Shown here: piece after piece, positions 1-64,000 of the stretch
Position numbering within the stretch: the first letter of the stretch is position 1
Layout: each line of letters begins with the position of its first letter
Assembly: GCA_964478755.1 (NCBI GenBank)
Contig: CAYZJP010000003.1
Span: forward strand, 7,477-71,476
Length of the DNA stretch: 64,000 nucleotides
From: an uncultured Klebsiella sp.
GTDB taxonomy: Bacteria > Verrucomicrobiota > Verrucomicrobiia > Limisphaerales > SXTU01
Direction of reading: 5' to 3'
Translations under genes and position numbers: made by a program
Notes under the pieces: model-generated
What the model was told of the DNA's origin: nothing
The model's input: only the letters and a program-made list of their open reading frames with translations
Database searches by the model: none

Positions 1-2675
1 TCTACTGGCGCGAGACGCGGGTGCGGGCGGGCGCGGTGCGTTGGCTGTTGCCGACGTTGCGGGCGCTGGCGGTGCTGCTGCTCGTGCTGATGCTCACGGG
101 GCCGGTGCTGCATCACCGCAACATCATCGGCGAGGTCGCGCGCATCCTGCTCTTCGTGGACGCCTCGGCCAGCATGGGCATCACCGACCAGGAAATGGAG
201 CTGCCGCGCAAGCTCTTCATCGCGCAGCAGCTTGGCTGGCTCGCGACGAACAAGTTCGACTCCGACCTCCGCGCCGCCGCGTCCGCGCTGGCCAACGCGC
301 AGGAGACCGCCGCGCACGCGAAGCCAAATCTGCCCGCGCCGCAGTTCCACGAGTTCGTGCGCGGCTTCGCGACCAACACGGCGAGCGCGACGGAGTCTCT
401 CGGCAGGGTCGGCGCGGGAACGTGGCCGCAAATCACCGGGCAGGTCGGCAAACTGAACACGGAACTCGCCGTGCCCGCGCGCAAGCTGGCCGAGACCGCC
501 GTGGGCCGCGACCCGAACGTCACCGAACGCGAGCTGGCGAAGCTCGCCGCCATCGCCGCGCGCTTTGAAGCGGAGCTGCGCACGGCGTTCACAAACCACG
601 TCCTCGCCGTCGCGGAGAAGCGCGAGGCGGACGTGCTCGCGGCCATCCAGAAGTTCGATGCGCAGACGCGCTGGCAGCGGCTGGAGGCAGTGTTGCTCGG
701 CAGCTCCGAGAGCATGGCGAAGAAACTCGCGGCGCAGCACAACCTCGAAGTCATCGCGCTCGCGGGCAGCAAGGCGGAACCGGTCTGGCTGCCGGGTGAG
801 CGCAGGCGCGGCGACCCGCCGAAGCCGCCGCAGTCCTTCACGCTCGCCGCCACGAACTTGAACACCGACCTCGCCGAGCCGGTGAAGGCGCGTGCGCTCT
901 CGCTGCGCGAGGGCGAGCGCACGGCGGTGATTCTCATCAGCGATGGCCAGCACAATTCCGGCGAGCCGCCTGCTGATTTGGCGCGGCTGCTCGGCGCGCG
1001 CGGCGTGCCGGTGTTTCCCGTCGGCGTCGGGATGTTGCAGCGACCGCCGGACCTCGCGGTGCTCGCGGTCAAAGGCCCGGACACGGTCGCGGCGGACGGG
1101 CGCGTGCGCGGCACCGTGGAGCTAAAGGACGACATGCCGGCCGGCAAGGCGTTCACGCTGCGCGTCGCGCACGGCGAGCGCGTGCTGTGGGAGAAGGAGC
1201 TGACGACGGAGACGAAGCACTTGCGCACGGTGGAGTTTGATTTTCCGGTGAAGGAACTGGTCGCGGATGAACTAAAGCGGCAGGACAAGGACCTGCGCTT
1301 CGCGAGTTTGCCGCTGCACTTTACCGCGAGCGCGACGGTGCTCGACGGCGAGAAGGACAAATCCAACAACGAAGGCGCGCTGTGGGTGAACGCAACGACG
1401 CAGCGGCCCAAGGTGCTCGTGCTTGATGGCCGGCCGCGCTGGGAATTCCGCTACTTGCGCAACCTGCTGGAGCGCGACGACCGCTGGGAGGTCAACGCGC
1501 TGCTCGCGGGCGCGGGCGGTGAGCAGAAGTTTTGGCCGCGCGGCAAGGGGCCGGGGCAGTTCCCCGGCGACCGCGAGACGCTGTTCACTTACAACCTGAT
1601 TATTTTCGGCGACCTGCCGGCGAACCAGCTCCGCGCGAACGAGCTGGAGTGGATTCGCGACTTCGTCGGGCAGCGCGGCGGCGGAGTCATCTTCGTGGAT
1701 GGTCGGCAGGAGCGGCTTGCGTCGCTGTCGCTGTTGCCGCTCGCACCGCTGTTTCCCGTGAGTTTCGAGGGCCGACCACTGGACGGCGTGCCCATGAATT
1801 TTCAGCTCAAGGCCACGGGCAGTTCACTCACGCCGTTCACGCTCACGAGCGACCCGCTGGAGAACACGCGGCTGTGGTGGTTCCTGCCATCGCCGCACTG
1901 GCTCGCGCCCGCGCGCGCGCTGCCCGGCGCGGAGACGTGGCTGGAGGCCGTGACCGGCGAGACGCGCAGCGCGGCAGCGGTCTTCCGGCGCTATGGCGCG
2001 GGCAAGACGCTCTACCTCGCGTTCGACGAGTCGTGGCGCTGGCGCTACAAGGTCGGCGACCTCTACCACGCGAAGTTCTGGAACCAGGCGGCGAAGTTCG
2101 TGATGGAATCGCCGTTCGCCGTGCAGGACAAGTTCGTCTCGCTCGACAGCGGCGCACTGAACTACGAGCCGGGCGCGACCGCTGAAATCCGCACGCGCAT
2201 CCTCGACGTGCAGGGCCGTGCGATGCCGCGCGCGAAAGCTGAGGCGTGGCTCATGCGCGAGGGCCGCAAGATCGCGACCGTCGCGCTCACCGCCGACGAG
2301 AACGAGACGGGCATCTACCGTGGCCGCACCGCACCGCTCACCGATGGCGACTACGAAGTGCGCGTGCGCGTCGAGGGCCTGCCGGACGCGGAGATGAAGG
2401 CGCGAACGGGTTTCGCCGTGCGCCGCGAGTCAACCGGCGAACTGGCCGAACTGAACTGCAACGAACCGTTGCTGCGCGAGCTAGCCGCGAACTCCGGCGG
2501 CCGCTACTTCCGCGAGGAGGAGCTCGGCTCGCTCATCGAGCGGCTGCGTCCGTTGAGCCAAGGCCGCGTGGTCGAGACCGAGACCGTGCTTTGGCAGAGC
2601 TGGTGGTGGTTCGGCGCGGTCGTCGCGCTGCTGGCGCTGGAGTGGGCGCTGCGCAAGCGGGCGGGGATGTTGTGA
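1..2675 (+). CDS. VWA-domain / GATase1-like membrane protein, 5'-partial (frame stays open to the window edge)
   Basis: N-terminal TM helix. MIDAS-like DASAS in LLFVDASASMG, and later ILISDGQHNSG typical of the VWA beta4 strand. PKVLVLDGRPRWEFRYL and IIFGDLP...GGGVIFVDG resemble a class-I amidotransferase-like fold. C-terminal TM WWWFGAVVALLALEWAL. No stop codon lies upstream of the GTG at 21 in this frame. Confidence 0.6.
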   Translation, partial: YWRETRVRAGAVRWLLPTLRALAVLLLVLMLTGPVLHHRNIIGEVARILLFVDASASMGITDQEMELPRKLFIAQQLGWLATNKFDSDLRAAASALANAQETAAHAKPNLPAPQFHEFVRGFATNTASATESLGRVGAGTWPQITGQVGKLNTELAVPARKLAETAVGRDPNVTERELAKLAAIAARFEAELRTAFTNHVLAVAEKREADVLAAIQKFDAQTRWQRLEAVLLGSSESMAKKLAAQHNLEVIALAGSKAEPVWLPGERRRGDPPKPPQSFTLAATNLNTDLAEPVKARALSLREGERTAVILISDGQHNSGEPPADLARLLGARGVPVFPVGVGMLQRPPDLAVLAVKGPDTVAADGRVRGTVELKDDMPAGKAFTLRVAHGERVLWEKELTTETKHLRTVEFDFPVKELVADELKRQDKDLRFASLPLHFTASATVLDGEKDKSNNEGALWVNATTQRPKVLVLDGRPRWEFRYLRNLLERDDRWEVNALLAGAGGEQKFWPRGKGPGQFPGDRETLFTYNLIIFGDLPANQLRANELEWIRDFVGQRGGGVIFVDGRQERLASLSLLPLAPLFPVSFEGRPLDGVPMNFQLKATGSSLTPFTLTSDPLENTRLWWFLPSPHWLAPARALPGAETWLEAVTGETRSAAAVFRRYGAGKTLYLAFDESWRWRYKVGDLYHAKFWNQAAKFVMESPFAVQDKFVSLDSGALNYEPGATAEIRTRILDVQGRAMPRAKAEAWLMREGRKIATVALTADENETGIYRGRTAPLTDGDYEVRVRVEGLPDAEMKARTGFAVRRESTGELAELNCNEPLLRELAANSGGRYFREEELGSLIERLRPLSQGRVVETETVLWQSWWWFGAVVALLALEWALRKRAGML

Positions 2676-2680
2676 CAACC

Positions 2681-3802
2681 TCAGCGTTGCATCCGCCCTG
2701 CTTCGCGTTGAAAGAATTCCAGCCAGCCCAGCGTGATCGCATCTCCGATGGTGTTGGACTTGCGCAGTTCGCTGGGTGGCTTGCCCCAGTAGAAACCAAT
2801 CCAACCGGATGCGATGGCGCGGGACTCCGTGATGAACTGGCCGAATTCCGGGAACCCAGCTTGCAGTGGGAAGGCTTCCTCGATGACCACGGGCTTGCCC
2901 ACGGCGAAACCGCGCAGCGTCTCAATGGCCTTCGGCACTTCGCCTTTCTTCGGATAGAGGTGCACGCAGAGGAAGTCGAGGTCAGCGACGATTTTGTCCG
3001 GCACGAAGCCGCTGCGCAGGCCGGGCCGGTCTAGGCTCCAGTCCACGAGGCCGACAGTGACGAGATGCTTCGCGTCATGCTGGCGGATGGCTTTGGTTAG
3101 CGTGCGAATCCACGCGCTCGCGACGGTGTGCGGGACACGGCCGGTGGCGTCGAGTGTGATGACTTGGACAAAGTGTTTCCCGGCGAATGCAGGACCAAGC
3201 CAGTCGCCGGCCTTGCGCGGCCCGCCCGCGACGACCGGCTCGTTCATCAAGTCGTAGCAGAAGACAGCGGGGCTTTCCTTGCACTGCTTCGCGATGGTGG
3301 CCCAGAAATTCGCCTGCGCGGCCCAGCGTGACTTTTCGTCGAGCGCGTCATACCACGACGGCACGTCGGCCTTGTGGTAGCAGCCGAGGCCGGTGAGGTC
3401 CAGATGCAGACCGGTGCGCTCGGCGAGGGCAAGAAGCTTGGCGAGTTGCTTGAGCGACGTGCCGTTCGGCTGGTTCGTCGCATCCATGAACCTGCCGAAC
3501 TGGAGATGAATCCGCACGACGTTCGCACCGAGCTCCTTCATCTCGCGGAAGTCCGCCTCCACCTTCGGCCATTCGGTGAGCCAGTAGTCTTCAAGCAGCC
3601 GGCCGGTCTCGTCGTGGTCGTAGTTGAAGCCCCACGGGACGAAGGGCTTTCCGGACGCCGCGAGCGTGAAGCCTTTGCTGTCCTTGCTGGCCTGAATCCA
3701 ATCCAACGCGCTCGCCGCAATGCAGGCGAAGGCAAGGCCCAGCCCGGCGAGCCAGATGGCGGCGATCCGAATGCGGTGGTTCAAATTCATGGTGTTGCTC
3801 AC
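2681..3802 (-). CDS. glycoside hydrolase family 5-like (cellulase/mannanase type), secreted
   Basis: Signal peptide IAAIWLAGLGLAFACIAASA. NVVRIHLQF. The clan GH-A acid/base motif DLMNEP and the nucleophile region VVIEEAFP. The start is GTG at 3802 (4-nt overlap with the mnmE stop) or ATG at 3790. Confidence 0.7.
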   Translation of the reverse strand: MSNTMNLNHRIRIAAIWLAGLGLAFACIAASALDWIQASKDSKGFTLAASGKPFVPWGFNYDHDETGRLLEDYWLTEWPKVEADFREMKELGANVVRIHLQFGRFMDATNQPNGTSLKQLAKLLALAERTGLHLDLTGLGCYHKADVPSWYDALDEKSRWAAQANFWATIAKQCKESPAVFCYDLMNEPVVAGGPRKAGDWLGPAFAGKHFVQVITLDATGRVPHTVASAWIRTLTKAIRQHDAKHLVTVGLVDWSLDRPGLRSGFVPDKIVADLDFLCVHLYPKKGEVPKAIETLRGFAVGKPVVIEEAFPLQAGFPEFGQFITESRAIASGWIGFYWGKPPSELRKSNTIGDAITLGWLEFFQREAGRMQR

Positions 3803-5361
3803 TTTCCTATGCAGAACTGGCTAAAGATCGAGTCGAGCAAATCCTCCGTTGTCGTCCTGCCGACGATTTCGCCGACGGCGTTGACCGCGATGCGGAGATC
3901 CATTGCGACCAATTCCAACGAGGCTTCCGTGCGCAAGGCTTCCGCCGTCCGCAGCGTGGCGGCGCGCGCGCGCTGCAAGGCGTCCTGATGGCGTGAGTTG
4001 ATCATCACTTGCAGCATCTCGGCCTTGATCTCGCCCGCCCAGACGGCTCGCTTGATCGCGTCCTTGAGGGCTTCGAGGCCGGAGCCGGTGAGACACGACA
4101 CTTCAACGAAACGGCTGTCGGATTCGGATGCGGGATTTGGCCGAGCGAGCCGTTCCCCCTCACTCCTGCCCTTTCCCTCCGGGAGAGGGAGAGCCGCACC
4201 CAGCGCTGGGCTGGAGCCGGACACGTTCGGATGATCAGGAGCTGGACTGACTTTCTCCCTCTCCCTCCGGGAGAGGGCAGGGGTGAGGGGAAAGGCGTGG
4301 AACTTGCACAGAATCGCCTCACCGAGCCGATGAGGCAAATCTGCCTTGTTCAAAACGAGAATGCGTTTCTTCCCGGCGAACTCCACGAGGAATTGTTCAT
4401 CCTCCGCCGAGAGTGGTTCGCTCGCGTCGAGGACGTGGAGAATCAATTCAGCCTTGGCCACCATCGCGCGTGTGCGGCGGATGCCTTCCTGCTCGATGGC
4501 GTCGCGCGATTCGCGCAGGCCCGCCGTGTCCACGAACACGACGGGGAGGCCACGGATGTTCGCGGTTTCCTCGATGGTGTCGCGCGTGGTGCCAGCGACG
4601 GGCGAGACGATGGCGCGGTCGTGGCCGAGGAGCTGGTTGAGCAGCGAGGACTTGCCCGCGTTGGGCCGGCCGATGATCGCCGCGCGAATGCCGTGCCGAA
4701 GGATTTGTCCCTCGTCCGCCGTGCGTAACAGCTCGTCCATGAAGGCGACGCCGCGCTCCAGCTTCGCCAGCAACTGCCCGCGCGTGTCTGGCGCGATGTC
4801 CTCGTCCGGGAAGTCAATGTGCGCCTCGACGTGCGCGAGCACGCGCAGCAGGTCGTCGCGGAGCCGGTGGATGCGCTGGGAAAGTTTTCCAGTGAGCTGC
4901 TCGCCCGCCGCCGTGAGCGCAAGTTCGGTGCGTGCGCGAATGAGGTCGGCCACGGCCTCGGCCTGCGCGAGGTCGAGCCGGCCGTTGAGGAAGGCGCGCT
5001 GCGTGAACTCGCCCGGCTCGGCCAGCCGCGCACCGGCAGCGAGCAGCGCGTCGAGCACGAGCTTCGCGGGCAGCAGGCCGCCGTGGCAGGAAATCTCCAC
5101 CGTGTCCTCGCGCGTGAACGTGCGTGGCGCGCGCAGCACGGTGAGCAGCACTTCGTCAACGAACCGTCCGTCGCGCTCGATGCGCCCGTAATGCACCGTG
5201 TGCGACGCGGCGACGCTGGGTTTCTGCGAACTCTTGCCGACGGGCACGAACATCTTGTCCGCCACTGCGAGCGCCTGCGGCCCGGACACGCGCAGCACAG
5301 CGAGGCCGCCTTCCCCGAGCGGCGTGGCGGTGGCGGCGATGGTGTCGGAGAGGGAACTCAC
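3799..5361 (-). CDS. mnmE: tRNA modification GTPase MnmE (TrmE) with a ~65-70 aa repeat-derived insertion in the G domain
   Basis: N-terminus DTIAATATPLGEGGLAVLRVSG. G1 GRPNAGKS, TTRD, G3 DTAG, G4 NKAD. Diagnostic C-terminus FCIGK. The ORF is 520 aa, against ~450 aa for typical MnmE. Confidence 0.93.
   Translation of the reverse strand: MSSLSDTIAATATPLGEGGLAVLRVSGPQALAVADKMFVPVGKSSQKPSVAASHTVHYGRIERDGRFVDEVLLTVLRAPRTFTREDTVEISCHGGLLPAKLVLDALLAAGARLAEPGEFTQRAFLNGRLDLAQAEAVADLIRARTELALTAAGEQLTGKLSQRIHRLRDDLLRVLAHVEAHIDFPDEDIAPDTRGQLLAKLERGVAFMDELLRTADEGQILRHGIRAAIIGRPNAGKSSLLNQLLGHDRAIVSPVAGTTRDTIEETANIRGLPVVFVDTAGLRESRDAIEQEGIRRTRAMVAKAELILHVLDASEPLSAEDEQFLVEFAGKKRILVLNKADLPHRLGEAILCKFHAFPLTPALSRREREKVSPAPDHPNVSGSSPALGAALPLPEGKGRSEGERLARPNPASESDSRFVEVSCLTGSGLEALKDAIKRAVWAGEIKAEMLQVMINSRHQDALQRARAATLRTAEALRTEASLELVAMDLRIAVNAVGEIVGRTTTEDLLDSIFSQFCIGK
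4155..4295. repeat. family A palindromic element (CCCCTCAC..CCCTCTCCC-loop-GGGAGAGGG ... GGGAGAGGGC.GGGGTGAGGGG), intragenic copy in mnmE
   Basis: Left arm ccccctcactcctgccctttccctccgggagagggagag and right arm ctctccctccgggagagggcaggggtgagggg are inverted. Translated in frame as [14 protein letters not shown]...LPLPEGKGRSEGE. Confidence 0.85.
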
Positions 5362-6179
5362 TTTGCCGAAGCGGGTTTGACAACGACAACACCGCCTTCC
5401 GTTGGAGCCAGCGGTATTCCTGCGTCGGTGAGCAGTTGGTTCAAGAACGCCTTAGAACCCTCCGATACACCGACTTCCCATTGTTCGCTGCCTCGGTGAA
5501 GGGTGATGTAGCGGCACTGGTAGCAGATGAGCAAATCCAGTTCATCCGCCCCTCGTTTTATCCTGATTGCGTGGCGTGGCATGAAGCACAGCGCTTTCGA
5601 ACCATCCGAGCCGTCAATACTCGCCAGCACCGCCTTGACCAACTGCTGGTGCGTCAACGGGTTTTCGACCGCGACACGGCCCAGCAATGGATACCCACGA
5701 AACTCCCCAACGACCGGCAGTGAAGGTTTCTCGCGCTTGGTCGCGGCACGCGGCCACAGAGAGAGCACTTCGCCGCGTTCACTCTCGGTGAGCATGGTGC
5801 GGACCTCCGGCGGTAGGCGGCGCGGCGTGAAGCCACCGGAGATGGCGACGCCAGCGAGCATCACACCGTAGCAGAGCACGAGGTGGACGGCCGCCAAAGC
5901 AATGCTAGCTGCGACCAGCACCCAAGTTCTGGTCAGCCATTGCCGGTGTCGGGCGAGAACCGTGGCGACGGCGAACGCGACGGGAAAGAGGTAGAGGAAC
6001 TTCCGCAAGTTAAAGACCAACTGGAACACCGATGGCGTGCCAGAGATGGAGAAAAACATGATTCCCCAGCCCATGAACAGGTCAAGCGCGACAGCTAGGG
6101 CAAGGGAGAACACCGTCAGCAGCACCCACGGCAACGCCGGTCGCGTGTTCTTAACTGTGTTGGTGAGCTGTTCGCTCAT
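5358..6179 (-). CDS. hypothetical integral membrane protein (4 predicted TM helices plus a soluble C-terminal domain)
   Basis: Hydrophobic helices in the N-terminal 120 aa. The stop overlaps the mnmE GTG start by 4 nt, which suggests translational coupling. No recognisable family. Confidence 0.55.
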   Translation of the reverse strand: MSEQLTNTVKNTRPALPWVLLTVFSLALAVALDLFMGWGIMFFSISGTPSVFQLVFNLRKFLYLFPVAFAVATVLARHRQWLTRTWVLVAASIALAAVHLVLCYGVMLAGVAISGGFTPRRLPPEVRTMLTESERGEVLSLWPRAATKREKPSLPVVGEFRGYPLLGRVAVENPLTHQQLVKAVLASIDGSDGSKALCFMPRHAIRIKRGADELDLLICYQCRYITLHRGSEQWEVGVSEGSKAFLNQLLTDAGIPLAPTEGGVVVVKPASAK

Positions 6180-6188
6180 TTCAAGAGG

Positions 6189-6434
6189 TCACTTCCGGCA
6201 CGTGCCCTTCTCCGGGTCAACACCTTCGAGCCAGAGGCGGGCTTTTTCGTAGCTCTTGCGCTGGAGGTAGTGGCGCAGGTCGTGGTTGCCGCCAGGTGGC
6301 AGTTGCGCGCCCAACGCATCAAGTCGCTCGAAGATGGGCAGCAGCGGTGGCGGCGGGTTTTCGGTGCGACAGCGGGCCACGGCGGCGTCGAGATCGCGCA
6401 GGGCGTGGAGGATTTGTTGCTCCGTCTCGGTCAT
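6189..6434 (-). CDS. small hypothetical protein (81 aa)
   Basis: An internal ATG at 6434 gives MTETEQQILHALRDLDAAV...; this part has protein-like composition. The upstream 188 codons of the 269-aa ORF are Arg/Ala-rich and antisense to the MurK domain. Confidence 0.4.
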   Translation of the reverse strand: MTETEQQILHALRDLDAAVARCRTENPPPPLLPIFERLDALGAQLPPGGNHDLRHYLQRKSYEKARLWLEGVDPEKGTCRK

Positions 6435-6462
6435 GTGGAAGAGATAGCGCGTTCGGCGCGGC

Positions 6463-8382
6463 TTGGAAAGCCCGCCGGTTTCGGAAATGCTCACGCGCAT
6501 GGCAAAGCATCGCAGCCCATCCGCAGCACCCGTCTTCCTCGGCATCGAAGGCGGCGGCACGCGCACGGTGGCGCTGCTGGCGGCGGCGGACGGACGCTTG
6601 CTGAAGCACTTCGAGGCAGGGCCGGCGAATTTCAAGCTGCTCACGGAAGCGCAGTTTCTCCGCCGATTGCGCGAGGTGCGGGCGGCGTTCGCGGAATTTT
6701 CCCGGCCCGCCGCCATCGCCATCGGCCTCGCGGGCGCGCGCAGCGAGCCGGAGTGGCAGCGCATCCGCGCGGCGGCGGCGAAGATCTGGCCCAGCGTGCC
6801 GTGCCATGCGACGCATGATTTGGAAACGGCGCTGGCGGCGGCTCCTGCGACGGCGGTCTGCGACCGCCGTCGGCGCTCACACAGCGCCGCTACAGCCCAA
6901 GTCCTCCTCCTCAGCGGCACCGGCTCCTGTTTTTTCGCACGCTCGGCGGATGGGCGCACGGCGCGGTTCGGCGGCTGGGGCCACATTCTCGGCGACAAGG
7001 GCAGCGGCTACGAGATCGGCCTGCGGGCCTTGAAGGCGTGCGTTTTCTATCTCGACCGTGATGGCGACTGGACGCGGCTGGGGAAACGCATACTGCGCTC
7101 GCTGCAACTCAACGAGCCGAACGAACTCATTCCGTGGGCTCAAGCAGCGAGCAAGTCCGACATCGCGGCGCTCGCAGCGGAAGTCTTCGCCGCCGCCACT
7201 GAACGCGACGCCATCGCGGCGGACATTCTCAAAGGCGCGGCGGCGAGCCTGGCGAAGGACGGCGTGGCCTGCGCGAAGAAATTGGCGAAAGCCGGCGAGC
7301 CGGTGCAGTTCGTCCTCGCGGGGAGCGTGCTGCTGAAGCAGCCGAAGTTCGCGCGCGCTGTGGCGAACCAATTGGCCGAGAAGTGGCCGGGCTGTGTCGT
7401 TACGCCGCTGAAACGAGAGAGTGCGTGGGGGGCGGTCGAGCTGGCGCTACAGAGCGCGGGCTTCAGCCCGCAGCAGGCCACGACAGCTCAAGAAGAGTTC
7501 CGCAGTTCCTCACTCTCCGACTTGCGCAGCCCTCTGCGGCCTGAAGGCCGCACTCCACTCTCTCCGACCGAGCAGCGGAACCCGCGTTCAATGCACTTGG
7601 ACCGGATGCCCGTCGCCGACGCCATTGAGCTGATGCTGTCCGAGGACGAGCGAATTCCCGCCGCCATCCGGCGCGAGGCTCCGAAGATTGAGCGTGTCGT
7701 CGGGAAGATTGTCACCGCGTTCAAGCGCGGCGGGCGGCTGTTCTACGTCGGTGCGGGCACGAGCGGACGACTCGGAATTCTCGACGCAAGCGAATGCCCG
7801 CCGACGTTTCGCGTTCAGGCGGAGCAGGTGCAAGGCATCATCGCCGGCGGACAGACGGCGGTGTTCCGCGCGGTGGAAGGCGCGGAGGATGACTGCGAAG
7901 CGGGCGGGCGCGCAGTTCAGTTTCGCGGCGTCGCCAAACGTGACGTGGTGGTCGGCATCGCGGCGAGCGGTCGCACTCCGTTCATTCACGGCGCGCTGGC
8001 AGAAGCCCGAAAGCGCGGCGCGTTCACGGTCCTGCTTTGTTTCAACCCGGCGATGGCAAAACAGCGCGGCATCGCGCACGTGGTCATCGCGCCGGACACT
8101 GGGCCGGAGATTCTCACCGGCTCGACACGTCTCAAGTCCGGCACGGCGACGAAGTTGATCCTGAATTTGTTTACCACGCTGGCGATGGTCCGCACCGGCA
8201 AGGTCATCAGCAACCTGATGGTGGACCTGAATCCGTCGAACGTGAAGCTGCGCGACCGCGCGGTGCGCATCGTGCGCGAGCTGACCGATGCGGACCACGA
8301 CACGGCGAAGGCGGCGCTGGAAAAAACTGGCTGGGTGGTGAAGGCCGCGTGGAAACGACTTGGTGCCCCCGCCAGGAATTGA
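6463..8382 (+). CDS. murQ: fusion protein: BadF/BadG/BcrA/BcrD-type sugar kinase (MurK/NagK-like) + N-acetylmuramic acid 6-phosphate etherase (MurQ)
   Basis: N-terminal half: FLGIEGGGTRTV, LSGTGSCFF, GGWGHILGDKGSGYEIG (BadF-type GlcNAc/MurNAc kinase). C-terminal half: LSPTEQRNPRSMHLD, GGRLFYVGAGTSGRLGILDASECPPTF, GIAASGRTPF, LTGSTRLKSGTATKLILN (SIS-domain MurQ). The start may be a downstream in-frame Met (MLTRM or MAKHR). Confidence 0.85.
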   Translation: MESPPVSEMLTRMAKHRSPSAAPVFLGIEGGGTRTVALLAAADGRLLKHFEAGPANFKLLTEAQFLRRLREVRAAFAEFSRPAAIAIGLAGARSEPEWQRIRAAAAKIWPSVPCHATHDLETALAAAPATAVCDRRRRSHSAATAQVLLLSGTGSCFFARSADGRTARFGGWGHILGDKGSGYEIGLRALKACVFYLDRDGDWTRLGKRILRSLQLNEPNELIPWAQAASKSDIAALAAEVFAAATERDAIAADILKGAAASLAKDGVACAKKLAKAGEPVQFVLAGSVLLKQPKFARAVANQLAEKWPGCVVTPLKRESAWGAVELALQSAGFSPQQATTAQEEFRSSSLSDLRSPLRPEGRTPLSPTEQRNPRSMHLDRMPVADAIELMLSEDERIPAAIRREAPKIERVVGKIVTAFKRGGRLFYVGAGTSGRLGILDASECPPTFRVQAEQVQGIIAGGQTAVFRAVEGAEDDCEAGGRAVQFRGVAKRDVVVGIAASGRTPFIHGALAEARKRGAFTVLLCFNPAMAKQRGIAHVVIAPDTGPEILTGSTRLKSGTATKLILNLFTTLAMVRTGKVISNLMVDLNPSNVKLRDRAVRIVRELTDADHDTAKAALEKTGWVVKAAWKRLGAPARN

Positions 8383-8436
8383 ACCTGGATCTCACGTTTA
8401 GGAAACGCGAGCTCTATCCATTTGAGCTACGGGGGC
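8361..8436 (-). tRNA. tRNA-Arg (anticodon CCT), CCA encoded
   Basis: The reverse complement GCCCCCGTAGCTCAAATGGATAGAGCTCGCGTTTCCTAAACGTGAGATCCAGGTTCAATTCCTGGCGGGGGCACCA folds as a cloverleaf. Acceptor GCCCCCG/CGGGGGC, D stem GCTC/GAGC, anticodon stem CGCGT/ACGTG with loop TTCCTAA, T arm CCAGG-TTCAATT-CCTGG. Confidence 0.92.
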
Positions 8437-8498
8437 GTGGCCCGATTGCGCGGGAGTTTTAGGCAATCTCCGATGCGTTTGTCGCTCCAAATCTCGCA

Positions 8499-10082
8499 TC
8501 ATGGTCGGAGTTGCGACCAGTCCCTCAGCCCGATGACCGGCAGAGCGAACTCGAAGGCGCGCGGCTCCTCCGGTGTGCCGGCGGCCTTGAAGGCTTCGTA
8601 AATTTTCCTTGGGTGATCGGGCGAGGCGGTCGTGCCGGGCTTGCGCGTCCAAAGGCCGAGGTTCAAGCCGCCTTCGCCGCCGTGATCCACGTGGCGATGA
8701 AGGATGAAGGCGTCGATGCCCGCGAGTGACTGGACCTTCTTCCACGCGTAGCAGTAAGCCGCCGCCTGCCACAATTCGCCGTCGGGTTTGTCCGGGCAGT
8801 GAAAGCCTTGTTCCGAGAGAATGATGCGGCGTGGGCGCCCGTGATAGAGCAGTTCGGGCCGGCGAAAGTAGGCATCGAGCACTTCAAGATTCTTGAACGT
8901 GATCTTCGGCGTGTCGTCGCGCGACGTGGGCTGCTTGTCCAGCCAGGTGCGCGGCTCGAAAAGATTTTCCGGATACGGATGGTGCGCGAGGTGCCAGTCG
9001 AAGTCACCACCGGTTTTTGCAAACCGGTTGAAGTCGTCAATCAAGCCCTTGCCCTCGCACGAGCGGAGCGGGCCGCTGCGCATTACCCGGTCCCAGTAGT
9101 GCGTGAGCGAGAGATAGACGCGGGCGTGCGCGGACGACTTGCGAACGGCGGTGTGTGCGATGCGGACCGTGCGCAGATAATCCGCCACGACCTCGGCCCG
9201 CGTGGCCCCGCCGAGGTTATACCATTCCCAATGGGCGTTGACTTCGTTGCCGATGATGTAGCCCCAGACGCGACCGTGAATCGAGTTCGTGCCTGAGTAG
9301 CGGTCGGCGAGGAATTCCAGCGCGGCTTTGAAATGCGGCGAGCCTTCCGGGGTGGAGGTGTTAAACGCGGTGAGCCGGTTCGGCGCGTTGGTGTTGAAGT
9401 TCGGATGTCGCATCACTGCGTCGAGATCCGCGCGGCCCGTGTAATAGAGCAGGATGAGATTCACCACCACGCCCGCGTCGGAGAGGCGCTTGACTGGCAG
9501 CGAGTCGAGGTAACGACGGTTGAAGAAATAAGTCTGGCCGTCCATATCCCACTTGAGCGAGTCGGGCTGCGGCTGGAGTTGAATCAAGCCGGCGAGGTTG
9601 AAGTTCAGCGCGCAATGCCGGATGCCCAGCGTGAGCGCATCGTCCACCATCTGCGCTTGGATGCCCTTTTTGCTCGTGGGAGCTGGATGAGGCTCGCGGT
9701 TGGGCGAGAGGCTGTCCAAGTCTTCCACGAAACGAATCGCGCCGACAACCTCGCGTCCGCTGGTGCCTGCGCGCGTCGCGACGAAGCCGGAGTAAAGCCG
9801 GTCGCGCGCGCCATCGAAGCGCGCGAGCCGGACGAGTGAACGGTCTTGCGTTGGCGTGACGACACGTTCATGTCGCCGCAATTTTTCCAGCGCGAACGGA
9901 CGGATGCCGCCGGGCGCCGTCGCGTTCACTTCGTAAGGCTCCAGTTCGGCGATGCCGAATTCCGTGGCGGGCGAGTCGAGCCGGAACAGCAACTCCGTGG
10001 CCGTGGCGGTGACGTTTGCCACGCCGGCGGCAACGGCGTGAGCAGCGACGACCAAGACCACGATGAGTGCGCGGAGGAACAA
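8499..10082 (-). CDS. secreted TIM-barrel glycoside-hydrolase-like protein (family not assignable by eye)
   Basis: Signal peptide LIVVLVVAAHAVAAG. GYIIGNEVNAHWEWYN contains a GH-A-like NE motif. Protein-like composition over the full length. Confidence 0.5.
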   Translation of the reverse strand: MFLRALIVVLVVAAHAVAAGVANVTATATELLFRLDSPATEFGIAELEPYEVNATAPGGIRPFALEKLRRHERVVTPTQDRSLVRLARFDGARDRLYSGFVATRAGTSGREVVGAIRFVEDLDSLSPNREPHPAPTSKKGIQAQMVDDALTLGIRHCALNFNLAGLIQLQPQPDSLKWDMDGQTYFFNRRYLDSLPVKRLSDAGVVVNLILLYYTGRADLDAVMRHPNFNTNAPNRLTAFNTSTPEGSPHFKAALEFLADRYSGTNSIHGRVWGYIIGNEVNAHWEWYNLGGATRAEVVADYLRTVRIAHTAVRKSSAHARVYLSLTHYWDRVMRSGPLRSCEGKGLIDDFNRFAKTGGDFDWHLAHHPYPENLFEPRTWLDKQPTSRDDTPKITFKNLEVLDAYFRRPELLYHGRPRRIILSEQGFHCPDKPDGELWQAAAYCYAWKKVQSLAGIDAFILHRHVDHGGEGGLNLGLWTRKPGTTASPDHPRKIYEAFKAAGTPEEPRAFEFALPVIGLRDWSQLRP

Positions 10083-10200
10083 GCGGAGAACCGACGGGAG
10101 GCAAGTCGCAGTTAATCAGCCGATCTCCGTTTCGGCTCGCGGCCACATTTTGCATTGCGCTTCGCCCGGCAGACTGGCAGCAACTCCGCGACACCGCGCC

Positions 10201-11706
10201 ATGACCGAACCGAACGAGCCTTCACCCCGCCCCGGCCAGCTCGTGCCCACGCTCGGACTTTTCACCACGGTCATGATCGTGGTCGGCGGCGTCATCGGCT
10301 CGGGCATCTTCCGCAAGCCGGGTGTCATGGCCGGACAGCTCGGCTCGACGGAGCTGCTGCTCGCGGTGTGGGTGCTCGCGGGCGTCATCACGCTCTTCGG
10401 CGCGCTCACCAACGCGGAGATTTCCAGCTTCATCACCGAGACCGGCGGGCAATACGTCTTCTTCGAGCGCATGTATGGCCCGTTCACCGCGTTCATCTTC
10501 GGCTGGGCGGTCTTCGCGGTCATCCAGACCGGCAGCATCGCGGCGCTGGCGTATGTGTTCGCCGAATATTTCACCAAGCTCCAACCCTTGCCCGAACTCA
10601 GCAGCGCGGCGGCAAGCTGGTCGTTCCACGTCCCCTTCATTGGCGACATCGCGCCGCTGCGGGAGTTCGGCGTGAAGTGCCTCGCGTCGTTTGTGATCGT
10701 CGTGCTGACGGTGGTGAACTACCTCGGCGTGCGCTTCGGCGGCCTCGTGCAAAACATCTTCACCGTCGCGAAGCTCGGCGGGATGGCGGCGTTGTTCCTC
10801 GCGGCGTTCCTCGTGCCCAGCGCGGGCGGCAGCATGAAGAACTTGTCCACGACCGTGCCGGCGTTGCAGAAGCACGGCTTCGAACTCGTCGTCGCCATCG
10901 CGGCCGCGCTGCAAGGCGCGTTCTGGGCCTATGACGGCTGGGTGAAGACAACCTTCTGCGCCGGCGAAGTCCGCGACCCGCAGCGCAACGTGCCGAGCGC
11001 GACGGTGCTGGGAATGTTCATCGTCACCGGCATCTATCTCGGGCTGACGCTGGCCTACTGCTGGGTGCTGCCGGCGGAACTCATGGCGCAGTCCAAACTC
11101 GTCGCCGCCGACGTGGCCGAGCGCGTGATGAACGGCGGCGGCAAGTGGATCGCCGTCGTCGTGATGTGCTCCACGTTCGGAGCGAACAATGCGACCATCC
11201 TCGCCAGCGCGCGGGTTTATTTCACGATGGCGCAGCGCAACCTCTTTCCCGCGCTGCTGGGCCGGGTGCATCCGCGCTACCACACGCCGGCGGCGTCGCT
11301 CGTGGTGCAGGGGCTGTGGAGCATCGCGCTGGTGTTCAGCGGCACGTTCGATCAGCTCACCGACACACTCATCTTCGTGAGCTGGATTTTTTACGGCCTC
11401 GGTGCCTACGGCGTCTTCGTCCTGCGCCGCAAGGAGCCGGACGCGCCGCGCCCCTACAAAGTGCCGGGCTATCCGTGGGTGCCGGGAATCTTCGTCGCGT
11501 TCTCCGCGGTGTTCCTCGTGCTCACGATGGTGAACGACGTGAACGCCTATCGCGCCGCAGTCGCCGCCGGGAAACCCGCCGTCATCAACTTCGCGCTCGG
11601 CACCGCGCTCGTCGTCATGGGCGTGCCGATTTATTTCTTCTACCGGAAGCGAAACGGTCCTCCACTCCCTCTCCCTTCATCGGATGAGGGGAGAGGGCCG
11701 GGGTGA
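10201..11706 (+). CDS. APC-superfamily amino acid permease
   Basis: About 12 TM helices. N-terminal LGLFTTVMIVVGGVIGSGIF motif, and later FWAYDGW. ATG at 10201 is chosen because the upstream 46 codons are Arg-rich and overlap the neighbouring gene. The last ~15 codons and the stop lie inside a family A repeat. Confidence 0.85.
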   Translation: MTEPNEPSPRPGQLVPTLGLFTTVMIVVGGVIGSGIFRKPGVMAGQLGSTELLLAVWVLAGVITLFGALTNAEISSFITETGGQYVFFERMYGPFTAFIFGWAVFAVIQTGSIAALAYVFAEYFTKLQPLPELSSAAASWSFHVPFIGDIAPLREFGVKCLASFVIVVLTVVNYLGVRFGGLVQNIFTVAKLGGMAALFLAAFLVPSAGGSMKNLSTTVPALQKHGFELVVAIAAALQGAFWAYDGWVKTTFCAGEVRDPQRNVPSATVLGMFIVTGIYLGLTLAYCWVLPAELMAQSKLVAADVAERVMNGGGKWIAVVVMCSTFGANNATILASARVYFTMAQRNLFPALLGRVHPRYHTPAASLVVQGLWSIALVFSGTFDQLTDTLIFVSWIFYGLGAYGVFVLRRKEPDAPRPYKVPGYPWVPGIFVAFSAVFLVLTMVNDVNAYRAAVAAGKPAVINFALGTALVVMGVPIYFFYRKRNGPPLPLPSSDEGRGPG

Positions 11707-11791
11707 GGGGTTCTGCGTGTCGGCGCAAGTGGCCGCACCCCTCATCCGGCCTGCGGCCACCTTCTCCCCTCGCTCCGCGAAGGGAGAAGGC
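11661..11791. repeat. family A palindromic element (two half-units in inward orientation)
   Basis: ctccctctcccttcatcggatgaggggagagggccggggtgagggg ... cacccctcatccggcc...ccttctcccctcgctccgcgaagggagaagg. It overlaps the permease 3' end. Confidence 0.8.
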
Positions 11792-11811
11792 TCTGTCCCT
11801 TATTTCTTCCG

Positions 11812-13839
11812 TCACTGATGCCACTCGCCGGTGAAGGGCTTGTAGAACTGCTTCCACTCGCGCTCGAACCACACCGGCGACGACGGGAAGCCTTCCTGCC
11901 CCAGCGCGTCCACGGCGACGACGTAGTAGCGGCGCGCGGTCTGGCCCGCCTCGGGGTCGCTGAAAGTCGTCGCCGCGAGCGGCTCCGGCGTGAGGCGCGG
12001 GATGGGATCCTTGTCGTAGCGGCCGTTCATGCGATAGACGCGGTAGCCGCGCAGCGACTTCTCCGCGCTCGCCGCCCACTTGAGCTGGCACGTCACGCCT
12101 TCCTCTTTCGAGAATAGCCACTGCACCGGCGAAGGAATGGTTAGCTCCGCTGCGGAAGGACCGCTCTCCACGCCAGCCGTCGTCACCGCGCGCACGCGAT
12201 AGGCAAACACGGCAAGGCGATACGCCTTGCCCGTTGGGTCGAACTGCTCGGCGTTGAACTTTCGTTCGTAGAGCGGCGGTTCGGTGAATGGCTGCGGCTT
12301 GGTCAAATCAATGGTCGTGTCGGTGAACGCGGTTCCCGTCACGGGCGCGACCGTGAGCCGTTGGAAAGGCCCGACCTTCGTGATGGCCCCGACACTCGGT
12401 TCCACCAGTGGCTCGGTCTGGCGCTTGAGGCGGCGAAGCTGGTCCTCCGTAGCAACCTCGACCAACGCCCGCTCTACGTGGTAGCCGACCACGTTCTTCT
12501 CCGGCGACATCTTCCACGTCAGTTCGACGCGCTTCGCTCCGAGCACCGAGACTGTGATGTCCTCGACGATGCGAGGCTCAGTCGTCCCCGCCAAAAGTTT
12601 CGGTCGTTCGGCCCGCGTTCCGGCTTCTGCGTTCCTTGTTTCCAACCGCAAGGCCCACACCTGTTGCTCCGCCGGCCCCTGCGGCGGGTGCGTGCGATTC
12701 TCCAAGAGAAATGCGTTCAACTCCGGCGCAAAGACGATATTGCGCGCGCGGTTGCCGGACGGGTCCGGCTCGCGCGGCGGGTTCATCTTGGTCCACTGGT
12801 TCGCACCGGCATCGAAGGCCCACGTCTCCAAGCGCGACTTCGCGTTGTCATCCGTGCCTTCGCTCACTTTCACCACAGCCAGCACAACGCGGTTCACCGA
12901 GTCATAGGCGAGCACGGCGTCGTTCTTGTCCGTGGGCGGCAGCGCGGCAGGCTTGAGGCTGGTCCACTTGTTCTCGACGAAGCTGTAGGCCCACGTGTGC
13001 GGGTCGTTGTTGAACTGCGCTCCGAAAAGGATGTGCAGCCGGCGCGCGGCGTCGTAGGCCATGTTTCCCCCGCTGCGGAACTCCGGTTGCGGCGAAGTCC
13101 GCTTGAACTTCCACTCATTCGAGTGCGAGTCATAGACCAGCGTGCCCTCGGTGCTCGTCTCGCCGCCGAAGAGCACGACGACATCCTGCGACGTGTCCCA
13201 CGCCGCGCAGCGCAGCGGCTTGGGGCTGGCGGTGGGAATGGGGCGGAGATTGCGCCACTTGTTCTCAGCGAGGTCGTAGCTCCAGACCGACGAGTCATTC
13301 AGATAAATCTCGCGCCACCACTGCCAGCCGTGGCTGCCGCTGAAGGACGGGAAGCGCAGGTAGCGGCTCTGATTCGGGTCGAACACGTTTTGCTGACCGC
13401 AGCAAATCCCCGGCGGCTGGATGTTCGGCTCCTTCAAAGTCCACCTCGCCGTGAGCGGGTCGAAGGTCCACATCTCCGAATGCTGTTCACCGCCTCCGCC
13501 TTGGTTGTGCCCGCCGTAACGGATCATCACCTGATGCTTCGCATCCCACACGCACGCGCCCTCGTAGCCGAGCCGCGGCGACGGCGGCGTGTTGGTGAGC
13601 GGCGAGAGCTTCACCCAGGAGTTCAGCGGCAAGTCCAATCCCGCGCCTGATGCAACGTGCGTTGTGAGCGCGAGCACTGCCAGGAGACATTTCAAGCCAC
13701 GTGTTGAACGCGGATCAAACACGTATCGGGAATCATCAGGACGGCATGAAGGCAGAGATTCTGCGGAGAGGCTTCGGTCAGATTCCCTTCCTGCCTTCCT
13801 GCGTTCCTGATTCTTGCCTGTGTTCAATCCGTGTTTCAT
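11812..13839 (-). CDS. secreted Kelch-repeat beta-propeller protein with C-terminal Ig/FN3-like domains
   Basis: Kelch-type repeats (IRYGGHNQGGGGEQHSEMWTFDP, VVLFGGE, WTSLKP, WTKMNP). Hydrophobic signal segment LKCLLAVLALTTHVASGA. The ATG at 13839 lies inside a family B repeat. GTG at 13722 (MFDPRSTRGLKCLL...) is an alternative start. Confidence 0.7.
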   Translation of the reverse strand: MKHGLNTGKNQERRKAGRESDRSLSAESLPSCRPDDSRYVFDPRSTRGLKCLLAVLALTTHVASGAGLDLPLNSWVKLSPLTNTPPSPRLGYEGACVWDAKHQVMIRYGGHNQGGGGEQHSEMWTFDPLTARWTLKEPNIQPPGICCGQQNVFDPNQSRYLRFPSFSGSHGWQWWREIYLNDSSVWSYDLAENKWRNLRPIPTASPKPLRCAAWDTSQDVVVLFGGETSTEGTLVYDSHSNEWKFKRTSPQPEFRSGGNMAYDAARRLHILFGAQFNNDPHTWAYSFVENKWTSLKPAALPPTDKNDAVLAYDSVNRVVLAVVKVSEGTDDNAKSRLETWAFDAGANQWTKMNPPREPDPSGNRARNIVFAPELNAFLLENRTHPPQGPAEQQVWALRLETRNAEAGTRAERPKLLAGTTEPRIVEDITVSVLGAKRVELTWKMSPEKNVVGYHVERALVEVATEDQLRRLKRQTEPLVEPSVGAITKVGPFQRLTVAPVTGTAFTDTTIDLTKPQPFTEPPLYERKFNAEQFDPTGKAYRLAVFAYRVRAVTTAGVESGPSAAELTIPSPVQWLFSKEEGVTCQLKWAASAEKSLRGYRVYRMNGRYDKDPIPRLTPEPLAATTFSDPEAGQTARRYYVVAVDALGQEGFPSSPVWFEREWKQFYKPFTGEWHQ

Positions 13840-13850
13840 CCGTGGCTCCT
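13690..13850. repeat. family B inverted-repeat element (AGCCACGGATGAAACACGGATT.AACAC ... GTGTTT.ATCCG..GTGGCT)
   Basis: On the minus strand: aggagccacggatgaaacacggattgaacac - about 100 nt - cgtgtttgatccgcgttcaacacgtggcttgaaatg. The left arm is near-identical to the copy at 36958. Confidence 0.8.
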
Positions 13851-14724
13851 ATTTGGCGTCCTTCCACTTCCGGTATTCCTCCAGCACTTCATCGCGCGAG
13901 CAGCGCGGGCGCAGGACAGTGCGGACTTTGAAGCCGTATTCCTTCATCACTTCCGGCTTGGGCACGAGGAACTGAAAGTCCCACGCCGGGTTCGTCGTTT
14001 GAAGCGCCGCGTTCACGCCACCACCACTGGGCGAGTGCGTGAGGCGGATGCCTTCCGTGCGGTCGAACATCACGATCCACATCAGCCCGTCATGGTTCCC
14101 GTAGAACAGCGGCTCGCGATAGCGCAGCATCGAGAGGGCTTTGAACAGCGTGTCGCGGCCCGGCGCGGTGGTGAGGGCCAACTTATCCTCGTGATGCAGC
14201 ACCGTGCTGTCGCGATTGTGAAACTGCGTGCAAAGCTGTGTCCAGAGCGCGTCGCGCTGGTCTGGCAGGCCGCCGAGGAAATACATGGACTTGTCCAACG
14301 GCGCATGGATGTAGTTCGCCCAGAACAATCCCATGTAACCGCGTGCGAAGACGTGCTGGTGCGCGAAGCAGCGAAATGTCATGTCGAGGTAATGTGGCGC
14401 GACGAGCCGGAAGCGCGTCCAGCTCTCGACGTGATACGTGGGCGTCGGTGGCTGGTGCAGCTCGGCCTCCGAGTCGGAGAGCTGCGTGAAATTCATCTCC
14501 GAGTTGCGCGGCTCGAAGAAGGTCTTCGAGTCCGGCGGCTCCTCGCCGTTGAAGACGTGCTCCAGGTTCAGCCCCGCCACCTCCGGCACGAACACGCTGC
14601 GCGCGCCGTGCGTGTTGTGGACGAGGCTCCAGACGCCGTTGTAGCCGGCGCGATGCTGGTCATGCGCGGCGTTGTCACCGATGACGGCGGTCAGGTCGCC
14701 GACTTTGAAGATTGCGTGTGGCAT
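13849..14724 (-). CDS. hypothetical protein (291 aa)
   Basis: Protein-like composition and co-directional with its neighbours. No motif I can name. Confidence 0.5.
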   Translation of the reverse strand: MPHAIFKVGDLTAVIGDNAAHDQHRAGYNGVWSLVHNTHGARSVFVPEVAGLNLEHVFNGEEPPDSKTFFEPRNSEMNFTQLSDSEAELHQPPTPTYHVESWTRFRLVAPHYLDMTFRCFAHQHVFARGYMGLFWANYIHAPLDKSMYFLGGLPDQRDALWTQLCTQFHNRDSTVLHHEDKLALTTAPGRDTLFKALSMLRYREPLFYGNHDGLMWIVMFDRTEGIRLTHSPSGGGVNAALQTTNPAWDFQFLVPKPEVMKEYGFKVRTVLRPRCSRDEVLEEYRKWKDAK

Positions 14725-14760
14725 GGCTGGACACCTTTCTCTCTCAGCAGTTCCGGCGCG

Positions 14761-15786
14761 TCAGCCTAATTCGACACGCTGGCCCAAGCGAACCGATTGC
14801 TCCTCCGCTTCGCAAATCTCCACCGAGCTGACGCCGTCGGCCGCAGTCACGACGGTTGGCGGCGTTCCCGACGCGACACACTCAACGAAGTGACGCAGCT
14901 CGCCGACGTAGCCGTCAGGCTGGCCGAGCTTGAGCACCAGCGCGGGCTGGCCTTGCTCGCAGACTTTCAACGCATCAGCGCCGCGCGCGAGGTCGTAGTC
15001 CACGGTCCCGCGCTCGAAGTTCACGGTGTGGCTCATGTTGAAACCGAAGCCGGGCGTCATGCACCACGCACCCTCGGCGTGGACCATCGCGCCGCTGGCG
15101 ACTTCGTAGTGCGTCACCACGTGGTCAATCGCGCCGCTGATCTTCGTGTAGCCTGTCGAGCGCACCGCGCGCGGCCGGCCAAAGCAGAACTGCACAAAAT
15201 CCGTGTCGTGGATGTGCAGGTCCAGCAGCGCGCCGCCGGACTTCGCGCCGTCGAGGAAGTTTTGTTGTCCCCAACCCGGCGGCTCGGCGACGCGGCGGAA
15301 GCGCGCGGAAAGCACCTTGCCGAAGCGGTTGTCCGCGATGGCCGCGCGCACCCACACCCACTCGGGAAGGAAGCGCACGCACATCGCTGGCATAAGAATG
15401 CGTTTCGTTTCTGTAGCGACGACTGCCATTTCGCGCGCCTGCGCCGCGGTGCGGGCAAAGGGCTTTTCGCAGAGCACGTGCTTGCCCGCGCGCAACGCGG
15501 CGATGGCGAGATCGCGGTGCGCAAGCGTCGGCGCGCAGATGTCCACGGCGTGGATGTCCGGGTCGGCAAGCAGCGCGGCGAAGTCGCGGAACGCCTTGAA
15601 GCTGCCCGGCTCCAGTTTCACCGGCGCGTTGTCGCCCACGTTGCCGGCGACGCCGGTGAAGTCGCCGTCGAGGTGGCGGCCGCTGGGATTGCAGAGCGCG
15701 GCGACGCGCGCGCCGGGCACCTGCCGCAGCGCCTTGATGTGCGTGGCGGCCATGAAGCCGAGTCCGACGATGCCAAGGTTGAGCAT
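14761..15786 (-). CDS. Gfo/Idh/MocA family NAD(P)-dependent oxidoreductase
   Basis: Rossmann N-terminus MLNLGIVGLGFMAATHIKAL, EKPFA motif (VLCEKPFART). ATG at 15786. The upstream 104 codons of the track ORF overlap the next gene and look spurious. Confidence 0.85.
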   Translation of the reverse strand: MLNLGIVGLGFMAATHIKALRQVPGARVAALCNPSGRHLDGDFTGVAGNVGDNAPVKLEPGSFKAFRDFAALLADPDIHAVDICAPTLAHRDLAIAALRAGKHVLCEKPFARTAAQAREMAVVATETKRILMPAMCVRFLPEWVWVRAAIADNRFGKVLSARFRRVAEPPGWGQQNFLDGAKSGGALLDLHIHDTDFVQFCFGRPRAVRSTGYTKISGAIDHVVTHYEVASGAMVHAEGAWCMTPGFGFNMSHTVNFERGTVDYDLARGADALKVCEQGQPALVLKLGQPDGYVGELRHFVECVASGTPPTVVTAADGVSSVEICEAEEQSVRLGQRVELG

Positions 15787-15874
15787 GGGAATGATTAGCC
15801 GCGAAAGGGCGCGCAGGACGCAAAGAAAAAGTTTCCACTTTGCACTTTCTGAGTTTTTTTCGAGGCAAAGCTTT

Positions 15875-16486
15875 TCAGTGGCCGGCTCGTCGCAGCCACC
15901 GCTCCCAATCCGCGACCGTGTCCACGTCGGCCAGCTCGCGGAGCACCGCGATGCGCAAATCGCTTTCGCGGGCGCGGCGCATGGTTTCCGCGAACACGGC
16001 GTCGGTGCTCCAAGGCATCGCGGTGAAGAGGCCCGGTTGCGGCGCGCGCAGGCCGACGAGCCAGTAGCCGCCGTCCAGCGCGGGGCCGAGCACCACATCG
16101 TGCCCGGTGAGCGCCAGCCACGCGTCCTCGATGTCTGTCGCCGTCACATCGGGGCAGTCGGAGCCGATGATGACGACCTGCTCGGCGTCGGAGAGGAAGT
16201 GTTCCGTGAAAGCGGCGTGAAGCCGAGCACCCAGATCGCCTCCGGATTGCGGACACGCGGACCAGTCGGCGCGGAGCCAGGGTTTGATTTCCGCGCTGGC
16301 GTCCGGCGGGGCGAAGCACAATTCCACCGCGTGCAGCGAAGCGAGGTTGGCAAGGAGCGTCTCGACAAGCTGGCGGTAGGCGGCGCGGGCGGCGTCCGCG
16401 CCAAGCGTCTCCGCGAGCCGTGTCTTGACCTCGCCGGATCGCGGGGCTTTCAGGAAGACCACCAGCCGGCTCGGGTTCGCGCTCAT
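15875..16486 (-). CDS. DUF2064 / TIGR04282-type glycosyltransferase-like protein
   Basis: LVVFLKAPRSGEVKTRL, QSGGDLGARL, IIGSDCPD, GPALDGGYWLVG, which is the typical DUF2064 pattern. Its ATG overlaps the stop of the upstream MFS gene (ATGA). Confidence 0.75.
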   Translation of the reverse strand: MSANPSRLVVFLKAPRSGEVKTRLAETLGADAARAAYRQLVETLLANLASLHAVELCFAPPDASAEIKPWLRADWSACPQSGGDLGARLHAAFTEHFLSDAEQVVIIGSDCPDVTATDIEDAWLALTGHDVVLGPALDGGYWLVGLRAPQPGLFTAMPWSTDAVFAETMRRARESDLRIAVLRELADVDTVADWERWLRRAGH

Positions 16487-17943
16487 TCAACGGCGGCGAG
16501 TTCCGTCTCGGTGGCGTGGCCGCCGAGGTCTTTCGGTTCCGGCAGGATGAGCGCGACGAACATCGCCGGGACGAAGAGGCAACTGGCGAAGACGAGCGTT
16601 TTCTTGAAGTCACCCCCGCTGGCGAGCGAGCCGGAGAAGACCACGCCCAGCGCGGCGGCAATGCGCCCGATGTTGTAGCAGAAGCCCGCGCCGGTGGTGC
16701 GCAGCAGCGTGGGGAAGAGCGGCGGCAGATACATCGTGAACAGGCCGAAGACGCCGGAGAAGAATCCCACCGCCGGGAACCAGAACCACACGAGCGATTC
16801 CCAGCCGCGCGCCTGGAGGAACGTCCCGCCCATCGTGAGGAAGAAGCCGAGATAGCAGATCGCGATGGACCGCCGGTAGCCAAACGTCCGCGCCAGCCCG
16901 GCCGCCGCGAAGTTCCCGGCGATGCTCGCCACGATGATGACGAAGAACGCGATGCTGACGGTCTTCTGCTTGTAGGCGGCCACCCATTTGGCCGCGTCCC
17001 CGCCCGCCGCAGTTTTTGCGAACTCCACCTTCGCCGCCGCATCCAGGTCGGGCAGGTTCCGCAGATGTTGCGCGTGCCAGAACATGAACGCCCACCAAGC
17101 CGTGAGGCCGCACGCACACACGATGATGGTCAGCAGCGTCGTGCGCCGCACCGCGCCACGGAAGAGGTCGGCGATGCCCGGCTGAAAGCCGAGCGCCTCG
17201 CGCTTCGCGGCGTGCCATTCCTCCGGCTCCGGCACGTGGCGGCGAATCCAGAAGACCATCAGGGCCGGGAGGATGCCGACGAGGAAGACGAATTTCGGAT
17301 GCAGGTCCGCCATGAGGAAGGTCGCAAGACACGCTAGCAGGACGCCGAGGTTCACGCCGGTTTGCAGCACGGCGGCGACCCACGGCCGCCACTTCTTGGG
17401 CCACGTTTCCGACAGCAGCGAGGAGCCGACGGCCCATTCGCCGCCGATGCCCAACGCGGCGAGGAAGCGGAAAATCATCAACTGCCACCAAGTTTGCGCG
17501 AAGAAGGAAAGTCCGGTGAACGCCGCGTAGGTCAGAATCGTGAGCGAGAGCGAACGGCTGCGACCGAGGATGTCGCCGAGCCGCCCGAAGAACGCGCCCC
17601 CCAGCGCCCAGCCGACGAGGAACGCGGCCTGAATCCAGCCGCTCCGCTGCGCCACCATTTCGTGCGCGGGCGTGGCGTCAGCGGGAATCAGTCCCTGATT
17701 GATGAGCAACGACGCGACGAACGTGGACGCGACCAGCCCGTAGAGATGCATGTCCAGGCCGTCGAAGAGCCAGCCGAGCCACGCGGCGATGCCGGATTTC
17801 CATTGCTGCGGTGAGAGATCGCGGAGGGAGCTCGCCTCGGTCTTCCGTTCGACGGGCTTGAACCGGACCGCCTGACCGTCGGGGCCGGACTTGCGGATGA
17901 AGATGGTGCTCTGGGGCGGCTCTGGATCAGGCTCGTGGCTCAT
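16483..17943 (-). CDS. MFS transporter
   Basis: About 12 TM helices with a GRLGDILGRSRS loop motif between TM2 and TM3. The ATG at 17943 gives MSHEPDPEPP.... Confidence 0.8.
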   Translation of the reverse strand: MSHEPDPEPPQSTIFIRKSGPDGQAVRFKPVERKTEASSLRDLSPQQWKSGIAAWLGWLFDGLDMHLYGLVASTFVASLLINQGLIPADATPAHEMVAQRSGWIQAAFLVGWALGGAFFGRLGDILGRSRSLSLTILTYAAFTGLSFFAQTWWQLMIFRFLAALGIGGEWAVGSSLLSETWPKKWRPWVAAVLQTGVNLGVLLACLATFLMADLHPKFVFLVGILPALMVFWIRRHVPEPEEWHAAKREALGFQPGIADLFRGAVRRTTLLTIIVCACGLTAWWAFMFWHAQHLRNLPDLDAAAKVEFAKTAAGGDAAKWVAAYKQKTVSIAFFVIIVASIAGNFAAAGLARTFGYRRSIAICYLGFFLTMGGTFLQARGWESLVWFWFPAVGFFSGVFGLFTMYLPPLFPTLLRTTGAGFCYNIGRIAAALGVVFSGSLASGGDFKKTLVFASCLFVPAMFVALILPEPKDLGGHATETELAAVE

Positions 17944-18083
17944 GGATGCTGGACGGCGAGCGTAGGCGAACCGAGTTGCGCGGCACAAGGCGACAGTTGG
18001 CGAAAGCGGGCGGGAAAATTTCTATTGCCTGCCTCCTGCCCGCCGGTATGCTGCGCCGCTCGATTTGAGAGCCAATAGAAGAC

Positions 18084-18326
18084 ATGAATCCTGAACTCGT
18101 TCGCAAGGCGGTTGAAAAAGTTGCCAACCCCAACATTTTGGTCAACCTGCTGTCGCGCCGCGTGCGCCAGCTCAACTCCGGCAACCGCCCGCTCCTCGTC
18201 GCCCCGGCCACGCTCGGCGCGGCGGACGTCGCGCTGATGGAGATCGTCGAGGAGAAGATGAACTGGGACGCGCCCGAGACGCCCGAGGCGGCGGAGCCGG
18301 CCCCCAAGAAGCGCCGCAAGCACTGA
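18084..18326 (+). CDS. rpoZ: DNA-directed RNA polymerase subunit omega-like
   Basis: 80 aa. NPNILVNLLSRRVRQLN plus ADVALMEIVEEK resemble the RpoZ core. Acidic/basic tail. Confidence 0.6.
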   Translation: MNPELVRKAVEKVANPNILVNLLSRRVRQLNSGNRPLLVAPATLGAADVALMEIVEEKMNWDAPETPEAAEPAPKKRRKH

Positions 18327-18386
18327 GCGGCCTTCGAGTCACTTTCGTGCCGGCCAGAGGGTTTCGCCTTCTGGCTGGTTTTGTTT

Positions 18387-18845
18387 ATGGCCGAGATTGT
18401 CACCAACTCCAAGGCGCGCCGGGACTACCAGATAGTGGAGACCTTCGAGGCCGGCCTGGTGTTGCGCGGCACGGAGGTGAAGGCGGTCCGCGCCGGCTTC
18501 GTGCAGATCAGCGACGCCTTTGCGCGCGTGGACCACCAGGGCGAGGTCTGGCTGTATAACGCGCACATTGAGGAATACTCCCACGGCAACCGCGAGAACC
18601 ACCTGCCAAAAGCCCCGCGCAAGCTACTGCTCCATCAGTCGGAAATCCGCAAGCTGCACGAGCACACCGCCGTGAACGGCAACCAGCTCGTGCCGCTGTC
18701 CTTCTACTGGAAGAATGACCGCGTGAAAGTCGCGCTGGGCGTGGGCAAGAGCAAGGCCCAGTTCGACAAACGGGAGGACATCAAACGCCGCGACGCCGAC
18801 CGGGAGATGAAACGCGCGACGATGAAGCGGCTCAAGGGACGTTAG
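18387..18845 (+). CDS. smpB: SsrA-binding protein SmpB
   Basis: NSKARRDYQIVETFEAGLVLRGTEVKAVR, LYNAHIEEYSHGN, RKLLLHQSEIRKL, VPLSFYW, DKREDIKRRDADREM. ATG at 18387 (the track starts at an upstream TTG). Confidence 0.92.
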   Translation: MAEIVTNSKARRDYQIVETFEAGLVLRGTEVKAVRAGFVQISDAFARVDHQGEVWLYNAHIEEYSHGNRENHLPKAPRKLLLHQSEIRKLHEHTAVNGNQLVPLSFYWKNDRVKVALGVGKSKAQFDKREDIKRRDADREMKRATMKRLKGR

Positions 18846-18848
18846 CAA

Positions 18849-18873
18849 AATGGCGTCCGCCCGGGACGCCATT
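18849..18873 (-). terminator. intrinsic terminator-like hairpin between convergent smpB and rpmB
   Basis: Perfect 10-bp stem aatggcgtcc / ggacgccatt with a 5-nt loop. On the minus strand it is followed by TTTTGC, 34 nt after the rpmB stop. On the plus strand the U tract is poor. Confidence 0.5.
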
Positions 18874-18906
18874 CACTGCCGCAGGCAACCAAGCCCGACG
18901 AAAAAA

Positions 18907-19173
18907 CTAGGCCGCCTTGACGTCGCCTTTTTTCCAAGTGCGCTTGAGCGGCTTGGCCACGAGGCCTTTCTTGATGGCGGCGGCGGTCACGCGGATGTAG
19001 CGGACCTCGCCGTTCACGACGGCCTTGACCCGCTGGAGATTCGGGAAGAAGCGCCGCTTGGTGATGGCGGTGACGTGCGTGCCGATGCCGCCCTCGCGCT
19101 TGGCTTTACCACTGCGCCAGATGTGGCTGCCTTTGATCGGGCGCTTGCCGGTGAGTTCACAAATGCGTGCCAT
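18907..19173 (-). CDS. rpmB: 50S ribosomal protein L28
   Basis: MARICELTGKRPIKGSHIWRSGKAKREGGIG...RFFPNLQ...VSAAAIK-like pattern. ATG at 19173. Confidence 0.9.
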   Translation of the reverse strand: MARICELTGKRPIKGSHIWRSGKAKREGGIGTHVTAITKRRFFPNLQRVKAVVNGEVRYIRVTAAAIKKGLVAKPLKRTWKKGDVKAA

Positions 19174-19258
19174 AAGAATCAAATTTCCAGTTAAAGGAGC
19201 GCGTAGTTAGCCAGCATCGCAGGTGCGGTGCAAGCACGATTTCGCGCTTGGGGGACGC

Positions 19259-20929
19259 TCACTTGGAGCGGTGCATCTTGAAGCTGGTCGCGTGGGCTTT
19301 GGCCGGTTCCGGATTCCATTCCGGCAGGCTGGTCTTGATCGCGGCGGCGGGGGCGGCCAGGGAGAGCTGCTCCACCTGATGCATCATCGCGGAGAGGTTT
19401 ACGTTGGCCTTGGAGAGTTCGAACTGGGCTTTCTTCAACTCGGCTTCGAGTCCTTGCAAACGGGTTTTGAATACCACCAGCATCGCGAGGCCAAGAAACA
19501 AAATTGCCGCCGATATGATCATGCTGGTGATGGCGACCCAATTTGAGGACTCGCTGTTGCTGGAATAGGCAGGAGCGGGAACGGAATCCTCGCGTGCGCG
19601 CAAGTCCGGCTGTGGCTCGCGCATTCGCGGCGGCTCGGTGAACGAGCTGCCGGGATTTGTGTCCGCGCCGCCGGGCGGCAACGCAAAGAGGTCGCGCGCC
19701 GGAGCGGCGGGGATCGGCTCCTTGGCAGCCGGCGGAGCGGTGAACGGCGGCAGGCTCGGCTCCTTGGTCGCGGTCTCAGGTCCGGGATACTTGGCGGGCG
19801 GCATCGTGGCGGCGCTCGTCTCTTTCACCGGTGGCGGCAACACCGGCACGATGGGCTGCGGTTCTTTCATGCCCAGCGCCGGGGAAAAATTAGTAGTGGC
19901 GTCCGGCACGGGCGCGGTGAACGGCGACACCTTGCCGACGGTTGTGGGCGGAGGGAATGCGCCGGCTGATGTCTTCGGAGACACTTGTCCCGAGGCGGCC
20001 ATCGTCATGGGAGATTTGTCAGGCGTGATTGCGGCCGGCGGGGCGACGGGTGTGGTGGTGGCCGGGCTGCGACCGCCTTGCGCGAGATACTGCGTGGCGA
20101 GTTCGTGGCCTTGCGCCGCCGCCTTCTCTATCCACGCGCGTCCTTCGGTTGGGTTGGCAGCCGTGCCCTCACCCGTGAGCAACGCCCGCCCGTAATCAAA
20201 CTGCGCCGCCGCGAAATTTTGCTGGGCCGCCTTGCGAATCCACTTCGTGGCCGTCTCCAAATCCTGCTCGACGCCGTGCCCCAACTGGTAGAGCCGCCCC
20301 AGCAGAAACTGCGCGCGCGGATCCTCCTGATACGCCGCGCGCCGCAACCACGAGGCGGCCTCGGTGTAGTTGCGCTCGACGCCGTTGCCGTTCACGTAGG
20401 CCAGCCCCACGCTGCATTGCGAGCGCGCGTCGCCCTGCTCGGCGGCCTTGCGGAACCACTCGACCGCCTTCTTGCTGTCCTTGGGCACGCCTTCGCCCTT
20501 CAAGTAGCAGAGGGCGATGTTGTATTGCGCGTCCGGCAGACCTTGGGCGGCCGCCAACTCATACCATTTCACGGCCTCACGAAGATCGGCCGGCACGCCC
20601 TCGCCCTGGTCATACAGCGTGCCCAAGACATACTGGGCAAACGGATCGCGTTGGTCCGCCGCCAGCCGCACCCAGCGGACGCCTTCGACCAAATCCTTTT
20701 TGACGCCGTCGCCGCTGAGGTAGGCATTGGCCACGAGTCGTTGGGCGATGACATCACCTTTCTCGGCGGCGGCGCGCAGCTCAACGAAGGAGCGGATGGA
20801 CGGATTGGCACTCGGCAGCAACGGGGTGGCCGCCGCCGCAGTGAAATCGAGCAACAGTGTCGCCACCAGCGCGAGTCCGGGGCGGGCCAGCAGTTTTCCC
20901 AGTCGGAAAGGCTCGAAACACTTGCGCAT
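19259..20929 (-). CDS. Sel1-repeat (TPR-like) protein with Pro-rich linker, TM helix and C-terminal coiled coil
   Basis: At least six Sel1 units (AQ..LG..Y..G.GV..D...A..W...AA.QG). TM WVAITSMIISAAILFLGLAMLVVF. Signal-like N-terminus from the ATG at 20929. Confidence 0.8.
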   Translation of the reverse strand: MRKCFEPFRLGKLLARPGLALVATLLLDFTAAAATPLLPSANPSIRSFVELRAAAEKGDVIAQRLVANAYLSGDGVKKDLVEGVRWVRLAADQRDPFAQYVLGTLYDQGEGVPADLREAVKWYELAAAQGLPDAQYNIALCYLKGEGVPKDSKKAVEWFRKAAEQGDARSQCSVGLAYVNGNGVERNYTEAASWLRRAAYQEDPRAQFLLGRLYQLGHGVEQDLETATKWIRKAAQQNFAAAQFDYGRALLTGEGTAANPTEGRAWIEKAAAQGHELATQYLAQGGRSPATTTPVAPPAAITPDKSPMTMAASGQVSPKTSAGAFPPPTTVGKVSPFTAPVPDATTNFSPALGMKEPQPIVPVLPPPVKETSAATMPPAKYPGPETATKEPSLPPFTAPPAAKEPIPAAPARDLFALPPGGADTNPGSSFTEPPRMREPQPDLRAREDSVPAPAYSSNSESSNWVAITSMIISAAILFLGLAMLVVFKTRLQGLEAELKKAQFELSKANVNLSAMMHQVEQLSLAAPAAAIKTSLPEWNPEPAKAHATSFKMHRSK

Positions 20930-21060
20930 AAAACACCGTCGGCCCGCCCTCACACCTGCCGTGGAGAAAACTGCGGGCCAAGCGCGCGCATCGTGTGAGT
21001 CGTCCTCCGCAGTGTCAAGGTCGCGCTTGCCCGGCGCGCTCCGCACGCTACGCTCCCGCC

Positions 21061-23382
21061 ATGCGCTCCCGACTTGTTGTCCTGCTTGCCTTGGTTTCCC
21101 TCACTGCGATCCGCAGTTTTGCCGCCGCATCGTTGCCCGGCACACAGCCGCTCACGCGCGAAGGCGATTACTCCGAGCAGATGGTCGCCGGCATTCAGAA
21201 GTTTCTCCTGCGCGAGACGGACAATTCCATCGCCGCGCGCGCGCAGCTCTGGAAACGCGACCTGTCTTCGCCCGAAGCTTACGCGAAGTCCGTCGAGCCG
21301 AACCGCCAGCACCTCGCGCAAATCCTCGGCGCGGTGGACCCGCGCGTGCCGTTCAAGGCGCTGGAGTATGTCGCCAACACGCGCGATACGGCCGTCGTCG
21401 TGGAGACGTCGCAGTTCACCGTCTTTGCCGTGCGCTGGCCCGTGCTCGATGGGGTGACCGGCGAAGGTCTGTTGATCGAGCCAAAGTCCCCACCCCGCGC
21501 GCAAATCATTGCGCTGCCCGACGCCGATCAAACGCCCGAGCAACTCGCCGGCCTCGCACCCGGCACGCCCGCACGGGCGCAGTGGGCGCGCGCTCTCGCG
21601 GCGGCAGGCTGCCGCGTCGTCATCCCGACGTTGGTTGACCGACGTGACGAGTGGTCCGGCAACCCGCGCATCCGCTTCACGAACCAGCCGCACCGCGAAT
21701 GGATTTACCGCCAGGCCTTCATGCTAGGCCGCACGGTCATAGGCTACGAAGTGCAGAAAGTGCTGGCAGTCGTGGACTGGTTCACCAAGGAAAACACCGG
21801 GCACGGAGCGCGCCGTCCCATCGTGGTCGCTGGCCATGCGGAAGGCGGGCTGATCGCGCTCCATGCCGCCGCGTTGGACACACGCATCTCCGCCGCGTTG
21901 GTCAGCGGCTACTTCGACTCGCGGCAAGCGCTCTGGAAGGAGCCGATCTACCGCAACGTCTTTGGCCTGCTCCGTGAGTTCGGCGACGCAGAGCTCGCCA
22001 GCCTTGTCCATCCCCGCGCACTGGTCGTTGAACACAGCCAGGTGCCGACGCTTGCCGGCCCGCCCGCCGTGCGCACGGGCCGTTCGGGCGGCGCGGCTCC
22101 GGGCAGGTGGTCCACGCCGGACTTCACTTCGGTCGAGGCAGAAGTCGCTCGCGCCGGCAAACTCACCGGCAAGCCGCCGCTCTTCATCCACGGCAGCGAA
22201 GGCTCAACCACCGGGCCGGGATCCATCGCCGCGCTGGAAGACGCGCTCGCCGCCGTCGGCGTGAAGGTGCGCGTGGATTTCGCGCCGGACAAACTTCTCG
22301 GGGACGCCAGGAAAGACTTCTCCGCCGACGACCGCCAGCGCCGGCAAGTGAAGGAGCTGGAGAACTTCACCCAGAACTTGCTCCGCGTAGCGACCTACAT
22401 GAGGGACGAATCTTTTTGGGCCAAGGCCAAAGCGCCCAACGCCGCCGCGTGGGATACCGCACGCAAGCCGTGGCAGAGCAACTTCTGGCAGGAGGTCAAC
22501 GGGAAGTTCGCACCGGCCAGCCTGCCCGCGAACGCGCGCTCGAAGGAAATTCTCAACACCGACAAGCTGACGGGCTATGACGTGACGCTGGACGTTTGGC
22601 CCGACGTGTTCGCATGGGGAATTCTTTTGCTGCCCAAGGACCTGAAACCCGGCGAGCGCCGGCCGGTGGTCGTGTGCCAGCACGGCCTCGAAGGCGTGCC
22701 GATGGACACCGTGACGACCGACGAGAAATCCCGCGCGTGGCAGAGCTACAAGGGCTTCGCAACACGGCTGGCGGAACGCGGCTTCATCGTCTTTGCGCCG
22801 CACAACCCGTATCGTGGGCATGACGAATTCAGAAACATCCAGAGGCTCGCAAATCCGCTGGGCAAACATCTTTTCTCCGTCATCTTCGCGCAGCACGAGC
22901 GAATTTTGGAATGGCTCGGCGCGCAGCCGTTCGTGGACGCCAAGCGCATCGGCTTCTACGGCCTGAGCTACGGCGGCAAGTCCGCGATGCGCATCCCGGC
23001 GGCGCTGGACGGCTACTGCCTGAGCATTTGTTCGGCGGACTTCAACGAGTGGGTCTGGAAAAACGCGACCGTGGACTGGCGCGGCAGCTACCTGTTCACC
23101 GGCGAATACGAAATCTTTGAGTGGAACCTCGGCCACACGTTCAACTACGCCGAGATGGCCGCGCTCATCGCGCCGCGGCCCTTCATGGTCGAGCGCGGCC
23201 ACGACGACGGCGTGGGCATTGACGAGTGGGTGAACTTCGAGTTCGCGAAAATCCGCCGCTTCTACACCAAGCTCGGCATCGCCGACCGCACGGAGATCGA
23301 GCATTTCGACGGCCCGCACACCATCAACGGGCAAGGGACGTTTGACTTTCTCCACAAGCATCTGAACTGGCCGAAGCGGTGA
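21061..23382 (+). CDS. secreted alpha/beta-hydrolase family protein (dienelactone hydrolase / prolyl-oligopeptidase-like C-terminal domain)
   Basis: Signal peptide MRSRLVVLLALVSLTAIRSFAAA. Nucleophile elbow GLSYGGKS. ERGHDDG near the C-terminus. Confidence 0.65.
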   Translation: MRSRLVVLLALVSLTAIRSFAAASLPGTQPLTREGDYSEQMVAGIQKFLLRETDNSIAARAQLWKRDLSSPEAYAKSVEPNRQHLAQILGAVDPRVPFKALEYVANTRDTAVVVETSQFTVFAVRWPVLDGVTGEGLLIEPKSPPRAQIIALPDADQTPEQLAGLAPGTPARAQWARALAAAGCRVVIPTLVDRRDEWSGNPRIRFTNQPHREWIYRQAFMLGRTVIGYEVQKVLAVVDWFTKENTGHGARRPIVVAGHAEGGLIALHAAALDTRISAALVSGYFDSRQALWKEPIYRNVFGLLREFGDAELASLVHPRALVVEHSQVPTLAGPPAVRTGRSGGAAPGRWSTPDFTSVEAEVARAGKLTGKPPLFIHGSEGSTTGPGSIAALEDALAAVGVKVRVDFAPDKLLGDARKDFSADDRQRRQVKELENFTQNLLRVATYMRDESFWAKAKAPNAAAWDTARKPWQSNFWQEVNGKFAPASLPANARSKEILNTDKLTGYDVTLDVWPDVFAWGILLLPKDLKPGERRPVVVCQHGLEGVPMDTVTTDEKSRAWQSYKGFATRLAERGFIVFAPHNPYRGHDEFRNIQRLANPLGKHLFSVIFAQHERILEWLGAQPFVDAKRIGFYGLSYGGKSAMRIPAALDGYCLSICSADFNEWVWKNATVDWRGSYLFTGEYEIFEWNLGHTFNYAEMAALIAPRPFMVERGHDDGVGIDEWVNFEFAKIRRFYTKLGIADRTEIEHFDGPHTINGQGTFDFLHKHLNWPKR

Positions 23383-23645
23383 AGTGCCCGACTGTGAAAT
23401 CCCTTCACTTGTGGAAGGTCAGCGCACTGCTCTGGGCACTGGCCATCGAACGCCGAATCTGACGCTGGGTTCGCAACTCGAAACGACTGGCGGGGACTAC
23501 AATTTCAAGGCGATTTTCTTCGTGCAGAAATCGAGGGACAGCGGTTCAATGCTGCAAGTCACAAAGAACATTCGCCAGGCGGCGGTGTTTGAATGCGTGA
23601 ACAGGCACAGTTTGGCGGTCAAAAATTGCAAACACAGGAGAATCC

Positions 23646-24773
23646 ATGAAAACAAACGCTCGATGGGTGGTTGCGCTCGCGGCGGGCTCGGTTGCGCTCG
23701 CGGCGATCTTGGCGGGGTGTTCCGACGGGGCCGTGGACAGCGAGGCGGCCAGCAACCGGGAGTCATCCGAGGCGGTCGCGATGATGAAAAGCGAGGAGGC
23801 GCAGCGGCGCGCGGCCTCCGCGGCACGGGAGAAAGACCCGTTGTGGAAGCCGGCCACCAGTGAGGTGGGTCTGATCCAGGTGGGCGACAGCAAAAGGCCG
23901 GGTGCCCTGAAGAATTTCTGCCTGAATGCCGAGGGCAACATCCTGGCGTGCCTCGACAAGAGCATCCGGGTGCATTCGCCCAAGGGAGAATTGCTCAAGA
24001 CCCTGCCGCTGGAGATCAAGCCCGGGGCGATTGCCGTGGCAAAGGACGGCGCGATTTTTGTGGCGGGCGAAGGGCTGATGTTCAAGCTCGACGCCAGCGG
24101 AAAGGTGCTGGCGAAGGCGGAATCGCCGGTGGCCAAGGTGCCGGTGGTCATCACCAAGGAGATCGAGGAAATGCTCAAGCAATCGGGACGTTCCAGCAAG
24201 GCGGAGTGCGACCGCATGAAGACGAGTCTGGAACAGCGCCGGTCCGAGGTGAACGGGATGGCGGTGACGGAGCAGGACGTGTTCATGGTGGTTCCGTCGC
24301 CGAGTGACTTCTCCTTCCGCGTCTATCGCATGGACCATGAGCTGCAAAATCCGAAGCTCGTCGTCGACAAGCTCCGCGGCTGCTGCGGACAGATGGACCT
24401 CCAAGCTCACGAGGGGAAACTGTGGATTCCGCACAACGGCCGCCACGCCATCGAATCCCACGACCGTGACGGGAATGAACTCTCGAAGTTCGGCAAGGCC
24501 GGCAAGGTGAAGGCCAGTGATTTCGGTGGCTGCTGTGAGCCAAAGAGCCTGCGCGTGCTGCCCAACGGCGACATCCTCGCCGCCGAGTCCGGCCCGCCCA
24601 CCTGCATCAAGCGCTTCTCGGCGGACGGCAAATTCCTCGGCGTGGTCGCGGTGATCAACGAGTCGCACGGAGATTGCGTGCGCGTCACCGTGGAGATGAG
24701 CGCGGATGGAAGCCGGTATTACCTGATGGACACCAAGCGCGATGCCATCCACGTCTTCGGTGCGAAGGGGTGA
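23646..24773 (+). CDS. lipoprotein, NHL-like beta-propeller, with two vicinal-cysteine GCC motifs
   Basis: Good SD (aggaga) 6 nt before the ATG. Lipobox AILAGC. LRGCCGQMD and FGGCCEPKS motifs. Repetitive beta-strand pattern. Confidence 0.7.
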   Translation: MKTNARWVVALAAGSVALAAILAGCSDGAVDSEAASNRESSEAVAMMKSEEAQRRAASAAREKDPLWKPATSEVGLIQVGDSKRPGALKNFCLNAEGNILACLDKSIRVHSPKGELLKTLPLEIKPGAIAVAKDGAIFVAGEGLMFKLDASGKVLAKAESPVAKVPVVITKEIEEMLKQSGRSSKAECDRMKTSLEQRRSEVNGMAVTEQDVFMVVPSPSDFSFRVYRMDHELQNPKLVVDKLRGCCGQMDLQAHEGKLWIPHNGRHAIESHDRDGNELSKFGKAGKVKASDFGGCCEPKSLRVLPNGDILAAESGPPTCIKRFSADGKFLGVVAVINESHGDCVRVTVEMSADGSRYYLMDTKRDAIHVFGAKG

Positions 24774-24803
24774 GCTGAATCGGGTCGGCTCGCTGGAGTG
24801 CCC

Positions 24804-26852
24804 ATGAGCTACTGCAACCACCGTGGAATTGGCCGGCTCGCCTTCCTGTGGCTGGCGTTGTTCGGCGTCAGCGGCGCATTTGCTGCCTCGCCCAAGAAAA
24901 CGCCGGAGCCGGTCGTGCTGGTGGTGCTGGATCCGCTCGCCAAGGAGCTGGCTTGCGCGTGCGTGCCGGGCTACGGCCAGCGCGATTACCGCAAACTCGC
25001 CGCGCGTCTTGAAGTGGCCCTCAAGCAACGCGTCGGCATCGAGTTCTCCGATGACCTCGCCGAGACGCTCACGGTGATCGGCCCCGGGCGGGAAGTGGTC
25101 GTCATCGGCGACCAATCACTCGTCGCCGACGGCGCGAAACGGGTGGAGTTGAAATGTCATCCGATCTGCGAGCTGACCGGCATTGATGGCAACGCAACCA
25201 TCACGGGTTTGTTTGTGGCTCGTGCCAGCGATCCGGCGAAGTCGTTGCAGGAGATCGGCGGGCGGAGGATTTTGTTCGGCGTTCCAGAAACCGATGCCAA
25301 GCACGCCGCCGCCCTCGCCGCGCTGCGCGCCGCTGGCGTCGAGCCGCCCGCCAAGCCGGAGAAACGCACGCCCTACAGCGACGCCGCACTGGACGTGCTG
25401 GACAGTTCTGCGTCGCCGCCGCCGGTGGCGGTGATCCCCAGTTACGCGCTGCGCCTGCTCGAAGGCTGCGGCAGCGTCGCGCCCGGTGCGCTGAAGGTGA
25501 TCGGGCGGACGGAGGCCGTGCCGTTCATCACGGTGTTCGTGGGTGACCGCGTCGCGGCAGACAAGGAACAAATCATTCTCAAGTCGCTGCTTGACCTCAA
25601 AGGCGACGAAAAACTGCTGAGGCTCATGGAGAGCAAGGATGGCTTCCGACCGGTGAATGCCGTCAAGCCGGCCGGTGGAAAAGCCAGCGCCGAAGCGGAC
25701 TGGCCGGACTGGCGCGGGCCGGGCCGAGATGCCCACGTGCCACGGTTGCCGGCGCGCTTGCCGGAGACAACCAGGCTCGTCTGGAAAAAGGCCGCCATGC
25801 CCGGCGGCTTGGCAGGTTTGAGTGTGAGCACGGGCAGATTGATCCTCGCCGAGCGCGACTTCGGTGACGAATTCGACGTGTATCGCTGCCTCAGCGCGGA
25901 CACGGGTGAGCTGCTCTGGCGGGCGGAATTCCCCGCGCGCGGAAAGCTCGACTATGGCACGTCCCCGCGAGCCACGCCGGTCATTCACCAGGGCCGGGCA
26001 TATCTGCTCGGGGCCTTCGGCGAGCTGCGCTGCGTCAATGTTGCGGACGGCAAGCTGCTCTGGAAGCGGAGCCTGCCGCGCGACTTTCAGGCGGAGTTGC
26101 CCACGTGGGGAATGTGCGCCACGCCGCTGATCGTGGACGATTTGCTCGTCGTCAATCCCGGCGGTGCCGGTGCCGCGCTGGCCGCGCTGGATTGCGTCAC
26201 CGGCAAAACCCGCTGGACCACGCCGGGACGCCCCGCTGCCTACTCGGCTTTTATTTGCGGTGAATTCGGCGGGCAGCGGCAGATCGTGGGCTACGACCGG
26301 CTTTCGCTCGGTGGCTGGGACGTGAAGACGGGCAAGCGCCTCTGGCAACTCGTGCCGCCGACGGAAGGCGACTTCAATGTGCCCACGCCCGTCGTCGTCG
26401 CCGGCGGCCTCCTCGTCGCGACCGAGAACAACGGGACGCGTCTTTACCATTTCGATGCCGCTGGCCGGATCATTTCCAAGCCGGTGGCGGTGTTTGCGGA
26501 ACTCGCCCCGGACACGGCGACACCGGTGGTGACGAATGGCCGCGTCTTCGGGGTCCACCGTGGTCTGCGTTGCCTCGACATCCAGCAGGGGTTGAAGCCC
26601 GTCTGGCATCGCGAAGAAAACGCGCTTGGCGATCACGCCACGTTGATCGCGGATGCGGAGCGTGTGCTGGTGATGACTCACGGCGGCGAACTCATCTTGT
26701 TGGATGGCAGGACGGATGTGTGCACCATCATTTCACGGCTGCGCGTGTTTGAGGAGGACGCTGAAGTGTATTCGCATCCGGCGCTGGTGGGCACGCGGCT
26801 CTACGTGCGCGGCGGTTCCAGTGTGGTTTGCGTGGATTTGGGGAAAGATTGA
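24804..26852 (+). CDS. fusion of a PhnD-like periplasmic binding domain and a PQQ-like (BamB-type) beta-propeller
   Basis: Signal peptide LAFLWLALFGVSGAFA. VVLVVLDPLAKELACACVPGYGQRDY and ILFGVPETDAKH resemble PhnD/SsuA-type binding proteins. WPDWRGPGRDAHV followed by repeated G.L.W... propeller blades. An alternative GTG start is at 24798. Confidence 0.65.
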   Translation: MSYCNHRGIGRLAFLWLALFGVSGAFAASPKKTPEPVVLVVLDPLAKELACACVPGYGQRDYRKLAARLEVALKQRVGIEFSDDLAETLTVIGPGREVVVIGDQSLVADGAKRVELKCHPICELTGIDGNATITGLFVARASDPAKSLQEIGGRRILFGVPETDAKHAAALAALRAAGVEPPAKPEKRTPYSDAALDVLDSSASPPPVAVIPSYALRLLEGCGSVAPGALKVIGRTEAVPFITVFVGDRVAADKEQIILKSLLDLKGDEKLLRLMESKDGFRPVNAVKPAGGKASAEADWPDWRGPGRDAHVPRLPARLPETTRLVWKKAAMPGGLAGLSVSTGRLILAERDFGDEFDVYRCLSADTGELLWRAEFPARGKLDYGTSPRATPVIHQGRAYLLGAFGELRCVNVADGKLLWKRSLPRDFQAELPTWGMCATPLIVDDLLVVNPGGAGAALAALDCVTGKTRWTTPGRPAAYSAFICGEFGGQRQIVGYDRLSLGGWDVKTGKRLWQLVPPTEGDFNVPTPVVVAGGLLVATENNGTRLYHFDAAGRIISKPVAVFAELAPDTATPVVTNGRVFGVHRGLRCLDIQQGLKPVWHREENALGDHATLIADAERVLVMTHGGELILLDGRTDVCTIISRLRVFEEDAEVYSHPALVGTRLYVRGGSSVVCVDLGKD

Positions 26853-26872
26853 GCGTCGTTGTTCCGGCTGTT

Positions 26873-27604
26873 ATGAAGTTCAGATCCATCCTCGTCATCG
26901 GCCTCCTCGCCCTGGCATGCGCGGGATGTTCGAGCGTTTCCCAGTCGGGATCCCATGCCAAACTGCTTCCCGCGCTTGGTCCCTATGTCAGGGAAGTCGC
27001 CAACGAACTGAACACGATCCCTCCCGAGCGCAAGGTCGTGCTGGGCGAGATCGCCGCGACTGTGGCCGCGCGCCTTGAGAGCGGAGCGGATGCAAAGCTG
27101 ACTTTCATCTGCACCCATAATTCCCGGCGCAGTCACATGTCGCAGGTCTGGCTCCAAACCGCCGCCTATCACTACGGCCTCGACAAGGTCCGCGCCTATT
27201 CGGGAGGCACCCAGGCGACCGCCTGCAACTGCCGGACGGTGACGGCGATGCGCACGGCGGGCTTTGCCATTCAGGACGCCACGACCGGAGACAATCCGCT
27301 TTATCTGGTCCGGTATGCGGAGGACCGCCCGCCGATCCGCGCCTATTCCAAGCTCTACAATGCCGATGCCAATCCGAAGCGCGATTTCATTGCCTTGATG
27401 ACGTGCAGTGTGGCCGACAAGTCATGTCCCGTCGTGCAGGGAGCCATCGCCCGGTATGCGATCCATTACGCTGATCCCCGGCTTTGCGATGACACGCCCA
27501 CCGAAACCGCCGCCTACAACGAGCGCTGCCGGGAAATCGCGCGGGAGATGTTCTATATCATGTCGGAGGTTCGCCGACAGGTGGATGCAAACACGCGGCC
27601 TTGA
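26873..27604 (+). CDS. LMW protein-tyrosine-phosphatase / ArsC-type (CX5R) protein with signal or lipoprotein N-terminus
   Basis: P-loop LTFICTHNSRRSHMSQVW (C-X5-R-S). Downstream MTCSVADKSCP and YADP. N-terminus MKFRSILVIGLLALACAGCSS. Confidence 0.75.
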   Translation: MKFRSILVIGLLALACAGCSSVSQSGSHAKLLPALGPYVREVANELNTIPPERKVVLGEIAATVAARLESGADAKLTFICTHNSRRSHMSQVWLQTAAYHYGLDKVRAYSGGTQATACNCRTVTAMRTAGFAIQDATTGDNPLYLVRYAEDRPPIRAYSKLYNADANPKRDFIALMTCSVADKSCPVVQGAIARYAIHYADPRLCDDTPTETAAYNERCREIAREMFYIMSEVRRQVDANTRP

Positions 27605-27832
27605 CGAGATTTCAACAGGACCGTGGCGTGGGACAGAGATATAATAGTAACAGCGTCATCGTCGTTGCCGCTGGAGTCAGACGGGCTGGCTGAAGCAGGC
27701 CGGGCGCAATCCGTCCGATGGCTTTCACCGGGTAAGGGATATAATTGCGGGCAACTCCCTTTGTCGGGAGCGCCAGATTCCCCGCACATGTCTGCCGCGC
27801 GCGGGCTGGATTCTCGGAACCAGGCAAGTTGG

Positions 27833-29311
27833 TTATCTTCCCCCGTGTCGCAGCAGCTCCCTCATCTGGGCGACCACCTCGGCCCGCTTCGGATCGTCGG
27901 CGAGATTCTTCATTTCCTTCGGATCGTTGTCGTGATCGTAAAGTTCAGCACCCTGACGGCCTTCGTCCCACTCGGTGTAGCGCCACCGTTCCGTGCGAAC
28001 ACTGCGGCCCATGAAGCCGCGTTTGCCCTTGTTCTGCGGTGCGTCAAAAGTCCCGACTGCGAGTCCGCGTGTGACTTGTGAATAGGCGGGCAAGTCCCAT
28101 TTCGCGTTCGGATTTTCCAGCAGCGGACGCAAACTCGTGCCTTGCGTCTTTGCATCCGGCGGCACGCCGCAAAGGTCCGCGAGCGTCCGGTGCAAATCCA
28201 CGAGTTCGACCGTGCGCGGGCACACCTTGCCGTTGGACTTGCTGCCGGGCACCGAAATGATGAGCGGCACGCGGGCGGATTCCTCGAAAATGCTCATCTT
28301 TTGCCAAAGCCCCTTCTCACCGAGATGGTAGCCGTGGTCGCTGTGGAAAAGGATGATCGTGTTGTCCGCGAGTTTGAGCCGCTCGATGGCGTCGAGCAGC
28401 ACACCGACCTGCGCGTCCATAAACGTCGTGGCCGCGTGATACGCTGAGATCGCCTTGCGGCGCAAATCGTCGCTCATCAGCGTCTCTTCCTTGCGTGTGA
28501 TCATGAGTGGCGCGGCGGGAAAAAGCTCCGCGAGATTGGCCGGCACCACGGGCAGCCTGATCTGCTCCGGCGGATAAATCGCGAAGTATTTCTTCGGCGA
28601 AACGTAAGGCGTGTGCGGACGGAAGAATCCGACGGCGAGGTAGAATGGCTTCCCGTTGCGGGAGCTTTCCTCGAGCAGCTTCACGGCTTCGGCCGCGATC
28701 TTGCCGTCGGTCTGATCGGCGTCCGCGCCCTCGGCGGCGAGCCAGCTCAAGGTCGCGCCGAGTTGTTTCAACTCCGTGGCCTTCGCAGTGACAGTGTGCG
28801 TCTTGTCCTCGGCGAGCTGGACGCGTTCGATCATCGTGAAGTCGTCCATGTCACGGCCCTTGGGATTCACCACGCGCTGCCACGAATTCTTGTCGTCAAA
28901 CCCGTCCGTGCCGATCTGCGCGGGCACGGCGTAATGGTAAATCTTCCCGACGCGGGTCACGGAGTAGCCGGCCTTTTGAAACGTCTGCGGCATCGAAACC
29001 GCGTCCGGCATGGCCGTGCGGAAATGCGTTTGATTTTCGTAGGCTTTGGTTGTGTCGGGCCGCAGCCCGGTCATGAACGAGCAGCGCGACGGATTGCAGA
29101 GCGGGAACTGGCAGTAGGCGCGTTCGAACGTCACGCCGCGCGCGGCGAGCCGGTCAATGTTGGGGGACTTCACGACCGGATCGCCGTAGCAGCCGAGCCG
29201 CGCGCAGAGATCGTCGGAGATGATGTGGAGGACGTTGAGGCGTTCGGCGGACGAGGCTCTCGTCGTGATGGCGAACAGGACGCACACGACCACGATTGGC
29301 AAATGCTTCAT
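27833..29311 (-). CDS. formylglycine-dependent sulfatase (iduronate-2-sulfatase-like)
   Basis: Signal peptide. SDDLCARLGCYG. Sulfatase signature CNPSRCSFMTG. FHSDHGYHLGE. Confidence 0.88.
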   Translation of the reverse strand: MKHLPIVVVCVLFAITTRASSAERLNVLHIISDDLCARLGCYGDPVVKSPNIDRLAARGVTFERAYCQFPLCNPSRCSFMTGLRPDTTKAYENQTHFRTAMPDAVSMPQTFQKAGYSVTRVGKIYHYAVPAQIGTDGFDDKNSWQRVVNPKGRDMDDFTMIERVQLAEDKTHTVTAKATELKQLGATLSWLAAEGADADQTDGKIAAEAVKLLEESSRNGKPFYLAVGFFRPHTPYVSPKKYFAIYPPEQIRLPVVPANLAELFPAAPLMITRKEETLMSDDLRRKAISAYHAATTFMDAQVGVLLDAIERLKLADNTIILFHSDHGYHLGEKGLWQKMSIFEESARVPLIISVPGSKSNGKVCPRTVELVDLHRTLADLCGVPPDAKTQGTSLRPLLENPNAKWDLPAYSQVTRGLAVGTFDAPQNKGKRGFMGRSVRTERWRYTEWDEGRQGAELYDHDNDPKEMKNLADDPKRAEVVAQMRELLRHGGR

Positions 29312-29431
29312 GCGTGAGTTCTAGGGCGTATGTCCGCCCGATGCAATTGGAACGCGTGGCCCGGCGTGGATAATTCCCCGTGAATATGCGGGCATCACTT
29401 GACAGTCACGCTTCGTAACCATTCACCAATC

Positions 29432-29737
29432 ATGGACCAGAAACTCGAAGGCACTCCGAAGGCGTCCTTGCGGCTCGAAGGCCGCAAAGTGACGCGCAGC
29501 GATGTCGCGAACAACTGGGGCACGCGCCTCCAGTGGAAGGTCAGCCGCGACGGCAAGGAAATCGCCACAGCGTTCGCCGGACCTGATCTTGCCTTCGAGC
29601 ACGCGGACAAGACGCCCGGAAAATATGAGATCGTGCTCCAGCAGTTCCAGTATGTGAGCTATGCGAAGGACAAGGACGGCAAGTTCACCGCCAGCAAATA
29701 CGTGGACATCTCCGAGCCGGTTTCCTACACGATTTGA
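29432..29737 (+). CDS. small hypothetical protein (101 aa)
   Basis: Protein-like composition. It ends 17 nt before the DUF1501 gene. No recognisable motif. Confidence 0.45.
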   Translation: MDQKLEGTPKASLRLEGRKVTRSDVANNWGTRLQWKVSRDGKEIATAFAGPDLAFEHADKTPGKYEIVLQQFQYVSYAKDKDGKFTASKYVDISEPVSYTI

Positions 29738-29754
29738 CCTGAAAGGATTTCACC

Positions 29755-31134
29755 ATGCTCCACATCGGTAACGAATACATCCCGCTCTGCTCCGGCACGA
29801 GCCGCCGCAGCTTCCTCCAAGTTGGCGCAGCAGCGATGGCCGGCATATCGCTGGCGAATCTCTACAAGCTCCAGGCCGCCGGCGCGGTGGACGAGAAGAA
29901 AGCCAAGATTCGTAACTGCATCACGCTTTTCCTCGTCGGCTCGCCCGGCCAGCTCGACACGTGGGACATGAAGCCCGACGCGCCCGAGGATGTGCGCGGC
30001 AAGTTCAAGCCCATCTCCACCAGCGTGCCCGGCGTGCAGATTTGCGAGCACTTCCCGCGCATGGCGAAGGTCATGGACAAGGTCGCGCTCATCCGCAGCC
30101 TGCACTACAACACCGGCGCGTCGCACGAGAACGGCCAGCGCTGGATGATGACCGGCCACGATTTCAACGAGGCGAACAAGCAGCCTTACATGGGTTCCGT
30201 GATCTCGCGCGTTTACGGGCCGAAGGGCGATCTGCCCGCGTCCATCGTGTTGCCCGTGCCCATCGGCAACACCGGCACGTCCACGCCGCACGGGCAGGAG
30301 AGCGCCTTCCTCGGCAGCGCCCACGCGCCATTTTTCCTGGGCAACGACCCGGCGCGCGCGGACTTCAAGGTCGCCGACCTCGAACCGCCCAAGGGCCAGA
30401 CGGAGTTCCGCGTCGAGGCGCGGCGCAAGTTGCTCAAGGAAGTGGACGAGTTGCAGCGGCAGGTTGAGACGAGCAGCACACTGGAGCGCGACACGGCTTA
30501 CGCACGCGCCTTCAACATGCTGACGAATCCGGAGACGAAGAAAGCCTTCGACCTGAATGAAGAACCCGCGAAGCTTCGCGACCGTTACGGACGAAACACC
30601 TTCGGGCAAAGCTGCCTCATGGCGCGCCGGCTCATCGAACGCGGCTCGCGCTTTGTCACGGTGAACCAGTTCGACACCGTGTTCGGCATCTCGTGCTGGG
30701 ATATGCACGCCGACGGCGGCAGCCTGAACAACACCTACGCCGACTACGAACACGTGCTCTGTCCGCAGTTCGACCTCGCATTCACCGCGCTGCTCGAAGA
30801 CCTCCAGTCGCGTGGCCTGCTTGAAGAAACCGTCATCGCCGTCATCAGCGAGTTCGGCCGCACGCCCAAACTCAACCCGCGCGGCGGGCGCGATCACTAT
30901 CCCTCCGCGTGGACGAACTTTCTCGCCGGCGGTCCCATCCGCGGCGGACGCGTCATCGGCTCCACCGACAAAATTGGTGCCGCGCCACACGACCGTCCAG
31001 TGGAGCCGCCGCAAGTCGTCGCGTCCATCTATCAGGCGATGGGCATTGATTTGGAAACCACGATGCTCCCCGGCCCCGGCGGAAGACCCATCCGCTTCAT
31101 CGAGGCCGAGCCAATTCGGGAACTGTTCGCGTGA
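29755..31134 (+). CDS. DUF1501 domain protein (sulfatase-fold, Tat signal)
   Basis: Twin-arginine region TSRRSFLQVGAAAMAG. DTWDMKPDAP, GQRWMMTGH, CWDMHADGG, SEFGRTPKLN, GRDHYP. Confidence 0.88.
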   Translation: MLHIGNEYIPLCSGTSRRSFLQVGAAAMAGISLANLYKLQAAGAVDEKKAKIRNCITLFLVGSPGQLDTWDMKPDAPEDVRGKFKPISTSVPGVQICEHFPRMAKVMDKVALIRSLHYNTGASHENGQRWMMTGHDFNEANKQPYMGSVISRVYGPKGDLPASIVLPVPIGNTGTSTPHGQESAFLGSAHAPFFLGNDPARADFKVADLEPPKGQTEFRVEARRKLLKEVDELQRQVETSSTLERDTAYARAFNMLTNPETKKAFDLNEEPAKLRDRYGRNTFGQSCLMARRLIERGSRFVTVNQFDTVFGISCWDMHADGGSLNNTYADYEHVLCPQFDLAFTALLEDLQSRGLLEETVIAVISEFGRTPKLNPRGGRDHYPSAWTNFLAGGPIRGGRVIGSTDKIGAAPHDRPVEPPQVVASIYQAMGIDLETTMLPGPGGRPIRFIEAEPIRELFA

Positions 31135-31153
31135 TTCTGAGCAAGAAAGCCTT

Positions 31154-31915
31154 GTGAAAACTCCATTCAAAATCGAGCGTGTTTTCAACACTACAGATGC
31201 AATTGGAATGCTACTCAACTTGAGAGCAGACGGCTATTGGTCTTTTCGGGGGCATAGGAATCACCGGTGGGGAGTCGGACCTCATCATATGCCGAAGTTG
31301 AAGGACGAGACCGAAAAAGAACTACACATCATCTTAGAGACGCTACGCCTGCAGTTTGTTAAACGCTGTAAGGAATTCAACGAATTCGAGTTGGATGAAC
31401 ACGACTACTGGCAGACTGTGTTCTACGCTCAACACTACGGTTTAAAGACTAGGTTGCTTGATTGGACAAGTAATCCGCTTGTCGCCCTCTACTTCGCAGT
31501 TGAAAATGTGTTGAACACAGAGAACGACGAAAACACTTGTGGATGCGTCTGGGCAATCAAAGTCCCAGAGTCCAAATGGTTCAATTTCTCCTCACTACCA
31601 GGCTATGGAGGAAGAGACGAGGAGAAGTGGCGGCTTGCTAGTTGGATAATGATTAACCCTCCACTAATTACAGATAGGCTGATAAGGCAGAGTGGCAAGT
31701 TTTCATACCATCCATCACGAGATGACAATGACATTTCAGTTCTGCCACGGGCCTGCGGTGAACAAATGATTAAAGTCATTATTGGTGACGAGTCGAACAA
31801 TCCGGCGGCAAGAATACGACAGGAATTGGGCATTATGAACGTCCATCACGCCTCACTCTTTCCTGACCCGGGCGGAGTGGCGCAGTTCATGAACAAACAA
31901 TGGCCTCAGTTATGA
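31154..31915 (+). CDS. FRG-domain protein, on a low-GC single-gene island
   Basis: YWSFRGH, FYAQHYGLKTRLLDWTSNPLVALYFAV and RLIRQSGKFSY match the FRG domain pattern as I remember it. AT-rich codon usage (AAA, GAA, TTA, AGA) unlike the flanks. The start is GTG at 31154 or ATG at 31208. The upstream part of the track ORF (30812-31134) is an out-of-frame overlap with the DUF1501 gene. Confidence 0.75.
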   Translation: MKTPFKIERVFNTTDAIGMLLNLRADGYWSFRGHRNHRWGVGPHHMPKLKDETEKELHIILETLRLQFVKRCKEFNEFELDEHDYWQTVFYAQHYGLKTRLLDWTSNPLVALYFAVENVLNTENDENTCGCVWAIKVPESKWFNFSSLPGYGGRDEEKWRLASWIMINPPLITDRLIRQSGKFSYHPSRDDNDISVLPRACGEQMIKVIIGDESNNPAARIRQELGIMNVHHASLFPDPGGVAQFMNKQWPQL

Positions 31916-31991
31916 GGGGCAAGCACTCACTACAGCAACTGCAATTACGTTCAAGTTACAGCCGTAGTGTTTTCCTACAGGTGCGCTGAAT

Positions 31992-34490
31992 ATGTTCAGT
32001 TCAGCTACAGTCTTCGTCCTGCTAGTCCTGTTCGGTTCTCTGTCCGCCGCCCCGCCGACCGTCACCACGCTCGACGTGCGCGGCCTGCAAATCGGCCAGT
32101 CCACCAGCATCACGCTCACCGGCACCGACCTCCTGCCCAATCCGCGCCTGCTCACCACCGCGCGCATCGCGAGGCAAACCCTCAAGGACGGCGCGAAGCC
32201 CGACCGCATCACGCTCGATGTGGAGCTCGACAAGAGCGCGTCGCCCGGCCTGCACAATTGGTGGCTCGTCACGGACCACGGCGTATCCGCCAAGGGCCTG
32301 CTCGCCGCCGACCATTTGCCGCAGCGTCCCATCAGCGACAAGCCCGAGTCCGTGCCCGCCGCGTTGCACGGCACGATTTCCGGCAGCCAGGTTCGCGAGG
32401 TGATTTTCACCGGCAAGGCAGGACAGGAAATAATTTGCGAAGTGGAAGCGCAGCGGCTTGAAAGCAAACTGCGTCCCGTGCTGAAACTTTTCGGCCCCGG
32501 CAACGCGCTCTTGAAATGGAGCCTGCCGCTCACCGCGCTGCGCGGTGACACGCGCATCGAGACCAAGCTCCCCGCTGATGGCGAGTATCGTTTGCAATTG
32601 CACGACCTCCAGTTCGCCGCCACCGCGCCGGGTCATTTCCGCCTCAAGATTGGCCAGTGGTCCTACGCCGACCTCGCATTTCCCTCGACCGTGCAACGTG
32701 GCACGTCTGCGGAGTTGCAGCTCGTCGGCCACGCAGGCGAGTCACGCGTGAGCCTGCCCGCCACGGCGAACGCGCAGGTTATGCCCGCACCGTGGGCTGA
32801 TGCCGCGAACGCCAGCGGGCCGCAACCGCCGGTGTGGTTCAGCGATTTGCCGGAACTCGTCGAGGCCCGCAACGGCTCCGCGCCGCAGGCCTTGCCCGCG
32901 CTGCCCGTCGCCGTGAACGGTCGCATCAGTAAGCCCGGTGAGGAGGACGCCTACACGTTGACCGTGCAGCCGGAAACGGAGGTGGACATCGAAGTCTTCG
33001 CCGACTCGCTCGGCTCGCCGATTGACGCCGAACTGGAACTGCGTGACGTGAAAGGCGCGCGCCTCGCCATCAACGATGACTTCAACGGCAAGCCTGACCC
33101 GCGCCTGATTTACAAGGTGCCAAAAGGCATCACGAACCTCGTCGCCGTCGTGCGCGACGTGAACGGCAACGGCGGCCCGCGCTGCATCTATCGCATGCAA
33201 GCGACCGTGAAGGCGACGAACGCGCCTGCTGGATTTTCACTCGTGATGATGGAAGACAGCCACACGTTGCAGTCTGGCCGCGCAAGCGTTTTCAAAGTGG
33301 AGGCGAAGCGCGACGGCTACGACGGGCCGATTGAACTGGCATTCGATAACTTGCCCACTGGCGTGAAGATAACTGGGCAAACAATTCCCGCGAAAGCCAC
33401 GGCGACGTTGCTCACGTTCTTGAGCGAGCAGCCTTTGCCCGCGCTCATCACAGCGCTGCACGCGAAAACGAAAGACCGCGATGTGCCCGCGCGCTTCGAG
33501 AGCGCGGCGCTCGGCAAGTTTCAGCCGTGGCTGGAAAACGACCTTGCGCTCGCCGGCGCGCCGAAGCCATCAGTCGAGTTCATCGCCGGCTGGGGCAAGG
33601 AAGTTGAAACAAAAAAAATCGCACTCGGCGGCAAGCTCACCGTGCCCGTGAACTGCGCGCGTCCGTTTGGCCACGACGGTCCGGTGCGCCTTACATTGCT
33701 CACGAGCCAGGCGCGGTTGTTCTTGAACAACGCCATTGATCCCGCCCGCGTGCTGCGCGAGGAAAAGGCGGTGCTCATCGAGGACGACAAGAAAGCGCAG
33801 CAAGCCTTCGACGCCATCGCCGCCGCCGAGACCGCGCTCAACGCCGCACAAAAGGAGGCTGCCGCCGCCAAAGAGGACAAGGCGAAGGAAGCCGCCGCGA
33901 AGAAAATACAGGCCGCACAAACCGCCTTCGACACTGCAAAGAAAGCCGCCGCCGTGGCGGCGCAGAAGGCGAAGAACGACGTAGAGTTCGCGCTCGTCGT
34001 GCCTGCGGAGTTGCCGGACGTGCCGCATCAAATCGCGTTCAAGGCCGAACTGCTCAAGCGCGACCGCCGCACCGTCGAGGCCGTCGCCTACACGCCCGTG
34101 CGCGAGTTCGCCGTGCTCAATCCGATCGCGTTAAAACTCACCACGCCCGCGCCGGTGAAACTCGACACGAAGACTGGCGCGACGCTGGAGTTGATTGGCA
34201 AAGTCGAGCGCCTCGAAGGCGCGAAGGGCGACGTGACCGTGACGCTCACGGGCCTGCCCGCCGGCGTGACCGCGCCCACGACGGTGACGGTCAAAGCCGC
34301 GGAGACAGAGTTCAAATTCGCGCTGAAGTTCCCTGCGGGCTTCAAGGCAGGAGACTTTGCGGGCCTGAAGTTTTCCGCCAGCGGCAAGCCATTTGACACC
34401 GTCCAAGTGAAGAGCCGCGATGTGGAAGTGACCGTCAAAGTGTTGCCGTCCGATCCGCAGCCTGCGGCCAAACCTCCTGCGAAAACGTGA
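31992..34490 (+). CDS. large secreted protein with PPC-like (pre-peptidase C-terminal type) domain and Ala/Lys-rich coiled coil
   Basis: Signal peptide VFVLLVLFGSLSA. GEEDAYTLTVQPETEVDIEVFADSLGSPIDAELELRD is PPC-like. The coiled segment is AAETALNAAQKEAAAAKEDKAKEAAAKK. Confidence 0.65.
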   Translation: MFSSATVFVLLVLFGSLSAAPPTVTTLDVRGLQIGQSTSITLTGTDLLPNPRLLTTARIARQTLKDGAKPDRITLDVELDKSASPGLHNWWLVTDHGVSAKGLLAADHLPQRPISDKPESVPAALHGTISGSQVREVIFTGKAGQEIICEVEAQRLESKLRPVLKLFGPGNALLKWSLPLTALRGDTRIETKLPADGEYRLQLHDLQFAATAPGHFRLKIGQWSYADLAFPSTVQRGTSAELQLVGHAGESRVSLPATANAQVMPAPWADAANASGPQPPVWFSDLPELVEARNGSAPQALPALPVAVNGRISKPGEEDAYTLTVQPETEVDIEVFADSLGSPIDAELELRDVKGARLAINDDFNGKPDPRLIYKVPKGITNLVAVVRDVNGNGGPRCIYRMQATVKATNAPAGFSLVMMEDSHTLQSGRASVFKVEAKRDGYDGPIELAFDNLPTGVKITGQTIPAKATATLLTFLSEQPLPALITALHAKTKDRDVPARFESAALGKFQPWLENDLALAGAPKPSVEFIAGWGKEVETKKIALGGKLTVPVNCARPFGHDGPVRLTLLTSQARLFLNNAIDPARVLREEKAVLIEDDKKAQQAFDAIAAAETALNAAQKEAAAAKEDKAKEAAAKKIQAAQTAFDTAKKAAAVAAQKAKNDVEFALVVPAELPDVPHQIAFKAELLKRDRRTVEAVAYTPVREFAVLNPIALKLTTPAPVKLDTKTGATLELIGKVERLEGAKGDVTVTLTGLPAGVTAPTTVTVKAAETEFKFALKFPAGFKAGDFAGLKFSASGKPFDTVQVKSRDVEVTVKVLPSDPQPAAKPPAKT

Positions 34491-34500
34491 GACTCCGAAA

Positions 34501-36948
34501 ATGAAACGCTTTCTGATCTTTGCGTGTGCCTTTTCTGCCTCGTTCAGCCTCTTGGCCGCGCCGGCAGCGGACCCGGTCACGGAGGTGCGCGTCACGCCAT
34601 CGTCGCTGACGCTCGTCAACGCACAGCGACCGCACTCGCTCGTCGTAATGGCGCGCACGAAGGGCGGCTACGACGTGGACCTCACCGGCAAGGCGACCTT
34701 CCGCAGCAGCAGTGAGAAAGTGGCGCGCGTTGATTCGGCCGGTTGGGTGCGGCCAATCGCGAACGGCAGCACAACCATCACCGTGAGCGCCGGCGGGCGC
34801 ACGGTAAAGGTGAGCGTGACCGTGCAATTGCCCGCCGAGCCGGTGGCGATGAGTTTCCGGCAGGACGTGATGCCGGTGTTGTCCAAAGGCGGTTGCAACG
34901 CGGGCGCGTGCCACGGCTATTCGCTCGGAAAAAACGGCTTCAAGCTGACGTTGCGCGGCGCGGACGCGGAGAAGGATTATCCAGCGCTGACGGATGAGTT
35001 CATGGAGCGCCGCATCAACCGTCACAATCCCGCCGCGAGCCTGCTGCTGCTCAAGGCGACCGGCGACCTGCCGCACGAGGGCGGCGTGCGTTTCGACCGC
35101 GGCAGCCTGATGGATGAAACACTGCGCCGCTGGATCACCGAAGGCGCAAAGGACGATGCGCCATCGCTGCCGACGCTGGTGTCGGTCACGATTTATCCAG
35201 AGAAGGTCGTCGCGCTGCCGCGCGCTCGGCAGCAGTTCCAGCTTGTCGCAAAATACAGCGACGGCTCCACGCGCGACGTGTCCCGCACCGGCATCTTCAA
35301 CGTGAACACCGAGCGCGTCGCGAAGGTGGATGACGTTGGTTTAGTGACAGCAACCGATCTCGGCGAGACGGCGATTGTTGCGCGCTACGAAGGAATTTTC
35401 GCCGTGGCAAATTTCATCGTGCTGCCACCGAGCAAGAGTTTTCAGCCGACACCCGTGCCGGAAGACAACTTGGTTGACCGGAATGTCATTTCCAAGTTGA
35501 ACGACCTTCGCATCAAACCCTCCGAGCTGGCCGACGACAAGCGCTTCCTCCGCCGCGTGTCCGTGGACCTCATCGGTGTGCAGCCCAAGCCGGAGGAAGT
35601 GCTCGCGTTCGTCGCCGACACGAGCGCGGACAAGCGCGAAAAGGTGGTGGATGCGTTGATGAAGCGAGCCGAGTTTGTGGACTGGTGGTCATTGAAGTGG
35701 GGCGACCTGTTGCAGAACTCCCGCAACACGATGAGTGACCCGGCGGTGTATGCGTTCCGCGAATGGATTCGCGCGGCCATTGCGCGCAACCTGCCGCTGG
35801 ACCAGTTTGCCCGCGAGATTCTCACGGCGCGCGGCAGTTTTGTGGACAATCCCGCCGCCGGCTACTTCGCCGTCAGCAAGGACACCGACGACACAATGCA
35901 GCGCGCGACGCAGGTCTTCGCCGGCGTGCGGATGCTTTGCGCGCGGTGTCATCCGCACCCGTTCGAGCACTGGACGCAGGCTGACTACTACGGCGTCCAC
36001 AGCTTCTTCAATCAAGTGACGACGAAGGCCGATCCGCGCCAGACCGGTGTGCAGAATGCGAAGACGATTTTGGTGAACTTTTCCGCCGGCAACTCGACCA
36101 ATCCCCGCACCGGCAAGCCGCAGCCTCCGCGTTATCTCGGCGGTGGCGAACCGAAGCTGGATACGGGCATTGACCGCCGCGCCGATTACGCGCAATGGCT
36201 GACTTCGCCGGAAAACCCGCACTTCGTGCGCAGCCTCGCCAATCGCATCTGGAGCTACTTCTTCCATCGCGGCATCATTGACCCCGTGGACGACTTGCGT
36301 TCGACCAGCCCGCCCATCAACCCGGCGCTGCTCGACGCGCTGACGAAGGATTTCGTGGAGCACCAGTTCGACATGCGCCATCTCATGCGCGTCATCGTCA
36401 CATCGCGCACGTATCAGCGCAGCTCGACGCCGAACGAAACCAACGGCCACGACGACGCGAACTTCTCGCACGCCATCCCGCGCCGCCTGCCGGCCGAGGC
36501 GATGCTCGACTCACTCGTGCAGGCGACCGGCGTGAAGGAAAACTTCGGCGGTGCTCCGGCGGGCTTCAGCGCCGCGCAACTGCCGGACGGAAATGTGCAG
36601 AGCGATTTCCTGAAACTCTTCGGCAAGCCCTCGCGCATGGAGGCGTGCGAGTGCGAGCGCGACCTCGGCGCGAACATGCTGCAGGCACTGCACTTCATCA
36701 ACGGCAAGTCCATCCTCGACCGCGTCACAAGCGGCAGCGGGCGCCCCGCGCTGCTGCTCGCGCAGAAGCCTGGCGATGACAGGCTCATCGAGCAGCTTTA
36801 CCTCTGGTCGCTCGCGCGCAAGCCGACCTCTGCCGAGATCGCGCTGGCAAAGAAGTTCATCGCCTCTTACGCAGACAAGCGCGCCGAGGCCGCGCAGGAT
36901 TTTATGTGGAGCCTGCTCAACAGCCGCGATTTCACGATGCTCCACTGA
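34501..36948 (+). CDS. Big_2 + DUF1549 (PSCyt2) + DUF1553 (PSD1) protein
   Basis: FRQDVMPVLSKGGCNAGACHG, CARCHPHPFEHWTQADYY, LRRVSVDLIGVQP, and a C-terminal MLQALHFINGKS / WSLLNSRDF. Confidence 0.88.
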   Translation: MKRFLIFACAFSASFSLLAAPAADPVTEVRVTPSSLTLVNAQRPHSLVVMARTKGGYDVDLTGKATFRSSSEKVARVDSAGWVRPIANGSTTITVSAGGRTVKVSVTVQLPAEPVAMSFRQDVMPVLSKGGCNAGACHGYSLGKNGFKLTLRGADAEKDYPALTDEFMERRINRHNPAASLLLLKATGDLPHEGGVRFDRGSLMDETLRRWITEGAKDDAPSLPTLVSVTIYPEKVVALPRARQQFQLVAKYSDGSTRDVSRTGIFNVNTERVAKVDDVGLVTATDLGETAIVARYEGIFAVANFIVLPPSKSFQPTPVPEDNLVDRNVISKLNDLRIKPSELADDKRFLRRVSVDLIGVQPKPEEVLAFVADTSADKREKVVDALMKRAEFVDWWSLKWGDLLQNSRNTMSDPAVYAFREWIRAAIARNLPLDQFAREILTARGSFVDNPAAGYFAVSKDTDDTMQRATQVFAGVRMLCARCHPHPFEHWTQADYYGVHSFFNQVTTKADPRQTGVQNAKTILVNFSAGNSTNPRTGKPQPPRYLGGGEPKLDTGIDRRADYAQWLTSPENPHFVRSLANRIWSYFFHRGIIDPVDDLRSTSPPINPALLDALTKDFVEHQFDMRHLMRVIVTSRTYQRSSTPNETNGHDDANFSHAIPRRLPAEAMLDSLVQATGVKENFGGAPAGFSAAQLPDGNVQSDFLKLFGKPSRMEACECERDLGANMLQALHFINGKSILDRVTSGSGRPALLLAQKPGDDRLIEQLYLWSLARKPTSAEIALAKKFIASYADKRAEAAQDFMWSLLNSRDFTMLH

Positions 36949-36957
36949 GCGCGCAGA

Positions 36958-37105
36958 TTTTAGCCACGGATGAAACACGGATTAAACACGGAGAGAATAC
37001 AAGCTAAACGCGGAGATGCGTTCAGTCATGCTCGCATTCGATTCTCCGGCGTGCCGACCTCACCTTTCATCCGTGTTTCGTCAGTGTTTCATCCGTGGCT
37101 AAAAA
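36958..37105. repeat. family B inverted-repeat element filling the intergenic gap
   Basis: tagccacggatgaaacacggattaaacacgg - about 80 nt - ccgtgtttcgtcagtgtttcatccgtggctaaaaatc. The arms are reverse complements. Confidence 0.85.
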
Positions 37106-38460
37106 TCATTTTTGCTTTTCTCCTCGGCAGCCTTTCAGCCAATGCCACAGATGTGAGCTACCAGCGCGACGTGTGGCCGATTTTTCGGCGGCACTGCGTC
37201 GGCTGTCACAGCGAACAGAAGGTCAAGGGCGGTTTGCGACTCGACGACGTGAGCGCGCTGCGGAAGGGCGGCAAGACCGGCCCGCTCTTCGTCGCGGGCA
37301 AGCCGGACAAGAGCTTGCTCATCAAACAAATCAGCGGCGAAAAACCCGAAATGCCTGACAACGAGCCGCCGCTCTCCGCCGCTAAGGTGAAGCTGCTGCG
37401 CGACTGGGTCGTGCAGGGCGCAAAGATTGATGCCGCGCCAAAGCCCGGCGGTCCGCCGGTGGTCATCCCCGCGATTTACGCCACCGCGCCCGCCGTGACG
37501 AGCGTGACCATCAGCCCGGATGGCAAGCTCGCCACCGCGGCGTGCCGCAGCGAGGTCGTGCTGTTCAATGTGGACGATGACAGCGCGCCGCGCCGTTTGC
37601 CGACGGACTTCGATCTCGTCACGCACGTTGAGTTCAGCCCGGATGGGAAGCGATTGGCCGTCGCGGGCGGTTCGCCGCAGCAGTTTGGTGGAGTGATTTT
37701 CTTCGATGCGGAAGGACGCCGCCAGTCCTCGCGGCGCATTGGCAACGACACGTTGTTCAAGGGCAACTTCGCGCCCGATGGCCAGGCCATCGCGCTCGGC
37801 ACGGCCACGGGCGCGGTGGTCATCGTGCCTGTGGACACGAACGCAGCGCCGAAGTCCATCGAGTTGCACAGCGACTGGGTGATGGCCGTGGCTTACACCA
37901 TGGACGGCAAACAGCTCGTCAGTGGCAGCCGCGACAAGACGACGAAGTTGAGCAGCGTCGAGAGCCTGAAGCTGCTGCGCTCGGTGGATCAGTCCACTGA
38001 CATCATCAACGCCGTCGCCGCTGATGGGACAAACGCCATCTCTGCCGGCAACGCGCGCACAGTGACTGGCTTCGATCTCAAGCTCGCGCTCACCGTTGTG
38101 GAAGTCACCGGCTCCGGCAACGGCGCGCAGCCCGTCAACAACCGCGATCAATACGTCCGCAACTTCGAGGCGCAGGCCGAGCCGGTGATGGCGCTCGCCA
38201 CGAGCGGCGACCGCAAGCTGCTCGCCGTCGCCACGCGCGGTGCCGAGGTGCGGATTTACCAGACCGACAATCGGCAGCGGAAAACTTCCATCACAAACGC
38301 GCCTGCGCCCGTTCTCGGCATCGCGCTCAGCCGTGATGGCACGCGCCTCATTCTTGGCAGCAAGAGCGGGCAGGTGCAGATTTACGACGTGGGTTCGGCC
38401 AAGCTTGTGAAGTCGCTCGTGCCGGTTCCCACACAACCGATCAGGGCTGCTTCAAGGTAG
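36970..38460 (+). CDS. planctomycete-type cytochrome c domain (PSCyt1) + WD40 beta-propeller protein
   Basis: WPIFRRHCVGCHSEQKVKGGLRLD (CxxCH), PEMPDNEPPLS, then WD40-like blades. The ATG at 36970 is in the repeat's left arm. GTG at 37084 (MFHPWLKIIFAFLLGSLSANA) is an alternative start that gives a normal signal peptide. Confidence 0.8.
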   Translation: MKHGLNTERIQAKRGDAFSHARIRFSGVPTSPFIRVSSVFHPWLKIIFAFLLGSLSANATDVSYQRDVWPIFRRHCVGCHSEQKVKGGLRLDDVSALRKGGKTGPLFVAGKPDKSLLIKQISGEKPEMPDNEPPLSAAKVKLLRDWVVQGAKIDAAPKPGGPPVVIPAIYATAPAVTSVTISPDGKLATAACRSEVVLFNVDDDSAPRRLPTDFDLVTHVEFSPDGKRLAVAGGSPQQFGGVIFFDAEGRRQSSRRIGNDTLFKGNFAPDGQAIALGTATGAVVIVPVDTNAAPKSIELHSDWVMAVAYTMDGKQLVSGSRDKTTKLSSVESLKLLRSVDQSTDIINAVAADGTNAISAGNARTVTGFDLKLALTVVEVTGSGNGAQPVNNRDQYVRNFEAQAEPVMALATSGDRKLLAVATRGAEVRIYQTDNRQRKTSITNAPAPVLGIALSRDGTRLILGSKSGQVQIYDVGSAKLVKSLVPVPTQPIRAASR

Positions 38461-38588
38461 TCAGCCGCTGCATCCGATCTGGCAGGCTGTGTTGTTGGAG
38501 TGAACAGTCTCCTCAAGCCTTGATACCGCGCGAATCCAGCGCGCAGACGCGATAAGATTGAGCCAGTCGCCGCTGCGCGGCCTGCGGG

Positions 38589-39695
38589 CTACGGTTGCAA
38601 GCGTCGGTGGCGTTCGGTTTTCGACAACTTCGCCAGCGTGCTCGCCTCACGATAGAATGCCTCCAAGTCGCCACCCTGCTCACGCAGCAGGCGATGGAAA
38701 GCCGGCACGAGCCGGTAGTAAGCATCCACGTCGTTCAGGTGCGCGTTGTTCAGCGGGCGGCGGAACCAGCGCTCGTAGTCCGTGCGTCCGCCCCAGACCG
38801 GCTTCAATGCCGCATAGTCGCGTTTGAGCTGGCCGAAGATGGCCTGTTTCTGTGCGCGCAGCTCGGCGACCCTGTCAGCGGGCAGGGATTTCATTTCACG
38901 CGTGGACTTTGCGCCGGTGCCCGATTCCAAAAAAAGCGCGGCCAGCCGGTCATGCGCGCTGGTGACGAGGCGGGTGAAGTCCGCTTTGCGCCGCAGATGC
39001 GCCTCATACTCGCCCACTCCGGCAACACCGCGCTTCGCCTGCAACCACCGCCGCGTCCCCTCCTCGCCGACGGCTTCGGCAAAGGCCTCGTTGAAATCTG
39101 TGTCTCCGCTGACGAACAGCCGCTGGTGCGCAAGCTCGTGAAAGAGCAACTCGGCCAGTTCGATCTCCGGCTCGTTGATGAACGTGTTCAGAGCAGGATC
39201 GCGGAACCAGCCGAGCGTCGAGTAGGCCTGCACGCCGCCCACGTCCACATCGAAGCCCTGCCGGGACAACTCGCTCGCCTGACTCCGGGCCTTGCGCTCC
39301 TCGAAGTAACCGCGATACGCCAGCCGGCCGACGACCGGATACCACCACTCCTTCGGCCGCATTGAGAACTCCGGCGTGGCGGTGACGTTCCAGACCACAT
39401 AGGGCCGCCCCAGATCGGCGTAGCGAAGGTAATGGCCGTTGACCGGCAGCTTCAACTCCCGTTCCGCGAACTCACGCATCGCCAGAATCAGCTGTAGTCT
39501 GGCCTTGAGCGGTTCGGGCGTCTGCGGCTGCTGGAGCAGCTTCGTGATGGGCTGTTGCCGGTTCACGATCTGGAAGTGCCCGTGCACTGCTTGCGCGTAG
39601 TAACCAGCGGTCTGGCAGCCAGTGAGCAACGCGGCGACGACCACGGGCGTCAACACCCGGCTGACGCTAGCAATGAGGAGACACACAGCTCGCAT
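38589..39695 (-). CDS. putative zinc aminopeptidase (DUF2265-type), lipoprotein
   Basis: LLTGCQTAGYY lipobox. AYRGYFEE, AYSTLGWFRDP, HExxH as LFHELAHQ. Confidence 0.75.
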   Translation of the reverse strand: MRAVCLLIASVSRVLTPVVVAALLTGCQTAGYYAQAVHGHFQIVNRQQPITKLLQQPQTPEPLKARLQLILAMREFAERELKLPVNGHYLRYADLGRPYVVWNVTATPEFSMRPKEWWYPVVGRLAYRGYFEERKARSQASELSRQGFDVDVGGVQAYSTLGWFRDPALNTFINEPEIELAELLFHELAHQRLFVSGDTDFNEAFAEAVGEEGTRRWLQAKRGVAGVGEYEAHLRRKADFTRLVTSAHDRLAALFLESGTGAKSTREMKSLPADRVAELRAQKQAIFGQLKRDYAALKPVWGGRTDYERWFRRPLNNAHLNDVDAYYRLVPAFHRLLREQGGDLEAFYREASTLAKLSKTERHRRLQP

Positions 39696-39707
39696 CGCCC
39701 GCGCAGT

Positions 39708-41228
39708 TCAGCGAACTGACTTCGCAGGGTCGTAACCCTTCCGTGTCTCGATGGGCCGCACCGTGGGCGGGGGCGGCGTGACGCCGGCGGCGAGCATCAC
39801 GCGGTGCAGCGCGGCGATGGTCTCGGCGGAGGGTTTGAAATTTCCCGGCCGAAATCCCTCGGCGATGAGCAGCGGCGTCCAGCCGGATTTGTTTTTCTTG
39901 TTCCAAACCTCGATCTTCGCGCCCTTGTCGGCGAGGAGTTGCACGACCTTGGTGAGATTCTTGTAAGCCGCGCCGTGCATGGCGGTTTCGCCGTTCGCGT
40001 CCACCGCGTTCACATCCGCGCCGTGTTCGAGCAGCAGTTGCACCGCCTCGATGACTTCCGGCTCCGTGCCGGCAACTTCATCCGCCTCTGAACCGGCGAC
40101 GCCGATGCCGCACGCGACCATGAGCGGCGTGCAGTTGTCGCGATTTCCCAGAGACGGGTCGGCGCCGAGTTTGATCAACTCGCGCATGAACGGGGCGTCG
40201 GCGGTGAAGGCGGCCAGCAGGAAAGGCGTCGCGCCCACCCGGCTGAATGAGCCTGCGCCGCCCTTGCCGGTCTTGAGGCGCGCGTTCGCGTCCGCGCCGT
40301 GCTCCACGAGTTTTTTTACGAACTGGAGGCTCGTCAGGTTGCCGGAACCAATCGGCGGCGGGATGCCGTCGTCGCCGTCGCCGCGCGGCGGTTTGCGGAC
40401 CCACGAGAGCACGTGCAGCGCGGTGAAGCCCGAACGCTGGTCGTTCGCATCGGCGCCGGCATCGAGCAACGCCACGGCGAGATCGAAGTGGCCGTTCTCG
40501 ACCGCCAGCACCAGCGGGCTTGTGCCCGTCCTCGGCGCTTTGCCGCCCGGCTTGCGCGGTTGCAACGTGTCGTTCACGTCCGCGCCCGCCTTGAGCAGGG
40601 CGCGCACAACCTCGGTGCGGCCTTCGCGCACGGCGAAGAACAGCGCGGTGAAACTGGAATCCGGCAGCGCGACGCGGAAATCCGCGCCGGCCTTGAGCAG
40701 CAACTCGACGACGACGGCGTGGCCCTCCGCTGCCGCCCACATGAGCGCGGTTTGTCCGCGGTGCTCCTTCGCGTTTACGTCCGCGCCGCGGTTGAGCAGC
40801 GCGGTGACGGGGCCGGGCTTGCCGGTGCGCGCGGCGGTCATCAACACGGTCTCGCCGCCGCGCAGCGTCGTGTTCGCGTCCGCGCCGGCGGCGAGGAGCA
40901 TTTCAACGAGGTCCGTGTTGCCATTCACGCACGCGAGCGAGAGCGGGGAGATGCCGTAGCGATTCGTGGCCTTCGCATCCGCGCCGGCGGCGAGCAGCGC
41001 CTTCGCGGTCGCGAGATGGTCATGGTGCGCGGCCCAGTGCAGCGCGGTCATGCCGTCCGCCTGCGTGGATTGCACAGGAGCCTTTGCCTTGAGCAATTGT
41101 TGAACGCGCAGCCAGTCGGCCTTCTCGGCGGCGTTGGCGAGAGGGGATGGAGCGGCGAAAACCATAGGCGCAATTAGGAAGAACCCAATCGCAGCGCAAG
41201 CAACATGCAACGCACGCCACCGTGTCAC
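39708..41228 (-). CDS. secreted ankyrin-repeat protein
   Basis: At least ten ANK units (G.TALHWAA..GH...V..LL..GADVN). GTG at 41228 gives the signal peptide MTRWRALHVACAAIGFFLIAPMVFAAP. The upstream 104 codons of the track ORF are translated REP sequence. Confidence 0.85.
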   Translation of the reverse strand: MTRWRALHVACAAIGFFLIAPMVFAAPSPLANAAEKADWLRVQQLLKAKAPVQSTQADGMTALHWAAHHDHLATAKALLAAGADAKATNRYGISPLSLACVNGNTDLVEMLLAAGADANTTLRGGETVLMTAARTGKPGPVTALLNRGADVNAKEHRGQTALMWAAAEGHAVVVELLLKAGADFRVALPDSSFTALFFAVREGRTEVVRALLKAGADVNDTLQPRKPGGKAPRTGTSPLVLAVENGHFDLAVALLDAGADANDQRSGFTALHVLSWVRKPPRGDGDDGIPPPIGSGNLTSLQFVKKLVEHGADANARLKTGKGGAGSFSRVGATPFLLAAFTADAPFMRELIKLGADPSLGNRDNCTPLMVACGIGVAGSEADEVAGTEPEVIEAVQLLLEHGADVNAVDANGETAMHGAAYKNLTKVVQLLADKGAKIEVWNKKNKSGWTPLLIAEGFRPGNFKPSAETIAALHRVMLAAGVTPPPPTVRPIETRKGYDPAKSVR

Positions 41229-41239
41229 CAATCTCCGAC

Positions 41240-41425
41240 GCCCCGCAGGGGCTGCAACAAACCAGCCCAGGGCAACGCCCTGGGTTATGGTCGTCCAAAA
41301 TCCACCAAGCCCTGAAAGGGCGGCACAAACGGCGTGGTTGTTTCGCCCTTTCAGGGCTTGGGAACATTTTTGAAACCACGTTCCTGGGGCGTTGCCCCAG
41401 GCTGGTTTGTCATGCGCCTTTGGCG
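41240..41425. repeat. family C REP doublet (inverted pair, centre near 41330)
   Basis: aaaccagcccagggcaacgccctggg...aagccctgaaagggcggcacaaac | gttgtttcgccctttcagggctt...ccaggggcgttgccccaggctggttt read as reverse complements. Confidence 0.85.
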
Positions 41426-41502
41426 CGGTTTGCGACGGCGCGCATCTCCGATACCACGGCCGGTCGTTGTCCTGCCACGCTTCACTTCGAATCACTTGGT
41501 TC

Positions 41503-41955
41503 TCAATCCCACACATAACGTTCATCGAATTCGATTTCATGCCGCTTGAACAACGCGCGCAACTCGTCTTGAAACGTCACCTTGCGATGGTGTGGCTCCT
41601 GGTTTGCAATGTAACGGCTCACGGCTTCCGAGTTGGACTGGCTTACGGAGAACGCGGCGTAGCCCGCCTGCCAGCAGAACGCGGAATTGCGCGGTCCATC
41701 CGACTTCATCCACTTGGAGCTGCCCTTCTTCACTTCCTCGACAACCTTTTTCAAAGCGTGGTTCTTCGACAACGAGATCAGGGCATGCACATGGTCCTCC
41801 ACGCCACCGATTATCAGCGCCGGACTTTCCCACTCCTTGAAAATGCCCGCCTGATAGGCGAACAGCGCTGCGCGATGTTCTTTGGGAATCCAAGCCTGCC
41901 GGTGTTTCGTGCTGTAAACGAGATGCACCAGGTTCTTGACGAGTGATTGGGACAT
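41503..41955 (-). CDS. IS200/IS605-family Y1 (HUH) transposase, REP-associated (RAYT-like)
   Basis: 150 aa. HUH motif in GVEDHVHALIS. WQAGYAAFSVSQS. Catalytic-Tyr helix VSRYIANQEPHH. Confidence 0.8.
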   Translation of the reverse strand: MSQSLVKNLVHLVYSTKHRQAWIPKEHRAALFAYQAGIFKEWESPALIIGGVEDHVHALISLSKNHALKKVVEEVKKGSSKWMKSDGPRNSAFCWQAGYAAFSVSQSNSEAVSRYIANQEPHHRKVTFQDELRALFKRHEIEFDERYVWD

Positions 41956-41967
41956 GCACGGTGCGCG

Positions 41968-42268
41968 TCGGCTTGTTTCGCCCTTTCAGGGCTCGTTGCA
42001 ATTCTGATCCGTTGACCCAGGGCGATGCCCTGGGCTGGTTTGTCTCTGCCCCTTCGGGGCGCAGCAGCGGCGACAGTTCAGGACATCGCTCACTATTAGC
42101 TCACTGGCGAAACGGCCCTTCGACAATCCAAAGCGGGACATCGACACTCTTGTAGGTGTTCGAACGAACGGGATTTCTGGCCCGAAGGGCCTCAACAGAC
42201 CAGCCCAGGGCAACGCCCTGGGAGAGATCCGCCACACAGTTGGCCAGCCCTGAAAGGGCGGAACATTT
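41968..42268. repeat. family C REP units (inverted pair separated by ~100 nt)
   Basis: 41968-42066 gcttgtttcgccctttcagggc...cccagggcgatgccctgggctggtttgtctctgccccttcggggc. 42170-42268 ggcccgaagggcc...accagcccagggcaacgccctggg...gccagccctgaaagggcggaac. Confidence 0.8.
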
Positions 42269-42303
42269 GCCATCTCAGAGACGGAGTTCATGACGAACCT
42301 CGT

Positions 42304-43653
42304 TCAAATCGCCAGCGGCTCGAACAACTCGTCCACCTTGCCGTTGCTGTCGCCGAACTTGTCGAGGCGCACGCCGACCTTGTCGAGCAGCGTCAGATGC
42401 AGGTTCGCCAGCGGCGTGGGTTTGTCGTAACGGATGTGGCGGCCGCCCTTCATCCCGCCTGCCGCGCCGCCCGCGACGAGGACGGGCAGGTTCGAGTGGT
42501 CATGCACGTTGGGGTTGCCGATGCCGCTGCCGTAAAGATAGAGCGAGTGGTCGAGCAGCGTGCCGTTGCCTTCCTTCGTGCCCGCGAGCTTGCCGAGGAA
42601 CTCCGCGAAGAGCGACACGTGGAAGGAATTTATCTTCGCCATGCGCGCGATTTTGTCCGGGTCGTTGCCGTGGTGCGAAAGCGGGTGGTGCGGGTCGGGC
42701 ACGCCAATCTCGGGGTAAGTGCGGTTGCTCGTTTCGCGCGCTAGTTGGAAAGTGATGACGCGCGTCACGTCGCCCTGCAACGCGAGCAACTGCAAATCGA
42801 ACATCAGTCGCGCGTGGTCCGCGTAGCTCGCGGGCACGCCTGCGGGGCGGTCGAGGTCCGGCAACGGGTTGTCTGCCACGCTCGTCTCGGCCTTCTGGAT
42901 GCGGCGCTCCACCTCACGGACGGTTTCGAGATAATGGCCCACCTTCGCGCGGTCAGCCGGGCCGAGCGTGCGTTCGAGGCGGGAGATGTCGTCCTTCACG
43001 AAGTCGAGCAGGCTCGCGCGTTTGCGCAACGCGGCCTTGCGGTCGGCCTTGCTGCCGCCTTCGCCGAAAAGCATCTCGAAGACGAGCCGCGGATGCGCCT
43101 CGGCGGGCAGCGGCGTGGTGGGCGACGACCACGAGAGGTTGTTCTGATAAACGCACGCGTAGCCGTTGTCGCACTGGCCGACGAGCTGGAGCATGTCCAT
43201 CGCCATTTCGAGCGAGGGCAGTTGCGTCGCCTGGCCGATTTGCTTCGCGGCGACCTGGTCCACGGTTGTGCCGAGATAATAGTCGGTGCTCTCGGTCAGC
43301 TTGGCCTTGGCCGCGCTGAGGAAGGCGGAGTTGGACGTCGCGTGGCTGCCGGGATAGGCGTTTTGCAATTCAAGGTTCGTGACGACGCTCACGTGCTGCT
43401 TCACCGGCGCGAGCGAACTGAGGATCGGCGAAAGCTCGTCGAGCCGGCCCGCGCCTGGCGGCGTCCAGCGCGGCAGGTCCGCGCCCATCGGCATGAAGAC
43501 AAAGCCGAGCCGGCGGATAGGCGTGGCGGCGGTCGCGGCGGCGGCGGTCGCGGCGGGAACCATCGCGTCCAGCAGCGGCAGCGCGAGCGTCGCGCCCATG
43601 CCGCGCAGGAACGTGCGCCGCGGCAGGGCCATGCGTGTGGTGAAGGTGCTCAT
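42304..43653 (-). CDS. DUF1552 domain protein (Tat signal)
   Basis: MALPRRTFLRGMGATLALPLLDAM. HPLSHHGNDP. LPVLVAGGAAGGMKGGRH. Its ATG overlaps the upstream gene's stop (ATGA). Confidence 0.85.
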   Translation of the reverse strand: MSTFTTRMALPRRTFLRGMGATLALPLLDAMVPAATAAAATAATPIRRLGFVFMPMGADLPRWTPPGAGRLDELSPILSSLAPVKQHVSVVTNLELQNAYPGSHATSNSAFLSAAKAKLTESTDYYLGTTVDQVAAKQIGQATQLPSLEMAMDMLQLVGQCDNGYACVYQNNLSWSSPTTPLPAEAHPRLVFEMLFGEGGSKADRKAALRKRASLLDFVKDDISRLERTLGPADRAKVGHYLETVREVERRIQKAETSVADNPLPDLDRPAGVPASYADHARLMFDLQLLALQGDVTRVITFQLARETSNRTYPEIGVPDPHHPLSHHGNDPDKIARMAKINSFHVSLFAEFLGKLAGTKEGNGTLLDHSLYLYGSGIGNPNVHDHSNLPVLVAGGAAGGMKGGRHIRYDKPTPLANLHLTLLDKVGVRLDKFGDSNGKVDELFEPLAI

Positions 43654-46004
43654 AGGCTTTTCCTCATCTTAAACGGTGTGCTGTTCACAATTCCAAGGAC
43701 AATTGCCGAGAACCGGAAGCCGTCCGCCTGCGCCGCGCGCACGATGGCGCGCACGGCGGGCGCGTCGAACGGCTCGACGCCGCGACCGAGCGCGAACGTG
43801 AGCAGCTTTTCCGTCATCGTGCCGGCGAAAATTTCCGGGCGTGCGAGCAGGCCGGCTTCGAGGCCGGCGACGCCGGTGAACTTGCTCCCGTCGGGCAGGC
43901 CGCCGCTCGCGTCCACGGGCTTGCCTTCCTCCATCGTTCGCCAGCGGCCGAGCGCGTCGAAGTTTTCAAGCGCGAAGCCGACGGGGTCCATAAAATCGTG
44001 GCAGCCCGCACAGGCGGCGTTCGCACGATGCTTCGCGAGCCGCTCGCGCACCGGGAGCGACGCGGAGACTGTGTTGTCGTCCAGCGCGGGCACGTCCGGC
44101 AACGGCGGCGGCGGCGGCGTGCCGACGAGGTTTTCCAGAATCCACTTGCCGCGAATCACCGGCGACGTGCGCGTGGCGTAGGACGTGACCGTGAGGATGC
44201 TCCCGTGCCGCAGCAGTCCGCCGCGATGACTCTCCGGCTCCAGCGCGACGCGGCGGAAGCGCGTCCCCTGCACGCCCGCGATGCCGTAGTGCCGCGCGAG
44301 CCGCTCGTTCAGATAGGTGTGGTCCGCGCGCAGCAGGTCGAGCACGCTGCGGTCCTCGCGCAGCATTTCCTCGAAGAGCAGCTCCGTCTCGCGGCGCAGC
44401 GACTGGCGCAGGTTGTCGTCGAAGTCGGGAAAGAGCCGCGCGTCCGGCGTGATGGAGTCGAGGTTGCGCAAGTAAAGCCACTGCCCGGCGAAGTTGCGCA
44501 CGAGCGATTCCGCGCGCGGGTCGCCGAGCATGCGGCGCGTCTGCTTCGCGAGCACGGCGGGCTTGCTCAACTCGCCGCGACCCGCCACTGCGAGCAACTC
44601 GTCATCAGGAATGCTGCTCCACAGGAAGAACGACAGTCGCGAGGCCAGTTCCAAATCGCTCACGCGATATGCCGTCTTCGCCGCGAGACCCTTCGGCTCC
44701 TGCTCGACGCGGAACAGAAACTCGCGGCTCACGAGCACGGCGCTCAACGCCGCCTCGATGCCCGCATCGAAGTCCGCCTCTTTTCGCGCATCGCGGTAGA
44801 ACTCCAGCGGACGCTTCAAGTCTTCGTCGGTCACCGGCCGGCGATAGGCGCGGCGCATGAGCGTGGAGAGAATCTGCTTCGCGCAGGCGTCCTCCTCGCC
44901 CGGCGACCTGGGCTGCGCGATGAAGATGCGCCGCCGGCTCGGCGTGTCACCCGGCCCCTTCGCGCCGAACGGCCCGGTGATCGAGACCTGGTAGATGGCG
45001 GGCGAACTGCGCGGATGCCGGTGCAGGTTGAACTGCGAAACCAACGGCTGGCGCGCAGTCTCGCGCAGCGGCGAGGAGTTCTTGAGGAACGTCACGCCGA
45101 GGTCGTGCGGCCCGGCCTTCACCGCGACGCGGAGCTTGAGGTGCGCGTCCGCGAGTTCGTGGCCCTTGCTCCCGGGCGGCTTCACCGTGAAGGACTGCAC
45201 CGGCTCGCGATCAAGAAGCACTTCCATCTCGTGCGGCTCGGTGAGGCCCTCGACGTGCTCGTTGCGGTCGCGCGTGAGGCGGATTTGCAAATCGTATTCG
45301 CCGTCCTGCGGAAACGTGTAGCGGACCAGCGCGCCGCCGCGCGTGCCGAGCGGCAGTCCGTCCACGCGGTCCTCCTGCGTGATGTCGGGCTTGATGCGGA
45401 TCGTGTCGCCGCCGGGAGCGCGCTGCGCGCCGCCGACCGCGAGCCGCGCGATCTTCTGCGCCGCCGTGATGTAGCGGTCGAGCAACGTCGGCGACAACTC
45501 GCCGACGGTGACATTATCGAACCCGTGGCTCGACTCGTCCGCGGGCAGCAGCGCCGTCGCATCAATCTCCAGCGCGAGCAAATCGCGGATGGCGTTCTGA
45601 TACTCCGTGCGATTGAGCCGGCGGATGGTGTCGGTGCGGCCGGGATTCGGGTGCGTGGCGGCCACGCGGTCCAAGGTCGTTTCGAGTGAGGAGAGAACCG
45701 CAGCGTAAATTTTCTCCTCCGGTCGCGGCTTGCCCGCCGGCGGCATCTGTCGTGCGCGCAACCGGCGAACGGCCTTCTCCCAAATCTCGGAGTGGCTGTT
45801 CACGCCGTCCGGGAGAATGGCCGCGAGATTCAATCCGCCCTTCGTCGTGTCGCCGCCGTGGCAGTCCACGCAATACTTCGCCACTGCGGCATGCACCGGC
45901 GCATCAGGCCCGGTCGTCTTCCGTTCAGCGCCGGCCAAGCCCAGAGCCAAAGTTGCAGCGAGCGTCCAGCCCAGCCGGTGGTTCATGACGGGAAGCGATA
46001 GCAC
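43650..46004 (-). CDS. DUF1587/DUF1592/DUF1595/DUF1588/DUF1585-type protein with cytochrome-c-like CxxCH motifs
   Basis: KYCVDCHGGDTTKGGLNL, MPPAGKPRP, SRLSFFLWSSIPDDELL, TSPVIRGKWILENLVGTPPPPP, ACAGCHDFMDPVGFALENFDALGRWR. Confidence 0.85.
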   Translation of the reverse strand: MLSLPVMNHRLGWTLAATLALGLAGAERKTTGPDAPVHAAVAKYCVDCHGGDTTKGGLNLAAILPDGVNSHSEIWEKAVRRLRARQMPPAGKPRPEEKIYAAVLSSLETTLDRVAATHPNPGRTDTIRRLNRTEYQNAIRDLLALEIDATALLPADESSHGFDNVTVGELSPTLLDRYITAAQKIARLAVGGAQRAPGGDTIRIKPDITQEDRVDGLPLGTRGGALVRYTFPQDGEYDLQIRLTRDRNEHVEGLTEPHEMEVLLDREPVQSFTVKPPGSKGHELADAHLKLRVAVKAGPHDLGVTFLKNSSPLRETARQPLVSQFNLHRHPRSSPAIYQVSITGPFGAKGPGDTPSRRRIFIAQPRSPGEEDACAKQILSTLMRRAYRRPVTDEDLKRPLEFYRDARKEADFDAGIEAALSAVLVSREFLFRVEQEPKGLAAKTAYRVSDLELASRLSFFLWSSIPDDELLAVAGRGELSKPAVLAKQTRRMLGDPRAESLVRNFAGQWLYLRNLDSITPDARLFPDFDDNLRQSLRRETELLFEEMLREDRSVLDLLRADHTYLNERLARHYGIAGVQGTRFRRVALEPESHRGGLLRHGSILTVTSYATRTSPVIRGKWILENLVGTPPPPPLPDVPALDDNTVSASLPVRERLAKHRANAACAGCHDFMDPVGFALENFDALGRWRTMEEGKPVDASGGLPDGSKFTGVAGLEAGLLARPEIFAGTMTEKLLTFALGRGVEPFDAPAVRAIVRAAQADGFRFSAIVLGIVNSTPFKMRKSL

Positions 46005-46430
46005 CGGCCCGGCTGGTAATCAACCTGACCTCGCTGATGCAGGCGAACAACGACCGTGCGGTGCGAGGCAGTTCCTGGGATAGCTACTCAAGCTTCGCGC
46101 TGCTGTCGTCCGGCCGCCATCCCTGCTCACCGGGCTTTCGCTCCGGCGGCTGCGGCTTTCGGTGTGTGGTGGAGTGAGCGCCTTCCATCGCGCCGGCTGC
46201 GAAGATCAGAGTCATTACCGGCGGCAAGTTACCACCATCGCGCAAGCTCTCCGCCAGCCTCGTGCCGCCGAAGTTCGCGCCCGACGCTTCCCAGGCAGGC
46301 GCAGAGAGCCTGTTGAACACTTCGCGCGCTTTATTGGGTTGGACGTTGGACGACGAATCAGAGCTTGAAACACAGGCGATCCCCGGCTTCATTCGTGAGT
46401 CCATTTTACTGACATGAACCGACGCATCGC

Positions 46431-49400
46431 TTGAGTGCCTGCAAATCACATTTGCTGTTCGCGCGCGTGACGGTGGTCGCTGCCGTCCTGTTCGGCATCG
46501 TTGTCATCACAGCAAAGGCCGCTGACCGAGCCGAGGCTGATCTGGAACGCCGGTTCACTGGCACTGTCCGACCGTTCGTCGAGGCTTACTGCGTCTCGTG
46601 CCACGGCAAGGAGAAGCCCAAGGCGCAGTTCGACCTCAGCCCATTCTCCACGATGGCGGCAGTCACGCAGGATCACGCGCGCTGGGCGCTGGTGCTGGAC
46701 AAACTTTCTGCAAAAGAGATGCCGCCAGAAGAGGCAAAGAAGCATCCCGCGCCGAAGCAGCGCGATGAAGTCATCGCATGGATTCAGGCGCTGCGCCGGC
46801 ACGAGGCGGAGAAGCACGCGGGCGATCCCGGCCCGGTGCTGGCGCGGCGGTTGAGCAACGCCGAATACGACTACACCATCCGCGACCTAACGGGCTTCGA
46901 CTTGCGCCCGACGCGTGAATTCCCCGTGGACCCGGCGAATCAGGCGGGCTTCGACAATTCCGGCGAATCACTTGCGATGTCGCCCGCGCTGTTGAAGAAA
47001 TATCTGCAAGCCGCGCGCTCGGTCGCCGATCATCTCGTGCTGAAGCCGGACGGCTTCGATTTCGCGCCGCACCCGGTCCTCGCGGAAACGGACCGCGACA
47101 AGTATTCCATCCTGCGCATCGTGGATTTTTACAAACGCCAGCCGACGGACTACGCGGATTATTTCCTCGCGGCGTGGCGTTACCAGCATCGCACCGAGCT
47201 GGGCAAACGCCGCGCCACACTCGCCGACTTCGCCGCCGAGGCGAGGATCAGCGCCAAGTATCTCGAACTTATTTGGGCCACGTTGACGGAGGCGAAGGAC
47301 ACGGTCGGCCCTGTCGCAAAGCTGCACGCGATGTGGCACGCATTGCCGAAGCCCGACGCGAAGCGCCCGGATGCCGCGCGCGACGGCTGCATCGAGATGC
47401 GTGACTTCGTCGGCGGCTTGCGTAGGAAACTGGAATGGAAATTCAAGAACCTTGAGCTCCGGGGCGTTTCCTCTGGCGGCCAGTGCTTCATCATGTGGAA
47501 GAACCGCCAATACGCGACGCATCGCCGGCTGCTGAATCCCGACACGCTGGAACTCGGCGGTGTAGTCAGGCCTGTCCCACCGCGAAAAAATGCGAAGGAC
47601 GAGGATGGTAATCCTGTGCCTGAACCAGTCGTGAACGGGCCAGACGCGGACCTGTTTGTCCCGGCGGACGAGCGCGCTCGCGCGCCTTACCTCGCGTCCT
47701 TCGAGCGATTCTGCAACGTGTTTCCCGACGCCTTCTACATCTCGGAACGCGGGCGGATGCACATGGAGCGGCCCAATGACAAAGGCCGCCTCCTGAGCGC
47801 GGGCTTTCACAACATGATGGGCTACTTCCGCGATGACGCGCCGCTCATGGAGTTGATTCTCGATGACGCGGGCCGTCGTGCGCTGGACCGCCTGTGGCTG
47901 GAGTTTGACTTCGTCGCGTTCGTGCCCGAGCGGCAGCACAAAGAGTTCATCTTCTACGAACGCGCCGAGTCCAAGACGATCAAGGGGCCGGAGTTCGACT
48001 TCGCGCGCTCCGAGGACAAGGACGTGACTTCGCCGGCAAAGCTCCAACGGCTCACCGACGTGTATCTCGCGATGGCGCGTGAAAGCCTGCAAAACAACGG
48101 CGGCCAGCCAATGGTGATTGATGCCATTGCGGACCATTTCAAAATCACCTCGGCCAATATCCGCGGCATCGAGCAGGTCCGCGCCACAGCAGAACCGACT
48201 CATCTCCCCTCGCTGCTGAAGTTCGCCGAACGCGCGTATCGTCGTCCGCTCGCGCAAACGGAACGTGATGAGCTTCTGGCGTTCTATCGTTCGCTGCGCG
48301 CGAAGGACGGGCTGAGTCACGAGGACGCGATTCGCGATTCGGTGGTGAGCGTGCTGATGTCGCCGCACTTCTGCTACCGAATTGATTCGCTCGAGGCCGC
48401 AGGCGCTTCCAAAAAAATCGGCGGGACCGGCCTGCCGGACACGCAGCTTAAAGTGCGGCCATTGTCCGACCACGCGCTCGCCAGCCGACTGAGCTACTTC
48501 CTTTGGTCGAGCATGCCGGATGAAGAACTGCTCGCCCGCGCTGCTGCCGGCGATTTGCACAAGCCCGAAGTGCTCGCCGCGCAGGCGAGACGTATGATGA
48601 AAGACGCGCGCATTCGCGGCCTCGCGGTGGAGTTCGGCGGTAACTGGCTCGACTTCCGCCGCTTCGAGGAACACAACGCCGTGGATCGCGAGCGCTTCCC
48701 CGGCTTCAACGATGAGTTGCGCTCGGCGATGTTCGAGGAGCCGGTGCGCTTCATGTTGGATGTCGTGCAGGAAAACCATTCCGTGCTGGAGTTCCTTTAC
48801 GCGAAGCACACGTTCGTCAATGCACCGCTCGCGAAGCACTACGGCATGACTGAAGCGTTTTCTTCATTAGAAAACAAATCCGTCACCAACCTTCGGCAGT
48901 CCAAGGAGCGCGGCATTTATGCCGCTTCGACAATCTCGGGCGCTGTGACACTGAAGCGGCCTGAAGGCCGCGCTCCACTTGCAGGAGATGAGCCTTCAGC
49001 CGCCAGCAACTGGCTCCGCATCAATGACGCCGACCGTTACGAGCGCGGCGGCATTCTGCCGATGGCCGTGTTCCAGACCAAGAACGCGCCCGGCCTGCGC
49101 ACCAGCCCGGTCAAGCGGGGCTATTGGGTCGTGCGCCGCGTGCTCGGCGAGCAAATCCCGCCGCCGCCGCCGGTCGTGCCGGAGCTGCCGCATGACGAGG
49201 CAAAGCTGGACCTGCCGCTGCGCGACGTGCTCGCAAAACACCGCGAGGACAAATCCTGCGCCGCGTGCCACGCGCGCTTCGACTCGTTCGGACTCGTGTT
49301 TGAAAACTACGGTCCTGTCGGTGAGCGGCGCGAAAAGGATTTGGGCGGTCGGCCGGTGGACACGCGCGCGACCTTCCCCGGCGGCAGCGAACGGACGGGC

Positions 49401-49643
49401 TTGGACGGTCTGCGCGCCTACATCCGCGAGCGGCGCCAAGACGACTTCCTCGACAACCTCTCCCGCAAGCTGCTAGGCTACGCATTAGGTCGCAGCCTTA
49501 TGCTCTCTGACGATGTCACGATCCGCGAGATGCGCGCGAAGCTCGCCGCGAACGGCTTCCGCTTCGGCAGCCTCGTCGAAGGCATCGTCACGAGTCCGCA
49601 GTTCTGCAACAAACGTGCTCCTGATGAACTCGCCCAGGAATAA
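46431..49643 (+). CDS. second DUF1587/92/95/88/85-type protein (1070 aa) with cytochrome-c-like CxxCH motifs
   Basis: AYCVSCHGKEKPKAQFDLS, EMPPEEAKKHP, SRLSYFLWSSMPDEELL, TSPVKRGYWVVRRVLGEQIPPPPP, CAACHARFDSFGLVFENYGPVGERR. The start is uncertain (TTG 46431, TTG 46452 or GTG 46467). Confidence 0.85.
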   Translation: MSACKSHLLFARVTVVAAVLFGIVVITAKAADRAEADLERRFTGTVRPFVEAYCVSCHGKEKPKAQFDLSPFSTMAAVTQDHARWALVLDKLSAKEMPPEEAKKHPAPKQRDEVIAWIQALRRHEAEKHAGDPGPVLARRLSNAEYDYTIRDLTGFDLRPTREFPVDPANQAGFDNSGESLAMSPALLKKYLQAARSVADHLVLKPDGFDFAPHPVLAETDRDKYSILRIVDFYKRQPTDYADYFLAAWRYQHRTELGKRRATLADFAAEARISAKYLELIWATLTEAKDTVGPVAKLHAMWHALPKPDAKRPDAARDGCIEMRDFVGGLRRKLEWKFKNLELRGVSSGGQCFIMWKNRQYATHRRLLNPDTLELGGVVRPVPPRKNAKDEDGNPVPEPVVNGPDADLFVPADERARAPYLASFERFCNVFPDAFYISERGRMHMERPNDKGRLLSAGFHNMMGYFRDDAPLMELILDDAGRRALDRLWLEFDFVAFVPERQHKEFIFYERAESKTIKGPEFDFARSEDKDVTSPAKLQRLTDVYLAMARESLQNNGGQPMVIDAIADHFKITSANIRGIEQVRATAEPTHLPSLLKFAERAYRRPLAQTERDELLAFYRSLRAKDGLSHEDAIRDSVVSVLMSPHFCYRIDSLEAAGASKKIGGTGLPDTQLKVRPLSDHALASRLSYFLWSSMPDEELLARAAAGDLHKPEVLAAQARRMMKDARIRGLAVEFGGNWLDFRRFEEHNAVDRERFPGFNDELRSAMFEEPVRFMLDVVQENHSVLEFLYAKHTFVNAPLAKHYGMTEAFSSLENKSVTNLRQSKERGIYAASTISGAVTLKRPEGRAPLAGDEPSAASNWLRINDADRYERGGILPMAVFQTKNAPGLRTSPVKRGYWVVRRVLGEQIPPPPPVVPELPHDEAKLDLPLRDVLAKHREDKSCAACHARFDSFGLVFENYGPVGERREKDLGGRPVDTRATFPGGSERTGLDGLRAYIRERRQDDFLDNLSRKLLGYALGRSLMLSDDVTIREMRAKLAANGFRFGSLVEGIVTSPQFCNKRAPDELAQE

Positions 49644-49718
49644 TTTTCCCGGCGTGGTCGTCAGTGGAAGGCGGTGGCGTGCTTATGAGTTCAAACTCGC
49701 CCGGCCTCAAACCGACCT

Positions 49719-50645
49719 ATGAAAACCCGCTTTTCCATGCTCCTGGCGATCGGGACGGTTTACGCCCGCTTTTGCTTTACGGCGTCGGCTCACCCAGGGT
49801 CAGGCATTGTTGTTGACCCACAGGGTCAGGTGTTCTTCCAGGACAGTGCCGCCCGCACCATCTGGAAGATCGACACCCAGGGCAAAGTGACGGCGTATTA
49901 CGACAAGCTGGGGGGACACTGGATTGCTTTGGACACCAAAGGCAAGTTTGCCCGCTCTGGTTTGAAGCTGGTCGAGAGGATTACGCCCGAGGGTGTCACG
50001 CCAGCCCTGATCGTCGCGGACGGCGGCGCTCCCATCACCGTCAACACGGATGGAAACCTCTATTACGGCCTAAGCGTTTCAATCACCGGCGGGGGGAGCG
50101 TGGGGCTTACGAAGATTTCCCCTGATGGAAAACGGGAGCCGTTTGCGCCTGACTTTGCCAGAAGCATTGAGGACCTCGGCATTACCGGACTCGCGAGCGG
50201 ACCCAATGACGTCATTTACGCTGCGTGTCTCACAGGCGTCATGAAGGTGACGACTGACGGGAGGTTCACCACGTTGGCCGGCCCGGTGGTTGTGAAGGAT
50301 TGCGACCATGACGCACCCACCGCCTTCCTGCGCGGTCTTGACGTGGATTCACATGGAACTGTCTATGCGGCGGCCTGCGGTTGCCGCTGTGTGCTGAAGA
50401 TAACAGCCGATGGCAGGGTCGAAACGGTATTGAAGGCCGAAAGACCGTGGTCTCCTACCGGAGTCGCCGTGCACGGGGACGAGGTTTACGTCCTCGAATA
50501 TACCAATGCCAACGGCCACTTCACCGAGGGTTGGCTGCCGCGCGTCCGAAAACTGAGTCGCGATGGCAAAGTCACGACGCTGGCCACCATTTCAAAAGCG
50601 CAGCAGAACGCACAGCCAAACAGGCTTGGTCTGCAAGCGAAATGA
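49719..50645 (+). CDS. secreted beta-propeller protein (NHL/SMP-30-like), hypothetical
   Basis: Signal peptide MLLAIGTVYARFCFTASA. Repeated short beta-strand blades (G.VFFQD, GNLYYG, VIYAA, TVYAAA, EVYVLE). Confidence 0.6.
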   Translation: MKTRFSMLLAIGTVYARFCFTASAHPGSGIVVDPQGQVFFQDSAARTIWKIDTQGKVTAYYDKLGGHWIALDTKGKFARSGLKLVERITPEGVTPALIVADGGAPITVNTDGNLYYGLSVSITGGGSVGLTKISPDGKREPFAPDFARSIEDLGITGLASGPNDVIYAACLTGVMKVTTDGRFTTLAGPVVVKDCDHDAPTAFLRGLDVDSHGTVYAAACGCRCVLKITADGRVETVLKAERPWSPTGVAVHGDEVYVLEYTNANGHFTEGWLPRVRKLSRDGKVTTLATISKAQQNAQPNRLGLQAK

Positions 50646-50696
50646 CGCTGACTTTCAACCGCCCAATGAAACCGGTGCCTGAAACACAATTGCCCT

Positions 50697-52052
50697 ATGC
50701 GCGAACTTAACCAACCTTCGCCCGCCGCCCGCCGCCAGCGCCTCGCCCGCCGCACGTTCCTGCGGGGCGTTGGCGTCACCATGGCTTTGCCGTGGCTTGA
50801 ATCCATTCCCGTCTGGGGCGATGCGCCCGCGAAGTCGGACGCGCCTGGACCGTTTCCAAAACGATTCTGCGTGCAGTTCATGGGCAACGGCATCAACGCG
50901 AATCACTGGTGGGCGAAAGGCTCAGGCCCGGACATGGAACTCAGCAAGAGCCTCTCGCCGCTGGAGCCGTTCAAGACGAAGGTCAACGTCATCAACGGAC
51001 TGTTCAACAAGCCTTCCACCGGCGTCGGCATTCATCCCGGCATGACGGGCAACATCCTTTCCGGCATGCCGCTGCAAAAGGGCGCGGTGCTGCACGGCGG
51101 CATCAGCATGGACCAGGTGCTCGCCAATCACATCGGCCAGGACACGGTGCAGCCGAGCATGGTGCTCGCGTGCGAGCAGCCGCTCACCGGTTATCACGAG
51201 ACGAATTTCTCGATGGCCTACAGCTCGCACATTTCGTGGCAGAGCGCGGACTCGCCGGTGCCGACGGAGGTTTATCCCTCGCTCGCCTTTGACAGCTTGT
51301 TTGAAAACAGCGGCAGCCGGCGCACGCAGAGCGTTCTCGACCGCGTGAAGGAACAGGCTGAGAGCTTGAGCCGCAAGGTGAGTTCCACCGACAAAGCCAA
51401 GCTCGACGAATATCTCACCAGTGTCCGCGAAGTGGAGAAGCGCGCGGAGCGGATGCGCGACGACAAGACCAAGGCCGAGGACAACGCGCGCGACAAAGGC
51501 CGCCCGATCTTTACGATGAAGCGTCCCGACAACGGCCTGCCCGAGGACATCCGCGAGCACATGCGGCTGATGTGCGACATCGTCGCGCTCGGTTTCCAGA
51601 CCGACAAAACGCGTGTCGCCTCGATGCTCATGTGCCGCGACCTGTCCGGGTTGTTCTATCCATTTCTCGACGTGCGCGACGCGCACCATCCCGCCTCGCA
51701 CAACGACCAGTCCGACGGCTATGAGCGCGTGTCGCGCCTCTACGTCAGCCAGCTTGCGCATCTCGCGAGTCGCCTCTCGGCGATGCCGGAGGGCGAAGGC
51801 ACCGTGCTCGACCACTCGTGCCTGCTCTTCGTGAACAACATGTGGTCCGGCTCCCGGCACGACAACAGCAAGCTCCCCGTGCTCACGGTCGGCGGACTCG
51901 GCGGCGTGTTGCAAACAGGTCGCGTCCTCGACTACCGCGACAAGGGTGACGACAACCGCAAGCTGTGCAGCCTGTATCTCTCGTTGATGGACCGCATGGA
52001 TGTGAAGCTCCCGCGCTTCGGCGACGCCGAGTCGCGTCTCGTGGGGCTTTGA
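50697..52052 (+). CDS. DUF1552 domain protein (Tat signal), second copy
   Basis: RRQRLARRTFLRGVGVTMALPWLESI. HHPASHNDQSD. LPVLTVGGLGGVLQTGR. Colinear with 42304-43653. Confidence 0.85.
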   Translation: MRELNQPSPAARRQRLARRTFLRGVGVTMALPWLESIPVWGDAPAKSDAPGPFPKRFCVQFMGNGINANHWWAKGSGPDMELSKSLSPLEPFKTKVNVINGLFNKPSTGVGIHPGMTGNILSGMPLQKGAVLHGGISMDQVLANHIGQDTVQPSMVLACEQPLTGYHETNFSMAYSSHISWQSADSPVPTEVYPSLAFDSLFENSGSRRTQSVLDRVKEQAESLSRKVSSTDKAKLDEYLTSVREVEKRAERMRDDKTKAEDNARDKGRPIFTMKRPDNGLPEDIREHMRLMCDIVALGFQTDKTRVASMLMCRDLSGLFYPFLDVRDAHHPASHNDQSDGYERVSRLYVSQLAHLASRLSAMPEGEGTVLDHSCLLFVNNMWSGSRHDNSKLPVLTVGGLGGVLQTGRVLDYRDKGDDNRKLCSLYLSLMDRMDVKLPRFGDAESRLVGL

Positions 52053-52067
52053 AAAACAGCGCGGTCG

Positions 52068-53774
52068 TTAGTTCTTCTCCGCTTCGCTTCTCGAAGCGTG
52101 CCGCAAAACCCGGCCGGGGCGGCTGCCCGTGTGAATTCCATTTTCAAGGACAAACTGGCCGTTGACGACGACGTGGGTGATGCCTTCGCCGTAGTGGAAC
52201 GGGTCTTCGTAAGTGGCGCGGTCAATCACGCGCGCGGGATCGAAGATGACGATGTCGGCGAAGCAGCCCGCGCGCAGCAGGCCGCGGTCGCGCAGGCCGA
52301 GCTTGGCGGCGTTGAGCGAGGTCATCTTGCGGACGGCGTCCTCCAGCCGCAGCAGGCCGCGCTCGCGGACATAGACGCCGAGCACGCGCGGGAACGTGCC
52401 GAAGTTGCGCGGGTGTGGATGGCCGCGTCGCAGCAGGCCGTCCGTGGCGAAGGCGGAACCGTCCGAGCCGATGGAGCACCAGGGCTGCACGAGCGCGAGG
52501 TTCATGTCCTCCTCGGTGTGGTGCGCATACACGGTGCCCACGGAGCCGCCCTGCTCGATGAGCAAGTCGAAGAGGATGTCGAGCGGGTCGGGCTTGGGCG
52601 TCCGGCCGTCGCTCTTCAGGGCGATGACGCGGTCCATGGTCATGCCTTTGTAGGCGTTGTTCGCGCTCACAAGCATCCGGCTCCAATCGCCACCGACCGC
52701 GGTGTAGTGATTATACCAGTCGGAGAGGCCGCCGCGGATGTCCTGCTTCAAACGCGGACGCTGCGCGGGGTCCTTGAGCCGCGCGAGCAGCGCATCGCGT
52801 CCACCCTCATGCGCCCAGGGCGGGATGATGCTGGCGAGGTCGTTGTTGCCGCGCGTGTAGGGATAGACGTTGGCCTGCACGTTCACGCCGCGCCGGCGCG
52901 CGGCCTCGATGCGCGCGATGACTTCCTTCATGCGGCCCCAGTATTTCTCGTCGGTGATCTTCAAGTGAATGATGTCCACCGGCACGCCGGCACGCTCGCC
53001 GATGGCAATGGCCTGCTTGATCGAATCGAACACGCCGAGGCCCTCGTCGTGAATGTGCGTCGAGTAAATGCCGCCGTGCTGCCGGACAACCTGGCACAAT
53101 TCGACGAGTTCATCCGTCGTCGCGAGCGAGCCGGGCGGCATCATCAGCGCGGTGGACAAGCCGAACGCGCCGTCGTTCATCGCCTCTGCGACGAGTTCCT
53201 TCATGCGCAGCAATTCGGCGGGAGTCGGCCGGGCGAAGGACGAGCCCATGACGCATTGCCAGATGTTTCCCTCGCCCACGTAGGAGACGACATTCACCGA
53301 AACGCCCGAGCGCTCGACCGCGGCGAAGTAATCACCGAGCGTGCGGAGCTGCGTGGGTTGGTTCCTCACAGAGACGGGACGCGGCGTGAGCTTGCCGACG
53401 AACGGCCCCGCAGAGCCGCCTTCACCGAGCACCTCGGTGGTCACGCCCTGACGAATTTTGCTCTGCGCGGTGCCGTCCTCGAGCAGCATGAAGTCCGAGT
53501 GCGAGTGGACATCTATGAAGCCCGGCGCGACGACCAGCCCGCGCGCGTCAATCTCGCGCCGCGCGCCCCCGTTCACGCGACCGACGCTGACGATGCGGTC
53601 GCCTTTCACCGCGATGTCACCGAGGAACCACGGGTTGCCCGTGCCGTCGGCGATCTTGCCGTTGCGGATGATGAGATCGTATTTCGGCTCGGCGGCAGGA
53701 ATGTTAAACGCGGTCGCCAGGCAAATGAGCACCGTAAAACGAACGCGAGCCAGTCGAAGGATTTTCAGCTTCAT
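52068..53774 (-). CDS. N-acyl-D-amino-acid deacylase (D-aminoacylase) family amidohydrolase, secreted
   Basis: Signal peptide. APGFIDVHSHSD metal-binding HxH. GVTTEVLGEGG, YSTHIHDEG, and the RLGLRDRGLLRAGCFADIVIFDP tail. Confidence 0.82.
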   Translation of the reverse strand: MKLKILRLARVRFTVLICLATAFNIPAAEPKYDLIIRNGKIADGTGNPWFLGDIAVKGDRIVSVGRVNGGARREIDARGLVVAPGFIDVHSHSDFMLLEDGTAQSKIRQGVTTEVLGEGGSAGPFVGKLTPRPVSVRNQPTQLRTLGDYFAAVERSGVSVNVVSYVGEGNIWQCVMGSSFARPTPAELLRMKELVAEAMNDGAFGLSTALMMPPGSLATTDELVELCQVVRQHGGIYSTHIHDEGLGVFDSIKQAIAIGERAGVPVDIIHLKITDEKYWGRMKEVIARIEAARRRGVNVQANVYPYTRGNNDLASIIPPWAHEGGRDALLARLKDPAQRPRLKQDIRGGLSDWYNHYTAVGGDWSRMLVSANNAYKGMTMDRVIALKSDGRTPKPDPLDILFDLLIEQGGSVGTVYAHHTEEDMNLALVQPWCSIGSDGSAFATDGLLRRGHPHPRNFGTFPRVLGVYVRERGLLRLEDAVRKMTSLNAAKLGLRDRGLLRAGCFADIVIFDPARVIDRATYEDPFHYGEGITHVVVNGQFVLENGIHTGSRPGRVLRHASRSEAEKN

Positions 53775-54162
53775 GGCAGTGACCAATGCGAACACTCGGA
53801 ACAGCGTATTGGAGACACGACGATGACGGGGCGAGGCGTTTGATTGGTCGTCACCGAGGCGACTTTGCCGCTGACAAGCATGACTTAGAACACGGTTGAA
53901 GAAACTCCTCGAGTGCGCAAGGAAATGACATCGTCCACGGCCAGGCGGTAAGAGAGGTTCCGAGTTTTGATCCAGATGACATTGGTTTCTTTGTCCATGC
54001 AGGTGAGTCGCAGCTTCAGGATTTCACCTGGCGTGTCGGCGCTGACTGCATGAAGCCCGCCGAGGGCTGCTATCAAAACCAAAGTGCATGGGATCGTGCT
54101 CGGGGGACAGGCTTCATGGTGGTCTTCATTCGGAGGGTGGTTTTTAAGGACGCAAACTTTAG

Positions 54163-54560
54163 CGCTACAACCAGCATCATGTGATCCTCGAAGTGGATCC
54201 GGACTTCCTGAAAGACCCCTCTTCGCTGGACAAGATTTTTGTCAAATCGAACACGGGACATCAAATTCCGCTTGCCGGCGTCGCGCAGTTTAAGACCGTC
54301 AACTCCAGTCTGTCCGTCAGTCATCAAGGCCAGTTCCCCGCCGTCACAATCTCGTTCAATCTCGCGCCCGGCGTCGCACTGGGGCAGGCCACGGAAGTCA
54401 TTCAGAAGACCGCCGAGGAGCTGCATATGCCATCCAGCATTTCAGGCAGCTTCCAAGGGACGGCGCAAATCTTTCGCGCGTCGTTGACGAATATGCCGCT
54501 GCTCATCGCGGCGGCGCTGCTCGCCGTTTATGTCGTCTTGGGCATGCTCCACGAAAGCCT
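54163..54560 (+). pseudogene. internal fragment (~130 codons) of an RND efflux permease (AcrB/MdtB/MdtC-like)
   Basis: RYNQHHVILEVDPDFLKDPSSLDKIFVKSNTGHQIPLAGVAQFK...SVSHQGQFPAVTISFNLAPGVALGQA...GSFQGTAQIF...LLIAAALLAVYVVLGMLHES is colinear with the C-terminal periplasmic loop/TM region of ~1040-aa RND pumps. Stops lie just upstream (54145, 54160). Similarity ends after LHES. Confidence 0.7.
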
Positions 54561-54601
54561 CATTGGCGGTTTGCAGGGGAGGCCACCCCATCGCCGCTCC
54601 G

Positions 54602-54715
54602 GAGCAGTAATTCAGTGCTCCCAAGCGGTGGTTGAGTGCTTCTGAGCAGTAATCCAGTGCTCCCGACCACTGCACTCCTGCTTCCGAGCTGTGGCTGAGT
54701 GCTCCCGAGCACTGA
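54602..54715. repeat. degenerate ~42-bp tandem repeat
   Basis: gagcagtaattcagtgctccc... at 54602 and gagcagtaatccagtgctccc... at 54644, with a partial third unit gagctgtggctgagtgctcccgagcactg. Confidence 0.6.
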
Positions 54716-54754
54716 TTTATGGCGAGGAAGCAGTGATTTAGGGGAGCGGATCAC

Positions 54755-55036
54755 TCACCGGGTCCATCGAAGCATTGGCCTTGGACATCGCAGCCCAGAC
54801 CAACAGCTTCCGAGCACAACGGGAGGAAAGCCGCTGAGGCTGTAGCCCAGCGATGGCGACCAGCCGGTGAACTGGACGATGCTCTCCCACAGTCGTTTTG
54901 GGCCTAAGACCGGCAGGCCGAAACCCACGAGCATCACGACCACCGAGAAGAGCGCAAAGGCCCGCAACTCCAGCGGCACGGCGGAGAACTTGGACAGGAA
55001 GCCGACCCAAGAATTTCGTTGTGGCGGTTGGCTCAT
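54755..55036 (-). CDS. possible small membrane protein (93 aa)
   Basis: One clear TM helix (LRAFALFSVVVMLVGFGLPVL). No homology recognised. It lies in a decayed region. Confidence 0.25.
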   Translation of the reverse strand: MSQPPQRNSWVGFLSKFSAVPLELRAFALFSVVVMLVGFGLPVLGPKRLWESIVQFTGWSPSLGYSLSGFPPVVLGSCWSGLRCPRPMLRWTR

Positions 55037-55111
55037 GGTGAAAAGCGAAAACTCACCTACCCCGCCTCGTGCGACAGAATTCGCCAGTGCATCGTCACGC
55101 GGCCGCGCGTT

Positions 55112-55247
55112 CTCCCTCACCCCTGCCCTCTCCCGCTGGGAGAGGGAGGACGTTCGACTGCGGGGGGCGTTGCGCGGCGCGCTCCCGGAGATGACGCGTC
55201 CCGGCCCGCTCCCCTCTCCCAGCGGGAGAGGGAAAGGGTGAGGGAGA
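55112..55247. repeat. family A palindromic element, intergenic copy
   Basis: ctccctcacccctgccctctcccgctgggagagggagg ... ctcccctctcccagcgggagagggaaagggtgagggag. Confidence 0.85.
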
Positions 55248-55297
55248 AAAGCGACGAAGCTTTTGAGGTTTGAGAGTTCACGGGCCGGTTCGTGGAT

Positions 55298-55504
55298 TCA
55301 TCTTCGAAGCTTGAGAAACTGCCATCTGGCGAGGCCCAGAACCAAACCGGCGCAGCCGGCGACCAAGGCACGCGCCCACATGGAATCAAATTCAGGGCGC
55401 AGGCCCATGAGGACGCCAAACACGAGGCAACCGGAGATCATCACAACCCAACTCCAGCGGTGCGCTTCGTTTCGTCGTTCTAGGTCTGAAAGTTTTTCAC
55501 CCAT
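55298..55504 (-). CDS. possible small two-TM membrane protein (68 aa)
   Basis: Two hydrophobic helices. It starts 14 nt downstream of the FG-GAP gene stop on the same strand. No recognisable SD. Confidence 0.3.
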   Translation of the reverse strand: MGEKLSDLERRNEAHRWSWVVMISGCLVFGVLMGLRPEFDSMWARALVAGCAGLVLGLARWQFLKLRR

Positions 55505-55518
55505 GCTGTTTCAGTCTG

Positions 55519-56685
55519 TCACTTCCCCGTCTCGTTCCAAAGTATCCGCAGGTTCTTCGTCGCGCGGCCGGCGAGGATGAGGTCGGGCTTGCCGTCGCCG
55601 TTGAGGTCGGCGGCTTTCAGGTCTTCGATGGCCACTTCCGCGCCGGAGAGGTCGGTCTTGCGCCAGGTCTTGCCGTCCTGGTCCAGCGGCGTGAAGAGTC
55701 GCACGCCGGGCACGCCCTTGGGCGTCATCGCGCGCCAGCCCACGACGATCTGGTCGCTGCCAGTGCCGAGGAAGTCGTTCACCGCGACGGCGTGGCCGTC
55801 CTTGAGCGTGTCATCGAGGACGAGGCGCGGCCAGAGGCCCTTGTTGTTCGCGGGCTGCGTGTAAACAGCGCTGGTGGTGCCGTGCATCGGCTCGATGGTG
55901 GCGAAGAAGTGCGTGCCGTTCGCGAGTTTGCCGTCGCGGACTTCGCCCGCCCAATGGTCGGAGTATTGGCGCTTCTTCCAGGTGCCGGTGCTGCGGCCCA
56001 TGAACCAGACGCCTTCCTTGGCGGCGACGAGGAGTTCGTGCTCGGGGTCGTTGTCCCAGTTGATGGGCTGGAAGTTGTGGCTGGCGTGGGTGAAGTCGCA
56101 GACGAGGGAAAGCTTCCACGGGTCGTGGGGATTGGCGGGCTTGGTGTAGCAATAGACCTTGCTGCCGTCGCCTTCGTTGTTCTTGTTGCCGCGTCCGTGG
56201 AGCGGTTTGACGATGAGTTCCCACTGGCCGCTCGGGGCCAAGACCCAGTGCATCCGATGAACGGTGGGCTCGTGGTGGAGCCTGATGGCTTCCCACTTCT
56301 GGGTGCGGTCCTTGGGCGCGACGAGATAGAAGACCGCGCCGCTCTTGTTGGTGTCGCTGGTCTCGCCGGGGTTCCAGCCGGCCCCGACGGCAAGCTCGCA
56401 TTTGCCGTCAACGACCTGCGCGGCGATGCAGACGTTGTCCTGCGGCGTGAGGTTTTCGGCGATGACGTGCTTCTTCCAGTCGGGGTTGTGATACCACTGG
56501 ATGGTGTTCTTGTCGGCGAGGAGAATGTCGGGCTTGCCGTCGCCGTCCACGTCCGCGATGGCGATGCCGTAGCCGATGTTGACGGCGGTATCAATGTCCT
56601 GCACGCGGAACCTGGGCTGCGGCGGCTCGGCGGCGAAGGCGGTGGCGGCGAACAGGGAAAGGAGAGTGAGGAGGGAAGTTTTCAT
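55519..56685 (-). CDS. secreted FG-GAP/VCBS-repeat protein
   Basis: Signal peptide LLTLLSLFAATAFA. Ca-binding-type loops DVDGDGKPDILLAD and DLNGDGKPDLILAG. Confidence 0.8.
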   Translation of the reverse strand: MKTSLLTLLSLFAATAFAAEPPQPRFRVQDIDTAVNIGYGIAIADVDGDGKPDILLADKNTIQWYHNPDWKKHVIAENLTPQDNVCIAAQVVDGKCELAVGAGWNPGETSDTNKSGAVFYLVAPKDRTQKWEAIRLHHEPTVHRMHWVLAPSGQWELIVKPLHGRGNKNNEGDGSKVYCYTKPANPHDPWKLSLVCDFTHASHNFQPINWDNDPEHELLVAAKEGVWFMGRSTGTWKKRQYSDHWAGEVRDGKLANGTHFFATIEPMHGTTSAVYTQPANNKGLWPRLVLDDTLKDGHAVAVNDFLGTGSDQIVVGWRAMTPKGVPGVRLFTPLDQDGKTWRKTDLSGAEVAIEDLKAADLNGDGKPDLILAGRATKNLRILWNETGK

Positions 56686-56784
56686 AGCGAGTGAGGTCGA
56701 GCGTAGTCACCAGCAAGGAAGCTGGAAGGAGAAAATTTGCCCCCGCTTGCCTCTCGCTGCTCCCTCTCCTACCTTCCGCGCCGC

Positions 56785-59700
56785 ATGTCGAAGAAGCCGC
56801 CGCCGTCTGCCAGTGTCATCCGCCTCCACGGCGTGCGGCACAACAACCTCAAGGGCTTCGACCTCGACCTCCCGCTCGGCAAGCTCATCGTCGTCACCGG
56901 CCTGAGTGGGTCCGGCAAAAGCTCGCTCGCCTTCGACACGCTCTACGCCGAGGGCCAGCGGCGCTACATCGAGACCTTCTCGCCCTACGCGCGGCAGTTC
57001 TTCGACCGCATGGACAAGCCGCGGGTGGACAGCATCGAGGGCATCCCGCCGGCCATCGCCATCGAGCAGCGCAACGCCGTCCGCACCACGCGCAGCACCG
57101 TCGGCACGATGACGGAGATTTGCGATCACCTGAAAATCCTCTGGCCGCATCTCGCGACGTTGCATTGCCGGAAGTGCGGCAAGCCCGTGGAGAAAGAGCC
57201 GCCGCAGAAGGTTTGGGAGCGGGTGAATGCGGAACACGGAATGCGGAATGCGGAATGTCTGGTGACGTTCGACCTCGCGCTTTCCGAAAAGCTCGCGCTC
57301 AAGGAATCCCTCGACCTCATCGCCAGGCAGGGCTACCAGCGGCTTCTCCTCAATGGCGAAATGGTCCGCCTCGACGACGCGCTCGTGAAACTACGGAGCG
57401 CCGAGCATCGCTCGGCAGGAGCGGACGAGCACACCACGGCCGAGCAATGCCCGGCGCTCCGACGAGGCCTTGCCGCACTCACCATTGTCCAAGACCGCCT
57501 CAAGCTCGCCGCCGCCAGCCGCGCCCGTTTCATCGAAGCCTGCGAGCAGGCCTACCACTTCGGCAAAGGGAAACTCGCGATTTACGACGTGTCGAACGAT
57601 CCGGCCATTCCGCACTCCGCACTCCACACTCCGCATTTCTTCTCCAACCGTTTCCACTGCGCGCAGTGCGATCTCGATTATCGCGAGCCTTCCCCCGCGC
57701 TCTTCTCGTTCAACCACCCCGTCGGCGCGTGTCCGGCGTGCAAGGGCTTCGGGCGCGTCATAGGCATTGACTATGAGCTGGCGATTCCCGACCGCTCGAT
57801 CTCAATCAAGGCTGGCGCGGTGAAGCCGTGGCGCACCGGCACCGGCGCGGAGTCGCTGGCCGACCTCGCGAAGTTCTGCAAGAAACTCGGCGTGCCGATG
57901 GACGTGCCGTTCCGCGATTTGAGCGAAGCGCACCAACGCTGGGTCATCGACGGCGACCCCGGCTACGACTCGAACGATCCCGCGAACTCGTGGCCAAAGA
58001 AGTGGTATGGCGTGAAAGGCTACTTCCGCTGGCTGGAGAGCAAGAGCTACAAGATGCACGTGCGCGTGCTGCTCTCGCGCTACCGCAGCTACACGCGCTG
58101 CCCCGCGTGCGAGGGGAAGCGCCTTCAGCCGGAAAGTCTTTTGTATCGCGTCGAAGTGCCAAGTCTCACCGGTTTGTCTGCTGACACTCTCCCCCTCACC
58201 CCGGCCCTCTCCCGCTGGGAGAGGGAGACACGCAGTCCGCGTCTTGCCGAATCGAAGCGCCCCGCACAGACACCGCCGCTAGCTGCGTCATTCGGTTCTC
58301 ATGCAACCGCGCCTTCAACTAGGGGCACAAGCCTGCAACTAACGCTGACTGCCATTCCCCCTCTCCCAGCGGGAGAGGGCCGGGGTGAGGGAGAACGGCC
58401 CGTTCAGTTGACACTGGCGGACTTCTACTCCCTCTCCGTGAGCCGCGCCCTCGCTGTCATCACCGCGTTGCACGAGCGCCTCTTTCCCATCTCCCATCTC
58501 CCATCTCCTATCTCCTCCGCCTCCCCGCTCGCTCACGCGCTCGAAGAAGTCCGCTCCCGCCTTGCCTACCTCGTCGAGGTCGGCCTCGGCTACCTCACGC
58601 TCGACCGCGCCACGCGCACGCTTTCCGGCGGCGAGACCGAGCGCGTAAATCTCACCACCTGTCTCGGCACGCGCCTCGTCAACACCCTCTACGTCCTCGA
58701 CGAGCCGAGCGTGGGCCTGCACCCGCGCGACACCGCGCGCCTCGTCGTCATTCTCCAACGCCTGCGCGATCTTGGGAACACCGTCATCGTCGTCGAACAC
58801 GAAGCCGCCGTGATGCGCGCCGCCGACCAGATCGTGGACCTCGGCCCCGGCCACGGAGAGACCGGCGGTGAACTCGTCTTTCAAGGCACGCTCGCGGAAC
58901 TTCTCCGCCATCCCGTCTCGCTCACTGGGCAATACCTGAGCGGGCGAAAGATGGTCGAAGAACGGAATCCGAGGCCGGTGGAGTTGCGCGGAGCCGCGTC
59001 GTCGAACAACGCCACGTTCCCCCTCACCCCGGCCCTCTCCCCAAGGGAGAGGGAGGAGCGCAGCCCGCGTCCTGGCGAGTCCATGGCCGTCCGAAGTCAG
59101 AGCAGCACAGCTTCGCGCGAAACGCGGACTGCCATTCCCCCTCTCCCCCAGGGAGAGGGCCGGGGTGAGGGGAAAGGAATCGCCCAGCATTCTGATGGTA
59201 GAGAACCATCTACGAACTCCCCCGCTCACTTTCTCACCCTCTCCGGCGCCTCCGCCCACAATCTCAAAAACCTCACCGTCTCCATTCCGCTTGGCCGCTT
59301 CGTCTGCCTCACCGGCGTGAGCGGCTCCGGGAAGTCCACGCTCGTCCGCGACTGCCTGCTGCCAGCGCTCGCCTCGGTGCTCAAAGTCGCCGAAACTCAG
59401 GCGCTACCAGGTGAAACGGACGACAAAGTGACCAAGACAGACATCAAACCAAGTGGGCAGGAGGTGAAACTGATTGGGTTTGATGTGAAACAGATTCAGT
59501 CGGACGTGAAACCTAGTGGGTCTGACATTAAACTAAGTGGGTCTGACGTTAAACTTAGTGGGTCTGGCAATAAAGTTTATGAATCTGGCGTTCAATTCAG
59601 TGACTTGAATGCCAAAGTTGACGACTCTGGCGTCAAACCAAGCGACTTTGACGAGCCATCCGGTGAGTTTGTCCAGCCCGGCACCGCCCGCGTCATCGGA

Positions 59701-60687
59701 GCCGGGCACTTGAGCCGGTTTATCCTCGTGGACCAGACGCCGCTGGGCAAAACGCCGCGCTCCACCCCCGCCGTTTACATCGGAGCCTTCGATGACTTGC
59801 GCGAAGTCTTCGCCCAGACGGAACTCGCCAGGCAGCGCGGCCTGAACAGCAGCGCCTTCAGCTTCAACTCCGCCGCCGGCCAGTGCGACCGCTGCCGGGG
59901 CGCGGGCTTCGAGAAGATTGAAATGCAGTTCCTCAGCGACGTGTTCATCAAGTGCCCCGCGTGCGAGGGACGGCGCTATCGGGAGCACATTCTGGAGGTG
60001 AAGGTGGAGGTTCAAGCTTCAAGGTTTCAGGTTTCAGGAGCCGGGACTTCCGCGGGCCGACCGCACGCGAAGGCATCCGTCTCCACCTTGAACCTTGAAC
60101 CTGAAACCTTGAACCTGTCCTGGAGCATCGCCGACCTCCTCGCCGCCAGCGTGGATGAATCCCTCGCCTTCCTCGCCGCGCTGCCGGACTCCAAACCCGC
60201 CCAGCGCGCCGCCGCCGCGCTGCGCGTGTTGCAGGAAGTCGGCCTCGGCTACCTGCGCCTCGGCCAGCCGATCAACACCTTGAGTGGCGGCGAGAGCCAG
60301 CGGCTGAAACTCGCGGCGCACCTCGCTGAAGCAAGCAGTCGAGAGTCGAGAGTCGAGAGCCGAGAGCCGGAAGCAGCCGCCGTAGCACAGCCCTCGACCC
60401 TCGACCCTCGACTCTCGACCCTCTTCGTCTTCGACGAGCCGACGACTGGCCTGCACTTCGAGGACGTGCGCGTGCTCGTCGCCGTCTTCCAGCGGCTCGT
60501 GGACGCGGGCCATACCGTCCTCGTCATCGAGCACAACCTCGATGTGATCCGCGCCGCCGACTGGTTGATTGACCTCGGCCCCGAAGCGGGCGCCGCCGGC
60601 GGCGAACTCGTCATCGCCGGCACACCGGAGGAGGTGGCGAAGTGCGAGCGCAGCCACACTGGCCGCTTTCTGCGGGACGCGCTTTAG
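56785..60687 (+). CDS. UvrA-family ABC ATPase (excinuclease subunit A or paralogue) expanded by multiple in-frame repeat insertions
   Basis: [14 protein letters not shown], Walker [32 protein letters not shown], Zn-module CxxC pairs, [25 protein letters not shown]. Second half: [62 protein letters not shown] at 56785 (MSKKPPP) is preferred over the track start at 56737. Confidence 0.85.
58189..58393. repeat. family A palindromic element, intragenic (UvrA-family ORF)
   Basis: ctccccctcaccccggccctctcccgctgggagagggag ... gactgccattccccctctcccagcgggagagggccggggtgaggg. Translated as [13 protein letters not shown]...[14 protein letters not shown]. Confidence 0.88.
59019..59175. repeat. family A palindromic element, second intragenic copy in the same ORF
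   Basis: ttccccctcaccccggccctctccccaagggagagggagg ... gactgccattccccctctcccccagggagagggccggggtgagggg. Translated as [13 protein letters not shown]...[14 protein letters not shown]. Confidence 0.88.
59440..59670. repeat. AT-rich 21-bp tandem array (~10-11 units) inside the UvrA-family ORF
   Basis: Units such as gacatcaaaccaagtgggcag / gacgtgaaacctagtgggtct / gacattaaactaagtgggtct / gacgttaaacttagtgggtct / ggcgtcaaaccaagcgacttt. They encode the heptads [70 protein letters not shown]. Confidence 0.85.
60008..60116. repeat. hairpin whose arms are heptamer tandem repeats (GGTTCAA/GGTTTCA vs CCTTGAA/CCTGAAA)
   Basis: aggttcaagcttcaaggtttcaggtttcagg - about 47 nt - ccttgaaccttgaacctgaaaccttgaacctg. 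Confidence 0.8.
60338..60423. repeat. hairpin whose arms are heptamer tandem repeats (GTCGAGA vs CCCTCGA)
   Basis: gtcgagagtcgagagtcgagagccgagagccgg - about 21 nt - ccctcgaccctcgaccctcgactctcgaccctc. Confidence 0.8.
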
Positions 60688-61832
60688 GGCACGATCTCCA
60701 CCGCGTAAAAGCCCGCGCTGCCCGTCGGCGTGTTGGTGAGGCTGACGGTGTTCCAGCCGGAGAGGACCGTGCTGGAAAGCGCAGTCCAGTTGGTGGCGTT
60801 CACACCATTGGTCAGCGTGCCAGTGAAGCGGAGGCGATACCTCGCGTTCAAGATGCCGGTGGTGGTGACGATGTGGTTGCCGCCGCTGGCAGCGATGGAG
60901 AGGAGGCGCGGGCGTGCCGGGGTGAAGCCCATGTCGTAAAGCATCCCGCGTTCGAGCGCGACGAGCGCGACCTGCGCTTTCACGCCTGCCGCATCGCGCG
61001 GCAGCAGGAGCAGGCCGAATGGATCGAAGGTCGTGGTGTCCAGATGGGCGATGCTCGACCCGGACGAGTAAGGATTCACGGCGTAAAGTTTGGGCCGCAC
61101 ACCAGCGTTGCCCGCCGCGCCGAGCGGGCCGTTCCAGAACAGGTTGTTGTTCGTGATGGCCACAAGCCGCTGGGCGTCGGTCATGCCTGCGTAAGACACC
61201 GGGTTGCTGTTGTCCTGGACAATGAAGGTGTCATACACGGTGGGGTTCCCGTCGAACGAGCCGTTGGCGGGGTTGATGTAGTTGATGAAGCCGATGCCGT
61301 GGACCAGTTCATGCACGATGGTCGTGAAGAGGCTTTCGAGTCCGCTGCCCACCGCAGAGGAGTCGTTGGTGTTGTAATTGTAGCTGATGGCCGCGTTGAC
61401 ATTGAAGTTCACGGCCAGCGTGTTCGTGGCAAACAGCTCGCGGCCGGCAACGTGGTTGGCGAGCGTCCAAGTGTAGTCCACGTTGGGCAGGTATTTCGGG
61501 TTCGTGCTGCCGAAGTTGTTCGTGTAGCCGGCCGTGCCGCCGTTGCCCACCGTCGTGGTGCCGAGGTTGGTGAAGGCCGCCTTCACGCGGATGACCTCGG
61601 TGACATACGCCTGCGAGAAGAGACTGCCCACGTAGTTCGCTGAGGCGGTGAAGACGGCCCGGCGCAGCTCGCCAATCGAGCCATAGCCCGGCTGCGGCGA
61701 GGCGGCCGGGTCGTAGAAGCCGACATTGTTCGCCTGGTCGTAGGACCAGTCCGGGATGATGGGAATCTGCGCGCGAAGTGAAATCGCCTGGAACACGACG
61801 AGCAGGGCGAGTGTTTGGAAAATCTTTTTCAC
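60684..61832 (-). CDS. secreted protein with HExxH zinc-metalloprotease-like motif
   Basis: GTG at 61832 gives the signal peptide MKKIFQTLALLVVFQAISLRAQ. TTIVHELVHGIGF. Only the 3' third of the 1013-aa track ORF is coding. The stop overlaps the UvrA-family stop (TTAG). Confidence 0.65.
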   Translation of the reverse strand: MKKIFQTLALLVVFQAISLRAQIPIIPDWSYDQANNVGFYDPAASPQPGYGSIGELRRAVFTASANYVGSLFSQAYVTEVIRVKAAFTNLGTTTVGNGGTAGYTNNFGSTNPKYLPNVDYTWTLANHVAGRELFATNTLAVNFNVNAAISYNYNTNDSSAVGSGLESLFTTIVHELVHGIGFINYINPANGSFDGNPTVYDTFIVQDNSNPVSYAGMTDAQRLVAITNNNLFWNGPLGAAGNAGVRPKLYAVNPYSSGSSIAHLDTTTFDPFGLLLLPRDAAGVKAQVALVALERGMLYDMGFTPARPRLLSIAASGGNHIVTTTGILNARYRLRFTGTLTNGVNATNWTALSSTVLSGWNTVSLTNTPTGSAGFYAVEIVP

Positions 61833-61928
61833 CGGGCTGGAAATACAGGAACCAAACAGGGCTGACAAGTGCCAACCGGCAGTTTTAAGAGCCTTGGTTC
61901 CGCGCGCCGCATCGCGCATGATGCGCGG

Positions 61929-64000
61929 GTGTTCGCCGGCTCTGAACAAAACACCGCCACGCCTGACGCCATCTGCATCCACGGCGCGCGGCACCACAAC
62001 CTGAAGAACTTCTCGCTCGCGGTTCCGCGCGGGCGGTTCGTGGTCGTCACCGGCGTGAGCGGCAGCGGCAAGAGCACGCTCGCCTTCGACCTCATTTTCG
62101 CCGAGGGCCAGCGGCGCTTCCTCGACGCCATGAACGCCTACGCGCGGCAGTTCGTGGAGCAGATGGCCCGGCCCGACGTGGACCTCATCACCGGCATCCC
62201 GCCCACCGTCAGCATCGAGCAGCGCAACTCGCGCGGCGGCGGCAAGTCCACCGTCGCCACCGTCACGGAGATTCACCATTTCCTGCGCCTGCTCTTCGCG
62301 AAGCTCGGCACGCAGTTCTGCCCGACGTGCAACGTGCCCGTCACCGGCCAGACTCGCGACGCGCTCGCGGCGAACTTGCGGAGCGAACTCAAGCGTCGCG
62401 GCGACCTGCTGCTGCTCGCGCCCGTGGTGAAAAACCGCAAGGGTTTCCACAGCGAAGTCGCGACATGGGCCGCGCAGAACGGCTTTGCCGAACTCCGCGC
62501 CGACGGAAAGATGTTCCGCACGGACGAACCGTTCCGCCTCGACCGCTTCAAGGAGCACGACGTGGAAATCGTGGTCGGCGTTGCTGAAGCAGGTAGGGCG
62601 CGCAGTCCTCTGCGCGCCGCTTCCCGTGAATCCACCAGCGGCGCGCACGGAGTGACGCGCCCTACCAGCCTGAATGAGCTTGCGGACACCGCCCTCCAGC
62701 TCGGCCACGGCACGCTCTACGCGCTGGACAACCACCGCCAGCTCACCGTCCACAGCACGGAACGCGCGTGCCCGTCGTGCCACACCAGCTTCGCGCCGCT
62801 CGATCCGAAGAATTTTTCCTACAACTCCGCGCAGGGCTGGTGTCCGAAGTGCCGCGGCTTCGGCGAACTCTTTTACATCCCCGATGTCGAGCGCGGCGCG
62901 AACGCTGGCTCCATCGAAGAAAGCTGGTGGAGCTGGGCGCAGGAGCGCGAGCAATGTCCTGAATGCCACGGCGCGCGGCTGAATGCCGTGACACGCGCGG
63001 TGCGCCTTGCAGTTGGAGCGCCGAATTCCAATTCGGCGAAGACTCAATCGCACCGTCGTGCCGAACCGGAGTTCGGCGCTCCGACGATTGATTTCTTCTC
63101 CGCCGCGAACGTGGACGCCGCGCTCGCTTACTTCTCCACGCTGAAGCTCACCGGGCGCGACGCGGACATCGCGCGCGACATTCTCCCGGAGATTCGCGAG
63201 CGCCTGAAATTCCTGAGCGAAGTCGGCCTCGGCTATCTCCAGCTTGGTCGCAGCGCGCCGACGCTCTCCGGCGGCGAGGCGCAGCGGATGCGGCTGGCCG
63301 CGCAGCTCGGCTCGAACTTGAGCGGCGTGCTCTACGTGCTCGACGAGCCGACCATCGGCCTGCACGCGCGCGACAACGCGCTGCTGCTCCGCGCGCTCAA
63401 AAAACTTCAGTCGCGCGGCAATTCGCTGCTCGTGGTCGAGCACGACGAGGACACGATGCGCCATGCGGACTGGGTGATTGACCTCGGTCCCGGCGCGGGC
63501 GTGAAGGGCGGCGAAGTCATCGCCAGCGGCACGTTGAACGAATTGCTGCGGCACAAGGAATCCATCACCGGCCAGCAGCTTCGCGCGCAGGCGGCGAAAA
63601 AATATCCGAGCCGGGGCGAGCGGCGCGTTGTGGAGTGCGGTGACTTGCCACCGCACTCCGAAAGCACGCACTGGCTTACGTTGACCAATGCGAGCACGCA
63701 CAACTTGAAGAATCTCACCGTCCATTTTCCACTAAACCGATTCGTTGCCGTCACTGGCGTGAGCGGTTCCGGCAAGAGCACGTTGATTCGCGAGTGTTTA
63801 TTGCCTGTGGTGGAAGCGGCGTTGCCGAAGAAGCGGAGCGCCAAGCTCCGGCTTGGCAAGTCCGAGAATTTCTCCGCACCGCGCCGAATCGGAGTTCGGC
63901 GCTCCAAGGGCGAGTGCTTTGTCACCGGCGCGGAACATTTCTCCGCCGTCTATGAAGTTGACCAGTCGCCCATCGGCCGCACGCCGCGCAGCACGCCGGC
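61929..64000 (+). CDS. second UvrA-family ABC ATPase, 3'-partial (runs off the window; not in the supplied ORF track)
   Basis: Manual translation in frame 3: [86 protein letters not shown]...TEIHHFLRLLFAKLGTQFCPTC...LLLLAPVVKNRKGFH...CPSCHTSF...LSGGEAQRMRLAAQLG...LYVLDEPTIGLH...LVVEHDEDTM...[10 protein letters not shown]...VDQSPIGRTPRSTP. The frame opens after TGA at 61863. The start is GTG at 61929 or GTG at 61869. Confidence 0.85.
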   Translation, partial: MFAGSEQNTATPDAICIHGARHHNLKNFSLAVPRGRFVVVTGVSGSGKSTLAFDLIFAEGQRRFLDAMNAYARQFVEQMARPDVDLITGIPPTVSIEQRNSRGGGKSTVATVTEIHHFLRLLFAKLGTQFCPTCNVPVTGQTRDALAANLRSELKRRGDLLLLAPVVKNRKGFHSEVATWAAQNGFAELRADGKMFRTDEPFRLDRFKEHDVEIVVGVAEAGRARSPLRAASRESTSGAHGVTRPTSLNELADTALQLGHGTLYALDNHRQLTVHSTERACPSCHTSFAPLDPKNFSYNSAQGWCPKCRGFGELFYIPDVERGANAGSIEESWWSWAQEREQCPECHGARLNAVTRAVRLAVGAPNSNSAKTQSHRRAEPEFGAPTIDFFSAANVDAALAYFSTLKLTGRDADIARDILPEIRERLKFLSEVGLGYLQLGRSAPTLSGGEAQRMRLAAQLGSNLSGVLYVLDEPTIGLHARDNALLLRALKKLQSRGNSLLVVEHDEDTMRHADWVIDLGPGAGVKGGEVIASGTLNELLRHKESITGQQLRAQAAKKYPSRGERRVVECGDLPPHSESTHWLTLTNASTHNLKNLTVHFPLNRFVAVTGVSGSGKSTLIRECLLPVVEAALPKKRSAKLRLGKSENFSAPRRIGVRRSKGECFVTGAEHFSAVYEVDQSPIGRTPRSTP
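62592..62666. repeat. family D nested palindrome (75 nt), intragenic
   Basis: ggtagggcgcg-cagtcctc-tgcgcgccgct-tcccgtgaatccacc-agcggcgcgca-cggagtga-cgcgccctacc. Both the outer and inner arm pairs are perfect reverse complements. 75 nt equals 25 codons. Confidence 0.85.
63015..63082. repeat. family E double hairpin (GGAGCGCCGAA...TTCGGCGCTCC), intragenic
   Basis: ggagcgccgaattccaattcggcg ... gccgaaccggagttcggcgctcc. Confidence 0.8.
63881..63905. repeat. family E single hairpin, intragenic
   Basis: gcgccgaatcggagttcggcgctcc. The 23-mer gccgaaNcggagttcggcgctcc matches 63060-63082 with one mismatch. Confidence 0.75.

Follow-up and report, generated by a model that had tools for sequence, protein, structure and literature searches.

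Organization of the locus

In the window, the whole 64 000-nucleotide stretch of DNA that was analysed, three co-directional exported genes, here called G1, G2 and G3, span positions 23646-27604, separated by gaps of 24-30 nt (G1-G2) and 20 nt (G2-G3). Their GC3 of 0.73-0.84 is typical for real genes of the window. An earlier note, made from the sequence alone, had described this arrangement, and all of its elements were found where it had placed them, with the quoted motifs AILAGC, LRGCCGQMD, FGGCCEPKS, LACACV and FICTHNSRRS all present in the translations. For G2 an alternative GTG start at 24798 would give 684 aa, and G3 starts at the ATG listed in Table 1 and not at the listed ORF start 26828, in agreement with the NCBI-called protein (P0001) and with the starts of its orthologues (MK...).

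Table 1. Features of the three-gene cluster and its upstream region
Feature	Position (nt)	Strand	Basis or remark
Upstream element ATTTTCTTCGTGCAGAAA, consensus aACTTTCTTCGTGCaGAAA	23513..23530	+	Putative promoter or operator
TCTAAT/TTCAAT-like box	23545-23550	+	Downstream of the 23513..23530 element
Small conserved 5' UTR hairpin AACATTCGCCAGGCGGCGGTGTT	23567..23589	+	RNAalifold
Shine-Dalgarno AGGAG	23636-23640	+	5 nt before G1 ATG; read from sequence
G1, secreted NHL-like six-bladed beta-propeller, 375 aa	23646..24773	+	ORF
G1 vicinal pair C246-C247	24381-24386	+	
G1 vicinal pair C296-C297	24531-24536	+	
G2, secreted fusion protein, 682 aa from ATG	24804..26852	+	Pfam, AF2, Foldseek
G2 LACAC, Cys codons	24954-24956, 24960-24962	+	
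G2 PhnD-fold domain	about 24978-25658	+	Pfam PF12974 (Phosphonate-bd), 59.9 bits, E=3e-16
G2 EGCGS, Cys codon	25467-25469	+	
G2 BamB-like eight-bladed propeller	about 25878-26807	+	Pfam PF13360 (PQQ_2), 95.7 bits, E=4e-27
G3, lipoprotein-type exported ArsC-like enzyme, LMW-PTP fold, 243 aa	26873..27604	+	Pfam LMWPc
G3 signal and lipobox MKFRSILVIGLLALACAGC	26873-26929	+	N-terminal segment
G3 P-loop C80-T-H-N-S-R-R-S87	27110-27133	+	CX5R motif
G3 relay cysteines C178, C185	27404-27406, 27425-27427	+	ArsC alignment
G3 acid D201	27473-27475	+	ArsC alignment

The 263-nt leader of the cluster (23383-23645) is indeed AT-richer, as had been noted, with a GC of about 0.55-0.58 compared with about 0.63 in the flanks, and it contains the strong Shine-Dalgarno sequence of G1, the GGAG of which is kept when the upstream regions of orthologous loci are aligned. 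In the alignment of 11 such loci, the 23513..23530 element, some 130 nt ahead of the G1 start codon, stood out as the sole block of strong conservation, and within the trio this element was found before G1 only. Scanning the leader for a sigma-70 consensus gave no match. The predicted hairpin comprises 8 pairs, 4 of them with compensatory changes, at a weak energy of -1.99 kcal/mol; it matched no Rfam family and its significance is uncertain.

Conservation of the gene order

Among loci found via G3, the order G1-G2-G3 was seen in all 12 complete ones, with unrelated flanks, which bore out the co-occurrence presumed in the earlier note. G1 and G2 were adjacent in 54/54 metagenome loci, with G3 next in 17 of 23 and G1-G2 lacking G3 in the other six; the core role of the G1-G2 pair is therefore not strictly dependent on G3. 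The trio also occurs in the cultured Pedosphaera parvula Ellin514, and identities of its proteins across loci are 60-84%. That three unrelated genes lie side by side by chance, or that ORFs were mis-called, can be given practically no weight, with order and spacing kept across dozens of contigs that have unrelated flanks, and with such protein identities and GC3 values; synteny effectively refutes it. We take the trio to be a single exported operon that is characteristic of the Pedosphaerales/Limisphaerales (Verrucomicrobiota) and conserved in soil Verrucomicrobia. In none of the loci examined did the cluster or its surroundings contain an ars regulator, an efflux pump or a reductant of the thioredoxin/DsbD type.

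G1 and G2 are secreted propeller proteins with invariant cysteines

No family of Pfam or NCBIfam reached its cutoff with G1, whose 588 homologues are all unnamed. The AF2 model (pLDDT 78.7) gave the NHL domains of Brat, TRIM71 and Mei-P26 as best PDB matches (TMt 0.69-0.72). Both vicinal cysteine pairs proved to be conserved, with GGCCEP in 120/120 and GCCGQM in 116/120 orthologues, and C92, C320, C344 and a PHNxRH motif are likewise invariant. The lipobox-like AILAGC, from which G1 had been called a lipoprotein, is present, but its Cys varies among orthologues, which instead keep a Sec-type signal peptide; judged by sequence, the consistent lipoprotein among the trio is predicted to be G3, not G1. 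Adjacent Cys-Cys pairs are soft metal or metalloid ligands in the cytoplasmic proteins ArsD and ArsR and in the C-terminus of MerA. The parallel drawn earlier with ArsD and ArsR did not extend to homology, as G1 has no sequence or fold relationship with these proteins, and As(III) binding by its vicinal cysteines would be an analogy only.

For G2, the proposed fusion of a PhnD-like domain to a PQQ-type propeller was upheld by Pfam, with a disordered linker between the two, but the propeller is BamB-like and not that of a quinoprotein dehydrogenase. The HMMER alignment with PhnD1 (5jvb) shows other residues in place of the Tyr and the S-T-S-S loop; with these anion ligands gone, the oxyanion binding suggested for this domain is doubtful. 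The PhnD-fold domain has lost its oxyanion-binding residues and gained invariant cysteines, in CAC and EGC. The AF2 model of G2 has a pLDDT of 77.9, falling below 50 in the CAC loop. A comparable case is given by AioX, ArxX and ArrX, periplasmic binding proteins of the PhnD fold that are related to PhnD and sense arsenic oxyanions, where Cys106 of AioX was recruited for arsenite binding (PMC5908839). G2 resembles these proteins in having recruited cysteines in a PhnD fold. AioX, however, has kept an anion pocket of Tyr, Ser and His and acts together with a sensor kinase and a regulator. In G2 these residues are missing, the invariant Cys are three other ones, a propeller is attached, and no kinase gene lies next to it. 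A PDB search gave no detectable sequence match between G2 and AioX.

The eight-bladed PQQ_2-type propeller in the C-terminal half of G2 had BamB as its best Foldseek match (E=2e-20, TMt 0.74), and the top 30 were almost all BamB (TMt 0.68-0.76), with tetrathionate hydrolase as one structural neighbour. Since JGI annotations also label G2 orthologues BamB, and G1-G2 stand alone in some lineages, we considered a function in envelope biogenesis or as a scaffold, in which G2 would be a paralogue of BamB carrying an extra domain, G1 its partner propeller and G3 an unrelated passenger. We regard this as very unlikely, because BamB equivalog models scored only 31-34 bits on G2 against cutoffs of 285-423, just 29 of 109 G2 orthologues have a lipobox, the SBP domain, the conserved Cys cluster and other conserved residues set G2 apart from BamB, and the tight 20-nt G2-G3 junction is kept in the 17/23 and 12/12 loci given above.

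G3 is an exported ArsC-like protein

The earlier description of G3 as a signal-bearing protein of the ArsC/LMW-PTP type agreed well with our results. Pfam LMWPc scored 26.1 bits (cutoff 23.2), and the best NCBIfam matches were thioredoxin-type ArsC models, far under their cutoffs (36 bits compared with 174). An N-terminal hydrophobic segment is present in 109/109 orthologues, with a C-A-G-C-type lipobox in 103 of them, followed in G3 by a helical extension of about 55 aa. By phmmer alignment, C80, C178, C185 and D201 map onto C10, C82, C89 and D105 of Bacillus subtilis ArsC (1jl3), with R85, R86, S87 and D201-P202 aligning with R16, S17 and D105; the catalytic residues are kept in 146-150 of 150 family representatives clustered at 50% identity.

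With the ArsC proteins of Staphylococcus aureus pI258 and B. subtilis (PDB 1jl3, 1ljl), G3 thus shares the fold family, the CX5R-S P-loop, the Asp-Pro general acid and both relay cysteines at the same 7-residue spacing. It differs from them in being only about 25-30% identical over the core, in its N-terminal extension, in having THNSRR in place of TGNSCR in the P-loop, in its lipoprotein signal and in scoring far under the curated cutoffs. Because of this signal, G3 would have no use of cytoplasmic Trx/NADPH.

The LMWPc fold, together with the PhnD family domain on G2, also raised the reading that G3 is a periplasmic phosphoesterase of the LMW-PTP type serving phosphorus scavenging, with C178-C185 as a structural disulfide and the G2 domain binding the released phosphorus compound. 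ArsC of pI258 keeps phosphatase activity, and some exported G3 homologues adjoin a PPK, PHO4 transporter or Metallophos gene. This reading nevertheless seems improbable to us, considering that the Tyr and the S-T-S-S loop with which PhnD1/PtxB bind anions are missing from G2, that the cluster has no neighbouring genes for an ABC permease or ATPase, that the relay cysteines are invariant in both cytoplasmic and exported family members, and that the family has the arsenic contexts and fusions described below.

Relatives of G3 in arsenic operons

By sequence, G3 falls into a separate clade of ArsC-like proteins that are of the thioredoxin type and have the LMW-PTP fold; our literature searches found no paper characterizing this clade. 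The clade includes the unnamed 'protein-tyrosine-phosphatase' genes of ars operons in Bacteroidota and Planctomycetota, 38-47% identical to G3, where these cytoplasmic relatives constitute the reductase gene, as in Empedobacter p1681-tetX (arsR-DUF6428-PTP-ACR3) and Chondrinema (arsR-PTP-PTP-ACR3). Like G3, they possess the N-terminal extension, a P-loop reading CTHNSRRS and the relay motif C-x6-CP, but are mostly about 205 aa, cytoplasmic and located within ars operons, whereas G3 is exported and paired with G1/G2 instead of ArsR/ACR3. With X denoting the family member, the ars-operon contexts were arsR-arsD-arsA-X (L016), arsR-DUF6428-X-ACR3 (L018) and arsR-X-X-ACR3, the second X in the last being a paralogue with signal peptide (L020, 5612-6328). 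A signal-bearing protein 57% identical to G3 (P0242) lies in a cluster of arsR, ArsM-like methyltransferase, MIP-channel, X and radical-SAM genes (L021), and there are fusions of family members to ArsA, ArsR and a GNAT domain. Export signals occur in about a third of the representative clusters; exported and cytoplasmic members intermix and no core position discriminates between them. One exported G3-like protein (P0254) has a CC...CC linker fused in cis, and the other exported G3-like genes mostly stand alone, in non-arsenic contexts.

These ars-operon contexts and fusions, as judged from sequence, strengthened the arsenic or metalloid lead. The metalloid module proposed in the earlier note gained from the relatives of G3 and from its catalytic residues, but not from any accompanying ars gene or regulator, nor from the six G3-less loci.

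Possible function of the cluster

The reading that we favour, and hold tentatively, is that G3 reduces arsenate in the periplasm and that thiols of G1/G2 serve in capture or relay. Outside the cytoplasm, G3 would most likely bind arsenate at the Cys80/Arg86 P-loop and then free arsenite via a Cys80 -> Cys178 -> Cys185 disulfide cascade, of a type described for pI258 and B. subtilis ArsC; we infer this mechanism from the conserved residues and the ars-operon contexts of the relatives. G1 and G2 would be an obligate secreted pair, in which G2 is a Venus-flytrap (PhnD-fold) domain with its oxyanion ligands exchanged for invariant Cys, tethered to a BamB-like scaffold propeller. More speculatively, the two may be thiol partners that capture arsenite or another soft metalloid, and/or reduce the Cys178-Cys185 disulfide of G3 back to the dithiol. 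Against arsenate reduction, C178-C185 could be a permanent structural disulfide in the oxidising periplasm, and the missing ars, efflux and reductant neighbours, the G3-less G1-G2 loci, the non-arsenic contexts and the sub-cutoff ArsC score also count against it.

The same architecture might instead act on another thiophilic species in the periplasm, for instance Cu(I), Hg(II), polysulfide or an oxyanion of Sb, Se or Te, or might relay thiol-disulfide exchange outside the cytoplasm in general, with G3 as a client or component and not an arsenate reductase. We consider this rather unlikely. The invariant CC, CxC and single Cys in two secreted proteins would fit this, as would the occurrence of G1-G2 without G3, the absence of ars genes nearby, the structural resemblance of the G2 propeller to tetrathionate hydrolase, and a Redoxin gene and multicopper oxidase downstream at one locus (L002). 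The latter two neighbours are, however, not kept in other loci, and G3, the sole component with a functional anchor, belongs to a family tied specifically to ars operons and ArsA/ArsR fusions.

Literature searches found no publication on the three-gene cluster, in line with the earlier statement that it matched no described system. As inferred here, the trio appears to be a periplasmic module for handling arsenic or soft metals that had so far gone undescribed, and the net effect of periplasmic arsenate reduction would be that arsenate is removed ahead of its entry through phosphate transporters.

Layout and conservation of the gene cluster

The three co-directional genes analyzed here encode a secreted NHL-like propeller (G1), a PhnD-fold domain joined to a BamB-like propeller (G2) and an exported ArsC-like enzyme of the LMW-PTP fold (G3), with gaps of about 30 nt and then about 20 nt between them. 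All of the sequence motifs quoted in the earlier note were found in the translated open reading frames of 23646-27604, and its description of an AT-richer leader (GC about 0.55-0.58, with surrounding sequence at about 0.63) and of a Shine-Dalgarno sequence for G1 (AGGAG, 5 nt ahead of the ATG) proved accurate. With regard to the two possible starts of G2, the ATG was favored because the NCBI-called product (P0390) has 682 residues. A TTG at 26828, listed as the open reading frame start of G3, was rejected as the start of that gene, since the orthologues and the NCBI product P0001 begin at the downstream ATG.

Coordinates of the gene cluster and of features in its surroundings
Feature	Position in window	Strand	Remarks
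Sel1-repeat protein	19259-21046	-	flank
AT-richer leader	23383-23645		263 nt
Conserved upstream block	23513-23530		aACTTTCTTCGTGCaGAAA / ATTTTCTTCGTGCAGAAA; about 130 nt before G1 start
TAAT-like box	23545-23550		downstream of the conserved block
Small 5'-UTR hairpin	23567-23589		AACATTCGCCAGGCGGCGGTGTT
G1	23646-24773	+	ORF, 375 aa
G2	GTG 24798 or ATG 24804 to 26852	+	ORF
G3	ATG 26873 to 27604	+	MKFRS...; 243 aa
Sulfatase	27833-29311	-	flank
PVC-signature genes	29755-31134, 34501-36948, 36970-38460		flank the cluster
Low-GC island	31100-31950		GC about 0.47; surroundings about 0.63

One strongly conserved block was common to the upstream regions of 11 orthologous loci, and together with the TAAT-like box it is a candidate promoter or operator, though not one that fits the sigma-70 consensus scan. 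That scan, together with a scan for intrinsic terminators, gave nothing above shuffled expectation. The small hairpin in the 5'-UTR showed a few compensatory changes across loci but a weak predicted energy, and an Rfam scan of 23300-27900 found no family match, its sole hit being a chance IRES (E=0.7). No conserved regulator gene was found near the cluster.

The synteny of the three genes was determined from two directions. The contig scan from G3, a single-protein query, reached 13 close loci, and the order G1-G2-G3 was kept in all 12 of those having enough upstream sequence, with unrelated flanks; the trio was also found in the cultured Pedosphaera parvula Ellin514 (contig ABOX02000014.1), which bears out the co-occurrence of the three families. 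An independent search from G1, performed as a metagenome scan on its two CC motifs, gave 80 loci. G2 followed directly after G1 at every locus where the contig left 400 nt or more (54/54), whereas G3 came next at 17 of the 23 that left 2.4 kb or more. The core of the cluster that never varies is thus G1-G2, often joined by G3 as a third member. At loci L045, L095, L096, L097, L103 and L105, G1-G2 were found without G3 downstream and with convergent genes in its place, and the divergent G1-G2 pairs lacking G3 retained EGCG and the CC motifs, although, the loci having been picked by one CC pattern, only the remaining motifs serve as independent evidence here. Taken as a whole, the operon is both conserved and exported, and a mere chance adjacency of the three genes, against which stands the order kept amid unrelated flanks, is hardly credible.

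A tblastn search of the PLSDB plasmids with G1 and the PhnD domain of G2 gave no match. In a Chthoniobacter sp. MAG (JAQGOK010000130.1, locus L017, 5162-6114), abutted fragments of G1 (192-354), G2 (3-91) and G3 (206-243) were seen, so that this copy of the operon is either decayed or misassembled. In the window itself, the PVC-signature genes flanking the cluster comprise DUF1501, DUF1549/DUF1553 (PSCyt2/PSD1) with Big_2, and a fusion of PSCyt1 cytochrome c with a WD40 propeller. In the low-GC island, an FRG-domain protein (PF08867, E=5e-19) is encoded directly after the DUF1501 gene, and the island may be an insert acquired by horizontal transfer.

G3 as an exported ArsC-like enzyme

G3 just passed the threshold of Pfam LMWPc (PF01451; 26.1 vs 23.2 bits), the match being confined to the N-terminal half of that domain, and its best NCBIfam matches were to thioredoxin-type ArsC (TIGR02691 / NF010053), at 36.2 vs a cutoff of 174.3 and 37.4 vs 215. 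As these curated cutoffs were far from reached, we assigned G3 to a divergent sister clade of thioredoxin-type ArsC. Using phmmer against PDB sequences, the best matches were the ArsC proteins of B. subtilis and S. aureus. In ArsC of pI258 and B. subtilis, Cys10 is the nucleophile, Arg16 the P-loop arginine, Cys82 and Cys89 the relay of the disulfide cascade and Asp105 the general acid. Aligned with 1jl3, G3 has C80 at Cys10, R86-S87 at Arg16-Ser17, C178 at Cys82, C185 at Cys89 and D201 at Asp105. When 1.84 billion representatives were scanned in full with HMMER for the G3 family, 1,532 clusters were found, of which 465 reached E<=1e-30. Among the best 150 representatives, C80, R85, S87, S110 and G112 were invariant (150/150) and N83 and R86 nearly so (149/150), with C178 kept in 147, C185 in 146, D201 in 142 and P202 in 147. 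Judged by these aligned positions, G3 carries the complete catalytic set of a thioredoxin-type ArsC.

The export signal proposed for G3 was upheld, as an N-terminal hydrophobic segment was present in all 109 close orthologues with an intact N-terminus, 103 of which also had a lipobox of the C-A-G-C-S type. The protein is thus predicted not to be cytoplasmic, unlike thioredoxin-type ArsC, which thioredoxin/NADPH recycles within the cell. In the wider family, about 80 of the best 150 representatives were proteins of about 205 residues without an N-terminal hydrophobic segment and 42 had a signal-peptide or anchor-like N-terminus, with exported forms making up about one-third of the representative clusters of the clade, in several phyla. 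Exported and cytoplasmic members intermixed by nearest neighbor and no core position discriminated between them, so that both presumably perform the same chemistry.

The G3 clade is embedded in ars operons. A Planctomycetaceae MAG (L016) has arsR-arsD-arsA followed by a G3-like gene (202 aa, without signal), and the Empedobacter plasmid p1681-tetX (L018) has arsR-DUF6428-'protein-tyrosine-phosphatase'-ACR3. The Chondrinema litorale plasmid NZ_CP111055.1 (L020, 4986-6328) has arsR-PTP-PTP-ACR3 with two G3-family genes in tandem, the first product being cytoplasmic (206 aa) and the second, of 238 aa, starting with the signal peptide MKIKMLFSIIFVLLLNMSNTIQAQ; this pair within an ars operon is a natural test case for the role of exported ArsC-like proteins. 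P0242, a protein with a signal-like N-terminus and 57% identity to G3, is encoded in an arsenic island (L021, 4555-9154 of JGI 3300022664 contig Ga0247854_1000109) together with an ArsR-type regulator, an ArsM-like methyltransferase, a MIP channel and a radical-SAM protein. This island possibly makes organoarsenicals; its radical-SAM protein carries a Zn_ribbon_HMPTM domain. Fusions of G3-family domains were found with ArsA (P0351), ArsR (P0338), GNAT (P0264), an RsmD-like methyltransferase (P0288) and DinB_2 (P0334). Finally, the exported lipoprotein P0254 (L027, 7001-7777) has a CC...CC linker, KAACCDSTKTKGCCHGSD, between its lipobox and its catalytic domain, which by analogy may be regarded as a cis counterpart of the vicinal pairs of G1, in one polypeptide with the ArsC-like domain.

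Other exported G3-like genes stand alone, with neighbors including PPK, a PHO4 transporter, Metallophos and an ArnT-like PMT_2, and the neighborhoods of eight further exported representatives were mixed and mostly uninformative. A role as a periplasmic phosphatase in phosphorus scavenging could draw upon such neighbors and upon the LMWPc match; set against the relay cysteines and the ars operons of the clade, we regard it as improbable.

The secreted partners G1 and G2

No Pfam or NCBIfam family matched G1 above cutoff, with only weak propeller hints (SGL and Mala_s_1), and none of its 588 homologues was named, the top 120 having 64-84% identity. Its AF2 model (pLDDT 78.7) showed a propeller of six blades, preceded by a helix at the N-terminus and interrupted by a helical hairpin, and its best PDB matches were the NHL domains of Mei-P26, Brat, Thin and TRIM71 (TMt 0.69-0.72, probability 1.0), so that the model is that of an NHL-type six-bladed fold; these matches gave no clue to function. 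The earlier note had described G1 as a lipoprotein, and while the signal peptide was indeed conserved, the Cys of AILAGC varied among orthologues, whereby G1 was rejected as a conserved lipoprotein. Its cysteine pairs fared better, GGCCEP being present in 120/120 and GCCGQM in 116/120 orthologues. In a 20-sequence alignment both C246-C247 (LRGCCGQMD) and C296-C297 (DFGGCCEPK) were invariant, as were C92, C320 (PPTC), C344 (DCVRV) and H263/N264/R266/H267. In having such pairs G1 may be likened to the vicinal-Cys As(III) sites of ArsD and ArsR, although it has neither sequence nor fold similarity to these.

Homologues of G2 numbered 579, under the labels 'BamB', 'PQQ-binding-like beta-propeller' and 'ABC-type phosphate/phosphonate ... 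substrate-binding protein'. Its N-terminal domain matched Phosphonate-bd (PF12974) with 59.9 bits, above the gathering threshold of 27 (residues 61-287), and PQQ_2 matched with 95.7 bits over residues 361-555 and beyond. Invariant in the 682-residue numbering were DPLAKELACAC...GQRDYRKL, with C51 and C53, and EGCGS, with C222, and several propeller cysteines were invariant too. Both G1 and G2 are secreted proteins with invariant cysteine clusters. In the full-length AF2 model (pLDDT 77.9), the CAC loop (49-52) and the inter-domain linker (286-309) were of low confidence.

Among solved proteins, the profile of the N-terminal domain matched only a Prochlorococcus-type PhnD1 (5jvb, best, E=0.006) and PtxB. 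In the HMMER alignment, of modest E-value, 'sTDYSS' of 5jvb stood opposite 'SDDLAE' of G2 and 'GDQASTSSH' opposite 'GLAETDEKK'. The ligand segments of PhnD1 being replaced, the canonical oxyanion pocket does not seem to be retained: the Tyr after strand 2 and the S/T-rich loop opening lobe 2 appear to be absent. The proposal that this domain binds oxyanions was therefore not sustained, the fold being that of PhnD without its canonical ligands in this alignment, and a functional phosphonate binder was rejected on the same replacements. Genes for an ABC permease and ATPase were found beside G2 neither in the window nor at any orthologous locus. G2 also does not resemble the arsenic-sensing binding proteins AioX/ArxX, as the PDB profile search of its N-terminal domain gave no match to AioX at E<=10 and no sensor kinase or regulator was adjacent, as it is for AioX/ArxX, at the loci examined. 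The AioX pocket consists of Tyr88, Cys106, Tyr131, Ser161, Ser163, His192 and Asp210, with arsenite bound via Cys106 (PMC5908839).

The C-terminal half of G2 matched BamB (3prw) in Foldseek with E=2e-20 and TMt of about 0.74, in agreement with an eight-bladed fold, whereas tetrathionate hydrolase and quinoprotein dehydrogenases ranked lower. The earlier note had called this propeller PQQ-type, but TIGR03075 of PQQ dehydrogenases gave 23.8 bits vs a cutoff of 480, an order of magnitude short, and the propeller, at about 370 residues, is BamB-sized and not that of a full-size quinoprotein. A true PQQ quinoprotein was thereby rejected in favor of a BamB-like propeller. An orthologous BamB was rejected as well: the equivalog models were missed by an order of magnitude (TIGR03300, 33.9 vs 285.2; NF008351, 30.9 vs 423) and only 29/109 orthologues had a lipobox-like motif for a lipoprotein anchor. 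The structural likeness nevertheless admits an envelope scaffold resembling BamB with G3 as a passenger, which would agree with G1-G2 occurring alone; considering the missed equivalog cutoffs and the invariant cysteines, we find this very unlikely.

Discussion

Periplasmic arsenate reduction with thiol capture or relay is the best reading of these findings, which we put forward tentatively. According to this proposal G3 would reduce arsenate outside the cytoplasm and, more speculatively, G1 and G2 might capture the arsenite, recycle the G3 disulfide, or both. Against it stand the lack of ars or reductant genes adjacent to the cluster, the occurrence of G1-G2 also without G3 and the chance that, in an oxidizing compartment, the cysteines form disulfides of a structural kind. 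The same architecture might instead act on a different thiophilic substrate or relay thiols more generally; this would suit the lack of adjacent ars genes and less so the ars operons of G3 relatives, and is somewhat unlikely in our view.

If arsenate reduction is nonetheless the function, the cluster could be the first extracytoplasmic ArsC-type system, with a periplasmic lipoprotein arsenate reductase recycled by, or handing arsenite to, G1/G2, a possibility that we consider doubtful. In that system the partners would be G1, with the two vicinal Cys pairs on its NHL propeller, and G2, with a PhnD fold switched from oxyanion to thiol ligands. To our knowledge, every ArsC-type arsenate reductase characterized so far works in the cytoplasm and relies on thioredoxin or glutaredoxin, and we know of periplasmic arsenate reduction otherwise only by the respiratory molybdoenzyme ArrAB. 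In the literature we found no description of an exported ArsC-type enzyme, of the THNSRRS clade or of the G1-G2-G3 cluster, and nothing relevant on periplasmic arsenate reductase, DUF6428 or Pedosphaera in relation to arsenic. What is new here is an exported ArsC-like enzyme together with two new cysteine-cluster partners, and G1-G2 as a pair stand a real chance of being categorically new.

As the cluster is present in the cultured P. parvula Ellin514, the hypothesis is directly testable. If true, exported ArsC-like enzymes would be an unrecognized, 'pre-emptive' branch of arsenic resistance, in which arsenate is stopped before uptake by phosphate transporters. The exported clade is widespread, with a dedicated cysteine-rich secreted partner pair in abundant soil Verrucomicrobia, and would extend the arsenic cycle to a new compartment, perhaps with a new relay for electrons or ligands. 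Arsenic gene counts in soil metagenomes would be affected as well, with the cluster genes at present labeled 'protein-tyrosine-phosphatase', 'arsenate reductase', 'BamB' or 'hypothetical'. Should the substrate be something other than arsenic, there would still be in G1-G2 a secreted cysteine-cluster pair that is conserved and wholly uncharacterized.

Follow-up and report, generated by a model that had tools for sequence, protein, structure and literature searches.

Rickettsia palindromic elements, of about 100-150 bp, can be found in frame in protein genes and can be translated there without destroying the protein (PMC10969869). Correia repeats are co-transcribed, are substrates of RNase III and can alter the expression of neighbouring genes (PMC10969869). 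REP units carry a tetranucleotide tag, GTAG (or CGTC), at one end, while the TIR families found around TIRYT genes (TIRtrons) are moderately abundant long inverted repeats, often dimers, and are known from PVC genomes as well as others (PMC3733652). The feature described here lies at positions 36958-37104 of a 64,000-nucleotide stretch of contig CAYZJP010000003.1 (assembly GCA_964478755.1), which is called the window throughout, and belongs to a non-coding family of palindromic interspersed repeats that is widespread in PVC bacteria. As a palindromic interspersed repeat it is a mostly ordinary finding in kind, and the known system closest to it in behaviour is the Rickettsia palindromic elements. 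What is noteworthy is a family present in two phyla, for which neither a target duplication nor a transposase was found in the loci sampled, and of which one copy would serve as the translated 5' end of a gene.

The locus consists of the following parts, in window coordinates.

34501..36948, plus strand: upstream cistron, a PSCyt2 (DUF1549) / PSD1 (DUF1553) protein, identified by domain matches
36958..36992, plus strand: left (5') arm, TTTTA + GCCACGGATGAAA CACGGATTAAA CACGGA, holding ATG 36970-36972
36993..37069, plus strand: variable central part (loop), with a small sub-hairpin of its own; read in frame if translation begins at the ATG
37070..37104, plus strand: right (3') arm, TCCGTGTTTCGTCAGTGTTTCATCCGTGGC + TAAAA, holding GTG 37084-37086 and coding ..SSVFHPWLK
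36970..38460, plus strand: PSCyt1 + WD40 beta-propeller ORF, 496 aa from the left-arm ATG or 458 aa from GTG 37084

An earlier note on this DNA had proposed an inverted repeat of about 140 bp beginning 10 nt past the stop of the DUF1549/DUF1553 gene. Both points are confirmed: the gene ends at 36948 and the repeat starts at 36958, with arms of 35 nt that are 91% complementary and spaced 77 nt apart. The left arm is built of tandem 11-nt units (CACGGATGAAA / CACGGATTAAA), and the right arm is TTTCATCCGTG repeated three times. The arm 18-mer GCCACGGATGAAACACGG occurs four times in the window against 0.1 expected, a count that includes the second copy described below. Folding the region as RNA yields -73 kcal/mol, compared with -38.8 +/- 3.4 for dinucleotide shuffles (z = -10.1), and places both ATG 36970 and GTG 37084 within the predicted stem, in agreement with the long hairpin over the start region that the note had put forward; a strong hairpin over the start region is predicted in every WD40 orthologue as well (z -3 to -12). 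An Rfam scan of the region returned chance-level matches only (E of at least 0.13, under gathering scores), and a consensus scan for promoters and terminators found none on the sense strand of the element, no sigma-70-like promoter among them. An intrinsic (Rho-independent) terminator was considered and rejected: the stem is followed by TAAAA with no U-tract, and the scan finds no terminator coinciding with it on the sense strand. Resemblances to a CsrA GGA motif (ACACGGAUG), a parS half-site (TGAAACA) and a DnaA box (TTAGCCACG) we take, for now, to be coincidences.

ATG 36970 and GTG 37084 are both in frame with the PSCyt1-WD40 ORF and no stop codon separates them, just as the note had claimed. 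Read from GTG 37084, the product is MFHPWLKIIFAFLLGSLSANA, and the hydrophobic core with its ANA cleavage motif ends at 37146. The only canonical in-frame starts before this core are ATG 36970, GTG 37051 and GTG 37084. Because all three are inside the element, the start of the WD40 gene must, as judged from the reading frame, lie there too, and the proposal that the element supplies the start of the downstream secreted protein holds for this gene.

Orthologous loci make it possible to ask how much of the element is read. The left-arm ATG keeps its in-frame, stop-free relation to the WD40 gene in all 15 evaluable loci (about 12 distinct lineages; L128, which contains Ns, was left out), and the peptides read from it begin MKHGLNT.., MKHSLKS.., MKHRLES.. 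or MDTNRHEW.... The distance from this ATG to a conserved anchor (YQRDVWP) takes these values.

189 nt: the window
198 nt: eight loci
201 nt: L130
240 nt: L142
348 nt: L125
357 nt: L127, L131 and L145

All of these lengths are multiples of 3, across a nested insertion of about 150 nt and a replacement of arm type, and the implied length changes (at least five, each with a one-in-three chance of keeping the frame) would add to the case for translation. Ten of ten loci have no in-frame stop, against one to four stops per locus in the +1 frame, and five further orthologous loci are also stop-free. When loops are shuffled, a locus stays free of in-frame stops with a probability of 0.13-0.51; multiplied over nine lineages this comes to 10^-4.4, a value that somewhat overstates independence in that the lineages are related. 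L127, L131 and L145 have GCG in the right arm in place of GTG, which leaves no start codon beside the hydrophobic core, so these three must start upstream.

A second kind of evidence is the rate at which the parts of the element change. Among the five closest loci with CACGGAT arms, mean pairwise identity is 0.93 for the left arm and 0.83 for the right arm, compared with 0.51 for the loop and 0.62 for fourfold-degenerate sites of the adjacent gene, values from which the arms are evidently conserved well above the neutral rate. The only loop indel among these five is a 9-nt deletion in the window. Arm mismatches are uncompensated on the opposite arm, and the constraint is therefore on arm sequence (or reflects homogenisation) and not on pairing. 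By these comparisons the whole element appears to be kept readable in frame by selection, and the locus offers what seems unusually clear comparative evidence that a repeat became the translated 5' end of a gene.

Orthologues of the WD40 protein are numerous and mostly 455-459 aa in length. Distant orthologues start MRRFAIIL... and have a plain MRRF... signal peptide; close orthologues start MFHPWLK, MFHSWLR or MFHLWLK, or are called from MKHGLNT.... In a neighbour-joining tree the element-bearing WD40 proteins form one clade, and all proteins outside it are without the element. All fetched loci have the DUF1549/DUF1553-WD40 gene pair in conserved synteny. At L123, a locus without the element, a single nucleotide separates the two genes (TGAcATG; CTGCACTGAcATG), and in all the other fetched loci the element fills the intergenic gap. 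The 1-nt gap of the element-free locus and the single clade of element bearers together point to one old insertion at a translationally coupled junction, probably kept in all descendants. The orthologous loci differ in arm type.

CACGGAT arms: window, L120, L121, L124, L126, L141, L143/L144
CACAGAT arms: L122, L125, L127, L131, L145
CACGAAT arms: L128, L130, L142

Some orthologous loci have loops from other subfamilies with the boundaries unchanged, and we infer from the swaps of arm type and loop that copies have undergone replacement by, or ectopic gene conversion with, other members of the family. L130 (2852-3005) has a layered palindrome at the WD40 site, with CACGAAT arms around a degenerate CACGGAT mini-hairpin. 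The loop in L125, L127, L131 and L145 contains a nested palindrome of about 150 nt (GCGGCGAGTTCTCGCCGCTTTCCGCAGGCGAC...GTCGCCTGCGGAAAGCGGTGACAAGTCACCGC), kept in frame, that codes ..ECGEFSPLSAGD..KAVTSHRTPK...

The explanation we lean toward, with moderate confidence, is that the WD40 gene has its translation start in an old insertion, which is itself translated and lengthens the signal peptide at its N-terminus. A copy of the repeat would have inserted, in the ancestor of one verrucomicrobial clade, exactly at the coupled-gene junction (TGAcATG), displacing the original start, and the PSCyt1-WD40 gene would have started inside the element from then on. Since the stem encloses both candidate starts, we propose that the ribosomes beginning at the arm ATG probably come from the upstream cistron, which ends 16-33 nt ahead of that ATG, and that they translate on through the hairpin. 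The 40-120 mostly basic residues coded by the element would then make up an N-terminal extension before a cleavable signal-peptide core, and would either be removed together with the signal peptide or remain in the cytoplasm as an anchor tail. Since such an extension precedes the cleaved core, the mature protein would be unaffected and an insertion would be tolerated in genes for secreted proteins. The right-arm GTG may serve as a second start. Arm conservation and the swaps of arm flavour and loop would probably both result from ectopic gene conversion, filtered at this locus for versions that are in frame and stop-free. It is the conservation of the frame that suggests initiation at the arm ATG. 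Against this stand three considerations: an ATG inside a stem of about 30 bp is a poor initiation site, an extension of 45-120 aa before a signal peptide is unusual, and most gene calls for the orthologues, with their typical length of 455-459 aa, fit the right-arm GTG. The explanation as a whole has a precedent in the same genome, where other palindromic repeats occur in frame inside uvrA and mnmE.

The wider family was collected by a scan for the exact arm 18-mer over one genome per species (1.2e12 positions), which found it in more than 119 genome stretches where about 17 are expected by chance. Among the matches listed (80 loci), 57 are in Planctomycetota lineages, 21 in Verrucomicrobiota lineages and 2 elsewhere. 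Plasmid and phage collections gave no match to the element; IMG/VR has nine matching stretches. Alignment of 143 distinct arms reveals a sharp terminus, a consensus of about 31 nt (R-GCCACGGATGAAA-CACGGATnrAA-CACGGAT), a purine-rich stretch next to it and random sequence beyond. Arm positions 19-31 are 59-98% conserved, except for variable positions 21-22. Just outside the terminus, position -1 is A in 76% of arms and G in 22%, and at positions -2 to -4 T has a frequency of about 50%, compared with 19.5% in the background. This TTT-R flank is identical on the sides facing gene starts and those facing gene ends, and is therefore a property of the element or its target, independent of gene context. 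Paired elements (n = 85) are continuously distributed in length between 56 and 555 nt (median 109), and 41 exact arms have no recognisable partner. Single arms do not fold alone (-0.1 and -0.3 kcal/mol). Loops vary between copies, and subfamilies with common loops occur in unrelated loci (the loop start AATCAGGAA.G.AGGAAGGCAGGAA, for example, is common to the second copy of the window and L122). In a 6.3-Mb planctomycete contig (L047, 371-830) the element and a 27-nt spacer are repeated in tandem, with a 121-nt period and 3-4 units.

As for coding capacity, the elements have no conserved ORF, and a protein database search with the element-encoded peptide returned one repeat-array ORF and 21 short stand-alone hypothetical ORFs. 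Target-site duplication was sought in 72 clean elements, where direct repeats of 2-8 nt are no commoner than in shuffled pairings, and TA/TA flanks occur in 12 of the 72, as independent flank frequencies predict. Across about 0.9 Mb of sampled loci, no distant inverted partner (as a parent IS would provide) was found for the 41 solo arms and no protein family recurs near the arms, and tblastn found no Y1_Tnp homologue in about 130 arm-bearing loci. A full-text search of the literature, including arm sequences and encoded peptides, found no description of the family, which is apparently undescribed and has near-identical arms in two phyla. Arms identical over 18-31 nt in two phyla, without target duplication or linked transposase, point to some mobilising or homogenising mechanism. 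The element is probably a non-autonomous mobile element, now or once; no empty-site pair between close strains was found and mobility is inferred only.

The relation of the family to genes was examined with gene calls from a codon log-odds model, checked on the window. Only two of the 85 elements are inside an ORF, though ORFs make up 86% of bases. Of the element ends that face a gene, 80 are turned to its 5' end and 83 to its 3' end; the genes around elements are arranged in tandem (58), convergently (10) or divergently (10), and the stop codon of a gene reading towards an element is a median of 31 nt away. In four of 56 cases the frame opened by the left-arm ATG continues into the downstream gene, two of these cases being the window's own copies and two incidental (the true start at L012 is clearly farther downstream, and the L009 element is inside a long ORF); the other two frames read through five and two times. 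The earlier note had suggested that the element could act as a mobile 5' cassette. Family-wide there is no positional, orientation or frame bias to gene starts, and with no such bias and in-frame read-through so rare, the "5' cassette" fails as a family property. A family-wide coding frame was likewise rejected: element length modulo 3 is uniform (33/25/27 among the 85 elements) and, compared with shuffled loops, stops are depleted to much the same degree in each of the three frames. The outward-reading arm has GTG in two frames (GTG TTT CAT CCG TGG C; CC GTG GCT AAA), and this terminal GTG is the best available start in several unrelated loci, e.g. L019 (MAKSFFLIVVVSLLVGAGLHA followed by AEP) and L062, from which it follows that start-codon donation is a recurrent accident of where elements land. 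One of the two intragenic copies, at 1312-1404 of L009, is in frame in a long ORF with a methyltransferase-like motif (DPCCGSGHF).

These counts also place the family with respect to the Rickettsia palindromic elements, which it resembles as a palindromic interspersed repeat of about 100-150 bp and in the conservation of an ORF through the element in 15 of 15 loci at the WD40 site. The sequences, however, are unrelated, and the hosts are Verrucomicrobiota and Planctomycetota instead of Rickettsia, so the PVC repeat is not a member of that group. The PVC family is also overwhelmingly intergenic (2/85 in ORFs) and rarely read through in frame (4/56), its translated case is at the extreme N-terminus, before a signal-peptide core, and provides the start codon itself, and it has no CGTC tag (PMC3733652).

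A different account of the WD40 locus, which we regard as unlikely, makes the element a host-selected cis-regulatory RNA, whose hairpin would mask the real start (GTG 37084), or whose cleavage by RNase III would set the cistron ratio or stability, or both, the open frame being a by-product. Such an RNA would account for a very stable hairpin that buries both starts and is present in all orthologues, for arm conservation in excess of neutral, and for the location of elements a median of 31 nt after stops and mostly between co-directional genes, and it has a precedent in the RNase III cleavage of co-transcribed Correia repeats (PMC10969869). A pure RNA switch has no need, however, of a frame kept open over 189-357 nt in 15 of 15 loci. 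The right-arm GTG that it would mask is absent from three loci, the arm mismatches go uncompensated, loops and arm flavours have been swapped wholesale, and Rfam has no match.

Rather improbable, to our mind, is a REPIN/REP-type or TIR-type repeat moved by a tyrosine (HUH, Y1) transposase (RAYT or TIRYT), without target duplication and beside a short T-rich target. The absent target duplication and the short T-rich motif at the end would suit single-strand (HUH) or recombinase-type mobilisation, TTT-R being found just outside both termini in any gene context, and REP-like features extend to an inverted doublet that forms a hairpin, an extragenic location near gene ends and long persistence. 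Y1_Tnp genes are present in this genome and a relative, and TIR families linked to Y1 transposases are known (PMC3733652), the PVC repeat resembling them as a moderately abundant long-inverted-repeat family in PVC genomes. The Y1_Tnp genes seen are flanked by another repeat, however (GCCCTGAAAGGGCG), and the roughly 130 arm-bearing loci contain no homologue. REP/REPIN membership in the defined sense was accordingly rejected: a REP unit is an imperfect palindrome of 20-40 nt, whereas the PVC arms are not themselves palindromes (single arms stay unfolded) and consist of 11-nt units in tandem; neither GTAG nor CGTC is present in the arm consensus RGCCACGGATGAAACACGGAT; no RAYT is flanked by PVC arms in the sampled loci; and the arms are identical across two phyla instead of lineage-specific. 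The repeat differs from TIRtrons in that the sampled loci have no tyrosine transposase gene between or beside the arms, and in that it has no GGGGWSAS motif.

Doubtful to a similar degree is the proposal that the family, instead of being selfish DNA in decay, is an actively maintained PVC hairpin module, in which a sequence-specific partner, a protein or a recombination system, would keep the arms of 11-nt units identical in two phyla and overwrite copies. Overwriting in place by such a partner would explain the swaps of arm flavour and loop with unchanged boundaries, as well as the layered palindromes. The ends (GTG..GTG GCT AAA) would then be a portable translation start and signal-peptide n-region, and initiation at the stem-buried ATG would enforce strict translational coupling in operons. 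Least credible of all is a classical DDE-transposase MITE (Correia or IS630-like, with TA duplication), very improbable despite terminal inverted repeats, small size, the lack of any coding of its own, flanks that are often ..TA / TA.. and nested, clustered copies, since TA/TA flanks are at chance level with no 2-8 nt direct repeat enriched, position -1 is a purine that looks like part of the element, lengths are continuous and not discrete, and no parent IS with these ends was found in the sampled loci. Without target duplication or parent IS, the repeat is not a classical MITE or Correia element. It is like a Correia repeat in its size of about 100-150 bp, terminal inverted repeats, position next to genes, co-transcription and long duplex, a possible RNase III substrate that may alter the expression of the adjacent gene; it differs in having no detectable TA duplication and no sense-strand sigma-70-like promoter, in its variable loop, and in sequence and hosts.

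The window contains a second copy of the family, before a gene for another secreted protein.

13690..13850, minus strand: second copy of the repeat family (arms span 13696-13846), 5' arm 13846->13816 with ATG 13839; degenerate 3' arm ending TTG AAA (13696)
11812..13839, minus strand: Kelch-repeat secreted protein; starting at the arm ATG (MKHGLNTGKNQERRKAG...), its ORF runs without a stop into MKCLLAVLALTTHVASG

The note's statement that the same architecture recurs at 13690-13850 is correct, with the gene on the minus strand and the distal arm degenerate (18/25 matches). The fold of this copy is predicted at -70 kcal/mol (z = -6.1). From the arm ATG the Kelch ORF reads MKHGLNTGKNQ...GLKCLLAVLALTTHVASG, and the orthologue P0122 has the same arrangement. 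Gene-caller outputs for Kelch orthologues, taken at the protein level, have N-terminal extensions from at least three different palindromic repeat families (MKHRLNTETNQESRKAG...; MTARETRETTRK...FACFACFAG; SPSPLPSPAGRG...). On sequence grounds the Kelch gene behind the second copy fits the pattern of N-terminal extension. The MTARETRETTRK...FACFACFAG family is at the Kelch N-terminus in P0124, P0128-P0130, P0133 and P0134 (orthologues of window 11812-13839), and the right arm of this repeat seems itself to code the hydrophobic core of the signal peptide. In orthologue P0138 an MKHGLK start is fused directly to the core. The second copy of the window is layered, with CACGGAT arms around inner CAGGAAG-type arms.

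For annotation, such repeats yield many spurious small ORFs in PVC genomes and MAGs (MKHGLNT..., ..IRVSSVFHPWLK) and make start calls for secreted proteins inconsistent, the same gene being called at anything from 456 to 555 aa. The WD40 locus would be a clean and dated case in which an inserted repeat took the place of a gene's start codon and was kept clade-wide, and frame and stop-freeness across a fast-evolving hairpin provide a measurable signature of translation. With it, the concept of "selfish DNA inside genes", familiar from Rickettsia, would come to include Verrucomicrobia and the N-termini of signal peptides, a place from which the added peptide is presumably lost.

Other repeats in the window belong to different families. 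A Y1_Tnp (IS200/RAYT-like) gene at 41506-41985 on the minus strand (E = 3.5e-22), within 41257-42265, is flanked by REP-like hairpins (GCCCTGAAAGGGCG and CCCAGGGC.A.GCCCTGGG), and the same arrangement is found at 6560-7480 of L129, with the Y1_Tnp gene at 6743-7195. Gene and flanking hairpins are a REPtron-like unit, unrelated to the element at 36958-37104. As mobilisers of that element the Y1_Tnp genes (in the window and by the orthologous locus L127/L129) were rejected, being flanked by another REP, with none in the arm-bearing loci. The uvrA gene at 56707-60687 (plus strand) codes for 1326 aa, where a typical uvrA product is about 950 aa, and has four in-frame inverted-repeat insertions.

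58190-58394: in-frame repeat in uvrA
59017-59175: in-frame repeat in uvrA
60015-60116: in-frame repeat in uvrA
60338-60423: in-frame repeat in uvrA

Two of the four belong to the family TTCCCCCTCACCCC...GGGAGAGGG, with coded peptides of the form ..PPLPxGEGRGEG, and uvrA is a case like that of the Rickettsia palindromic elements, with repeats inside an essential repair gene. The same family supplies an in-frame repeat (4153-4293) in mnmE/trmE at 3799-5451 on the minus strand, where it codes ...LPLPEGKGRSEGE, and further copies are found at 55110-55248.

Follow-up and report, generated by a model that had tools for sequence, protein, structure and literature searches.

The window (the whole 64-kb stretch of DNA that was analyzed) contains one gene for a 150-aa protein with the subclass-1.2 signature of the IS200 superfamily, a predicted HUH/Y1 single-strand DNA nuclease-transferase, here called the Y1 protein. 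The gene occupies positions 41503 to 41955 on the minus strand and lies among four copies, A to D, of a composite unit of roughly 100 nt with three hairpins each (hp1, hp2, and hp3). These units had been described in an earlier note on this DNA, and all four were recovered by a covariance model, whose orientation (hp3, then hp2, then hp1) defines the strand of a unit. Unit A (41235 to 41335, minus strand; 108.5 bits, E = 2.4e-25) comprises hp1 at 41240 to 41252 (GCCCCGCAGGGGC), hp2 at 41266 to 41284 (CCCAGGGCAACGCCCTGGG), and hp3 at 41309 to 41321 (GCCCTGAAAGGGC), and is also supported by the repeat families D1/D4 and I1. It represents the canonical downstream flank, with a plus orientation relative to the Y1 gene. 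The canonical upstream flank, minus relative to the gene, is unit C (41965 to 42065, plus strand; 100 bits), with hp3 at 41980 to 41992, hp2 at 42016 to 42034, and hp1 at 42048 to 42060; its inner end is 9 nt from the ATG. The remaining two units are extra. Unit B (41332 to 41432, plus strand; 99.8 bits) is made up of hp3 at 41345 to 41357, hp2 at 41383 to 41401 (CCTGGGGCGTTGCCCCAGG), which carries two compensatory pair changes, and hp1 at 41414 to 41426 (GCGCCTTTGGCGC). Unit D (42173 to 42273, minus strand; 93.9 bits), with hp1 at 42179 to 42191 (GGCCCGAAGGGCC), hp2 at 42204 to 42222, and hp3 at 42247 to 42259, is located 30 nt from the stop codon of a DUF1552 gene. In a syntenic relative (L011), a single unit is present on the side of unit B, the ortholog of unit C spans positions 7843 to 7941, and unit D is missing, with 34 nt separating the DUF1552 stop codon from the single upstream unit.

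Units A and B adjoin without a gap in a tail-to-tail doublet (41235 to 41432), a REPIN/BIME-like imperfect palindrome with the hp3 hairpins at its center. As single-stranded DNA, the doublet is predicted to form a single long hairpin structure (-70.6 kcal/mol; z = -8.73 versus 200 shuffled sequences). The near-perfect palindrome of 150 bp that had been proposed for this pair was not confirmed: aligned with each other, A and B are 61% identical, and the cores alone match (24-nt arms, 92%), while the spacers of about 25 nt differ. Units C and D are inverted, as the earlier note had stated, but they are not a pair of the same kind, being arranged head to head with 107 unique bases between them. 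Pairwise identity among the four units ranges from 58 to 73%, with A and C the closest pair (73%), and gives no sign of recent copying at the locus. Neither a fifth unit nor a second copy of the Y1 gene was found in the 64-kb window. The lack of further copies had been noticed before and taken as a hint that the family may be small or young, a reading contradicted by the divergence of the units and by the presence of the module in L011 and many phyla.

Two spacers separate these elements, one of 70 nt that is organism specific and runs from unit B to the Y1 stop codon (41433 to 41502) and the unique one of 107 nt between units C and D (42066 to 42172). Among the fetched loci, a homologue of either was absent except on the same-organism contigs L001 and L002. 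The spacer between C and D could hold the Y1 promoter; a promoter scan of positions 41000 to 42500 returned no sigma-70-like site. An ankyrin open reading frame (39708 to 41540) crosses units A and B and the 3' end of the Y1 gene. Its N terminus is a mistranslation of the repeat, as had been recognized previously, and the real start is likely the GTG at 41226 to 41228 (minus strand) or lies further downstream. Modules of this type are routinely mistranslated as false N termini or small hypothetical proteins.

The assembly is of the metagenome type and holds no further copy within 64 kb, as might be expected if the repeats were a product of chance or misassembly and the Y1 gene an ordinary isolated IS200 remnant. 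This explanation is refuted by the pattern counts, by independent assemblies, and by wide recurrence. Matches to the hairpin patterns far exceeded the shuffled expectation, with 3 matches versus 0.05 expected for hp2 and 4 exact matches versus 0.24 expected at up to two mismatches for hp3. The locus, including its unique spacers, was 100% identical on contigs from two independent SRA runs, and the same module was seen in hundreds of independent records. We consider the chance of an artifact to be negligible.

The Y1 protein matched the Pfam family PF01797 (Y1_Tnp) over residues 9 to 119 with 79.5 bits (cutoff, 23; E = 2.9e-22). Its HUH motif reads VEDHVHAL and its tyrosine motif SRYIANQ. The key residues are D54-H55-V-H57, W95-Q96, the catalytic Y115, Q119, and H122-H123, and the conserved C-terminal tail of 30 aa follows the pattern TFQDE.R..L..H.I.FDERYVWD. 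D54, H55, H57, Y115, Q119, H122, and H123 were invariant in a 13-member alignment. Among 75 members, H55, H57, and Q119 were invariant and Y115, H122, and H123 were at least 90% conserved. H55-V-H57 and Y115 aligned to DYVH and YIENQ of 2FYX. An AlphaFold2 model built from 75 diverse sequences (pLDDT, 96.5; pTM, 0.89) placed Y115 within a helix formed by residues 106 to 117; an earlier prediction from 35 sequences of 77 to 89% identity had been unusable (pLDDT, 46). The family comprises 175 clusters at 50% identity (E up to 1e-30), and the names of the gene in databases are inconsistent (IS200 transposase, RayT, or plain "transposase"). Tandem fusions of about 290 aa within the family hint at a dimer, as in IS200.

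The protein had been described as RAYT-like, an assignment that our searches contradict. NCBIfam model NF047646 (REP_Tyr_transpos) gave a partial match over residues 52 to 118 with 27.1 bits, compared to a cutoff of 80, and the RAYT motif Y...NP is absent from the protein, which has YIANQEPHH (Y...Q..HH). In a Foldseek search with the structural model, ranks 1 to 29 were taken entirely by the IS200/IS605 TnpAs of ISDra2, IS608, and Sulfolobus (TM, 0.60 to 0.76; E down to 3.5e-8), with the ISDra2 and IS608 TnpAs as the best matches and TnpA-REP 4ER8 only at rank 30. When searched against structures, the family profile matched every IS200/IS605 TnpA (E of 1e-13 to 1e-16) but not 4ER8. Judged from these profile and fold searches, the protein is best placed outside the RAYT clade and nearer to IS200/IS608 TnpA. 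The NCBIfam equivalog for IS200/IS605, NF033573, was passed marginally, with 58.3 bits against a cutoff of 55.

Subclass 1.2, as defined by Quentin et al. in 2018 (PMC6006769), is characterized by DH[IV]H, WQ, and YIxNQxxHH motifs, a median length of 148 aa, and a 30-aa tail. With DHVH, WQ, YIANQEPHH, 150 aa, and a tail of about 30 aa, the Y1 protein agrees exactly with this description, an assignment made at the level of the signature. The subclass is listed there as "REP: no," without properties of insertion sequences and mainly from Cyanobacteria and Bacteroidetes (PMC6006769). All members of class 2 carry Y...NP (PMC6006769); the Group 2 and 3 RAYTs correspond to class 2, outside which the Y1 protein falls. 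Class 3 of the same scheme was also considered and rejected, its NHVH, W[TA], and YV[VI][AENY]EQ motifs, length of about 178 aa, and CnGA foot being unmatched by DHVH, WQ, YIANQ, and 150 aa.

Read along one strand, the module consists of hp3, a free spacer of about 22 nt, the 8-bp hp2 followed by CTG, a linker of about 10 nt, and hp1. The three hairpins covary. In 150 units, whose alignment had been fitted to the model, stem positions were paired in 95.9% of cells, compared to 84.4% after shuffling and 56 to 64% with the partner slid by one column, and changes on both sides occurred in 16 of 18 stem pairs. A stem variant of the module was seen in Persicobacter (CGATGGGT). Beside the units, in the sequence beyond hp1, no conserved cleavage or target motif was detected (0.29 bit per position at most), and neither was a GTAG or CGTC tag.

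The part of the module formed by hp2, the linker, and hp1 corresponds to the Rfam family RF01687 (Acido-Lenti-1), and units A to D align to the whole of that model (positions 1 to 46). All window copies missed its gathering score of 37, with 28.3, 27.0, 25.6, and 25.5 bits for units B, D, A, and C, respectively. Ten loci from Acidobacteriota or Lentisphaerae, which came from the 22-mer search described below, had copies that passed it (37.0 to 43.1 bits). Two other structured motifs were rejected as the identity of the module by their descriptions, Rhodopirellula-1 as a single bulged hairpin and Solibacter-1 as a three-stem junction of one species.

Given this match, the modules might mainly be RNA or transcription elements (Acido-Lenti-1 small RNAs, bidirectional terminators, or mRNA stabilizers) that are selected by the host, their adjacency to the gene reflecting regulation of Y1. 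The full-length fit of all four copies and the relatives that reach the gathering score favor such a role, as does the grading of the motif as "probably RNA" by Weinberg et al. (PMC2864571, Table 1). In three of the four window units, hp2 followed by CTGGTTTGT was flagged as terminator-like, the stem covariation suits RNA as well as single-stranded DNA, and all 17 units of a plasmid discussed below lie between listed genes. However, the T-rich linker after hp2 is conserved in some PVC copies only, and RF01687 spans just 46 of the approximately 100 conserved nucleotides. Wobble pairs gave no clear strand bias (29 G:T versus 55 A:C, counts dominated by two loop-closing positions with opposite directions). 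Palindromic doublets and a 31-fold enrichment beside an HUH gene, moreover, typify REP systems that act at the DNA level. A mainly RNA-based function seems improbable to us.

The association of the gene with the module recurs in other genomes. The layout of unit, gene, and unit was shared by four independent loci that encode close homologues. In a protein-first set of 80 metagenome loci, with Y1 identities of 43 to 73%, a unit was found upstream of the gene in 53 of 78 loci and downstream in 54 of 75; units were present on both sides in 44 of 73 loci and on neither side in 15. The orientation of the gene-proximal unit was minus for 45 of the 53 upstream units and plus for 43 of the 54 downstream units, and the inner ends abutted the open reading frame, at medians of 8 nt ahead of its start codon and -2 nt past its stop. 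The downstream unit thereby begins at the stop codon in most homologous loci, in place of the 70-nt spacer seen here. Within 250 nt of the gene, the density of units reached 3.45 per kb, compared to 0.11 per kb beyond, which is the 31-fold enrichment mentioned above. Outside metagenomes, the isolate Persicobacter sp. JZB09 has a 42%-identical gene with the same flanking layout and fully covaried stems. No unit was detectable at the Bernardetia homologue. The models behind these counts were trained on PVC copies, which limits their reach.

Synteny between the window and L011 extends over more than 6 kb, with protein identities of 83.5% for DUF1552 and 84.0% for Y1. We take this equal divergence as an argument for vertical descent. 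Comparison of the Y1 gene with four homologues yielded dN values of 0.09 to 0.12 with saturated dS and, where computable, dN/dS ratios of 0.03 to 0.08. The Y1 gene is under purifying selection.

These results bear on whether the roughly 660-bp cassette of unit, gene, and unit is an active, autonomous IS200-type element, selfish and mobile at present, with the doublets as its MITE-like deletion derivatives. The ends of IS200/IS605 elements are asymmetric and strand specific. Here, as in L011 and the majority of the 80 protein-first loci, symmetric, inverted modules flank the gene instead. The orthologous locus also speaks against current mobility, its flank being as diverged as Y1 itself and dS near or beyond saturation, as do the single gene copy in 64 kb and the local units, which at 58 to 73% likeness include no fresh copies. 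Subclass 1.2 was reported to be non-IS, with 1.7 copies per genome and 36% identity between copies (PMC6006769, Table 1). On the other hand, the cassette has the size of an IS200 element, with the open reading frame filling the space between the ends, and the IS608 and ISDra2 TnpAs are the nearest matches by both profile and fold. Close homologues occupy differing gene contexts, frameshifted copies occur in two loci (L115 and L097), and a third (L200) has three tandem paralogues, as in insertion sequences. A certain likeness of units within genomes (see below) points to some copying. Regarding the clustering with IS200 that the earlier note had raised, the narrow pass of the IS200 model is in its favor, whereas the symmetric flanks and the synteny in two diverged genomes are not. 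On balance, we think it unlikely that the cassette is an active insertion sequence.

The modules are dispersed well beyond the gene. A scan with the exact 22-mer CCCRGGGCGNTGCCCYGGGCTG matched at least 120 stretches from PVC phyla, Acidobacteriota, Desulfobacterota, Bacteroidota, Gammaproteobacteria, Hydrogenedentota, and others, the taxon labels being titles of metagenome-assembled genome records in which binning errors are possible. Complete PVC chromosomes (OZ245740.1, OZ257259.1, and OZ260084.1) were among the records matched. Among the 120 blocks listed, 11 contained a Y1 gene and 109 held units without the gene. Neighboring units formed 55 minus-plus pairs versus 10 plus-minus pairs, and in 50 of the minus-plus pairs the gap was 60 nt or less (210 units). 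The gene-less copies in other genomes are mostly inverted, tail-to-tail doublets, a point that the earlier note had proposed to check. Module doublets also recur beside anti-phage islands. The complete, 485-kb Thiodictyon plasmid pTs485 carries 17 units, all in stretches without a listed coding sequence and including six tight doublets, and has no copy of the Y1 gene. Identity among these units averaged 0.70 (range, 0.57 to 0.99), and the two arms of each doublet belonged to two subtypes. For units on different contigs, the variable parts were more alike within the same genome (0.62) than between different genomes (0.51), with 9 of 23 same-genome pairs exceeding the 95th percentile.

Taken together, we interpret the locus as a probable REPtron-like system whose protein belongs to the IS200 side of the Y1 family, with a domesticated nuclease and its own REP/BIME-like modules. 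On the best reading, the Y1 protein is resident and has been inherited vertically as an HUH/Y1 single-strand DNA nuclease-transferase, and its open reading frame fills the center of a palindromic pair of modules of about 100 nt, in the order minus unit, gene, plus unit. If it works like the TnpAs of IS608 and ISDra2 and like E. coli TnpA-REP, the protein may bind the module hairpins on single-stranded DNA, for instance at replication forks, and may cut and rejoin DNA beside them. Gene-less doublets, i.e., cassettes minus the open reading frame, could then be created, moved, or maintained in trans at extragenic sites. Since hp2 is the most conserved hairpin, it is the best candidate for the one recognized. 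Several observations count against the REPtron-like reading, namely, that no unit occurs beyond the locus in 64 kb, that the four local units have diverged to 58 to 73% identity, that the IS200 model is narrowly passed, that paralogues and frameshifted copies exist, that some loci are unitless, and that no cleavage motif was found beside the units.

We also raise, tentatively, the possibility of an ancient, vertically kept host system, as opposed to a selfish element in decay, in which a subclass-1.2 enzyme recognizes the module, as either a DNA or an RNA target, and the few extragenic doublets of each genome have a cellular role. The core 22-mer remains unchanged from Planctomycetota through to Bacteroidota and Gammaproteobacteria. 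If such a system exists, the doublets would serve, for example, single-stranded DNA processing at replication or repair or a function connected with anti-phage islands, and the orphan "Acido-Lenti-1 sRNA" of Rfam would be the recognition site of the Y1 enzyme.

REP sequences and their RAYTs are the textbook example of how a bacterial transposase becomes domesticated. To our knowledge, they are known almost only from the class-2 RAYTs of Proteobacteria. A REPtron-like locus on the IS200 side would mean that a second, IS200-proximal branch of Y1 proteins, described in 2018 as repeat-free and non-IS, has a cognate repeat, with the gene placed inside a doublet. The repeat is a long module of three hairpins with clear covariation, detectable across phyla by one 22-mer, and it gives a likely identity to the orphan family RF01687. 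Being so conserved, the module offers a defined substrate on which binding and cleavage can be assayed.

In comparison with known systems, the locus resembles E. coli TnpA-REP with its REP/BIME sequences, the "REPtron" (PMC3479197, PMC8266576, PMC6006769), in having one Y1 HUH gene between inverted hairpin repeats. As with E. coli REPs, the repeats are also dispersed over extragenic positions at a distance from the gene, frequently in inverted pairs, and the gene is low-copy and resident; the two subtypes in the arms of the pTs485 doublets resemble the Y and Z types of REP in BIMEs. The protein differs from E. coli TnpA-REP in its tyrosine motif (Y...Q..HH instead of Y...NP), in failing NF047646, and in a family profile that missed 4ER8. 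The inverted arrangement of the canonical REPIN/RAYT layout, which the earlier note had invoked, is present, but the canonical REP is not. The repeat here is about 100 nt long with three hairpins, including the RF01687 segment, whereas an E. coli REP has about 35 nt, one hairpin, and a GTAG foot, and the module sequence is common to several phyla, whereas REPs are species specific. Similarly to the Pseudomonas RAYT/REPIN system of Bertels and Rainey (PMC3116915, PMC5581495), the inverted doublet forms a long hairpin and equals the cassette minus its open reading frame, and the gene is single-copy and vertically inherited. In Pseudomonas, a genome has a large population of nearly identical REPINs (PMC3116915, PMC5581495). 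Unlike them, the modules were few and diverged where they were counted, with 17 on a 485-kb replicon and none beyond the locus in 64 kb.

With the IS200/IS605 TnpAs (IS608, ISDra2, and IS200), the Y1 protein has in common its fold, an HUH motif, and one catalytic tyrosine in a Y...Q motif, and the cassette of about 660 bp with hairpins just beyond the open reading frame is IS200-like. The differences are the symmetric inverted modules, the lack of tnpB, synteny across diverged genomes, the invariant HH after the tyrosine motif, and the conserved 30-aa tail. In contrast to the published description of subclass 1.2, hairpin modules abut the open reading frame, and the family has abundant members in PVC phyla, Acidobacteriota, and further groups. 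The modules depart from that description, yet they are no ground to exclude the Y1 protein from the subclass. The host phyla of class 3 (Planctomycetes and Acidobacteria) overlap those of the Y1 family. The literature covered, which did not extend to subscription journals, held nothing later on subclass 1.2 and nothing on RAYT/REPIN systems in PVC phyla or Bacteroidota. Finally, RF01687 (Weinberg et al. 2010, PMC2864571) has the same two-hairpin architecture of hp2, linker, and hp1. Rfam lists it as a small RNA of unassigned function without a link to a transposase, whereas here it forms the 3' half of a module that is tied to an HUH gene.

Four modules of about 100 nt, each with three hairpins (hp1, hp2 and hp3), surround the Y1 gene (41503-41955, minus strand): unit A (41235-41335, minus), unit B (41332-41432, plus), unit C (41965-42065, plus) and unit D (42173-42273, minus). 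The strand of a unit is the one that reads hp3 (GCCCTTTCAGGGC), a spacer of about 22 nt, hp2 (CCCAGGGCGTTGCCCTGGG), then CTGGTTTGT and finally hp1 (GCCCCTTCGGGGC). Read in gene orientation, the locus runs from the DUF1552 gene through D(+), 107 nt, C(-), 9 nt, the Y1 gene, 70 nt, B(-) and A(+) to the ankyrin gene. The hp2 pattern matched the window three times (0.05 expected) and the hp3 pattern four times exactly (0.24 expected, with up to two mismatches), and a covariance model trained on the four units scored these same copies at 94 to 108 bits. This repetition is far beyond chance. In agreement with the earlier note, the 64 kb contain no further unit. Since the locus and its unique spacers are identical in two independent SRA-run assemblies, it is not an assembly artefact.

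Units A and B had been described as a near-perfect 150-bp palindrome. This was overstated, as the aligned units are 61% identical and only their hairpin cores match, but the pair does fold into a single long hairpin (-70.6 kcal/mol, z = -8.7). Units C and D are indeed opposed, as claimed, but their arrangement is unlike that of A and B: they stand head-to-head with unique spacer between them. By eye, this 107-nt spacer (42066-42172) seems lower in G+C than its surroundings; among the fetched loci it had no homologue except in contigs of the same organism, and no promoter-like match was found in it. Hairpins hp1 and hp3 (for example, 41240-41252 and 41309-41321) are alike, with a 5-bp G+C-rich stem and a TTC, TTT or GTT loop, and in many genomes hp1 is the exact hp3 sequence. 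Both are small hairpins of one type, so that the module consists of a small, a large and a small hairpin.

The repeat is also mistranslated as the N terminus of the neighboring ankyrin ORF, as the earlier note had recognized. In its longest reading (39708-41540, minus strand, 610 aa), this ORF crosses units A and B as well as the 3' end of the Y1 gene, an over-extension of about 104 codons (41226-41540). Its ankyrin domains begin at residue 162 and similarity to an orthologue begins at 41144; a GTG at 41226-41228 (minus strand) would open a signal-peptide-like N terminus (MTRWRALHVACAAIGFFLIAPMVFAAP). A gene call in the syntenic locus L011 (8387-9997) is over-extended likewise.

Base pairing was evaluated for 150 units from 100 records, using an alignment fitted to the model, which favors pairing. 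Standard pairs occupied 95.9% of cells, compared to 84.4% in column shuffles and 56 to 64% when the partner was slid by one column. Changes on both sides occurred in 16 of 18 pairs, and 271 compensatory cells were counted against 69 expected. The margin is large despite the model-fitted alignment. Stem swaps are visible in the raw listing, including GCCCC/GGGGC, GCGCC/GGCGC, GGGCC/GGCCC and GCCCT/AGGGC, as well as CCCAGGG/CCCTGGG versus CCCGGGG/CCCCGGG. Conservation ends just outside hp1 and about 5 nt inside hp3, and the spacer is free.

The Y1 gene encodes a 150-aa protein (Pfam Y1_Tnp, 79.5 bits; cut-off, 23) with the HUH motif D54-H55-V-H57 and the tyrosine motif Y115-IANQ. No second copy was found in the 64-kb window. 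Its earlier description as RAYT-like did not hold: the protein clearly failed the NCBIfam RAYT model (27.1 versus 80) and narrowly passed the IS200/IS605 equivalog model (58.3 versus 55). A single-sequence structure search returned weak matches, all of them IS200-type TnpA structures. A profile of 75 family members matched the ISDra2, IS608 and Sulfolobus TnpAs at E values of 1e-13 to 1e-16 and left E. coli TnpA-REP (4ER8) unmatched at E up to 1. The 29 best structural matches of the AlphaFold2 model (pLDDT 96.5) were IS200/IS605 TnpAs, with 4ER8 at rank 30. Judged by signature motifs only, the protein appears to fit TnpA-Y1 subclass 1.2 (DH[IV]H, WQ, YIKNQKEHH, 148 aa and a 30-aa tail domain; PMC6006769, Table 1) in its DHVH, WQ, YIANQEPHH, length and conserved 30-aa tail. 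It matches neither the class 2 RAYTs (Y...NP) nor class 3 (NHVH, W[TA], YV..EQ and 178 aa).

Residues H55, H57, Y115, Q119, H122 and H123 are all invariant in a 13-member alignment (identity down to 38%); in the 75-member set, H55, H57 and Q119 are invariant and Y115, H122 and H123 at least 90% conserved. A dN of 0.09 to 0.12 with saturated dS indicates strong purifying selection. The gene encodes an HUH/Y1 enzyme of IS200 type, intact and constrained. The family is extensive: about 8000 word-sharing candidates reached E values of 1e-5 or lower, and at 50% identity there are 175 clusters (E up to 1e-30). The top 120 candidates are 77 to 100% identical and almost all 150 aa long. Proteins of about 290 aa with two tandem Y1 domains also exist (P0124, P0125, P0127, P0129, P0130 and others); as single-chain dimers, they would be in keeping with an enzyme that is dimeric like IS200.

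In four independent records, close homologues are all flanked by units immediately upstream (-) and immediately downstream (+), with hp3 proximal to the gene. One of the four, L011 from a Planctomycetaceae MAG, shares more than 6 kb of synteny with the window (PSD-family gene, DUF1552, Y1 gene, ankyrin); the two loci are 83.5% identical in the DUF1552 protein and 84.0% in the Y1 protein. The synteny and matching identities indicate that the Y1 gene and its flanks predate the split of the two genomes and have since changed as fast as the genes next to them. L011 has one unit per side; B and D are additional in the window. The IS200/IS605 model score, the size of the cassette and the tandem or broken copies seen occasionally would suit an active insertion sequence of IS200 type that has MITE-like derivatives, but we consider this reading unlikely given the synteny with neighbor-like divergence, the symmetric ends and the published low-copy, low-identity behavior of subclass 1.2.

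The association was also assessed protein first, which avoids circularity, in 80 metagenome loci retrieved with two conserved peptide patterns (43 to 73% identity). A unit lay within 250 nt upstream of the Y1 gene in 53 of 78 loci and downstream in 54 of 75; both sides were occupied in 44 of 73 and neither in 15. The proximal upstream unit was (-) in 45 of 53 cases and the proximal downstream unit (+) in 43 of 54, at median distances of 8 nt ahead of the start codon and -2 nt past the stop (abutting). Unit density was 3.45 per kb near the gene versus 0.11 per kb elsewhere in these loci, a 31-fold enrichment. In the isolate Persicobacter sp. JZB09 (Bacteroidota), a 42% identical Y1 gene has the same flanks with other stems (hp2, CGATGGGT/ACCCATCG); thus, repeat and protein co-vary at long range. 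No unit was detectable at a Bernardetia homologue (37% identity). Three tandem Y1 paralogues, the middle one frameshifted, occur in one locus (L200, 554-2910), and frameshifted copies with units still flanking occur in two others (L115, 2568-2938; L097, 4605-5056).

A search for exact copies of the 22-mer CCCRGGGCGNTGCCCYGGGCTG, with each species represented by one genome, yielded at least 120 stretches. By record title, those among the matches listed belong to Planctomycetota, Verrucomicrobiota, Lentisphaerae, Chlamydiae, Acidobacteriota, Desulfobacterota, Bacteroidota, Gammaproteobacteria (Thiodictyon, Thiotrichales), Hydrogenedentota, Armatimonadota and Binatia; some of the MAG labels (Klebsiella, for example) probably stem from misbinning. 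A Y1 homologue was present in 11 of the 120 listed 8-kb blocks. The 210 units in these blocks formed 55 (-)(+) neighbor pairs, 50 of which are separated by at most 60 nt, against 10 (+)(-) and 8 tandem; 50 were internal singletons, some being doublets missed by the nucleotide HMM and recovered by the covariance model.

A full census was performed on one finished replicon, the 484,824-bp plasmid pTs485 of Candidatus Thiodictyon syntrophicum Cad16T (NZ_CP020372.1). Its 17 units form six tight (-)(+) doublets, two (+)(-) pairs and one singleton, all in stretches without a listed CDS, and no Y1 gene homologue was found on the plasmid. Pairwise identity averaged 0.70 (0.57 to 0.99), and the doublet arms are of two subtypes, one with hp1 GCCCCTTCGGGGC and the other with hp1 ACCCCGTTGGGGT. 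All units lie within 300738-424115, in the plasmid's last 40%, and none within 1-300 kb, where the photosynthesis gene cluster is located. Two doublets with 99% identity (404855-405046 and 407722-407913) lie on either side of an IS91 transposase and integrase pair.

Variable parts were more similar between contigs of the same genome (mean, 0.62) than between genomes (0.51), which points to copying within genomes; 9 of 23 same-genome pairs exceeded the 95th percentile. A Luteolibacter MAG carries a tandem unit array with a period of 299 nt (L039, 695-1487), and in L003 (14360-14651) half of hp2 (CCCAGGGCGGTGCCCTGTACA) is multiplied in tandem within a unit. The Y1 gene or units adjoin anti-phage genes in three unrelated records: L003 (6714-14309; SNF2/PLD helicase, Y1 gene, MmeI-type enzyme), L009 (10001-16438; Y1 gene, DUF1156, units, DUF499) and pTs485 (354039-361406), where a doublet (357201-357395) lies exactly between DUF1156 and DUF3780 genes. 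This could reflect coincidence, co-transfer with defense islands or a functional link.

In all four window units, hp2, linker and hp1 aligned to the whole 46-position Rfam model RF01687 (Acido-Lenti-1), at 25.5 to 28.3 bits, below the gathering score of 37. Units found by the 22-mer in Acidobacteriota and Lentisphaerae loci scored 37.0 to 43.1 bits. The RF01687 motif therefore corresponds to the 3' half of the three-hairpin module. Weinberg et al. described it as a probable small RNA of Acidobacteriota and Lentisphaerae with 89 representatives (PMC2864571 and supplement), sometimes near group II introns, and reported no transposase link (PMC2864571). An RNA or terminator function of the units would agree with this match and with the terminator-like hp2, but seems very unlikely as the full account: it leaves the 31-fold enrichment at an HUH gene and the doublet symmetry unexplained, and the T-tail is not conserved. 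DNA-level and RNA or terminator functions are not mutually exclusive. E. coli REPs have host roles too.

The conserved module thus stands symmetrically at both ends of the ORF and recurs elsewhere as gene-less extragenic doublets. By analogy with IS608 and ISDra2 TnpA and with TnpA-REP (PMC6006769, PMC3479197, PMC8266576), we hypothesize that the Y1 enzyme binds the hairpins in single-stranded DNA, which it would cut and rejoin at adjacent positions. Such activity would account for the doublets, equivalent to the cassette minus its ORF, and for the window's gain of units B and D. Because it is the most conserved part, hp2 is the likeliest candidate for the recognition element. Wobble-pair counts, used as a guide to the active strand (29 G:T and 55 A:C), were dominated by two loop-closing positions of opposite direction, and no cleavage or target motif was found next to the units.

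A domesticated Y1 transposase with REP-like repeats is an already known kind of system. In the literature searched, three features appear to be unreported: a putative cognate repeat for the branch with the subclass 1.2 signature ("REP: no" in PMC6006769), a three-hairpin repeat of about 100 nt common to many phyla, and Acido-Lenti-1 as part of this module. The long-range co-variation of repeat and protein is shared with RAYT/REP systems, and the two-subtype arms of the pTs485 doublets recall the Y and Z REPs of E. coli BIMEs.
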